Program-made: the position numbers and the translations under genes
Notes under the pieces: generated by a model
What the model saw: the letters and a program-made list of their open reading frames with translations, nothing else
What the model was told of the DNA's origin: nothing
The model's database searches: none
In this document: piece after piece, positions 1 through 36,936 of the stretch
Layout: each line of letters starts with the position of its first letter
Numbering within the stretch: the stretch's first letter is position 1
Assembly (NCBI GenBank): GCA_050121225.1
Contig: JASFJP010000001.1
Location: 1-36,936, forward strand
Origin: Desulfobacterales bacterium
GTDB lineage: Bacteria > Desulfobacterota > Desulfobacteria > Desulfobacterales > JAFDCJ01
Length of the DNA: 36,936 nucleotides
Direction of reading: 5' to 3'

Positions 1-547
1 TAAATTCATACTTCTGGTCCGAGTCGTGGTCGAGAAAGGTTACGTTAATTTGCGTTAATGATAGTTCATCCACCTCAACTAACTCTACCGCAAAGCCGTC
101 GGCGCTGTCTGTTGATGGTGCTGAGGGTTCTGCCGTCTTTTTGGCAAAATCAAACAGCCAATTTTTTTCTCCATGCGGTTTGCTCTCAAGGTGAACATCT
201 ATCCCATTGGCGTTTATTTCCTGAATATGAATCCTGCCACGTAACAACGGCAGAATCCGAATTTGGGCTTGAAACCGGTTGACGCCAACAAAATTGTCTG
301 TGTCCCAAGACGGTGGATTGGAAATTCGTAACCCCTCCAGTTCCACTGACGGCCGAAAACTTACTTCAAAGGCGAGATGACCATCGATATAAACGTTTCT
401 GCCGAGTGCTTTGGATACCGTGGTTTCCGCTTTTTCTCGAATTCCATTTAAATTCACCGGAATCCCGATTGTCAGCGCAATTAAAATGAGGAGCACCAGC
501 AGTCCTAATATATATACGGTCCGCTTCACATATTTTGAAAACTCCAT
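1..547 (-). CDS. AsmA-family protein, N-terminal part (runs off window start)
   Basis: Not in ORF track. Manual translation from ATG at 547 (AGGAG upstream): MEFSKYVKRTVYILGLLVLLILIALTIGIPVNLNGIREKAETTVSKALGRNVYIDG...ISNPPSW...LPLLRGRIHI...GEKNWLF. N-terminal TM anchor plus AsmA-like motifs; open to base 1. Confidence 0.7.
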   Translation of the reverse strand, partial: MEFSKYVKRTVYILGLLVLLILIALTIGIPVNLNGIREKAETTVSKALGRNVYIDGHLAFEVSFRPSVELEGLRISNPPSWDTDNFVGVNRFQAQIRILPLLRGRIHIQEINANGIDVHLESKPHGEKNWLFDFAKKTAEPSAPSTDSADGFAVELVEVDELSLTQINVTFLDHDSDQKYEF

Positions 548-908
548 TCCCTGCTCCTACTATACCGGTTTGAAAACCTCAACCGAAACATGAATGATGA
601 CAACCGTAATTTTTTTATCGGTCGTTCTTCCCGGTACCTCGATCCCTTTGCCTGATAGTAATCACTTAGTCCAAATCAGCAAGATACTTAATAAAGTTGC
701 GCAGTGTTCATCATTGCAATCAGTTGACTTTCCCCTCTAAAGGATCTAAATCTTCTTTAAGATTGTATGCTGAAGTAATGGTCCCATGGTTCAGTTACCG
801 ATGTAACCGTATATATGAGACACATGCCAAAATTGAGGCATTCTTTTTATTTTGAAATGGTAGCGTACCATAATTTGAGTTCATTTTAGTCACTTCAGAC
901 CCTAGTGA

Positions 909-930
909 GTAAATACGTCATCGTATTTAC
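909..930. repeat. Perfect 9-bp inverted repeat GTAAATACG-N4-CGTATTTAC (small palindromic element or operator)
   Basis: Directly visible in the divergent intergenic region. Confidence 0.5.
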
Positions 931-991
931 GAATCGTTGGACTTAGTTTGCTTGCCACACTTTAAAAACAACAACGTATGGTTGGATAGCC

Positions 992-1978
992 ATGCCGGCG
1001 AATTTACCACCCGACTACTTTTCTGCTGAAAAGCGTTATCGCGAGGCCAGAACCCCTACGGAAAAAATCACCTGCCTTGAAGAAATGCTCACCATCATGC
1101 CCAAACATAAGGGCACCGATAAACTACGCGCGGATCTGCGTAAAAAAATCTCCAAACTCAAAAGCGCCAGCCAGGGTAAAAAAGGTATCAGCAAAAGAGA
1201 TTCCGCTTTTCACATAGACAAGGAAGGTGCCGGTCAGGTGGCGGTAATCGGTCCGGCCAATGTCGGTAAATCTGCACTGGTAGCAACAGTTACCAATGCC
1301 AATCCGGAGGTGGCCGACTACCCACACACCACCTGGAAACCGACTCCCGGCATGATGCCGGTTGGAAATATCCAGATCCAGCTTGTGGATACGCCACCAT
1401 TGAACCGGGAATATGTTGAGCCGGCACTGTTGGATCTCATTCGCCGCGCAGACCTCATTCTGCTTGTTGTTGATTTGCAAACGGATCCTGTACAGCAGCT
1501 CGAAGACACGGTGGCATTGCTAAAAGAGCATCACATCGCGCCACTGCGGCTCAGCGATCGTTTTCCCGGACTCCAACGGATGCTCTTTATCCCATTCCTG
1601 GTGCTGGCCAATAAAAATGACGATGCCGACTCACAGGAAAATTTTGAAATCTTTCGCGAACTGCTTGAAGATAACTGGCCCATGGTTACAATATCCGTAG
1701 TCAGCCATCGCAATCTGGATACGCTCAAGCAAACCATCGTTGAACGGCTGCGGATTATTCGTGTGTACTCCAAGGCTCCCGGCAAAGAACCGGATCGCGG
1801 CTCTCCTTTCACCTTAAAAAAAGGCAGCACCGTGGGAGATTTTGCCAGCAAAGTTCACAAAGATTTTGCCGACAAACTGAAAGTTGCCAAAATCTGGGGA
1901 GAAAACGTGTTTGACGGACAGATGGTGCATCGGGATCATGTCCTCCATGATGAAGATGTGGTTGAATTGCACATCTGA
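992..1978 (+). CDS. DRG/OBG-family GTP-binding protein with C-terminal TGS domain
   Basis: N-terminal PKHKGTDKLRADL helix typical of DRG; G1 GPANVGKS, G2 YPHTT, G3 variant DTPP, G4 NKND; TGS-like C-terminus (GSTVGDFASKVHKDF...DHVLHDEDVVELH). Confidence 0.88.
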   Translation: MPANLPPDYFSAEKRYREARTPTEKITCLEEMLTIMPKHKGTDKLRADLRKKISKLKSASQGKKGISKRDSAFHIDKEGAGQVAVIGPANVGKSALVATVTNANPEVADYPHTTWKPTPGMMPVGNIQIQLVDTPPLNREYVEPALLDLIRRADLILLVVDLQTDPVQQLEDTVALLKEHHIAPLRLSDRFPGLQRMLFIPFLVLANKNDDADSQENFEIFRELLEDNWPMVTISVVSHRNLDTLKQTIVERLRIIRVYSKAPGKEPDRGSPFTLKKGSTVGDFASKVHKDFADKLKVAKIWGENVFDGQMVHRDHVLHDEDVVELHI

Positions 1979-2044
1979 ATTGACTATCGACGATTGGAAC
2001 TATATTTCCGAAGAAACGGTTCTCCCATCCCAAAACGGTTATAA

Positions 2045-3016
2045 ATGGAAGCCCCAGAACTTTTTGTCATCCACCAAGGAGCACTTGGAGATTTTGTAGC
2101 AATCTTTCCAGCGCTCTTAGAGCTTAAAAGATATTATAAGCGAATCGAAGTATTGTGTCAGAACCAGCTGGGTATATTGGCCAAGGAACTGGGTATTATA
2201 GATAAATATTACCCCCAAGAAAGTGCTTTGGCTGCTTCTCTATTCGTCGATCAGATCGAGCCCAAAATGGTAGATCTGCTAAAGTCGTTTGCAGCAATTT
2301 TGCTTTTCTCTAATTCCAGTCAGCTGCTGCACACGATTCATCACGTTACGGGCACCCCTTGCCATCGAATACCCCCGAAACCACCCGCGCAAAAACGAAT
2401 TCATGTTACTGAATTTGCGTTGAATAGTCTCGTCGAGCAAGGGCTGCTTTCAAAGGTAGATTTAAATCCGGCAGGCACTATGGAGCGACACCTAAGAGAG
2501 AATGTGAATCATCAAACACGTAATCCAAAGAAAATACTGCTTCATCCCGGCGCCGGCAGTCTCAGAAAGCGCTGGCCCATATCTCTTTTTTTAAAAATTG
2601 AGTCAATGCTCAAATCCAACGCATTAGAGCCTGGATTCATCGTGGGCCCGGCGGAACAGGATCTGGCCAAAACGCTGCTTGATCCTCATCACCCAGATCG
2701 CACAGTGCATGCGTTGATTGAGACAATGGATTTGTTGGTATTGCTCAAGTCGGCAGGCGGCTATATCGGAAATGATTCCGGAGTGAGCCATCTGGCGGCA
2801 TTCTTGGGCCTGCCAACCACCGTGATTTTTGGTCCAGCCGATCCCCGACGCTGGAAACCGTTTGGGCGATCGGTTGAGGTCGTTCGCCCCAAGCTCGAGT
2901 GTCAGCCCTGTTTTGAAACCCAGAAAGAAAATTGTGAGGACCCAATATGTCTAAAAAACACCCCAGCTGAAACCGTGATCGATGCATTTTATCGCGCTTA
3001 TAAGAAGTCTTCTTAA
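2045..3016 (+). CDS. Glycosyltransferase family 9 (heptosyltransferase-like)
   Basis: GALGDF, HPGAGS..KRWP, IGNDSGVSHLAA..G.PT..IFGP motifs and CxPC. Confidence 0.88.
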   Translation: MEAPELFVIHQGALGDFVAIFPALLELKRYYKRIEVLCQNQLGILAKELGIIDKYYPQESALAASLFVDQIEPKMVDLLKSFAAILLFSNSSQLLHTIHHVTGTPCHRIPPKPPAQKRIHVTEFALNSLVEQGLLSKVDLNPAGTMERHLRENVNHQTRNPKKILLHPGAGSLRKRWPISLFLKIESMLKSNALEPGFIVGPAEQDLAKTLLDPHHPDRTVHALIETMDLLVLLKSAGGYIGNDSGVSHLAAFLGLPTTVIFGPADPRRWKPFGRSVEVVRPKLECQPCFETQKENCEDPICLKNTPAETVIDAFYRAYKKSS

Positions 3017-3042
3017 ATTTTCTTGGTACTTAGGACAAACAT

Positions 3043-3537
3043 TTATGTTTCTAGTTCCTTATACATTACATGCGCATCCACAAATCCAAGCTGGTGGTGT
3101 CGAAACGCTTTGGGCAGGGTCCCGACCACTTGAAACCCATGTCTTTTCCATAGGCGGATCGCGCCTTCATTCGTGGAGACAACCATGTTGTACTGCATCG
3201 CCCGGAAGCCGCGAGATATGGCCTCTCGCTGAGAATGCTCACACATTTCGGATGCGACCCCTTTGCGTCGGGAATGTTCTGCGACGACATAGCCACAGTT
3301 ACAGACGTGAGCTCCGAGGACAGGTTGATTTGGTTTGATGTAGTAGGTGCCAACGACCTCGTTAGTTTCATCGACTGCAACAAACGTCGCTGATGGCGTT
3401 TCTACCCATACATGGTATGCGCCCTCTTCAGTGATATCCGGCGAAAAAGCGTAGGTTTCACCAGCCCTGAACTCAGGCGCAATAATATTCCATGTGGCTT
3501 CCCAATCCATTTCTTCAAAATGTCTAATCTTGACCAT
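3043..3537 (-). CDS. GNAT-family N-acetyltransferase (probable integron cassette gene)
   Basis: AGETYAF, HVCNCGYVV...RRKGVA acetyl-CoA loop, VVSTNEGAIRLWKRHGF..VGTLPKAFRH; lies downstream of a degenerate attC. Confidence 0.88.
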   Translation of the reverse strand: MVKIRHFEEMDWEATWNIIAPEFRAGETYAFSPDITEEGAYHVWVETPSATFVAVDETNEVVGTYYIKPNQPVLGAHVCNCGYVVAEHSRRKGVASEMCEHSQREAISRGFRAMQYNMVVSTNEGAIRLWKRHGFQVVGTLPKAFRHHQLGFVDAHVMYKELET

Positions 3538-3563
3538 TTTCTTTTTTACTTTCTAGGGAATAC

Positions 3564-3622
3564 CAGAGGGACACAAATAAGCCGTGAGTACACGAGTTGG
3601 CTGAATTTTGCTTTGCTATCCG
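3564..3622 (-). mobile_element. Degenerate integron attC site after the methyltransferase
   Basis: Minus strand CGGATAGC-AAAGC-AAAATTCAGCC...GGCTTATTTG. CGGATAGC overlaps the stop codon and is 2 mismatches from CGGCTAAC, the complement of the cassette's GTTAGCCG start. L boxes still pair; R' is lost. Confidence 0.5.
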
Positions 3623-4344
3623 TTTTTGATTGCACCAAAAGCTGCAAAACAAGAATTTTTATGTAAAAGCTCAATATGATCGAATCCTACTTTGCGGAGA
3701 AGGTCCAATTGATAGGTAACCGGCCTCGGTGAATCTTCCTTCTCGATATATTCAAAGACTTTGGTCCTATAGGATTCTCCACCCACAGAACAAAGATATT
3801 CACCATACCGTTCACACATCATAAATTGAACGGGTTCGGTTTCATGAGATACCAGATCCGTAATCCAGACGCTTCCACCTGGGGCTGTTAGCCGATAGAT
3901 CTTTCTAAAGGTTGATTCCCAATCCTGATCATCACGCAAATGATGTAAAACGGCTGCTGCAAAAATGATATCGTATCCTTGTTCAGGCAAATCGATTTCA
4001 CGAAAATCGCCTTGAATTATTTCTATCTTGCCGGTGTTGACCTCTGAAATCCGCTCGTATGCCTTCTCCAGCATAGATGAGCTGAGATCAACAAGATCAC
4101 AATCAAACGGTGAAACAAATTGAGAAAGTTTTATGGTATTATTGCCAGCGCCACAGCCGATATCTAAAACTTTTTGGATGTTTACAGTTGATTTAATGGC
4201 ACCTTGTGTAATCAGCTCCATTGCTAATGGCGCATCAATGGTCGATGTCTGTCCGGTTTCGAGGTTTGAAAATCGTTCAACATCATTATCAAATCGAGCT
4301 TTTATTTCCGCTACCGATGATTTCTCTTTGAGCGGTGTGTCCAT
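3616..4344 (-). CDS. Class I SAM-dependent methyltransferase (CmoA/Methyltransf_25-like), integron cassette gene
   Basis: VLDIGCGAG motif I, DLS..ML, AAAVLHHL, L.PGG; RBS GAGGA; starts right after the attC R' site. Confidence 0.88.
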   Translation of the reverse strand: MDTPLKEKSSVAEIKARFDNDVERFSNLETGQTSTIDAPLAMELITQGAIKSTVNIQKVLDIGCGAGNNTIKLSQFVSPFDCDLVDLSSSMLEKAYERISEVNTGKIEIIQGDFREIDLPEQGYDIIFAAAVLHHLRDDQDWESTFRKIYRLTAPGGSVWITDLVSHETEPVQFMMCERYGEYLCSVGGESYRTKVFEYIEKEDSPRPVTYQLDLLRKVGFDHIELLHKNSCFAAFGAIKNG

Positions 4345-4359
4345 AATTCCTCACTGTCC

Positions 4360-4435
4360 GGCTAACGCCGCAAATCACCAGCAAGAAATTGCGGGCGGCT
4401 GAATTTGCAGTCCGAGTGAATTTGCTTTGTTAGGC
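4360..4435 (-). mobile_element. Integron attC recombination site
   Basis: Minus strand GCCTAAC (R'') - AAA - GCAAATTCAC (L'') ... GTGATTTGC (L') - GGC - GTTAGCC (R'). L boxes pair with one extrahelical base; 76 bp. Confidence 0.8.
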
Positions 4436-4519
4436 GTTCTCTCTCCTCGCTGAAATCGTCCAAGCTGGAGAGGGCGTTGATCGTCTCTAGACGCGGTGCG
4501 TACGCCAGGTTGCGGCGAC

Positions 4520-4686
4520 CACGTCTGCATTGCACGGTTCGGGCAAATCAATATGCCCTCGCCGCACCCAATGCACTTTTTGGAATTTATTTGAGCTTTG
4601 CCGAGATCTCTAAGTTTCCCAACAAAGTTATGCTTGTGTTTCGCCATCAGATCAATAAAATAGACTTTGCTCGACATCACCATCAT
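4520..4686 (-). pseudogene. Remnant of DUF362/4Fe-4S dicluster protein (large internal deletion, truncated)
   Basis: N-terminus MSSKVYFIDL...NFVGKL joined directly to a ferredoxin-like KAQINSKKCIGCGEGILICP (third Cys lost), then unrelated sequence. Confidence 0.55.
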
Positions 4687-4809
4687 CCAAATAACGTTCT
4701 AGTGAAACAGAACGTATAGGAAATACACCTAATTTTGTCCACAAATTTATGTCACACAATCAGATGATTATATAAGCCCATGTTTTGCCGGTTAAGGAGT
4801 GAATACGTT

Positions 4810-5487
4810 ATGCTTGAAAAAAAATTAGCGGCTTTGGAAGGAATTTACGTCATCTATGACAACTTTATGAAGACCCAGGATATCGCCTGCAAGAAATACT
4901 GTGCGCATTGCTGTACCGCAAACGTAACCTTAACAACACTCGAAGGATATTACATCATCAGCAAGTTGGTTACAAAAGAAAATACGACTGCAATCACAGG
5001 AATTCGAGAGGCTCCGGAAACAAAACGCTTCCAACCGCAGATAACGACGAATCAGCTGGCAGCGCTTTGTGCCGAGGGTATCGACCCCCCGCCAGAAAAC
5101 GATACGAAGGACCTTCAAGCGTGTCCTGTTCTATCCAATGCTGAATGCCCGATATATTTGCTGAGACCTTTTGGGTGCCGGTGCCTGGTGTCCCGTCAAA
5201 ACTGCGCCGAGAGTAGATCTGCCGAGGTGGATGATTTTGTTCTTTCGGTCAACACCGTCTTTTTGCAGATTATCGAACACGTCGATCACCAGGGATGTAC
5301 GGGGAATCTGCTCGATCTTTTAAAGCTGATGACCACGGATGGTATCCGCGGGGCCTATGAAGAAAATGCTCTCAAATGCGCCGCCTTCGGACTTATAAAA
5401 AACCAGCCTTTGAGTGTGTTGATGATTCCACCGGAGCATCGGATGCGGATGGAGCCGATACTGGCAAAACTACGCGAACTCAGGTGA
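4810..5487 (+). CDS. YkgJ/FliB-like cysteine-cluster protein
   Basis: ACKKYCAHCC, CPVL....CPIY..RPFGCR; AAGGAG RBS before ATG 4810. Confidence 0.75.
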   Translation: MLEKKLAALEGIYVIYDNFMKTQDIACKKYCAHCCTANVTLTTLEGYYIISKLVTKENTTAITGIREAPETKRFQPQITTNQLAALCAEGIDPPPENDTKDLQACPVLSNAECPIYLLRPFGCRCLVSRQNCAESRSAEVDDFVLSVNTVFLQIIEHVDHQGCTGNLLDLLKLMTTDGIRGAYEENALKCAAFGLIKNQPLSVLMIPPEHRMRMEPILAKLRELR

Positions 5488-5556
5488 TAAACGCCCATCC
5501 TTCACATTCACAGGGATAAACGACGTAGCTGTCAATGTCACTTCATTCGATATTTC

Positions 5557-6208
5557 TTATTCGATGTTCAGATCTTGGCGCGTAATCCATCTACAGTCGT
5601 AAGCTTCATCCGGGTCCGACTCAATCTGAAAAAATCCTTCGTCATATTCGGGTTTATCCTGGTAACGGCTCATATAAAACCCCGGTAGCTGTTCAAGGTT
5701 ATCAAATAAACCTGGATCCGCCTCGATGCCGGTTTTGTGCAGCGCCTTAAGCATATCTTCTGGTTTGGGGGGCACCCTTTAACGGGAATCATCTCATGAA
5801 TGCTCGGGTTGTCTTTGTGAGCCTGATAAATACATTTGCCGAGTAAGATCGTTTTTTTCTTGCCCGGTGTCGGTTGCATGGATTTTCCGGTGAGGATCTC
5901 AACGTCGCCCCAGGGTTCGCCCTTCCACGCAAACTGAATGGCTGAAAGCATCAGGCCGTTAACAAGCGAACAGTGCGTGCACATTGACAGATCATATTTG
6001 TGATAAAAAACACCCTTGAGACCCTGTTTGACCAGTGGAAGGGGGAGTATCGCGTCATTTGTTTCGCCGTATTTGAAATCCTATTGGGTTTGACAAACAC
6101 CTTGGCATTCGCGTTCAGATGATCCAGACCATGGAACAACTCAACGGCTTTGCGCACGGATTCCATTGGTGTTTAATAACGAACGACGGCAACTAAATTT
6201 TTGTCCAT
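5557..6208 (-). pseudogene. DUF362-family Fe-S protein pseudogene
   Basis: GGAGG RBS and ATG 6208 MDKNLVAVVRY, premature TAA (6173-6175), then ESVRKAVEL...KVFVKPN. It jumps to C-terminal sequence (KYDLSMCTHCS...LLGKC...VKGCPP) with a further frameshift near 5775. Confidence 0.7.
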
Positions 6209-6227
6209 AATAGACCTCCGGCAATCT

Positions 6228-7067
6228 TTAGCATTTAAGAAGCAGTCTGGCATTTTCGCCGCAGATATGATCCACCTGGGAGGGGGTTAGCCCTGTTTCC
6301 TGGAGTTCATCAAAATATCGTGAAGGCGGCAATAGGGGATAGTCACTTCCAAATAAAATTTTATCAACCCCGATCAGCTTGATCGCGAGCTCATAAATCA
6401 AGGGGTCATAAAGATAAGGGGAAGCGGCGGTATCGACATACACATTTTTTAGATAAGCTCTAACCTCCTTTTTCAAAAGGCTGTAAAAAAATACGCCACC
6501 GCCCCAGTGAGCGAGGACAATTTTATTTTTAGGAAACTCTTTGATCAATCGGTAAATTTGAGCCAGGCTGAGCGGAGTTTTACCTGGATAATGATGTCCG
6601 ATGGGCTCATTGGTGTGGATCAGCACGGGAAGCTGCCGATTTTGGCATAATTGCATAATGGAGGTCAACTGATTCAGAACAGATTCATCGATGCCGGATT
6701 GGTAAAACGCAAGTTCTCCAATACCGGCCAGGCCTCCCTCAATGCAACGTTCTGCTTCGACAAGCGCATCGCTATTGGCAGGATTTAGACAACCCAGTCC
6801 TATCAAACGATGGGGGTGTTTGGCAACGACCCCCATGATATAATCGTTATGTCTTTTCAAGGTTTCCGAATTAAGCCAGGGAAAGCCGAATACTACGGAT
6901 TTATCTACATGGTTTTCGTCCATAGCCTGAATCAATTCCGCCGCGCCAGCAGTTTTGGATTTTGAGGACGAATATAACAGGCTGAAGGCAGGTTCAGCGG
7001 AAACGTAATTTTCCCGGTGTTCGCGAATCTCTTGCGGAAAAAGGTGGGTATGAAAATCAATGATCAT
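6228..7067 (-). CDS. Amidohydrolase family 2 (TIM-barrel metal-dependent hydrolase)
   Basis: IIDFHTH, GIGEL, VLIHT, LAHWGGG, VDTAASP, ILFGSDYP. Confidence 0.9.
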   Translation of the reverse strand: MIIDFHTHLFPQEIREHRENYVSAEPAFSLLYSSSKSKTAGAAELIQAMDENHVDKSVVFGFPWLNSETLKRHNDYIMGVVAKHPHRLIGLGCLNPANSDALVEAERCIEGGLAGIGELAFYQSGIDESVLNQLTSIMQLCQNRQLPVLIHTNEPIGHHYPGKTPLSLAQIYRLIKEFPKNKIVLAHWGGGVFFYSLLKKEVRAYLKNVYVDTAASPYLYDPLIYELAIKLIGVDKILFGSDYPLLPPSRYFDELQETGLTPSQVDHICGENARLLLKC

Positions 7068-7158
7068 GGAGTAGCAGCTAAAGTGATGACCTATTAAGAT
7101 CTTGGCTTAATTTAATTTAATGTGGTTATCCTGATAGCTCAAGTAAGTGAACATCAGC

Positions 7159-7356
7159 GTTGACGGTCACCCGCCTGGCGGACGCGTGAAACTCGCTCAC
7201 AAGGGAGCGTAACAGCAAACAGGGCCTCAAGATCAATAAGACAGTGAGGCGTACACACACGTTGTGGTCTTTTGTAACGGCGCATCATGCTGTTTGATGT
7301 AACGCTCCCTAATGACCTCAGACAGTCACTCTTCCGCCAGGCGGGTGACCGTCAAC
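7159..7356. repeat. Nested inverted-repeat (MITE-like) element
   Basis: Perfect 24-bp outer IR GTTGACGGTCACCCGCCTGGCGGA (7159-7182 / 7333-7356); inner 21-bp IR with 2 mismatches (7202-7222 / 7290-7310); no ORF. Confidence 0.7.
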
Positions 7357-7417
7357 ACCTATTCCAAGAGACGTCACTTGGGCTTTGTGGATAACCAAAT
7401 AATTTAAAAATACTGTC

Positions 7418-7455
7418 AAAAAAAAACGACCAATTGGTGGTTCCAATTAGTCGTT
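7418..7455 (-). terminator. Rho-independent terminator
   Basis: Minus strand AACGACTAATTGG-AACCA-CCAATTGGTCGTT, 13-bp stem with one wobble, running into a 9-T tract. Confidence 0.8.
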
Positions 7456-7490
7456 AAGGAGGAGAACAGATGAAGAAATTATTAGGCTGA
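7418..7490 (-). ncRNA. Candidate sigma54-dependent small RNA with anti-Shine-Dalgarno tract
   Basis: Bounded by a -24/-12 promoter and an intrinsic terminator; contains UUCUUCAUCUGUUCUCCUCCUU. 5' end is estimated. Confidence 0.55.
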
Positions 7491-7500
7491 CAAGAAAGAA

Positions 7501-7517
7501 TGCAATTTCTTTGCCAA
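7501..7517 (-). promoter_or_regulatory. Sigma54 -24/-12 promoter
   Basis: Minus strand TTGGCAAAGAAATTGCA: GG-N10-GC spacing with TGGCA and TTGCA boxes. Confidence 0.7.
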
Positions 7518-7646
7518 TTTCAATTTTAGATTTTAGTTTTGATCAATTTTTTTTAATTTAGTATAAAATTCGTATAGTTATACGTGTACAAAATCAATTT
7601 AATCTTGTCACGACGATCATTTCGAGAAATGAGATTTAATGGTTTT

Positions 7647-7814
7647 GTTCATAATTATTAACCCTTTAATGTACACTTATAAAAAGGTGTTGTTTTTAAA
7701 GTAAATTTTGAATATGGAGTGAAGTTCAAAATTTTGAACCCTAAGCGCTTCGGGCAACAATAGAAAACTTAACAGTTTGAAATTTTTATATAAATTAGGT
7801 TCATATTTTTGAAC
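7647..7814. promoter_or_regulatory. Three 16-bp palindromic sites GTTCA-N6-TGAAC (candidate transcription factor/enhancer sites)
   Basis: GTTCATAATTATTAAC 7647-7662, GTTCAAAATTTTGAAC 7724-7739 (perfect palindrome), GTTCATATTTTTGAAC 7799-7814. Confidence 0.5.
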
Positions 7815-7858
7815 CCATCCCCGAATGGTATCTAATCAGCAAACAAAAAACGTCACAA

Positions 7859-9016
7859 ATGTCTTATCTGATAGAGATAAAAAAGAATCCCATGTACAGA
7901 TATCTGATCGTGTTAGCGATCTGCTCGTCCATGGGATTGCAGACTTGGCAAACGCTGTTCAACAATTTTGCTGTCGAGGTCGCTGGTCTGGATGGCCATC
8001 ACATCGGAATGATCCAGTCCGTCCGAGAAATTCCGGGTTTTCTGGCTTTGATGGCCGTTTATGTGATCATGTTCATGAGAGAACATCGTTTATCGGCTTT
8101 GTCGATTTTATTTCTGGGTCTGGGAATTGGACTTACCGGCCTGTTTCCTTCCTTTTCCGGGCTGCTGATAACGACCCTGGTTATGAGCTTTGGTTTCCAT
8201 TACTATGAAACCACCAATATGTCCCTGACACTTCAGTATTTTGATGAAGGAACATCTCCCTGGGTATTCGGCAAACAACGCAGTGTAGCAGCGGCATCCA
8301 ACATCGCCGTCGGAATTTTAATCTATTTTCTGGCATTTTTGCTGGATTTTTCCAAGATCTATCTTCTCGTTGGAGGTATGATTGCAGCAGCAGCGGCCTG
8401 GGGTTTAACGCAGGATCCCTCGGATACCAAGATTGTCCCGCAGCGTAAAAAAATGATCGTGCGCAAAAAATATTGCCTATTTTACTTTTTAACGTTTATG
8501 GCCGGCGCACGTCGCCAGATATTTATGGCATTTGCCGTTTTGTTGATGGTGCAAAAATTTGAATACTCCGTTCAAGAAATCACCATTCTTTTTGTTATCA
8601 ACAACATAATTAATTATTTTCTAAGTCCGCTAATCGGCAGAAGTATTATCCGTTTTGGCGAACGCAAGGTGCTGTCACTAGAATATTTCAGCCTGATTTT
8701 TATTTTTGTGGCATATGCCACCTCGGGATCCAAACTGCTTGTTGCTGTCCTCTATATCCTGGATCACATTTTTTTCAACTTTGCCATTGCCATCCGCACC
8801 TATTTTCAAAAGGTGGGAGACCCCAGAGACATCGCACCAAGTATGGCTGTCGGCTTCACCATCAACCACATCGCTGCCGTGTCTTTACCCGCCATCGGCG
8901 GTTTGCTGTGGGTAGTCGATCATCGCATTCCGTTTATCGGCGGTGCGATGATGAGCCTGATTTCGTTAATTGCTGTTCAGCTGATCAGGATACCCGTTAA
9001 GGTTCATAGCTCGTAG
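7859..9016 (+). CDS. MFS transporter
   Basis: About 12 hydrophobic segments, QSVREIPGFL, G.....FGERKVL loop motif; start may be 7892. Confidence 0.85.
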   Translation: MSYLIEIKKNPMYRYLIVLAICSSMGLQTWQTLFNNFAVEVAGLDGHHIGMIQSVREIPGFLALMAVYVIMFMREHRLSALSILFLGLGIGLTGLFPSFSGLLITTLVMSFGFHYYETTNMSLTLQYFDEGTSPWVFGKQRSVAAASNIAVGILIYFLAFLLDFSKIYLLVGGMIAAAAAWGLTQDPSDTKIVPQRKKMIVRKKYCLFYFLTFMAGARRQIFMAFAVLLMVQKFEYSVQEITILFVINNIINYFLSPLIGRSIIRFGERKVLSLEYFSLIFIFVAYATSGSKLLVAVLYILDHIFFNFAIAIRTYFQKVGDPRDIAPSMAVGFTINHIAAVSLPAIGGLLWVVDHRIPFIGGAMMSLISLIAVQLIRIPVKVHSS

Positions 9017-9285
9017 GTATGCGCTTTGGTCATTGATATTTGTTTGTGCCCGACCTGGCGCTAGTGGGTAGGTGTATATCATCATCCGTTGTAAGCTTAC
9101 AGTGGAGATAATAAATACTGTAGCCTCTAATCCGGTCTGGGCCAGGGATTCGGTTTTGGGTGCTTGAAATTTTAATGATTTTCATGAACGAGTAATTTTT
9201 CCCCCCAAGCAATTACCCGATTAAATGACGTGGCCCCGACCCCAAATCTTAAACCTTTGAACCGGCCGCCCGAAGGGTGGCTATG

Positions 9286-10299
9286 CTATTCCCACACCCC
9301 ATCTATTTCAGCACCACATTGAGTGCATTTACCATTTTCAACTCGCATCTTTCCGATTTGGAAACCCCGGCGCTCGACAACCATATCGCCGCAGCTGTAA
9401 CAGAAGGTATTTTCTCCAACATCGCCGGGAACATTGCCGGTGTAAACATATTTCAATCCGGCACCCAACCCAATGTCTCTGGCCATGGTGAGGGTTTTAA
9501 CCGGCGTTGGCGGGCGATCGGTCAGTTTGTAGGTTGGATGAAATCGGCTGATATGCCAAGGCGTATCTGTTCCCAGATCTTCGGCAAGAAAGGCCGCCAA
9601 ATCTTTCAGCTCCGAGGGATTATCATTCAAACCCGGAACGATCAGAGTCGTCACCTCCACAAAAATTCCCAGGGTTTTCATGGTTTTTAAGGTGTCCTGT
9701 ACATGGTGAAGCGCAGCACTGCAGAGTTCTTTGTAATAACGGTCGGTAAACGCTTTCAGATCGACATTGGCCGCGTCTAGATAGGGATTGATCATCTCAA
9801 GCGCTTCACGGGTCATGTAACCGTTGGTCACAAAAACATTTCGAATCCCTTTCTCGTGCGCCAGTTTGGCAGTCTCAAACGCAAATTCGAAAAATATAGT
9901 TGGCTCGGTGTAGGTGTACGAAATGCTGTGGCAGCCTCCTCTTTCAGCCCCAATCACGACATCCTGCGGTGTATAGCTGTCACCCCAAATGATCCCTTCA
10001 TGATCCGTGGGCATTTGGGCAATATCCGCATTCTGGCAAAATTTACAGCGAAAGTTACAACCAACAGTTGCGATGGAATACGAAAGGGTCCCGGGAAGGA
10101 AATGAAATAATGGCTTTTTTTCGATGGGATCAATGTGGCGTGCGATGAGCTTTCCAAATACCAGCGTTTTCAGGACACCCGCCTGATTTTCGCGTACACC
10201 GCATCTCCCGCGTCGACCATCCTTTATCACACAACGATGGTTGCAGAGGTTGCATTTGACGTTACTCTCTCCCAGGGATTCATATAAATACGCTTCCAT
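9286..10299 (-). CDS. amrS: AmmeMemoRadiSam system radical SAM enzyme
   Basis: CNLCNHRC, DPIEKKPLFHF, GCNFRCKFCQN (CxxxCxxC), SYTYTEPT, WHISRFHP, YTGNVPG. Confidence 0.9.
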   Translation of the reverse strand: MEAYLYESLGESNVKCNLCNHRCVIKDGRRGRCGVRENQAGVLKTLVFGKLIARHIDPIEKKPLFHFLPGTLSYSIATVGCNFRCKFCQNADIAQMPTDHEGIIWGDSYTPQDVVIGAERGGCHSISYTYTEPTIFFEFAFETAKLAHEKGIRNVFVTNGYMTREALEMINPYLDAANVDLKAFTDRYYKELCSAALHHVQDTLKTMKTLGIFVEVTTLIVPGLNDNPSELKDLAAFLAEDLGTDTPWHISRFHPTYKLTDRPPTPVKTLTMARDIGLGAGLKYVYTGNVPGDVGENTFCYSCGDMVVERRGFQIGKMRVENGKCTQCGAEIDGVWE

Positions 10300-10373
10300 A
10301 AGTTTAATGCTCCCTTGCCGGAGTCAGCCGCCTTTTTGTGGTTTTTAACGGCCTGAGAAATTCGGAAAAATTC

Positions 10374-11120
10374 TTATCCAGTGGCAGCACCGGAAGGATC
10401 TTTTGCCTGATACCGCATCGTAAGCGGCTTAGTTCTAAATCGCGGGACAAGGGTCACCACCATCCCTGCAAACGCTCCGAAAGGGCACCGTTGAATGATT
10501 TTGTATTTTTCCAGGCCAAAAGAATACGTGCCTGAGGGAGTCGGAAGCTGGCATACCGTCCGCCAGGAGACGGGCACGTTTCCAACACTGCTGCGGATAA
10601 TCTGCTTAAGTTCCCACACGCTGTAAAACTTGGCATGATTAAAAATAGTCGGTGAAAAAATGCCTTTGACCCGCCGCTGAATCCCCTTGATGGCATAGCT
10701 GTTGAGAACTCCGATAAAAACGCGGTCTTTGGTTACGCGAATAGCCTCCTCCAGTGCTTTTTTTGGATCATCGACAAATTCCAAGGTGGTAAAAAAGCAA
10801 GAGTAATTGAATGAATTGTCATCAAACGGAAGATCTTCGGCATATCCACGATATAAATCAGCGCGCTGGCCTATTTTTTCCAAAGCCAGATCCAGCATGT
10901 AGGTAGACGGATCCAATCCGGTGACCTGAAGCCCCATTTCTAATAGTGCAGCCAGACACATCCCCGTTCCGCAACCGATATCAAGCACGGATTCGCCACG
11001 CATCGGCTGAAGTAAATCCCGCATCAAATGAGTTTCAAGCTCGAACACGGTTCTATTGTGTGGCTTCTTCAACCACTTGTCGTATGCTTTGGCTTCATGA
11101 AAATCAAAGACATGTCCCAT
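10374..11120 (-). CDS. Class I SAM-dependent methyltransferase (Methyltransf_11-like)
   Basis: VLDIGCGTG, GLDPS..ML, AEDLPFDDNSF, TTLEFVDDP. Confidence 0.88.
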   Translation of the reverse strand: MGHVFDFHEAKAYDKWLKKPHNRTVFELETHLMRDLLQPMRGESVLDIGCGTGMCLAALLEMGLQVTGLDPSTYMLDLALEKIGQRADLYRGYAEDLPFDDNSFNYSCFFTTLEFVDDPKKALEEAIRVTKDRVFIGVLNSYAIKGIQRRVKGIFSPTIFNHAKFYSVWELKQIIRSSVGNVPVSWRTVCQLPTPSGTYSFGLEKYKIIQRCPFGAFAGMVVTLVPRFRTKPLTMRYQAKDPSGAATG

Positions 11121-11669
11121 GCTGGGTAAGTTAAGGAATCTTTCCTACTTTATCAAGGGGAAAACGGACTGCCGGCCGCTTGAGCCTGCATTAGATTCGA
11201 TGACTGACGCACTGCTATCAGCCTTCACTGTCCCTTGATAACTAATGCTTTAAGTTTTTGCGTTAGTTCCTGTCTCTATGTAAGACTCCGTTATATTTAC
11301 TCTTAGCTAATTAGCAACTATATTTTTTAAACCTTGACTATTCAACTCTAAACGTATAAATAAAATTCAATAATTCAAAAAGAAAACAGGAAATGAAGGA
11401 GGAAAACTATTCGTAACGTTTCCCGGTTTCATCGGAAAAACGAACTCGGGAGCGCATCTTCACTCTTATTTAGTTTTCAGCAATCGATAAATAGTTTTGC
11501 ATTGCAATTCCTGCCTCAAAGATTCGACGAGGTTAAAGTTCGACGACAGATAATGTGCCAATAATTATTCAGATTAATAATTAACGACAACTGTCAATTA
11601 AACTGTCAAACATTAACCGTCTGGGTTAAAGCCAAAAAAAATTCAGATTATCGAAAGGAGGAACATGGC

Positions 11670-13256
11670 ATGTCAAAGCTGAAAGAACTGGAACTCTTGT
11701 TAGCCGGCGGGAAAATCACACGCCGTGAGTTTATCGCTCGCGTGTCCGCTCTGGGACTTATGGCAGCCGTGTCCCCGTCATTGCTAAGCACCACGGCTGA
11801 AGCGGCGCCCAAAAAAGGAGGTCGGGTAAAGATAGGCTCTGCCGGAGGTTCAACCACCGATTCCATGGATCCCGGAACCTTGATGCACACGATGCCGCAA
11901 ACCGTCAATCAATGCCTCCGGGGTATGCTGGTTGAAGTCGACTATAAAGGCGAACCGATTCCTGAACTGGCCGAAAGTTGGGAAGCCTCCCCGGATGCGT
12001 TGAAATGGACCTTCAAACTGCGCCAGGGCGTGGAATTTCACAACGGCAAAACCATGACCGCCGAGGATGTTGTGTATTCCTTCAATGAGCATCGCGGTGA
12101 GGATACCAAATCAGCTGCCAAAGGCGTGGTCGAGCCGATCGTCGACATCAAGGCCGACGGCAAATTCACGGTGGTATTCACATTGAAGGAAGGCAACGCC
12201 GATTTCCCCTTTATCGCCAGTGACTATCACATCCCCATCATCCCCTCTGGCACCAAGGGCAAGGAATATGAAAAGGGCATCGGAACAGGCCCCTTCAGCA
12301 TGGTGGCGTGGGAGCCCGGCGTCAGATTCCTTGGCAAACGCAATCCCAACTACTTCAGAGAGGACCGCCCCTACTTTGACGAGGTGGAAATCATCGGTAT
12401 TGCCGACACCAATGCCCGGACCAATGCCTTGAAAACCGGCCAGGTCCATGTGATAAACCGCTGTGAGCCCAAAACCTTCCACCTGCTTGAAAAGACGCCC
12501 AACGTCCAGGCTTTGAAGCTGGAGGGAGCCAGGCATTACACCATCCCCATGCTGACCACCATGAAACCCTACGACAACAACGATGTCCGGCTGGGGCTCA
12601 AATACGCGATCGACCGACAGCTGTTGGTGGATAAGATTCTGCGCGGATACGGCTACATCGGTAACGATCACCCAATTCCCAAAATCAACAAGTACTATGC
12701 CAAAGATCTGCCCCAGAGAGAGTACGACCCGGATAAGGCCAAGTCACATTTGAAGAAGGCGGGTATGTTGAATCACACCTTCAAGCTACATGCCGCCGAT
12801 GCCGCCTTTCCAGGAGCGGTAGATGCGTCGGTTCTGATACAAGAATCGGCAAGGAAGGCCGGTATTAAGATCCAAGTTGTTCGGGAGCCGGATGACGGTT
12901 ACTGGGAGAATGTCTGGATCAAGAAGGAATGGGTCCAGTGCTACTGGAGCGGGCGACCGACCGCGGATTGGATGTTCTCTCTAGCATATTCGAAAGATGC
13001 CAACTGGAACGACACCAAATGGAACCATCCGAAGTTCAACGAGCTGCTCAAAGCGGCCCGGGCCGAGCTTGACGACAAAAAACGGCGCGAGCTGTATGTG
13101 GAATGCCAGAGTATTGTACGCGACGAGGGTGCCACGCCCGTTCCGGCATTTGCCTTGCAGCTTTCCGCGGCAAGCAAGAAGCTCGCATTCAAAAATCCGG
13201 CGGCCAACTGGGAGTTTGACGGCTTTAGACTCCCGGAGCGCTGGTGGTTCGCTTAA
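11670..13256 (+). CDS. ABC transporter substrate-binding protein, family 5 (Dpp/Opp-like), Tat signal
   Basis: ITRREFIAR twin-arginine motif and AEA cleavage site; PELAESWE, LRQGVEFHNG, GTGPF; AAGGAGG RBS. Confidence 0.92.
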   Translation: MSKLKELELLLAGGKITRREFIARVSALGLMAAVSPSLLSTTAEAAPKKGGRVKIGSAGGSTTDSMDPGTLMHTMPQTVNQCLRGMLVEVDYKGEPIPELAESWEASPDALKWTFKLRQGVEFHNGKTMTAEDVVYSFNEHRGEDTKSAAKGVVEPIVDIKADGKFTVVFTLKEGNADFPFIASDYHIPIIPSGTKGKEYEKGIGTGPFSMVAWEPGVRFLGKRNPNYFREDRPYFDEVEIIGIADTNARTNALKTGQVHVINRCEPKTFHLLEKTPNVQALKLEGARHYTIPMLTTMKPYDNNDVRLGLKYAIDRQLLVDKILRGYGYIGNDHPIPKINKYYAKDLPQREYDPDKAKSHLKKAGMLNHTFKLHAADAAFPGAVDASVLIQESARKAGIKIQVVREPDDGYWENVWIKKEWVQCYWSGRPTADWMFSLAYSKDANWNDTKWNHPKFNELLKAARAELDDKKRRELYVECQSIVRDEGATPVPAFALQLSAASKKLAFKNPAANWEFDGFRLPERWWFA

Positions 13257-13387
13257 GTCGGCACCTCTCCGTAAAACACGGTTCTCGAACATGTCTCAAT
13301 TAAGCCTTATCACCGGCCACCCGCCCTGGGAAAGCAGGTGATCAAGCTAACCGCAATTTGTTCTACAAAACTATAGGTTGGGAAAAA

Positions 13388-14350
13388 ATGAAAGATATAC
13401 TCACCATGGTAGCCAAACGCCTTGCGTTGGGGATACTGACCATTTTCGTCGTCTCTGTTATTATTTTCGTGGGCGTGGAGGCACTGCCGGGCGATCTGGC
13501 GACGGCCATCCTGGGACAGGAGGCAACACCGGAAACCGTAGCCGCATTTCGCAGGGAGCTCAAGTTGGATCTTCCACCGCATGTGCGCTATTTTGCCTGG
13601 CTGGGCGATTTTATGAAAGGTGATCTGGGCACCTCCCTGGCCAACAAACGCCCAATCGTCGATTTAGTCGTTTGGCGTTTTGCCAATACGATATTTTTAG
13701 CAGCCACAGCAGCCGTGATATCGGTGCCGCTCGCAATTCTGCTCGGGCTTCTTGCTGCGCTTTACCGTGGCAGCTGGTTTGACAATCTCATTTCCACAAG
13801 CACACTCAGCGCGATTTCCTTCCCGGAATTCTTTATCGCCTACATTCTGATCGCCTTGCTCTCGGTTCAATTAATTATCTTTCCCAGTATTTCCAGCATA
13901 AACGATCAAATGTCGTTTTGGGAGAAAATTCATGCCATTATTCTTCCCAGCCTGACGCTTACGTTTATCGTAACCGCTCACATGATGCGCCAGACGCGTG
14001 CAGCGATCATCAATGTCCTGGCCAGCTCGTTTATCGAGATGGCTCAGTTAAAAGGTTTAAAGCGTATGCGGATTATTGTTCTGCACGCATTCCCCAATGC
14101 CCTGTCGCCGGTTATTAATGTGGTAGCGATTAATCTGGCCTATCTTGTTGTGGGCGTTGTGCTCGTTGAAGTGGTATTTGTCTACCCGGGTTTGGGCCAG
14201 CTGCTGGTGGATTCCGTAGCCAAACGTGATATTCCCGTTGTTCAGGCCAGCGGCCTTATTTTTGCCACGGTTTATGTCTCGCTGAATCTTTTAGCTGATA
14301 TCCTGTCAATTCTCAGTAATCCCAGATTGCTGCATCCAAGATCAAAATAA
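13388..14350 (+). CDS. ABC transporter permease (DppB-like)
   Basis: LPGDLA..ILG, GDLGTS, EAA-like IEMAQLKGL, VEVVFVYPGLG; ATG 13388 preferred over TTG 13358. Confidence 0.9.
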   Translation: MKDILTMVAKRLALGILTIFVVSVIIFVGVEALPGDLATAILGQEATPETVAAFRRELKLDLPPHVRYFAWLGDFMKGDLGTSLANKRPIVDLVVWRFANTIFLAATAAVISVPLAILLGLLAALYRGSWFDNLISTSTLSAISFPEFFIAYILIALLSVQLIIFPSISSINDQMSFWEKIHAIILPSLTLTFIVTAHMMRQTRAAIINVLASSFIEMAQLKGLKRMRIIVLHAFPNALSPVINVVAINLAYLVVGVVLVEVVFVYPGLGQLLVDSVAKRDIPVVQASGLIFATVYVSLNLLADILSILSNPRLLHPRSK

Positions 14351-14364
14351 GGAGAATAATCGAG

Positions 14365-15189
14365 ATGGCTTTCTTCAAATTACTCAGGCAATCACCGCTA
14401 GCCGCGCGCATTGGTCTTGCAATGGTACTGATAAATGTCTTTGCTGCCGTATTTGCTCCGGTTATCACTCCTTATGGAGAAACAGAAGTGGTCGGCGATG
14501 TTTGGCTTTCTTCGAGCAGGGGTCATCTGTTGGGAACCGATCATATCGGAAGGGATATGTTTACGCGTCTGATTTACGGCGCCCGGAATACAATAGCGAT
14601 AGCGTTTATCACAACATTGCTTTCGTTCTTTTTAGGCGCTCTTTTCGGAATTTTTGCGGCAGCACTCGGCGGCTGGACCGATATGGGTCTAAGCCGTGTG
14701 GTCGACATTTTAATGGCCATCCCGATGCTTATTTTTGCGTTAGTCGTGCTGTCGGTGGTCGGCACGTCCATAACCGCTATGATATTGGTCATCGCGGTGC
14801 TCGACTCTACGCGGGTTTTTCGTCTGTCGAGGGCCGTAGCTGTAGATATTTCAGTCATGGAGTACGTTGAAGCGGCAAGGCTTCGCGGCGAAGGAATCGG
14901 GTGGATCATGCGCAAAGAAATACTGCCCAATGCCATGCCGCCGTTAGTCGCGGAATTCGGCCTGCGTTTCTGTTTCGTATTTTTATTCATCGCCTCGCTT
15001 AGTTTTCTGGGTCTGGGTATTCAACCCCCTACGGCGGACTGGGGAGGCATGGTACGGGAAAATGCAGGGGCGATTACCTTCGGCATATTTACGCCGCTAT
15101 GGCCAGCCGGGGCGATCGCATTCCTGACGGTAGGCGTCAACTTAATTGTTGACTGGTTTCTGAAGATTGCTAGCGGGTTAAAGGATTGA
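14365..15189 (+). CDS. ABC transporter permease (DppC-like)
   Basis: LGTDHIGRD, YVEAARLRGE, LSFLGLGIQPPTADWG; AGGAG RBS. Confidence 0.92.
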   Translation: MAFFKLLRQSPLAARIGLAMVLINVFAAVFAPVITPYGETEVVGDVWLSSSRGHLLGTDHIGRDMFTRLIYGARNTIAIAFITTLLSFFLGALFGIFAAALGGWTDMGLSRVVDILMAIPMLIFALVVLSVVGTSITAMILVIAVLDSTRVFRLSRAVAVDISVMEYVEAARLRGEGIGWIMRKEILPNAMPPLVAEFGLRFCFVFLFIASLSFLGLGIQPPTADWGGMVRENAGAITFGIFTPLWPAGAIAFLTVGVNLIVDWFLKIASGLKD

Positions 15190-15258
15190 AAATTGCAGAT
15201 TGAATATCGAATAGATAAGGCATTCTTCCGATAAATATTCAATTAAGAAGGTTTACCA

Positions 15259-16923
15259 ATGACCCAACTACTTACTATGAAAAAAATAGTGATCGAAGGC
15301 TTCAGCTCTGAAGAAGAGCGATGGATGCCGATCATCAATGGCCTCGACCTCACTTTGGATAGAGGCGAGGTTCTTGGTCTGATAGGGGAATCCGGCGCAG
15401 GAAAATCGACCCTCGGGTTGGCTTCCATGTCCTATACCCGGGGGGGCTGCAGAATCTCCTCCGGTTCGATCGTCTTTGACGGCATAGAACTATTCGGCCA
15501 GTCGGATGAGTTCTTAAGAAAAATCAGAGGCGTACGTATTGCCTATGTGGCCCAAAGCGCCGCAGCCTCCTTTAATCCAGCGCATCGGCTCATAAAACAG
15601 TATGCCGAAGCACCGATACAGCACGGTCTAATGAATTTTCACCAAGCGGAAGAAAAGGCGGTAGACATTTACAGGCGTCTTCTGCTGCCGGATCCTGAAG
15701 GCATTGGTTACCGCTATCCCCATCAGGTTTCCGGGGGACAGCTGCAGCGCGCCATGGTGGCCATGGCCATGGCCTGCACCCCGGATATTATCATCTTCGA
15801 TGAGCCCACTACGGCACTGGACGTTACCACCCAAATAGAGGTTCTGGCCGCCATCAAGAAAATAGTCAGGGAATTTAACACGGCAGCTATTTATATCACC
15901 CACGATCTGGCCGTGGTGGCCCAATTAGCCGACCGTATCATGGTACTCAGATACGGGGATTTGGTCGAGGAAAACAATGCCAGGGAATTGATGGCCAATC
16001 CAAAAGAGGAATATACCAGAGCATTGCTTTCGGTCCGCACTCTCAGGGAGGACAGGGATCTGTCCGTTACGGAACATGATATTGTCCTTGAAGTCGAAAA
16101 CGTGTCGGCCAGTTACACTGGAAAAGCCCATGAAAAGGTGCTTGAAGACATTAATCTCAAGGTCAGACGCGCCCGAACTGTTGCCCTGGTCGGCGAATCC
16201 GGCAGTGGTAAAAGCACGCTGGCACGGGTGATAACCGGTCTGCTGCCGCCGCTTGAAGGCAAAGTTATCTATGGCGGGAAGGAACTGCCGCCGGCTTTGA
16301 AATCACGCGACCGAACAACTCTCAGAATAATGCAAATGATTTATCAAATGCCGGATACGGCTCTGAATCCCAGACAGAAGGTAGGCGATGTCCTGGGACG
16401 TCCACTCACCTTTTACTTTCATATACACGGTAAAGAAAGAGACCAGAGGGTTAGGGAACTTCTGGAAATGATCGAATTATCGCCAAAGAAATATAAAGAT
16501 CGACTACCAGGGGAACTGTCCGGGGGCGAAAAGCAGAGGGTCTGTATTGCCCGTGCCCTGGCGGCTAAGCCCGACCTGATTATCTGTGATGAACCGACAT
16601 CGGCTCTGGATCAGCTGGTTGCCGAAGGTATATTAAAGCTGCTGCAAAATCTGCAAAACGAACTCCACGTATCCTATCTTTTTATTACTCATGATCTGGC
16701 AACGGTTAAAGCCATATCCGATGAGATTGTCGTCATGCTGCAAGGCAGAATTGTTGAACAGGGTGTCAAGAAGGACGTCCTTACACCGCCACACCATGAA
16801 TATACGGAATTATTGCTCTCATCCGTACCGGAGATGGATCCGGATTGGCTCGATAGTGTTTTGGCAATGCGCAAAGAAAAAGGGATCGGACTCAAGGAGA
16901 TACAAGAAACTAAAGAGATTTGA
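15259..16923 (+). CDS. ABC transporter ATP-binding protein, fused double NBD (DppD/F-like)
   Basis: Two Walker A motifs (GESGAGKS, GESGSGKS), two signatures (VSGGQ, LSGGE), two DEPT Walker B motifs. Confidence 0.93.
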   Translation: MTQLLTMKKIVIEGFSSEEERWMPIINGLDLTLDRGEVLGLIGESGAGKSTLGLASMSYTRGGCRISSGSIVFDGIELFGQSDEFLRKIRGVRIAYVAQSAAASFNPAHRLIKQYAEAPIQHGLMNFHQAEEKAVDIYRRLLLPDPEGIGYRYPHQVSGGQLQRAMVAMAMACTPDIIIFDEPTTALDVTTQIEVLAAIKKIVREFNTAAIYITHDLAVVAQLADRIMVLRYGDLVEENNARELMANPKEEYTRALLSVRTLREDRDLSVTEHDIVLEVENVSASYTGKAHEKVLEDINLKVRRARTVALVGESGSGKSTLARVITGLLPPLEGKVIYGGKELPPALKSRDRTTLRIMQMIYQMPDTALNPRQKVGDVLGRPLTFYFHIHGKERDQRVRELLEMIELSPKKYKDRLPGELSGGEKQRVCIARALAAKPDLIICDEPTSALDQLVAEGILKLLQNLQNELHVSYLFITHDLATVKAISDEIVVMLQGRIVEQGVKKDVLTPPHHEYTELLLSSVPEMDPDWLDSVLAMRKEKGIGLKEIQETKEI

Positions 16924-16952
16924 GATACGAAAAATTATAGGGAGAAGTAATC

Positions 16953-18551
16953 ATGTCGGAGATGAAAAAGCTTGAGAGCTTATTGACACAGGGAAAAATT
17001 ACTCGGCGTGACTTCCTGGCCTGCCTATCCGCTTTAGGCCTTACGGCTGCATTGTCTCCTGCAATATTGGCCAATCCGGCCAGGGCTGCTAAACCCCAAA
17101 ACGGCGGACGGCTCAGACTCGGCATGGCCGGAGGCTCGACCACCGACTCGCTGGATCCTGCGACGATGACAGACGCGATGGCGTATAATATCAATTGGCA
17201 AATCAGGAACTGCCTCGTTGAAGTTGACTACAAGGGTAACCCTATGCCTGAATTGGCCGAAAATTGGGAGGCTTCCAAGGATGCCGTCCAATGGATTTTT
17301 AAATTGCGCAAGGGTGTCGAATTTAGCGATGGGAAATCACTGGACGCCGAAGATGTGGTCTATTCCATCAATCACCACAGAGGAAAAGAATCCAGGTCGG
17401 CCGCCAAGGGTATTGTTGACCCAATCGAAGACATAAAGGCCGACGACAAACACACGGTCGTGTTCACATTGAAGGAAGGAAACGCCGATTTCCCTTTCAT
17501 CATGAGTGACCCTCATCTATCCATCGCTCCTGCCGGCACCAAGGAGGCCGACTGGAAAAAAGGCATCGGCACTGGCGGCTACACATTAATTAGTTATGAA
17601 CCTGGCTACAATGCATTTACCCAAAGGAACCCCAACTACTGGAAGGAAGGACGCGCTCACTTTAATGAGGTTGAGACTCTTGGTATTGCGGATGTCACTG
17701 AAAGGATCGTCGCCTTGCACAGAGGACAGATCGATGCCATGAATCGGTTTGAACTGAGACTTAATCATCTGCTACCAAAGGCACGTGGTATCCAGATCAT
17801 AAACGTGACCGGGACAAAACATTATTCGATCCCGATGCTCACCGATAGGGAACCGTTTAACAACATCGACGTCAGATTGGCTCTGAAGTACGCCATCAAT
17901 CGTGAGCAATTGCTCGAAAAGATTCTACGCGGTTACGGCAGCCTTGGTAACGACCATCCCATTGCGCCGACACAAAAATTTCATGCATCCGAATTACCCC
18001 AGAGAGAATATGATCCTGACAAGGCTCGATTTCTTATGAAAAAGGCCGGAGTGTTGGATTACACCTTCAGTCTTCACGCCGCTAATGCTGCCTGGCCGGG
18101 AGCGAAAGCCGCAGATGCTGCTATGCTTTTCAGAGAACACGCCGCCAAGGCCGGTATCAAGATAGAGGTAATAATTGATCCCGATGACGGTTATTGGAGT
18201 GACGTCTGGATGAAAAAACCATGGGTTATGTGCTACTGGAGCGGCCGGGCCACTGCGGATTGGATGTTCTCTACGGCTTACGCAGAGGGTTCAGCCTGGA
18301 ACGATACGTTTTGGAAACATGAACGATTTAACAAATTGTTAAAAGAGGCTCGCGCAGAACTTAACGAAGCGAAGCGCCATGAGATGTATATAGAAATGCA
18401 AACTATAGTGCATGATGAGGGCGGCGTCATCATTCCGGTTTTTGCGAATAATATTGAGGTTGCAAGCCAGAAAGTTAGGTTCGAAAATCCAGCCGGCAAC
18501 TGGGAGATGGATGGTCACAGAGCTGCAGAGCGCTGGTGGTTTGAGTCATAA
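16953..18551 (+). CDS. Second family-5 ABC substrate-binding protein, Tat signal (paralog of 11670-13256)
   Basis: ITRRDFLAC; collinear with the first SBP (GGSTTDS.DP, LKEGNADFPFI, CYWSGR.TADWMFS, ERWWF). Confidence 0.92.
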   Translation: MSEMKKLESLLTQGKITRRDFLACLSALGLTAALSPAILANPARAAKPQNGGRLRLGMAGGSTTDSLDPATMTDAMAYNINWQIRNCLVEVDYKGNPMPELAENWEASKDAVQWIFKLRKGVEFSDGKSLDAEDVVYSINHHRGKESRSAAKGIVDPIEDIKADDKHTVVFTLKEGNADFPFIMSDPHLSIAPAGTKEADWKKGIGTGGYTLISYEPGYNAFTQRNPNYWKEGRAHFNEVETLGIADVTERIVALHRGQIDAMNRFELRLNHLLPKARGIQIINVTGTKHYSIPMLTDREPFNNIDVRLALKYAINREQLLEKILRGYGSLGNDHPIAPTQKFHASELPQREYDPDKARFLMKKAGVLDYTFSLHAANAAWPGAKAADAAMLFREHAAKAGIKIEVIIDPDDGYWSDVWMKKPWVMCYWSGRATADWMFSTAYAEGSAWNDTFWKHERFNKLLKEARAELNEAKRHEMYIEMQTIVHDEGGVIIPVFANNIEVASQKVRFENPAGNWEMDGHRAAERWWFES

Positions 18552-18582
18552 TAACCAATGATAGAAGAATTCTAAAAGGGAA

Positions 18583-18617
18583 AATAGGCAAACGCGGTGT
18601 GTTTGGCCTATTGTTTT
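18583..18617. terminator. Probable bidirectional terminator between SBP2 and usp
   Basis: AATAGGC-AAACGC-GGT-GTGTTT-G-GCCTATT hairpin flanked by A- and T-rich runs between convergent genes. Confidence 0.6.
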
Positions 18618-19014
18618 ATTTTTTTACGGTAACCACCGGGCATGGTGCGTGAAAGATTACATACTGAGCGGTTGAGCCGAATATTAATTTATCAACCTTA
18701 GATTTTTTAATGATGCCAATATAAATGCGCTCCACCTTCTCATCTTGGGCAAAGTCTATCAGCTGTTCTCCGGAAGTCAGTGAGGTTAATAAAACTTGGG
18801 TTTCATAGGGGACAATACCATCACCTAGCAGGTCCATCACTTCCCTTTTCAGGTCCTCCTCCTTCTCTTGGATTTTGGAAGGTTTTAATGGAAGTTCCCT
18901 GGTGATCGTGTTAACCACTTCCAATGTTACTTCTGAACCTTTGGCATCCTTGTGGGCCACTTTTAAAGCAGATTTAGCTGCTTCCGACCCATCATAACAG
19001 ACCATAAACTTCAT
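18616..19014 (-). CDS. Universal stress protein (Usp family)
   Basis: MKFMVCYDGSEAA...FGSTAQYVIFHAPCPVVTVK; AGGGGG RBS before ATG 19014. Confidence 0.9.
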   Translation of the reverse strand: MKFMVCYDGSEAAKSALKVAHKDAKGSEVTLEVVNTITRELPLKPSKIQEKEEDLKREVMDLLGDGIVPYETQVLLTSLTSGEQLIDFAQDEKVERIYIGIIKKSKVDKLIFGSTAQYVIFHAPCPVVTVKK

Positions 19015-19565
19015 AATGCCCCCCTGTATATTTGGAAAAAATGATGCGATTTTGGAGTATTGATTTAAAATGATAATACGCCGAGAACCAAGTTTCAAGA
19101 AAAACCGTCACCCTTTATCGCTGCCGTTAATATGGAATAGCAGGTAAAACCGCGGAAAAGATCAGATTAGCGGTTCTTATTCCTTCAATCCCACTATACT
19201 AAGATCCCATTGTTCTTTTCTCCCAATTTTGGTCTGCGCGCTAGTTTTTTTTAACCCTTTACTGTTGGGCATTTTATTGGTAATCTTTTTGTTTGGTTCT
19301 ACCATGTGGAAACCTCCAGTTTAATGCTTCTTGATTTGGCAAAGCCGCATATAACTGGAAACCCGGATGGTTTTTCAAATGTTGGTTGCGGTAGTGTGCA
19401 AAATTCAGGCATTACTATAAAATCCCTACCGCCGCGTACTCTCTAAGCGTCCAATCTGGAGAGATATGCAATGGATACAATGGAACTATGCCTAAAAGTC
19501 TTTGAATAGCGTCTAAAATTTAGCATTGGCAGCAATCGAATTGTCATTAAGTGGGAGGTGCAAAC

Positions 19566-21041
19566 ATGATACGCGGATTAAAAGCTGGGAAACGCCATAG
19601 CGGGGGGTTTGGGCTCAGCGTATTCACAGACGATGAGCTCTATGAAATCCATCTGGCCACACTGGATGTGCTTAAAAACACGGGCGTCTTTGTTGAAAAT
19701 GACAAGGCTCTCCCCATTTTTGATGGCGGGGGAGCTATCGTAGACCGAAAAAAAAGGATCGTAAAATTTCCTCCCCACGTCGTGGAGGACGCGATCCGTA
19801 GCGCCCCATCTACATTTCATGCTTACGGCCGCATCCCAGAAAGCGATATTGCGCTTGAAGATAATCGGATCTCATTCACTAATTTCGGTGAAGGAATCAT
19901 GTTCGTTGATCCGCAAACCGGTGAACTCAGAGACACCACCAAAGCGGACATCGAAAAAGCTTCAAAAATTATTGACTATCTGGAACATGTCGAAACCTAT
20001 GAAAGATGCATGTGCTCGCACGACAAGCCCCCTAAAGTTCAGGCACTTCACAACGCCGAAGCGTCCCTAACCAATACAACCAAACACCACTGGTTAGGGC
20101 CGGTCAACGGCTATCAGGCCCGAAGAATTGTGGAAATGCTGGTTGCAATAGCCGGTAGTAAGGAGAAAGTGAGAGAACGACCCTTGCTGACATTCGCTAC
20201 TTGCCCGGTGAGCCCTCTCAAATTGCCCAAAGATCATTGCGATATTATTATGGAAGCAGCAAAAAACGGTTTGGGAGTGAATATTATCGGAATGGCTATG
20301 TCGGGAGGGTCTTCCCCGATACACCTTGCTGGAACGTTGGTTTCACAAAACTGTGAAGTTCTATCGAGTCTGGTTTTGAATCAAATGGTGTGCAAAGGAT
20401 CGCCGTTTGTGTATGGCAGTTCCACATGCCCGATGGATCTGCGGCGGGCGACGGCGTCAGTGGGATCCCCGGAGCTCGCTATGATCAGTGCCGCAGTCGC
20501 CCGGCTGGCACGATACTATAGCTTGCCTTGCTTTGTGGCCGGTGGATAGGCTGACACAAAAATCTGCGATTACCAGTCCGGCCACGAAAAGACCATAACC
20601 GCTCTATTACCCGCGTTGGCAGGTGCCAACGTGATATATGGGTTGGGAATGCTGGAAATGGGAATCACTTTCGATTTGGCCCAACTGGTGTTGGATAACG
20701 AAACAGCAGGCATGATTAAATATGCAGTTAACGGAATTCCGGTTGGGGATGAGACCTTGGCCGTTGATGTCATCCAAGAAGTTGGTATCTTCAACGATTT
20801 TCTTGGTCATGAGGATACTTTTAAGCATATGCGAACGCAATCGCAAGCGACCTTAATCGATCGCACGGTCCGGGAAGACTGGGAACAGGCGGGCGGTACC
20901 GATATTTATCAGCGAGCCAAGGAAAAAGTACAACATATTCTGGATACCTATGAACCTCCGCCGCTTGCCGACAGCATTCGGGCTACGATCCGTTCCATTA
21001 TCTCGGATGCAGAAGATGAACTGGGTGTATCCCAAAAATAA
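19566..21041 (+). CDS. mttB: Pyrrolysine-containing trimethylamine:corrinoid methyltransferase MttB (copy 1), 491 aa; in-frame TAG 20547-20549
   Basis: ORFs 19551..20549 and 20616..21041 share a frame. Read-through gives CFVAGG-O-ADTKICDYQSGHEKT...LAGANVIYGLGMLE, the canonical Pyl site; GGAGG RBS. Confidence 0.93.
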
Positions 21042-21074
21042 ATCCGAGAAAAATCTTCTCAAAGGAAAACGATT

Positions 21075-22466
21075 ATGGGAAAGATGCAAACCAGAATGGG
21101 GGACGGCCACCGAGTCGAGATGACCGATGCAGAGGTTCGAAATGATTTAGAAGCAGGCACCCAAGATGCCGCCGAGCGGGCCAAAATACCCCCGCTTACC
21201 CAAGATGAGATCCAATATCTATTTGAACTGCATCAGTGTACCGACAAAGCGGTTGGGGTAACACAAGGGAAGGAAATTTGTCTTACCTATGACAGCGGCA
21301 CCACCAAACTCAAACGGGCCAATATTTCCGTCAGCAAGATTCAATCGTTGCAGTTTTTTGAAAGAGCGCTTGGGGCCGACAGCCTGGAGCTTGCCCACAT
21401 TGATTACAGTTACAAACCGGTAAAACCGATTGTGGTTTTTGAACAGCCCATCATGGAACAAGCGCTTTTGATTACCATACCTCCGCTGCTCTACGGTGCC
21501 ATGCCGAATTTAGGTTTATACAGCCAACCTGACGGCCCATGTCCTAATCCAATGGATTTAATGCCTCAGCGAAAAATTGCAGAAGCTAAAGCATCCTATG
21601 AAGAGGCCGTTGAATATGCGGTAAAGGATATGGTCTACGTGGGCAGCCAGATGTATGTGACAGGCGCAGACGGTATTAACTTTGACACTACCGCTGCTGC
21701 GGGAGATGCGGAATTTTTGGCGACACTTCGCGCTATTGAGATCCTTCGAAAAAAATACCCGGCAATGGGTATTGAATTGGGAATGGCCTCGGAGTTTATT
21801 TTGGGATTGCATGGAGATTTATACTACAAGGGTGTTCAACTAGCGGGACTTTATCCCCATGACCAGGTAAAATTGGCCCAACAAGCAGGTGCCACGATCT
21901 TTGGACCTGCTATCAACATCATCAGCAATAAATCGCTCCCCTTCAACTTATCGCGCTCCGTAACCTACACCAAGGAATGCTCGAAGGAGGCCGATATTCC
22001 GATACATGCCGCGTTAGGCATGGGTGTCGGTGGGGTTCCATTGACCATTACCCCTCCCGTGGATGCATTAACGAGAGCGTCAAAGGCTCACGTAGAAATC
22101 TGCCGCTTGGATGGTTTGTAGGTGGGGGTCGGTGATCCCTACGGTATGCATGCGGCGCACGCAATCGTTTCGGGGATGGGCGGAATACGCACTGCCGGAG
22201 ATCTGGTAGCGCGTTTGCAGCTGAACCGGGCGATGAAGATTGATGCCGCAAAAAAGGTTGTCGCTGATAAACTGGGAGTTTCGGTTTCTGACCTTGCAGA
22301 CCCGGTTGCCATGCGGGAAGTGAGGGAGGATATGAATCTTGGAACACTCAACGAATGTCCCGGCGTGGCCAAAGGGATGGACGCAAAATTTCGAATTGCT
22401 GATTTACTCAATCTCGAGATTAATTCTGTAAATGTCTTCAAACAGAAGGCCGGTATCCAGGTGTAA
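21075..22466 (+). CDS. mtbB: Pyrrolysine-containing dimethylamine:corrinoid methyltransferase MtbB (copy 1), 463 aa; in-frame TAG 22119-22121
   Basis: TRMGDG, HIDYSYKPVKP, YGAMPNLGLY, GMGVGGVP, and RLDGL-O-VGVGDP...GMGGIRTAGDLVAR across the TAG. Confidence 0.93.
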
Positions 22467-22677
22467 CGAGCGAGAATTAAGGATTTAAACTGGAATACAT
22501 GTCGCCTTTCATCCTCGGATAATATTCTCAGGCAATAACTACGCAACTTTTCAAAATTGCCAGCGCGTCATACCGTAATTCGCGGTCTAGTTTGGCTCAT
22601 TTCAATTTTTCGAAAAAAAAGCATTTTTAATCAGTTTCTACGAATCCGGCGCTTCAGAGTCTGTGTGTCAAGAATTC

Positions 22678-22821
22678 CGGATAATTATCCTTTTTTTCTA
22701 ACAAACCCACCCAGTTCAGCAGTTCTTCGCCCTTTGAGGTAGCGGTTTTCGGATCCATTTTTTTGACAACAAGCGGTCCTTCGATAACATTTTCGATAAT
22801 CGATCGATGGGGGACTTGGAA
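22678..22821 (-). pseudogene. Fragment of polar amino-acid ABC ATPase (GlnQ-like)
   Basis: Manual translation FQVPHRSIIENVIEGPLVVKKMDPKTATSKGEELLNWVGLLEKKDNYP resembles the Q-loop-to-signature segment; no Walker A or LSGGQ. Confidence 0.65.
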
Positions 22822-22865
22822 AGCGTTTTTGCAACCACAGGTAGAGTAATGGCTCTAAATGTTTT

Positions 22866-24743
22866 CTACTCTTGCCTGAGAGGCGGGGCATCAAAGGGAA
22901 TGGTGACCTCGTACAAGCCGTTATGGACACGAGCGTTTATTGGTAAATAGCCTCTTTCAAAAACTTTCATCATCACTTTGTTTGCTTCCAGTACTTCAGC
23001 GGTAAAACCTTTCAATCCCCTCTCTTTTGCCAGCCGTATAAGCATTTCATAAAGGTAGGCCGCAATACCCAGGCCTTGATATGTTTCATCCACAACAAAC
23101 GCCAAATCTCCGTAAAAATTTTGCTCATTGGCAACATATCTTGCTTCTGCAATGATCTTATCCTGATCGGGCTCCCCAATCAGTGCCACCACAGACATCT
23201 CACGATTGTAGTCTATATTGACGTATTGTTGAATTTTCCCATGGGGCATGGTCGATATGGGATAGAAAAATCGATTGTAAACCATCTTATTTGAAAAACG
23301 GTAAAAAAGGCGACGCATGGCTTCTTCATCGGAAGGTTTGATAGCCCTGAATCGAACCTTGAGCCCGCCCTTAAAGGTGTGTTCGGTTGCAATTTCCATA
23401 GGGTATATATAGGCACTCCCTGATAAAAAAATCTGATCCTGGAACAGAATCTTCTTTTCTTTTGCCTGGTTGACAAGCTTTTCTCTATCGTCCGGATGAG
23501 CGATATCGATTAAGGCTTGGGCCCGTTCACGGATTGTGCGCCATTTCAGGTTGGCTATTCCATATTCGGTTACCACAACATCAATTGACTCACGCATATG
23601 AAACTGATTGCGAAGATCTCGAAGCATCACCACAATATTGGAGGAACCTTTTGGATTTCGACTAGGCAGTCCGAACACCGTACGTCCTCCCGGAGAGATC
23701 TCAGCGCCGGTTAACAGGTCTGCTGCTTCACCCGGACCGGACGTAATATTTCCCTTACCCACAGGAAACGCAATTCTACCTAACAAATCCACTTTTCGGG
23801 CTTGGAACACAACCACGAACTTAGGATTACGTCCGACTTGGATCGGATCAAATACTTGTTCAACACCTTGAAATTCAACCAGTGGATTGCGGTCCAACCA
23901 TGCCATCAACTCCGGTGTTCCCAGCGCATAGGAAGCAACTGATTTGCCCCTGAAAACAGTCTTGCGATAGTTGGTCACAGCCCCGCTTTTAACCAGATCC
24001 ATCAGGGCATCGGTAAAATAAGCCGAATGGATGCCCAGGTGGCGTTTGCCGGTAAGGTGCCGGCCTAATGCTTCAAACAAAGGACCGGTATGAAAGCTGA
24101 TACAATCCCCATCTTCAACCAATTGAGCTACATTGGCGGCAACTTGATCTATAACACTGTTAACCGGCCAGCGCTTAAAATAGGTCGGCGACTCGGTTGC
24201 TTTAATCAATAGGTCAAAATCTGAAATCGAGACAATTGTATCGCCGAATGTGAAAGGGATTCGGGTGTTGATTTCCCCTACCACCAACGAAGCTTGCTCC
24301 ATGGCCTCGCGAGCGACATCAATCGCCACCCCGAGACTGCAATAACCGGCTTCATTGGGAGGCGAAATTTGAATAAATGCCGTATCAATGGGAATCCGCT
24401 TGGATTTGATAATTTGGGGAATCTGGGAAATTCGACCCGGGATTAAATCCACACTTCCTGCAATAACAGCCTCACTGGCCACCCACGTGGAAAAAAACGT
24501 TTTGAGACGGTATCTCTGCCAATCAAGTTTTTTTAAAGAAAGGACATCCCCATGACTGGTGAGCTGGATCAATTCCAGATCATTGGTGTTCGAAAGACCG
24601 GAATCAATGAGACATTTCATCAGGGTGCGAGGTTCGGCCACACCGCTTCCGAGAAAGATAGTCATCCCCGGCTTAATATAGGCCAGGACCTCATCTGGAG
24701 TGACAACTAAATCTTCCCATTGGTTATTGGCGAGATCACTCAT
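22866..24743 (-). CDS. Acetyl-CoA hydrolase/transferase-like domain fused to C-terminal GNAT acetyltransferase
   Basis: IKPGMTIFLGSGVAEP, QISPPNEAGYCSLG, VVTEYGIANL...RERAQALIDIAHPDDRE; GNAT part RAIKPSDEE...NIDYNREM...FVVDETYQGLGIA. Confidence 0.88.
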   Translation of the reverse strand: MSDLANNQWEDLVVTPDEVLAYIKPGMTIFLGSGVAEPRTLMKCLIDSGLSNTNDLELIQLTSHGDVLSLKKLDWQRYRLKTFFSTWVASEAVIAGSVDLIPGRISQIPQIIKSKRIPIDTAFIQISPPNEAGYCSLGVAIDVAREAMEQASLVVGEINTRIPFTFGDTIVSISDFDLLIKATESPTYFKRWPVNSVIDQVAANVAQLVEDGDCISFHTGPLFEALGRHLTGKRHLGIHSAYFTDALMDLVKSGAVTNYRKTVFRGKSVASYALGTPELMAWLDRNPLVEFQGVEQVFDPIQVGRNPKFVVVFQARKVDLLGRIAFPVGKGNITSGPGEAADLLTGAEISPGGRTVFGLPSRNPKGSSNIVVMLRDLRNQFHMRESIDVVVTEYGIANLKWRTIRERAQALIDIAHPDDREKLVNQAKEKKILFQDQIFLSGSAYIYPMEIATEHTFKGGLKVRFRAIKPSDEEAMRRLFYRFSNKMVYNRFFYPISTMPHGKIQQYVNIDYNREMSVVALIGEPDQDKIIAEARYVANEQNFYGDLAFVVDETYQGLGIAAYLYEMLIRLAKERGLKGFTAEVLEANKVMMKVFERGYLPINARVHNGLYEVTIPFDAPPLRQE

Positions 24744-24753
24744 CTTTTTTTCT

Positions 24754-25113
24754 CTAATGATCTAATTTTTCATCCTCTTGCAAAAGTAACGATCCGTAAT
24801 GCCGTTTAAACTGGGTGGAGGAATATTTTGCCAACTTCCACTCCGGGATCCGGCACACCGGACATACGTTTTTGAACCACTTGTTGCGCAGCCAGCGCGC
24901 AGCTCTACTGTTGCGAGAATCAATGATCAGAAACGTTTTATGGCAGTGGGTGGTTACCCGGGCCTGGTCTCCAATCTTTTCTATTGTTTTGATACCGTGC
25001 AAAATCCCTTTACGTGAAGGCCACAATTTTATCTTATCAATCAGCCGAAACAGCTCTACGCGTTTGCGATAGAATCTTTTGGCGGGCTTTTTAGTCTTTT
25101 CCCCCGGGACCAT
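24754..25113 (-). CDS. pylSn: Pyrrolysyl-tRNA synthetase N-terminal (tRNA-binding) subunit
   Basis: KIKLWPSRKGILHGIK...THC...SRNSRAARWLRNKW...CPVCRIPEWKL; ATG 25113 lies 4 nt after the pylB stop. Confidence 0.92.
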   Translation of the reverse strand: MVPGEKTKKPAKRFYRKRVELFRLIDKIKLWPSRKGILHGIKTIEKIGDQARVTTHCHKTFLIIDSRNSRAARWLRNKWFKNVCPVCRIPEWKLAKYSSTQFKRHYGSLLLQEDEKLDH

Positions 25114-25117
25114 GGTT

Positions 25118-26221
25118 TCACATTGCTGGCGGAATGCTGTTTGCCGCCCGTTCATTTTGGCGATTTTTTATCCAGCTAAGATAGTCATATTTGCTTGCCG
25201 GTCGAAGAGCGCAATCGTTTAAAACATTTAATACGGATGCAATGGTTCTTCTCCCGTCTTCTATGTCCAAAAAATGCTGGGCCACTCCAGTGAGACCACT
25301 TCCTGGAGGTACAATCGAGGTTACGACATTGGCACCGGCTTCCAGGCGCTGTTTCAATCCGTCCAAACCATCTACATCCAATGAAGCCGGTATTAATCTA
25401 TCCGGGAAAACAAGCCTCATGACGGCGATGATCTTCATCTCTTTGAGAGAATCCGGTGGATTTCTTTTTTCCATCGGCGTTCCTGGCTGGGGAACAAATT
25501 TCATTACTCGCATCTGATCGGCATCGATCTGCTGCATCACGTTAAGAGATCTAGCAACGTCAAAGGGAGTTTCACCAACCCCACAAAGTAATCCTTCTTC
25601 AATCAGCATCCCGATGCCGTGGGCTTTATGTTTGGTTTCCAACCGCAAGGAGAAATCCTGTCCAGGCCTCAGCTGATCAAACAACTGCCCTTGATGCGTC
25701 TCCTGATAGCAGGCATACCAATCCGCGCCGGCTTTTACCAATCTTGGTAAAACATCTTCCGGAATCACCCCTGGTGACACCATAATCGGCACACCGGTGG
25801 CATGTCGCACCACACGGACCAACTCGACCAATCGATCAAATCCACTGCCGTCACTGTTAAACAAGAGGGGATCCTCGCCCATTGTCAAATCGATGAGATG
25901 AATTCCTGAATTTGACATATGCGCAGCTGCTGCAACAATTTCCGGCAACTCTTTACGATATCTCCGGATTTGCGAATTGGATCGGCGGTAATAGCAAAAA
26001 CGACAGTTATTGCGACAAAAGGTGCTGATATAAAGGAAACCATACAGGAAAATCTTATGGCCGAAATGCTGTTTGCGCAGATCTCTGGCCGTCCTAAATA
26101 GGGCCTCTAGCTCATCAGAACGGCAAAGGTTAAGCAAAATGACAAGGTCTTCATGGGAAAGCGTTTCATTTCGTCGAGGTTTGGAAAGAATGGTTTCAAG
26201 TTTAGGGAATGTGTTCTTCAT
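25118..26221 (-). CDS. pylB: Methylornithine synthase PylB (radical SAM)
   Basis: FLYGFLYISTFCRNNCRFCYYR, HLIDLTMGEDP, WYACYQETH, LIPASLDVDGLDGL..RL.AGANVVTSIVPP; directly after tRNA-Pyl. Confidence 0.95.
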   Translation of the reverse strand: MKNTFPKLETILSKPRRNETLSHEDLVILLNLCRSDELEALFRTARDLRKQHFGHKIFLYGFLYISTFCRNNCRFCYYRRSNSQIRRYRKELPEIVAAAAHMSNSGIHLIDLTMGEDPLLFNSDGSGFDRLVELVRVVRHATGVPIMVSPGVIPEDVLPRLVKAGADWYACYQETHQGQLFDQLRPGQDFSLRLETKHKAHGIGMLIEEGLLCGVGETPFDVARSLNVMQQIDADQMRVMKFVPQPGTPMEKRNPPDSLKEMKIIAVMRLVFPDRLIPASLDVDGLDGLKQRLEAGANVVTSIVPPGSGLTGVAQHFLDIEDGRRTIASVLNVLNDCALRPASKYDYLSWIKNRQNERAANSIPPAM

Positions 26222-26250
26222 GCGCTATGCAAAAATCACCAAATTTGGAA

Positions 26251-26324
26251 TGGCGGGGAGTACGGGAGTCGCACCCGCCTATGTGAGTTTAGAGCCCACA
26301 CGATCTCATCACGATCCACCCCCC
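26251..26324 (-). tRNA. pylT: tRNA-Pyl (anticodon CUA), 74 nt with encoded CCA
   Basis: GGGGGGU-G-GAUC-GUGAUGA-GAUC-G-UGUGGG-CUCUAAA-CUCACA-UAG-GCGGG-UGCGACU-CCCGU-ACUCCCC-G-CCA. One-nt acceptor/D linker, 6-bp anticodon stem, 3-nt variable loop, no T-psi-C, G73. Confidence 0.96.
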
Positions 26325-26366
26325 TCAATCCATAATGTAATTTTAGTCCCAGATCTTTTCTCCCTG

Positions 26367-27371
26367 TCACTGCGCTCTGGCGACGTCCACCATGGCCAAA
26401 AGATTTTCAAGCGGCGTGCCGGGTGCCACCGAGCAGCCCGGGGCCAGAATCTGGATTCCGCCTGCGATGGTCTTCTCACACTCTTGCTTGATGGTTTGCG
26501 GGTCCATAAGGTAAAGGGACGTGACTGTATCCACGCCTCCCATCAAGATGATATCCGTCCCGCATTTTTCCCGTGCAAGTTTGATGTTGGCTTTCGGTTC
26601 CAAGCTCAAAACATCGGCTCCGGTCTGACCCATATACTCCACGATGAAGTCCACATTGCCGCAAATATGCAGTATTTTGGGTACAGAAATGGCACCAAAT
26701 TGTCTCTTTTGATATTCAAATTCATAATCGCGATAGGTATCCGGTGCGGCCAGCATAGGAGAAGCCGTCATATCTTCACAAGCGATAATATCAGCACCCG
26801 CATCCACGAGAGCATGCGCCAGGGTAGTGCCCGCCTTTTCGGCTATGTCAAGAAAAGGCCGTATCTTTTCGGGAGTTTTAATGCTGGCTTTTAAAAGCGG
26901 AACCGAATCCAAAAGGCCGCCTGCAATCGTGAACGGACCGATGATCCCGCCGACTATCGGCACCTCATCACCCAATTCATTTTTAAGTAGGCGCACCGCT
27001 TTAAGCAGTTCCGGGATCCTGCCTCGCGAGAGAAAATCATCCGGAAATACCGGCGTGTCATCTAGAGTATACGGCGGCGGGAAATCGATGCCCGGAATCC
27101 CCTCACTGCCGCCCGGCTTTAATTTGCATCCCAAAGCCTCGGCCTCGATAGTTTGACAGAAAGGTACCCTAACCGCATCAAACCCCAACACGGTGTACGC
27201 TGACAAGGCTTGCTTGGCCATGGCCGCTCCATTTTCATGTCCTTCGGGCCAAAAGGCCTGGACCTTTTCCATTTGATCGTAGGTTACCGCAGCATTGGCC
27301 GAAAAACATGGCATTCGGTCCGCTGCCTGATGGTTGAGCACACGCATGACACGCTCTTTGGCATTCATCAT
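26367..27371 (-). CDS. MtaA/MtbA/CmuA-family methylcobamide methyltransferase (URO-D fold)
   Basis: GFDAVRVPFCQTIEAEALG, GRIP, GPFTIA, Zn ligands LHICG and APGC; AAGGAG RBS. Confidence 0.88.
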   Translation of the reverse strand: MMNAKERVMRVLNHQAADRMPCFSANAAVTYDQMEKVQAFWPEGHENGAAMAKQALSAYTVLGFDAVRVPFCQTIEAEALGCKLKPGGSEGIPGIDFPPPYTLDDTPVFPDDFLSRGRIPELLKAVRLLKNELGDEVPIVGGIIGPFTIAGGLLDSVPLLKASIKTPEKIRPFLDIAEKAGTTLAHALVDAGADIIACEDMTASPMLAAPDTYRDYEFEYQKRQFGAISVPKILHICGNVDFIVEYMGQTGADVLSLEPKANIKLAREKCGTDIILMGGVDTVTSLYLMDPQTIKQECEKTIAGGIQILAPGCSVAPGTPLENLLAMVDVARAQ

Positions 27372-27760
27372 CGAAAATCTCCTTGGCCGAAGATCTCATC
27401 GTCAATTATTGGAGGGTCGGAGAGTTTTTCATTCAAACCCTAGCAAAAAGCGTGATGACTGGTCGGTCGCGAAAACCGGGCACTGTCTGAAAGGATTAGG
27501 GATCGTTGCAAAAGAACAGGGATCGGCTGGATATTGCAGATCGCAAATTAAATCTAATTTTCAGCTAATGTATTAGTAAAATATCCCTTTGCTGTTCTTT
27601 TTGTACGAGCCCTTATCCATGAGTTTGCTCGGGTTTTGCGGCTGATTATTCATATAGCGGTTAAATCAAAAAACTCTCTGATCCCTCAATTATTTAAAAT
27701 CGACGTCGGTCAAAACTCCCAGCACATTAATGCTGCAACGCTATCTATTTACGCTCGCAT

Positions 27761-28405
27761 TTACTTTAAAATTGCTTGGAGCTTCTCGATTGTGTCTCCC
27801 GGCGATTCCCCAAAAAAATCCGCGCCGATTCGTTTCGCCCAATGGTCGGTTGCCACGGCTCCGCCAACCATGGTTTTAACCTTGCCACGGATGCCCGCTT
27901 CTTTCAAAGCTTCCTCCAGCTTTTTTTGGCCGATCTGTGTGGTCGTCATCATGGCTGATGATCCGATGACATCCGCATTGACTTCTTGAGCTTTTTCGAC
28001 AAATTTTTCAATCGGGACGTCCCGCCCCAGATCATGAACCTCATAGCCGTGCACGTTCAACATGGTCACCATGATGCCTTTACCGATGTCGTGAATATCT
28101 CCTTCAACGGTACCGATCACAATGACACCTAATTTCTCCTGTTGCCTATCCTCGGGTAGGGCTTCTTTCAAAATATCAACCGCAGCCACCATTGCATCGG
28201 AAGCGATGATCAATGCCGGCAAAAAGACCTCCCCGCGATCAAAAAGATCTCCCATTTTCCGGATTCCGGCCGCGAAACCTGCGTTGATCATTTCAACCGG
28301 GTCCACACCATCTTCCAGGGATTTTCTTGCAACTTCCCTGGCGGCCTCCTCATCCTGATCCAAAATGGATTGGGAAGCTTTCTCCAACCATTCTGATTTT
28401 TCCAT
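27761..28405 (-). CDS. Methyltransferase cognate corrinoid protein (MtbC/MttC-like)
   Basis: GEVFLP, GTVEGDIHDIGK (DxHxxG), DLGRDVP, SSAMMTTT, VGGA; directly downstream of mtbB copy 2. Confidence 0.92.
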   Translation of the reverse strand: MEKSEWLEKASQSILDQDEEAAREVARKSLEDGVDPVEMINAGFAAGIRKMGDLFDRGEVFLPALIIASDAMVAAVDILKEALPEDRQQEKLGVIVIGTVEGDIHDIGKGIMVTMLNVHGYEVHDLGRDVPIEKFVEKAQEVNADVIGSSAMMTTTQIGQKKLEEALKEAGIRGKVKTMVGGAVATDHWAKRIGADFFGESPGDTIEKLQAILK

Positions 28406-28456
28406 TCGTTCCTCTCCCGTGCGAAATTATGCGTTAATCCGGGCCAAGCCCCAAAT

Positions 28457-29842
28457 CTACAACAGCCCCTTGTTTTTAAGACGTCGGACGCAGTTGATGT
28501 CGATACCCAAGACCTCGGCAATGCGAATCTTGGCCTCCAAGCCTTTGGCACTGCCGGGCAACGGGTTCATGGTTCCAATCTCTAAATCTTCCCTAATTTC
28601 CGTCATAATTACCGGATCCGTAAGATCGAAAACCGATACCCTTAGTTTGTCGGCCACATACGCTTTGGCTGCGTCAATTTTCATGCCGCGGGTCATTTGC
28701 ATTCGGGCCACCAGATCTCCGGCCGCCCGCATACCGCCCATGCCCGAGGCAATCGCGTGGGAAATGGCCATGCCAAGCGGATCACCCACGCCAACCTACA
28801 ATCCGTCAAGCCGGCAGATTTCAACCATCGCCTTGGAGGCACGGGAAACAATATCTATCGGTGGATGGGCGTTCATCGGCACACCACCTACGCCCATGCC
28901 CATGTTGGCATGGATTGGAATGTTGGCCACTTCGCAACAGGCCTTAGTAAAGGTGATGGCCCTTGATAAGTTCCAGGGAATGGACCGACTGGTTTTGATA
29001 TTCACCACAGGTCCGAAAATCGTAAATCCTGCCTGTTCCGCAAATTTCACTTGATCATGGGGATACATTCCGGCTAAACGGTCCCCGTGATATTCCAGTT
29101 CGCCGTGCAACCCGAGGATGAACTCACCGGCCATTCCAAGCTCGATGCAGATATCGGGATATTTCTCTTTGAGGATCTCGGCGGCTTTAAGGCCTGCCAA
29201 AAAGTCGGGATCCCCGGCAGCCCCCGTAGTATCCATATTTATTCCGTCTGCTCCGGATTCATACATAGCGCTGGCGACATAAACAATATCCTTGACGGCA
29301 TCTTCGACCGATTTTTCGTAGGATTCCCTGGCGGCGGCGATCTTTCCCAGAGGTAGCAATTCCGAGGGGTTGGGATGGGGACCATCCGGTTGGCTGTAGA
29401 GACCCAGATTAGGCATGGCGCCATAGAAAAGCGGGACATGGGTGACCATTAGGGTTTGTTCAAGGGCCGTCTGCTCCGTGCCCAAGATCGGCTTGACCGG
29501 TTTGAAACTGTAGTCAACATGGCCCAATTCAATGGTATCGGCGCCCAAAATTTTTTCATGGATTTGCATCGATTGAATCGGATGAACGTTCACGGCCGCG
29601 CGAACGATTTTCAGCGGACCGCCGTCATAAGAAAGGACGACTTCGTTGCCCGGTTCGACACTAACAAAACGATAGGGAGAAACAAAAAGTTCGTACAGAT
29701 AGCGCAACTCTTCTTTGGAAAGCGGGGCTATCTTGCCGCGGTCGGCCGCATCTTCAGTACCGAGCTCCAAGTCCCCTTTAAGCTCGCTTTCACTCATTTC
29801 AACGGGAAATCCGTCGCCCATGCGGGTCATGATATTTCCCAT
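28457..29842 (-). CDS. mtbB: Pyrrolysine-containing dimethylamine methyltransferase MtbB (copy 2), 461 aa; in-frame TAG 28796-28798
   Basis: RLDGL-O-VGVGDPLG...GMGGMRAAGDLVARMQ; ORFs 28796..29842 and 28457..28789 are in frame; AAGGAGG RBS. Confidence 0.94.
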
Positions 29843-29889
29843 AAAGCCTCCTTTTTTACCCAGGCTATGGTAAGTGTATCCGTATTCGC

Positions 29890-31365
29890 CTATTTCCCGA
29901 CAATCCCTAACTCCTCTTCCGCCCCTTCCACAATAGAACGTATAGAGGCCAGAACATCATCAGGCAGCGGCTCCGGTTTGTGGGTTTCCAAAATATGACG
30001 GGCTTTTTCCAGAGCCCTTTGATAAATATCGGTACTGCCTGAAGCCTCCCAGTCCTCCCGCATTCTGCGGTCAATCAGTTTTGGCTCGGATTGGGATCTC
30101 ATGTGGTTGAAGGTGCTGTCATGGCTGAGAAAATCTTTTCCGACCCCAATTTCATGGATGACGTCCACCGCCAACATTTGATCATCGACCGGAATCCCCT
30201 GTAAAATGAACTTGATCATTCTGGCGAATTCATTGTCCATTACCAGTTGGCCAAAATCAATTGTCATACCCATTTCGATCATACCCAGGCCGTAAATCAG
30301 GTTGGCTCCTGCCAACGCCGGTAACAGGCCTGTGATGGTTTTTTCATGACCGGACTGGGCATCACAGACTTTACTGTCGCCCTACCCACCGGCAACCCAG
30401 CTGGGGAGTAAATAGTAAGTCGCCATTTGGGCTACACCGGCATTGATCAGGGCACACTCCGGCGACCCCACCGATGCGGATGCCAGTCTCAAATCCATAG
30501 CGGTTGTGGAGCTGCCGTAAACAAATTTTGCGCCCTTTTGGGTGCATTGGCTGAGGACAAGTCCACCGAGTACTTCCGCGTTGTGATCTACCAGAGTTCC
30601 AGCCAGAGTAACCGGTGAAGAGCCCCCGGACATGGCCATGGATAAAACATTTACGGTCAAACCGGCCCGGGCAGTTTCCATTATAATTTCACAGCTCTCT
30701 TTAAAGAGTTGTAGAGGGCTGACCGGGCAAGTGATAAACGAAATAATGGAGCGTTCTTGCAGTTTGTCTTTTCCGCCGACAATAGCCGCTGCCATCTCAA
30801 CAATTTTTCTCGTCAAATACCCGTTGCCGGAACCCATAAACCCATGTTTGGACGTATTGGGCAGCCAAGCTTCGGCATTATGAAGCTGTACCGTCTGTGT
30901 CGGCGCATCGCTGGCACCGACAGCCCGTTCATAAACGTCAATTTCGCTCAGGTAGTCGGCAATCAGAGCCGAAGCAGCCACATCGGCTTTCGTCGTTTCT
31001 CTGTGTTCTCCGGTGTATGGGTCGTTGATGAACACGCCTTCACCAAAATTCGTAAATCCCACCCGGTTGCTTTCCATGACGAAATCGTGCTTGGGGTTGC
31101 GCCCTGCCAACAGAATCTTTGAAGGTGCTGAACGGATAGCATCTTCAACCACATAGGGAGGCAACTTTGCAATTTTGCTTTTTTTGTCGATCGCAGCCCC
31201 CCCACCGTCAAGGACCTCCAAGGCTTCTTCATCATCGAAAAACAGCCCTGTGTTCTGCAGAACCTCAAGCGTGGCGAGATGAATATCATAAAGCTCGTCT
31301 TCGGTGAAAACCTGAAAACTCAGACCCCCTCGTCGCTTTTTACCGGCATGAATGTTGCGTCTCAA
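29890..31365 (-). CDS. mttB: Pyrrolysine-containing trimethylamine methyltransferase MttB (copy 2), 491 aa; in-frame TAG 30382-30384
   Basis: SWVAGG-O-GDSKVCDAQSGHEKT...LAGANLIYGLGMIE; TTG start after GGAGG RBS. Confidence 0.94.
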
Positions 31366-31570
31366 TGATGCACCTCCCTCCCGGTTTGAGAACCGTAAGA
31401 TCTATATAAGGTTATCCAAACAGCCCACCATTTAACGCACTTCCTAGTATCTCGGTTTGGTCATGCGGTTAGAAGTTTCCACAGCGAATTTATGATCTCG
31501 AATTCTTGGACAACACCGTCAAGGCAAGCATACATTTATGATCTGTCCATCAGGTAGTGTGACCGGCAAA

Positions 31571-32212
31571 TCATCCTTGACTCAACAATGCTTTAGCCTT
31601 TTCTGAAGCCGAACCAGCATTCGCACCGTAGGCATCGGCGCCGATTTCCTCGACAAAGCTTTGTGTCACCGGTGCGCCTCCAGCCATGATTTTTAGCTGA
31701 TCACGGATACCGGCCTCCTTCAGGGCAAGCACTGTTTCCGCCATTTTGGGCATGGTGGTCGTTAACAGAGCCGACATCCCCACAATCGCCGGTTGGTGCG
31801 TTTTTGTAGCCTCCACAAAATCCTGAGGTTTGACGTCTGTGCCCAAATCGATAACATTAAACCCCGCCCCTTGAAGCATCATTGATACTAAATTTTTCCC
31901 GATATCATGCAAATCTCCTTCTACAGTGCCGATAATCACGGTACCAAGCCCGCTGCTATCTTCTTCCGATAAATGGGGTTTTAGGATTTCCATGGCGGCT
32001 TGCATTGTCTTTGCGGAACGGAGGACTTCCGGAATAAACATTTCGCCTGTCTTCATCCGTTGGCCCACGATATCCATCCCTGGAATCAGGCCGCTGTCCA
32101 AAATATCCTTCGCCGCGAGGCCCTCTTCCATGCCCTCTTCAACTAGTTTGTTCACTGCTTCGGCGTTAGCACTAATCAAGGCTTCTGCCATCTTTCCATA
32201 TAATTCGGACAT
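31571..32212 (-). CDS. Methyltransferase cognate corrinoid protein
   Basis: GEMFIPEV, GTVEGDLHDIGKNLV, SALLTTTM, GGAPVT; AGGAG RBS. Confidence 0.93.
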   Translation of the reverse strand: MSELYGKMAEALISANAEAVNKLVEEGMEEGLAAKDILDSGLIPGMDIVGQRMKTGEMFIPEVLRSAKTMQAAMEILKPHLSEEDSSGLGTVIIGTVEGDLHDIGKNLVSMMLQGAGFNVIDLGTDVKPQDFVEATKTHQPAIVGMSALLTTTMPKMAETVLALKEAGIRDQLKIMAGGAPVTQSFVEEIGADAYGANAGSASEKAKALLSQG

Positions 32213-32472
32213 TTAAACTTCTCCTGAATAGCTGCTGCCCAGACGAAAATAATGTTAGAATCGTTCGGAGCAGGATCAATTTTTCACCACAAGTGCGCTA
32301 TGACCCACACGACCTCAACCTCTTTTTGGCATCCCTCCTTTCTTCGATGAAAATGGACTCCATTTTTGATCACGATGTCACCAAAATGATGGATACTATT
32401 TTCAAACTAACATTATGGGACTTGGATAGGCATGGTCTGTATTCTTCAAAATAATGGAGACAGGCAGCACAG

Positions 32473-33963
32473 TCACGCGACTTTGTTGTCCAATTTGAGT
32501 TCCTTTTCAAATTCGAACACAATTTCGCTCATGGTTTCGGCAGCGCCTTCCGGCAAGGGATAAGGTTTATGATTTTGAAGAACCTCAAGCGCCACCTCAT
32601 AGGCCCTCTCTGTCATATCCTTACCCTGGACCATTTCCATCCAATGATCACGTGATCTTCGATCCATCAAGCTTGTTCGGGACTGGCTACTCATAAACTT
32701 AAAGCTGTGTTCATGAGAGATGTATGCGCCCCCGGGTCCAACCTCATGGATTAAATCGAAAGCCAGGGTTTCGTCGGTTATCGTTATGCCTTTTAGGGCA
32801 GCCTGAACCATCCGGATCATTTCACTGTCCATAATCAGCTTGGCATAATCCATGGTCATGCCTTGTTCCAACACGCCGGAACCGAAAATAAGGTTGGCCC
32901 CAGCCAGTGCATCCAGGACAGCGCTGAGGGTGAACTCATACCCCGACTGGATGTCCGGTATCTTGCTGTCGGACGCGCCACCCCCCACAAAACAGGGTAG
33001 TCGGTAATATTGGGCGAGTTTGACGATCGAAGCATTTATCACGCCGTACTCCGGAGATCCGATGGCAGTGGTACCAAATCGTAAATCTAAAATCGTGCTG
33101 GAACTGCCGTAGGTACACGGCAGGCCTCTTCTCGTCAACTGCGCCAAGACGATACAGCCTAACACTTCTGCATTGTGGATGGCGAGGGTACCGGCCAATG
33201 TGGCCGGCGACGTTCCGCCGGAGAGGGCCATGGGCATCACCATGATCCCCACCCCCAGGGAGGCCGCTTTAATGGTAATGTCACAGGTGTTCTGGGGAAG
33301 AGTAAGTGGACTCAAGGGACACACGTTGACGGTAAAAATCGGGCGCGAAGAAAAAAATTCCTTTCCTCCGGTGCAGCATGCCGCCAGATCCACCATGACA
33401 TTCAACGCTCGCGGAGAATCAGCGCCTAGAAAAATATGCTTGCCGGTATTGCCCAGCATGGCTTCCAGGTTATGCGTGGACTGGCATTGATTCAGGACAT
33501 CGGTGGAGTTGACAGTTCTTTCGGCCACACAAATTTCATCCAGAAAGTCGCAGACCCGAGTGATGTCACCACAGTCTTTTTTGGTTGCCCGCCGAACTTG
33601 GCGCGTGATTGGATCAATGACATTAACGCATCCACCGAAAGTGGTAAAACCTACGCGATTGGGCTCCGCTACATAATCATCATTGGGATTGCGCGCATCA
33701 TAGACGACTGTCCTCGGCGCCCAGTGAACGCAGTCTTCAACCAGATAGGAAGGAATTTTAGCGATACCATATCCTCCGAATCGCTCAACCGCAGCTCCGG
33801 CGCCATGAAAGATTTCCAATGCCTCTTCGCTAATTACTTTTATTCCGGTATCTTGAAGAATCTGTATCGTAGCATAATGCAGGGAGTCCAGCTCATCCTT
33901 GGAATGAGTGCTTAAGCCAAAACCTGCGGTTGTTCCGATCCCGCTTCGAGTCATCCTTCGCAT
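32473..33963 (-). CDS. Non-pyrrolysine MttB-superfamily methyltransferase
   Basis: Collinear with the Pyl MttBs but uninterrupted; CFVGGG-A-SDSKIPDIQSGYE has Ala at the Pyl position. Confidence 0.9.
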   Translation of the reverse strand: MRRMTRSGIGTTAGFGLSTHSKDELDSLHYATIQILQDTGIKVISEEALEIFHGAGAAVERFGGYGIAKIPSYLVEDCVHWAPRTVVYDARNPNDDYVAEPNRVGFTTFGGCVNVIDPITRQVRRATKKDCGDITRVCDFLDEICVAERTVNSTDVLNQCQSTHNLEAMLGNTGKHIFLGADSPRALNVMVDLAACCTGGKEFFSSRPIFTVNVCPLSPLTLPQNTCDITIKAASLGVGIMVMPMALSGGTSPATLAGTLAIHNAEVLGCIVLAQLTRRGLPCTYGSSSTILDLRFGTTAIGSPEYGVINASIVKLAQYYRLPCFVGGGASDSKIPDIQSGYEFTLSAVLDALAGANLIFGSGVLEQGMTMDYAKLIMDSEMIRMVQAALKGITITDETLAFDLIHEVGPGGAYISHEHSFKFMSSQSRTSLMDRRSRDHWMEMVQGKDMTERAYEVALEVLQNHKPYPLPEGAAETMSEIVFEFEKELKLDNKVA

Positions 33964-34437
33964 GGCAACCCCCTAAATTTAAACGTTTTATTCATCGCCC
34001 ACTCCAACCCGATTTGACATTAAACACTCTGCAATTATTAATGGTAATGCAATTTTGCTTGATTTTCTATAAAAATCGCTATCACATTAGATTTTAAAAA
34101 GAGTCTCCGCCCAAGGGACGAGGTTTTCGGTGCTTTAGCTATCAATTTTATACGGACCCGATCAATGGCAACTGTCACATTTTCTGGCGGCGCTGTGCCT
34201 CCCAGGTTGCGCAATCAAACGATTTGTCCTAAATGCTCCTCCATTAGATAGTTGTCAACCCTTAATTTCTCATATTCTATCTGCAAATGTGAAAATGGTA
34301 AACCATAGCTGAAAGAGTGGACGTGGAGAAGAACTCCAGGCTATGAGGTTAGGTTCTGCCGGCGTTGTGAATTTGACTGTCCCTTCGGCCTATCTTGAAA
34401 CTAACCTGAGAGGTTTTTCCATGTTATCGTTTGGTCT

Positions 34438-35937
34438 TTATCGTTTCGGCGATTCTGATTCCAAATCACCGCCTCTCTGTGAGCGGCTCTTTTTTTTAAG
34501 TCGGTTTCGCTGCGGTTGTCGCTTTTGACTTGAATCCGCTGAAGTGTTGGGGGATTTTTCATTTTTCGGTTCAGGTCCGAAACCAAAAAAGGCGCCGGGA
34601 AAACGCGTCGTCTTGGTTTTATCCGGAGTCCGTTTACCCGGTTGTCGTCTGGAATCACGGCCTCGGCCGCGTCGCTGGATGGATCTTTTGCCACGTGCTT
34701 TTCGTTTGTCTGTTGAAGGTTTGGATTGATCCACCACAAACCAGTCATCCTCGGGCCAAACCACCGGAATCTTGTACCCCAGCATTTCCTCCAAAGGTTC
34801 TAAATGAAAAACATATTTCTCGCACGCCAGGGACAAAGCGCGCCCGGTTTTTCCCGCCCGTGCGGTTCTCCCAATCCGATGAATATAGTTTTCCGAATCC
34901 TGCGGAAGGTCGTAGTTGATGACATGGCTAATGTCTTCGACATGAATGCCCCGGGATGCCACATCGGTTGCGACCAAAATCTTTATTCGTCCGTTCTTAA
35001 ATTGTTCCATCAGGCGGAAACGTTTTCGTTGAGGAAGATCGCCTGTGATCCCTTCAGCCGGCAACCCGTTACCTTTCAGTTTATCAGACAGTCGTTCTAC
35101 TCCGACTTTGGTGTTGACAAATAACAGCACCCGGTTCCAATCTTCCCGCTCTAATATCCCTAAAAGCAGGGAAACTTTCTTCTCGCTCCCAATGTGGAAC
35201 AAGGACTGATCTATTCCTTCTACCGTAATCGTTTCCGGGGTGATGGCAATAAATTCCGGTAGGTTCATGTATTCATAGGTGAGTTCCATGACCCGATAGG
35301 AAAGGGTTGCAGAAAACAAAAGGGACTGCCGGTTTTCATAGGAGGGAAGATTGCGAAGAATATAGCGCATATCTTTGGCGAATCCAAGGTCCAGCAAGCG
35401 GTCCGCCTCATCAATAACCAGAACGCCAATCCCCTCTGTTTTGAATATACCCTGCTTATAGTAATCAATAATCCGGCCGGGTGTACAGATGATGATATCG
35501 GAACCCTGGCGCAGAGATTCAGCCTGCTTGTGATAATCGATTCCTCCAACCACCTGGACCAATTTTAAGTCGGTGTGGCGACAAAGAATTCGGGCCTCCT
35601 CAAAGATCTGGCGTGATAACTCCCGAGTTGGAGCCACAATAAGTGCCGAGGGTAGATCGGTCTTTCGCTGCGGAGAGGATAGGAATCTAGTGATAACCGT
35701 GACCAAAAAAGCTGCCGTCTTTCCAGTACCGGTCTGGGCCTGACCGGCGACATCACGGCCCGCCAAAGAAACCGGCAATGTTCGAGACTGGATCGGGGTA
35801 CAGAAGGTAAATCCAGCGTCGTTTAAACCGGAAAGAACTTCGGTTGGCAAGTTAAACTCATCGAAACGTGTTTGAGTCAGGAATTCAGGTTTTTCCGCCC
35901 TCTGAATGGGCAGTACTGGTTGAGAATCTTCCGGCAT
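34438..35937 (-). CDS. DEAD-box RNA helicase (RhlB-like) with basic C-terminal tail
   Basis: Q-motif GFTFCTPIQ, AQTGTGKT, PTREL, TPGR, DEAD, SAT, YIHRIGRTARAG; start uncertain (35937 chosen). Confidence 0.92.
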   Translation of the reverse strand: MPEDSQPVLPIQRAEKPEFLTQTRFDEFNLPTEVLSGLNDAGFTFCTPIQSRTLPVSLAGRDVAGQAQTGTGKTAAFLVTVITRFLSSPQRKTDLPSALIVAPTRELSRQIFEEARILCRHTDLKLVQVVGGIDYHKQAESLRQGSDIIICTPGRIIDYYKQGIFKTEGIGVLVIDEADRLLDLGFAKDMRYILRNLPSYENRQSLLFSATLSYRVMELTYEYMNLPEFIAITPETITVEGIDQSLFHIGSEKKVSLLLGILEREDWNRVLLFVNTKVGVERLSDKLKGNGLPAEGITGDLPQRKRFRLMEQFKNGRIKILVATDVASRGIHVEDISHVINYDLPQDSENYIHRIGRTARAGKTGRALSLACEKYVFHLEPLEEMLGYKIPVVWPEDDWFVVDQSKPSTDKRKARGKRSIQRRGRGRDSRRQPGKRTPDKTKTTRFPGAFFGFGPEPKNEKSPNTSADSSQKRQPQRNRLKKKSRSQRGGDLESESPKR

Positions 35938-36126
35938 AGATGTAATCTTTTCTTCGCTTTCCGGAAAAGCTTCGCTGTCGTATTTTTTGGATTTAAGTAG
36001 ATTATACTCGTATTTTTTATTATTGCAAGTCGCTTGACAATAACGGTTCACTATCCCATATTTGAATCGCTGCAGGTGTGGTTTAAATACTTTACAAAAC
36101 TAGCGAATGCTTGATCGAGAAAGATA

Positions 36127-36936
36127 ATGAAAGAGTTTTTCGACGTCATCACCATTGAGCAAGCGCTCGAGTATGCATCGACGTTTCCTAAAATGCAGAC
36201 TGAGAACGTCACATTAACCGAGTCTTTGGGAAGAGTTCTTGCAGAAGACATCCAGTCCGATATCGATCTGCCTGATTTTCCACGCTCAACCATGGACGGT
36301 TTTGCGGTCAAAGGATCATCCACGTTTGGTGCCAGTGAGGGAAATCCGGCATTTATCACGGTCAAGGGTACGGTCGCCATGGGAGAATCATCCAATCTGA
36401 CCATAGGTCCCGGAGAGGCCGTTCGAATTTCAACCGGAGGAATGCTGCCGAAAGGTGCGGACAGTGTGGTAATGGTTGAACACACCGAGACCATTGACGA
36501 AACGACTATTGAGGTTTCCCGCAGTGTAGCACCTGGACAAAATATGGTCGAGATCGGCGAAGATCTAAAAGACGGGGAAACGATTCTGACACGCGGCCGT
36601 AAAATTAGACCACAAGAAGCTGGTTTGCTGTCAGCACTCGGCAAACAATCTGTCGCAGTTTACAAGAAACCGGTCATTGGCATTATCTCCACCGGAGATG
36701 AGGTTGTCCCATTAAATAAGACCCCGGGATCCGGACAAATTCGTGATATCAACACCTATACCCTTTCCGCTCTGGCTCAAGAAAGCGGTGCCGCCGCATA
36801 CCCTTTTGGAATTGTGCGCGATGATTATAACACACTAGTGTCAATATGCTCCCAAGCATTGGCCCGATGTGACATGATCTTGGTATCCGGCGGCAGCTCA
36901 GTCGGTGCCCGTGACTTTACTATCGAAGTCATTTCC
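36127..36936 (+). CDS. moeA: Molybdopterin molybdotransferase MoeA (runs off window end)
   Basis: Manual translation MKEFFDV...LGRVLAEDI....DLPDFPRSTMDGFAV...ISTGGMLPKGADSVVMVE...ISTGDE...GQIRDIN...SGGSSVG. Confidence 0.92.
   Translation, partial: MKEFFDVITIEQALEYASTFPKMQTENVTLTESLGRVLAEDIQSDIDLPDFPRSTMDGFAVKGSSTFGASEGNPAFITVKGTVAMGESSNLTIGPGEAVRISTGGMLPKGADSVVMVEHTETIDETTIEVSRSVAPGQNMVEIGEDLKDGETILTRGRKIRPQEAGLLSALGKQSVAVYKKPVIGIISTGDEVVPLNKTPGSGQIRDINTYTLSALAQESGAAAYPFGIVRDDYNTLVSICSQALARCDMILVSGGSSVGARDFTIEVIS

What the first reader, a model, noticed from the sequence alone, without database searches (positions are those of the whole stretch)
19566..31365. Hidden genetic-code expansion: four amber-interrupted Pyl methylamine methyltransferases around a tRNA-Pyl
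Seen: eight ORF-track pieces join into four genes (2 mttB, 2 mtbB), each with exactly one TAG at the homologous position (AGG-O, LDGL-O-VGVGDP). tRNA(CUA), pylB and pylSn lie between them. Known: MttB and MtbB use pyrrolysine to demethylate TMA and DMA. Inference: a Desulfobacterota-like bacterium demethylates TMA and DMA, substrates usually regarded as non-competitive for methanogens. Standard pipelines would call these genes pseudogenes. No mtmB is in the window.
Basis: partly seen in the sequence, partly recalled or inferred. Interest (0 to 1): 0.85.

Follow-up and report, generated by a model that had tools for sequence, protein, structure and literature searches.

The report
Pyrrolysine methylamine genes in sulfate reducer
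Four genes of this sulfate-reducing bacterium carry a stop codon exactly where the rare 22nd amino acid pyrrolysine sits in known methylamine-demethylating enzymes, and the genome holds every gene for making and inserting it, so the cell likely strips methyl groups from tri- and dimethylamine; this is already known for the group, but a small conserved RNA hairpin behind these codons may help mark them for read-through.

Summary
Observation confirmed. Two mttB and two mtbB genes each carry one internal TAG at the pyrrolysine (Pyl) site and pass curated family cut-offs when read through; tRNA-Pyl, pylB and pylSn lie between them. Two of the four also END in TAG. The missing pylSc-pylC-pylD and a third mttB/mtbB pair are on contig C5, so the refutation test fails. 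The genome has dsrAB and selA/selB, no mcrA. The idea is not new: Olavius delta-1 (2007) and marine Deltaproteobacteria (2021, including competition with methanogens) are in print, and MtbB matches occur in 23 of 23 genomes of this genus. Extras found here: (1) the pyl genes are a mosaic of two half-operons of different ancestry; (2) a zinc/thiol-type MtaA-like methyltransferase sits in the cluster although Mcr is absent; (3) TAG remains about 25% of stops, and a covarying AGRN-loop hairpin 72-78 nt behind the Pyl codon picks 5 of 6 Pyl genes and none of the other TAG-ending ORFs among 715; the scan found this hairpin before on other DNA, and its function is untested; (4) several relatives keep PylRS and TAG genes but no pylBCD was found. 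New member of a known kind.

The parts
19566..21041 (+). mttB1, trimethylamine:corrinoid methyltransferase, internal TAG (Pyl) at 20547-20549, ends TAA
   Evidence: (TIGR02369 715.7 bits)
20615..20630 (+). hairpin UUGGC-AGGU-GCCAA core, loop at +72..+75 after the TAG
21075..22466 (+). mtbB1, dimethylamine:corrinoid methyltransferase, internal TAG at 22119-22121, ends TAA
   Evidence: (TIGR02368 519.7 bits)
22185..22216 (+). hairpin with AGAU loop at +78..+81 after the TAG (also modelled in Rfam PYLIS_2)
22866..24743 (-). acetyl-CoA hydrolase/transferase-GNAT fusion directly after pylSn; link to the system not shown (absent next to pylB in the 80 loci)
24754..25113 (-). pylSn, N-terminal part of PylRS (probable ATG at 25113; longest ORF starts 25155)
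   Evidence: (TIGR03912 122.5 bits)
25118..26221 (-). pylB, methylornithine synthase (radical SAM); of a different lineage than the C5 pylSc/C/D
26251..26324 (-). pylT, tRNA-Pyl, anticodon CUA, 3-nt variable loop, encoded CCA
26367..27371 (-). MtaA/CmuA-family (UroD fold) second methyltransferase with His-x-Cys...Cys motif; acceptor unknown
27761..28405 (-). corrinoid protein (MtbC-like; TIGR02370 243.6 bits, cut-off 215.3)
28457..29842 (-). mtbB2, internal TAG at 28798-28796, terminal TAG at 28459-28457 (read-through would add 10 residues)
   Evidence: (518.4 bits)
28701..28732 (-). hairpin with AGAU loop at +78..+81 after the TAG
29890..31365 (-). mttB2 (TTG start behind GGAGG), internal TAG at 30384-30382, terminal TAG at 29892-29890
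   Evidence: (764.4 bits)
30301..30316 (-). hairpin UUGGC-AGGA-GCCAA, loop at +72..+75 after the TAG
31571..32212 (-). second corrinoid protein (MtgC/MttC-like; below the cut-offs of TIGR02370 and NF047996)
32473..33963 (-). non-Pyl MttB-superfamily gene (Ala, GCG, at the Pyl site; lacks the hairpin codons); substrate unknown

Best explanation
The four genes are intact mttB and mtbB genes whose single internal TAG lies at the pyrrolysine site, in a dsrAB-bearing bacterium whose genome holds all six pyl genes, so the TAG is likely read as pyrrolysine and the enzymes likely demethylate trimethylamine to dimethylamine and then monomethylamine. Steps: PylB (window), PylC and PylD (C5) would make Pyl from two lysines; PylSc (C5) plus PylSn (window) would charge the single tRNA-Pyl (window); the tRNA would compete with release factor at UAG, which stays a common stop (about 25%). 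Pyl-MttB and Pyl-MtbB would methylate the neighbouring corrinoid proteins, kept active by RACo/RamA-type activators. The methyl group most likely goes to tetrahydrofolate (C300 methyltransferase) and is oxidised through MetF, FolD and a selenocysteine formate dehydrogenase, with electrons to sulfate reduction; side routes to homocysteine (gene behind pylD) and, through the MtaA-like enzyme in the window, to a thiol or sulfide are inferred. The pyl set is a mosaic: the ancestral locus on C5 kept pylSc-C-D, a second incoming cluster (window) kept pylT-B-Sn. A conserved hairpin 72-78 nt behind the Pyl codon and a fixed codon before it probably favour read-through or protect the message; that role is inferred. 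Shown: sequences, family membership, gene inventory, conservation. Inferred: Pyl insertion, substrates, methyl sink, hairpin function.
For: Read-through products pass curated cut-offs and align at the Pyl site of PDB 7xcm. All pyl genes over cut-off, single copy. Third TAG mttB/mtbB pair beside pylSc on C5. Genus: MtbB 23 of 23, PylSc 21 of 23, PylSn 20 of 23; 52 of 52 near-full-length MtbB matches interrupted only by TAG. dsrA 618.6 bits; 3 RACo activators; corrinoid:THF methyltransferase 359 bits, cut-off 259; MetF-family matches; FolD fragment, SelB, TGA-interrupted FdhA 1481 bits; SelA. Both contigs have the same depth in run X5 (10.6-11.6 on most of C5; 9.2-12.7 on most of the window) and X5 contigs reproduce pylSn-pylB-pylT-mtaA and pylD-pylC-pylSc; window RhlB is 70-77% identical to 21 of 22 genus relatives. 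Mosaic: C5 PylC/PylD/PylSc group with the genus' native-locus copies (support 0.97-0.99), window PylB with another clade (AU p = 0.019); tRNA 66-68 of 74 identical to the second type, 56-60 of 74 to the native type. Same biology is published for relatives (PMC1976440, PMC8318568).
Against: No protein, activity or growth data. AcsB was not found in this genome though present in 20 of 22 genus relatives; acsB/C/D orthologues gave no tblastn hit and the CO dehydrogenase gene has unrelated neighbours, so the full Wood-Ljungdahl pathway of the published model may be missing (genome 87.5% complete). A formate-THF ligase motif was not found (recalled motif only). Three divergent paralogues per family (47-62% identical) need not share a substrate. 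In archaea, pyl genes alone did not guarantee function (PMC12626013, passages). The AU test group was named after the trees were seen. The PylRS halves and tRNA come from two lineages; compatibility is untested. RNA contigs cannot show expression level.
Confidence: 0.82

Rival explanations
1. Pyl is inserted, but methylamines serve mainly as methyl (and nitrogen) donors for biosynthesis or are passed to a thiol, not as an energy source coupled to sulfate reduction: methyl-corrinoid feeds the homocysteine methyltransferase behind pylD and the MtaA-like enzyme behind mtbB2-corrinoid.
For: Both second methyltransferases inside the Pyl clusters are thiol-methylating types, while the THF-type enzyme is on another contig (C300) away from any methylamine gene; in 19 of the 80 named loci a pterin-type gene sits near pylB instead and no close MtaA orthologue (over 35%) does. 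Order mtbB-(corrinoid)-mtaA recurs in G003, G021, G008 and G100. acsB/C/D not found.
Against: Six Pyl enzymes and about ten further MttB-family genes are more than biosynthesis needs; THF methyltransferase, MetF, FolD, Fdh and DsrAB are present; MtaA orthologues also sit beside MtaB (G004, G031) or with no methylamine gene nearby (G007, G010), and were found in only 8 of 40 relatives; no ComA found.
Confidence: 0.2
2. The hairpin and the fixed codon before UAG have nothing to do with choosing Pyl over stop; read-through is simply ambiguous and set by Pyl-tRNA supply, and the hairpin acts on mRNA stability, pausing or is partly a by-product of the protein sequence.
For: Stem largely follows from conserved residues (LAGAN, AGDLV); folding energy against synonymous shuffles is unremarkable for mttB2 (0.29) and C5 mttB (0.50); RNAalifold on the wider mttB region gives only a weak 3-pair consensus; the hairpin is missing in 6 of 6 Bacillota TAG-mtmB genes and in 3 Bacillota mttB genes; it lies about 50 nt further from the codon than this genome's putative SECIS hairpins. 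PMC12626013 favours supply-driven ambiguity in archaea.
Against: The hairpin codons and the -1 codon are the most constrained synonymous sites of both, unrelated-in-sequence gene families; compensatory changes on both sides; non-Pyl MttB homologues with Ala at +24 use GCA in 1 of 10 against 25 of 26.
Confidence: 0.45
3. The genes are pseudogenes or sequencing artefacts, or the window and C5 come from different organisms binned together, leaving no complete Pyl system.
For: Metagenome-assembled genome of 644 contigs; the pyl operon is split; one ordinary-looking nonsense TAG exists elsewhere (C187).
Against: Same-site TAG in 6 of 6 copies here and 52 of 52 in the genus; reproduced in run X5; equal depth of both contigs; genus-typical RhlB in the window; contamination 2%; the two halves complement each other exactly with no duplicates.
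Confidence: 0.02

Closest known systems
Marine Deltaproteobacteria with dual (Pyl + Sec) code expansion, Kivenson, Paul & Valentine 2021 (PMC8318568; abstract and sections 8-10 read, plus passages; supplements not read)
   Same: Sulfate reducers with full Pyl and Sec machinery, multiple Pyl-MttB copies and Pyl-MtbB, corrinoids, RamA, non-Pyl MttB in the locus; proposed TMA oxidation and competition with methanogens.
   Different: Their genomes lack an MtbA-type enzyme and have the full Wood-Ljungdahl pathway; here an MtaA/CmuA-family gene is in the cluster, AcsB was not found, and the pyl genes are split into two halves of different ancestry. No mRNA element is reported in the sections read.
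Olavius algarvensis delta-1 symbiont, Zhang & Gladyshev 2007 (PMC1976440; passages read)
   Same: Deltaproteobacterium with pylT, Sn, Sc, B, C, D, 6 Pyl-MtbB and 2 Pyl-MttB, no Pyl-MtmB but non-Pyl MtmB homologues in the dataset.
   Different: Host-associated; the authors found no common RNA structure behind the UAGs, whereas a shared AGRN-loop hairpin is seen here.
Methanosarcina barkeri MttB (PDB 7xcl/7xcm/7xcn) and the MttB/MtbB-corrinoid-MtbA route
   Same: Pyl site aligns; corrinoid partners; an MtaA/MtbA-family second methyltransferase (PDB 4ay7, E 2e-67).
   Different: No McrA in this genome or 40 relatives, no ComA found; PylRS split into Sn and Sc; no Pyl-MtmB.
Rfam PYLIS_2 (RF02509) and PYLIS_3 (RF02510); Theil Have et al. 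2013 (PMC3639795; passages read)
   Same: All four TAG regions match these models; the PYLIS_2 consensus already draws the mtbB hairpin near +70..+95.
   Different: PYLIS_3 does not model the mttB hairpin and the paper saw no common mttB structure; PYLIS_3 also matches the non-Pyl mttB (60.5 bits), so the match alone is not diagnostic. A shared loop and spacing across both families was not found in the papers read.
Desulfospira joergensenii DSM 10085 pyl locus (L040)
   Same: mttB(TAG)-corrinoid ... pylT-corrinoid-pylB-pylSn-mtbB(TAG) with no pylSc/C/D within 10 kb; both genes carry the hairpin. A cultured test organism.
   Different: THF-type second methyltransferase in the cluster, AcsB present; its PylB is not close to the window's.
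Bacterial MtaA-like proteins (Mlp) of type 1 mlp clusters, Kountz & Balskus (PMC10418091; Results read)
   Same: UroD-superfamily enzymes with His-Cys-Cys zinc site in non-methanogens, proposed S/Se-methyltransferases.
   Different: Those clusters hold several Mlps and no methylamine methyltransferase; here a single gene follows Pyl-mtbB and its corrinoid.

Membership tests
Pyl-MttB (TIGR02369) | Full-length match over the curated cut-off | tested here: met
   715.7 and 764.4 bits against 525; the non-Pyl gene also passes (589.9), so the score alone does not define the Pyl type
Pyl-MttB (TIGR02369) | In-frame UAG at the position of M. barkeri Pyl | tested here: met
   alignment to 7xcm
Pyl-MttB (TIGR02369) | Trimethylamine:corrinoid methyltransferase activity | not testable with these tools
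   needs protein assay
Pyl-MtbB (TIGR02368, PF09505) | Full-length match over cut-off with UAG in (L/A)DGL-O-(V/I)G | tested here: met
   519.7 and 518.4 bits against 369.1
Pyl-MtbB (TIGR02368, PF09505) | Dimethylamine:corrinoid methyltransferase activity | not testable with these tools
   needs protein assay
Bacterial Pyl system | tRNA-Pyl with CUA anticodon | tested here: met
Bacterial Pyl system | pylSc, pylSn, pylB, pylC, pylD all present and uninterrupted | tested here: met
Bacterial Pyl system | One cluster pylT-Sc-B-C-D-Sn (usual order, PMC3941956) | tested here: not met
   split T-B-Sn (window) and Sc-C-D (C5); usual, not obligatory
Bacterial Pyl system | Pyl residue in the expressed protein | not testable with these tools
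   needs mass spectrometry
Kivenson-type Pyl+Sec sulfate reducer | dsrAB and Sec machinery with Sec formate dehydrogenase | tested here: met
   tRNA-Sec not found by ARAGORN
Kivenson-type Pyl+Sec sulfate reducer | Complete Wood-Ljungdahl pathway | tested here: inconclusive
   methyl-branch genes found; acsB/C/D not found in an 87.5% complete genome
Methanogen MtaA/MtbA coenzyme M methyltransferase | Subfamily match and His-x-Cys...Cys zinc motif | tested here: met
   TIGR01463 272.6/235.4, NF004889 312.9/244; motif aligned to 4ay7
Methanogen MtaA/MtbA coenzyme M methyltransferase | Equivalog cut-offs for MtaA and MtbA | tested here: not met
   NF040654 306/400, NF041608 237/600
Methanogen MtaA/MtbA coenzyme M methyltransferase | Coenzyme M and Mcr in the cell | tested here: not met
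   McrA over cut-off in 0 of 41; ComA not found in G000 (incomplete genome, other routes not searched)
Fully recoded amber code (all TAG = Pyl) | TAG nearly absent as a stop | tested here: not met
   TAG ends 24-25% of 941-3572 long ORFs; extensions behind TAG no longer than behind TAA/TGA
SECIS-like recoding element (bacterial PYLIS) | Conserved, covarying hairpin specific to recoded codons | tested here: met
   (for mttB/mtbB; not for mtmB)
SECIS-like recoding element (bacterial PYLIS) | SECIS-type spacing close to the codon | tested here: not met
   loop at +72/+78, against about +24 for hairpins behind 6 of 7 putative Sec TGAs folded here
SECIS-like recoding element (bacterial PYLIS) | Required for or enhances read-through; bound by a dedicated factor | not testable with these tools
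   needs reporter and binding assays

The most novel reading that the evidence does not exclude
These bacteria do not read UAG at random: a short hairpin with an AG(G/A)N loop 72-78 nt behind the codon, together with a fixed G-ending codon before it, is a cis-signal shared by mttB and mtbB that marks the Pyl codon as sense in a genome where a quarter of genes, including three of the six Pyl genes, stop at UAG. It would be the bacterial Pyl insertion signal that earlier searches did not find. A second bold reading: the MtaA-like enzyme hands the methyl group to sulfide or a thiol, so these sulfate reducers would turn methylamines into methanethiol/DMS without making methane.
Probability: 0.35. 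Interest if true: 0.8.

Novelty: new member of a known kind. Interest (0 to 1): 0.42.

Why it matters
The core finding adds one more genome to a described group, but shows the trait is genus-wide (MtbB matches in 23 of 23) in organisms whose DNA is common in wetland metagenomes, where TMA and DMA are still often treated as methanogen-only substrates. The value lies in the testable extras: how bacteria tell a Pyl UAG from a stop UAG is an open question (PMC1976440, PMC12626013), and the hairpin gives exact synonymous changes to test, with a built-in control (genes that have both a sense and a terminal UAG) and a cultured relative (Desulfospira joergensenii). The MtaA-like enzyme offers a possible link between methylamines and methylated sulfur, and relatives without pylBCD raise the question of Pyl cross-feeding.

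Tried and rejected
Further Pyl proteins: screened 727 TAG-ending ORFs of 150 aa or more for coding-like extensions; beyond the six methyltransferases only an ABC ATPase on C187 with TAG at the Walker B position stood out, taken as a probable nonsense change; most others were next-gene overlaps (judged by eye, no family scan; short upstream ORFs not covered). Remnants of pylT, pylB or pylSn at the C5 locus or of pylSc/C/D elsewhere: none. Rfam PYLIS matches as proof of Pyl: rejected, the non-Pyl mttB matches too. Promoter/terminator scan: counts equal to shuffles (21 vs 20.2; 17 vs 19.0). Expression: RNA-library contigs cover parts of all four genes but also housekeeping genes and cannot rank genes or exclude DNA; the C5 pylSc/C/D stretch had no cover in three RNA runs, which shows nothing; five RNA runs had only small word shares. 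Long-range pairing between the UAG and the hairpin: no convincing covariation. Folding energy of the hairpin region against synonymous shuffles: fractions 0.026, 0.024, 0.062, 0.288, 0.504, 0.048 for the six genes, 0.178 for the non-Pyl control, so energy alone does not carry the claim. PylSn tree: too short, supports 0.64-0.9, not used as evidence of origin beyond being outside the native group. Exact taxonomy: no name obtained. PMC13222342 (passages) was not relevant. Archaeal mttB/mtbB DNA was not examined for the hairpin. No structure prediction or complex job was run. Literature searches without a report of the mttB hairpin, of a split mosaic operon of this kind, of an MtaA-type acceptor in such clusters or of Pyl auxotrophs: (listings only; the library lacks most subscription papers, and supplements, such as Kivenson's gene-neighbourhood tables, were not read and may bear on the MtaA and operon points).


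Full report
1. Observation. With table 11 the region gives eight ORF pieces; with TAG read as a residue they join into four genes: mttB1 19566-21041 (+), mtbB1 21075-22466 (+), mtbB2 29842-28457 (-), mttB2 31365-29890 (-), each with one internal TAG (20547, 22119, 28798, 30384) in the contexts AGG-O and LDGL-O-VGVGDP. All pass the curated cut-offs of TIGR02369 or TIGR02368, and the mttB1 TAG falls on the Pyl position of Methanosarcina MttB (PDB 7xcm). ARAGORN finds tRNA-Pyl (CUA) at 26251-26324; PylB and PylSn pass their cut-offs. Two of the four genes also end in TAG. On the minus strand the cluster reads: non-Pyl mttB, corrinoid, mttB2, mtbB2, corrinoid, (390 bp), mtaA-like, pylT, pylB, pylSn, CoA-transferase/GNAT; mttB1-mtbB1 converge from the other side.

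2. The rest of the genome (G000; 4.55 Mb, 644 contigs, 87.5% complete, 2% contaminated). pylSc, pylC and pylD lie together on C5, over their cut-offs and uninterrupted, followed by a homocysteine-methyltransferase-domain gene and divergent from a third mttB(TAG)-mtbB(TAG)-corrinoid set. Every pyl gene is single copy and no remnants were found. In run X5, not marked as the source, both contigs have about the same depth and both half-operons are reproduced; the window's RhlB is 70-77% identical to 21 of 22 genus relatives and 60-68% to eight other genomes of the order. The genome has dsrAB, SelA, SelB and a TGA-interrupted formate dehydrogenase, three RACo-type activators, a corrinoid:THF methyltransferase, MetF-family genes and a FolD fragment. 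McrA was over cut-off in 0 of 41 genomes; ComA was not found. AcsB was not found although 20 of 22 genus relatives have it; acsB/C/D from three relatives gave no hit and the CO dehydrogenase gene sits beside unrelated genes. An MtmB homologue on C399 has no amber codon (Val at the Pyl position). Eighteen DNA runs holding half or more of the sampled words are wetland metagenomes of one year, possibly one campaign, four of them possible sources. Nearest named relatives of PylB and of the MtaA-like protein are Desulfobacterota, mostly Desulfobacterales; I have no direct name below phylum.

3. How common. In the genus: MtbB matches in 23 of 23 genomes, 52 near-full-length matches with 1 TAG (51) or 2 TAG (1) and no other stop; PylSc 21 of 23; PylSn 20 of 23; PylB over cut-off 12 of 23 plus 3 partial; PylC 16 of 23; PylD 14 of 23. 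In an even sample of the order, PylSc 33 of 201 and PylC 28 of 201. A GTDB scan confirmed 230 PylB-related stretches, of which the best 80 were kept.

4. A mosaic pyl set. In G020, G016 and G011 the locus reads corrinoid-mtbB-mttB // pylT-Sc-B-C-D-Sn-homocysteine methyltransferase, and in G012 the pyl genes lie between the same ligA and glyQS neighbours as on C5: C5 is this native locus minus pylT, pylB and pylSn. G100 has mttB-...-mtbB-corrinoid-mtaA-mttB-pylT-Sc-B-C-D-Sn with corrinoid and MtaA 80% and PylB 66% identical to the window's: the window looks like this second type minus pylSc, C and D. Trees agree: PylC and PylD of C5 group with G001/G007/G013 inside the native clade, PylSc with the native clade, but PylB with G004/G009/G015/G100/G213 and Desulfobacteraceae; holding PylB in the native clade is rejected at p-AU 0.019 (group chosen after seeing the trees; trees used 31-39 of the available rows, those covering 75-80% of the query from a hand-picked set of loci). 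The tRNA matches the second type at 66-68 of 74 and the native type at 56-60 of 74. Reciprocal loss after gain of a second cluster is the simplest inference. Split pyl sets are not unique: T-B-Sn without Sc/C/D occurs in 2 of the 80 named loci, including Desulfospira joergensenii, the genus shows several other splits, and a detached pylB is described for Ca. M. alvus (PMC3941956, passages).

5. How is UAG told from stop? TAG ends 24-25% of long ORFs, and of Pyl genes with a recovered end 10 of 47 mttB and 20 of 56 mtbB stop at TAG. An earlier AI note of this scan (e1-9862592) pointed to a hairpin; I tested it on my own loci. Ranking codon positions by synonymous constraint (29 mttB and 31 mtbB representatives under 80% nucleotide identity, from 48 and 58 genes; 232 and 208 positions), the top three are +24 GCA (25 of 26), +23 TTG (21 of 27), -1 GGG (22 of 28) in mttB, and +26 GGA (31 of 31), -1 TTG (28 of 31), +28 CTG (31 of 31) in mtbB (ranks only, the sequences are related). 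These codons build UUGGC-AGGN-GCCAA (loop +72) and a longer stem with loop AGAU (+78). Pair counts: mttB 87% paired, 9 two-sided changes, 2 of 500 shuffles as high, covariation score 9 of 500 (33 of 48 genes); mtbB 93% paired, 43 two-sided changes, 0 of 500 (40 of 58 genes, 37 distinct); the structures were derived from these sequences and shuffles ignore kinship. Among 35 non-Pyl MttB homologues, 10 have Ala at +24 and 1 uses GCA. A rule drawn from these genes (AG[AG]N loop at +66..+84, 5 or more pairs) picks 5 of 715 TAG-ending ORFs of the genome, all Pyl genes (the C5 mtbB is missed), against 4 of 2211 TAA/TGA-ending ORFs; sensitivity is circular, specificity is not. Against: weak or unremarkable folding energy in mttB2 and C5 mttB, a weak RNAalifold consensus for mttB, absence in 6 of 6 Bacillota mtmB genes and 3 Bacillota mttB genes, and a spacing unlike this genome's putative SECIS hairpins near +24. 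Rfam PYLIS_2 already draws the mtbB hairpin; PYLIS_3 does not draw the mttB one. Zhang & Gladyshev found no common structure and Theil Have et al. none for mttB. At least six other notes of this scan report the same hairpin in other genomes; they are not independent evidence.

6. The MtaA-like gene. It passes the MtaA/CmuA subfamily cut-offs but not the MtaA or MtbA equivalogs, aligns over its length with M. mazei MtaA (4ay7) including His-x-Cys and the C-terminal Cys, with a different N-terminal segment. His-Cys-Cys marks S/Se-methyltransferases in this superfamily (PMC10418091, Results read). Orthologues at 59-86% occur in 8 of 40 relatives: behind mtbB in G003, G021, G008, beside MtaB-like genes in G004 and G031, with no methylamine gene nearby in G007 and G010; 1177 database proteins match at E <= 1e-40. 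Kivenson's genomes lack MtbA. The acceptor is unknown; sulfide or a small thiol is my inference.

7. Mechanism and verdict. Most likely: Pyl made by PylBCD and charged by PylSc/Sn is inserted at the internal UAGs; MttB and MtbB move methyl groups from TMA and DMA to corrinoid proteins; the methyl group is oxidised via THF to CO2 with sulfate as acceptor, with side routes to homocysteine and a thiol; monomethylamine is probably left, unless the non-Pyl MtmB homologue uses it. Enzyme chemistry rests on established knowledge of these families as summarised in PMC8318568; none was measured here. The system is a new member of the kind described for Olavius delta-1 (PMC1976440) and marine Deltaproteobacteria (PMC8318568), whose section 10 already argues competition with methanogens and reports expression in sediment transcriptomes. 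Interest 0.42 rather than 0.85: the headline is known, while the hairpin, the thiol-type second enzyme and the relatives lacking pylBCD are worthwhile, testable leads.

Noticed in passing
G012 (L245), G017 (L246), G014 (L247), G018 (L251), G005 (L252); also G091 (L267), G123 (L268): Five genus relatives keep pylT-pylSc-pylSn and TAG-containing mtbB genes with the hairpin, but PylB, PylC and PylD were not found; G012 and G017 are 90-96% complete in about 40 contigs. G091 (99%, 7 contigs) has pylT-Sc-D-Sn and G123 pylT...Sc-D with no PylC found (PylB not searched genome-wide there). Possible Pyl or precursor scavengers, or an unbinned pylBCD block (it is a separate block in G001, G004, G007, G009).
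   Followed up: partly
G000:C399:55-1437 (L009): Full-length MtmB homologue without amber codon (Val at the Pyl position), behind a corrinoid gene; substrate unknown.
   Followed up: partly
G000:C5:12820-12822, 15307-15309; window 28457-28459, 29890-29892: pylSc, C5 mttB, mttB2 and mtbB2 all end in TAG; read-through would add 1 (pylSc: O-K), 0-20 residues; could serve as a Pyl-level sensor or be neutral.
   Followed up: partly
G000:C7:15028-17148 and C155 end: The acetyl-CoA synthase cluster of relatives seems dismantled: CO dehydrogenase lies beside cstA, and acsB/C/D were not found.
   Followed up: partly
G000:C187:4285-4287: Amino-acid ABC ATPase with an in-frame TAG at the Walker B glutamate position and an intact C-terminal half; probably a nonsense change, no hairpin behind it.
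   Followed up: partly
G000:C115 and C198, C218, C592, C301: About nine further non-Pyl MttB-superfamily genes, five on one 10 kb contig, suggesting wide use of quaternary amines.
   Followed up: no
window 11670-18551: Opp/Dpp-type ABC transporter with two substrate-binding proteins directly upstream of the cluster, plus a Usp gene (18616-19014); link to methylamine or Pyl-peptide uptake not examined.
   Followed up: no
G000:C82, C437, C79, C232, C457, C27: Several in-frame TGA candidates with near-identical SECIS-like hairpins (loop about +24), consistent with a sizeable selenoproteome; tRNA-Sec not assembled.
   Followed up: partly
L143, L144 (G031, G004): Desulfobacterota clusters with methanol methyltransferase MtaB-like genes (649-662 bits, cut-off 720), corrinoid and the same MtaA-like enzyme.
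   Followed up: partly
window 22866-24743 and G000:C155:4813-6720: Acetyl-CoA hydrolase/transferase-GNAT fusion behind pylSn; a similar fusion sits before the RACo gene of the acs region.
   Followed up: no
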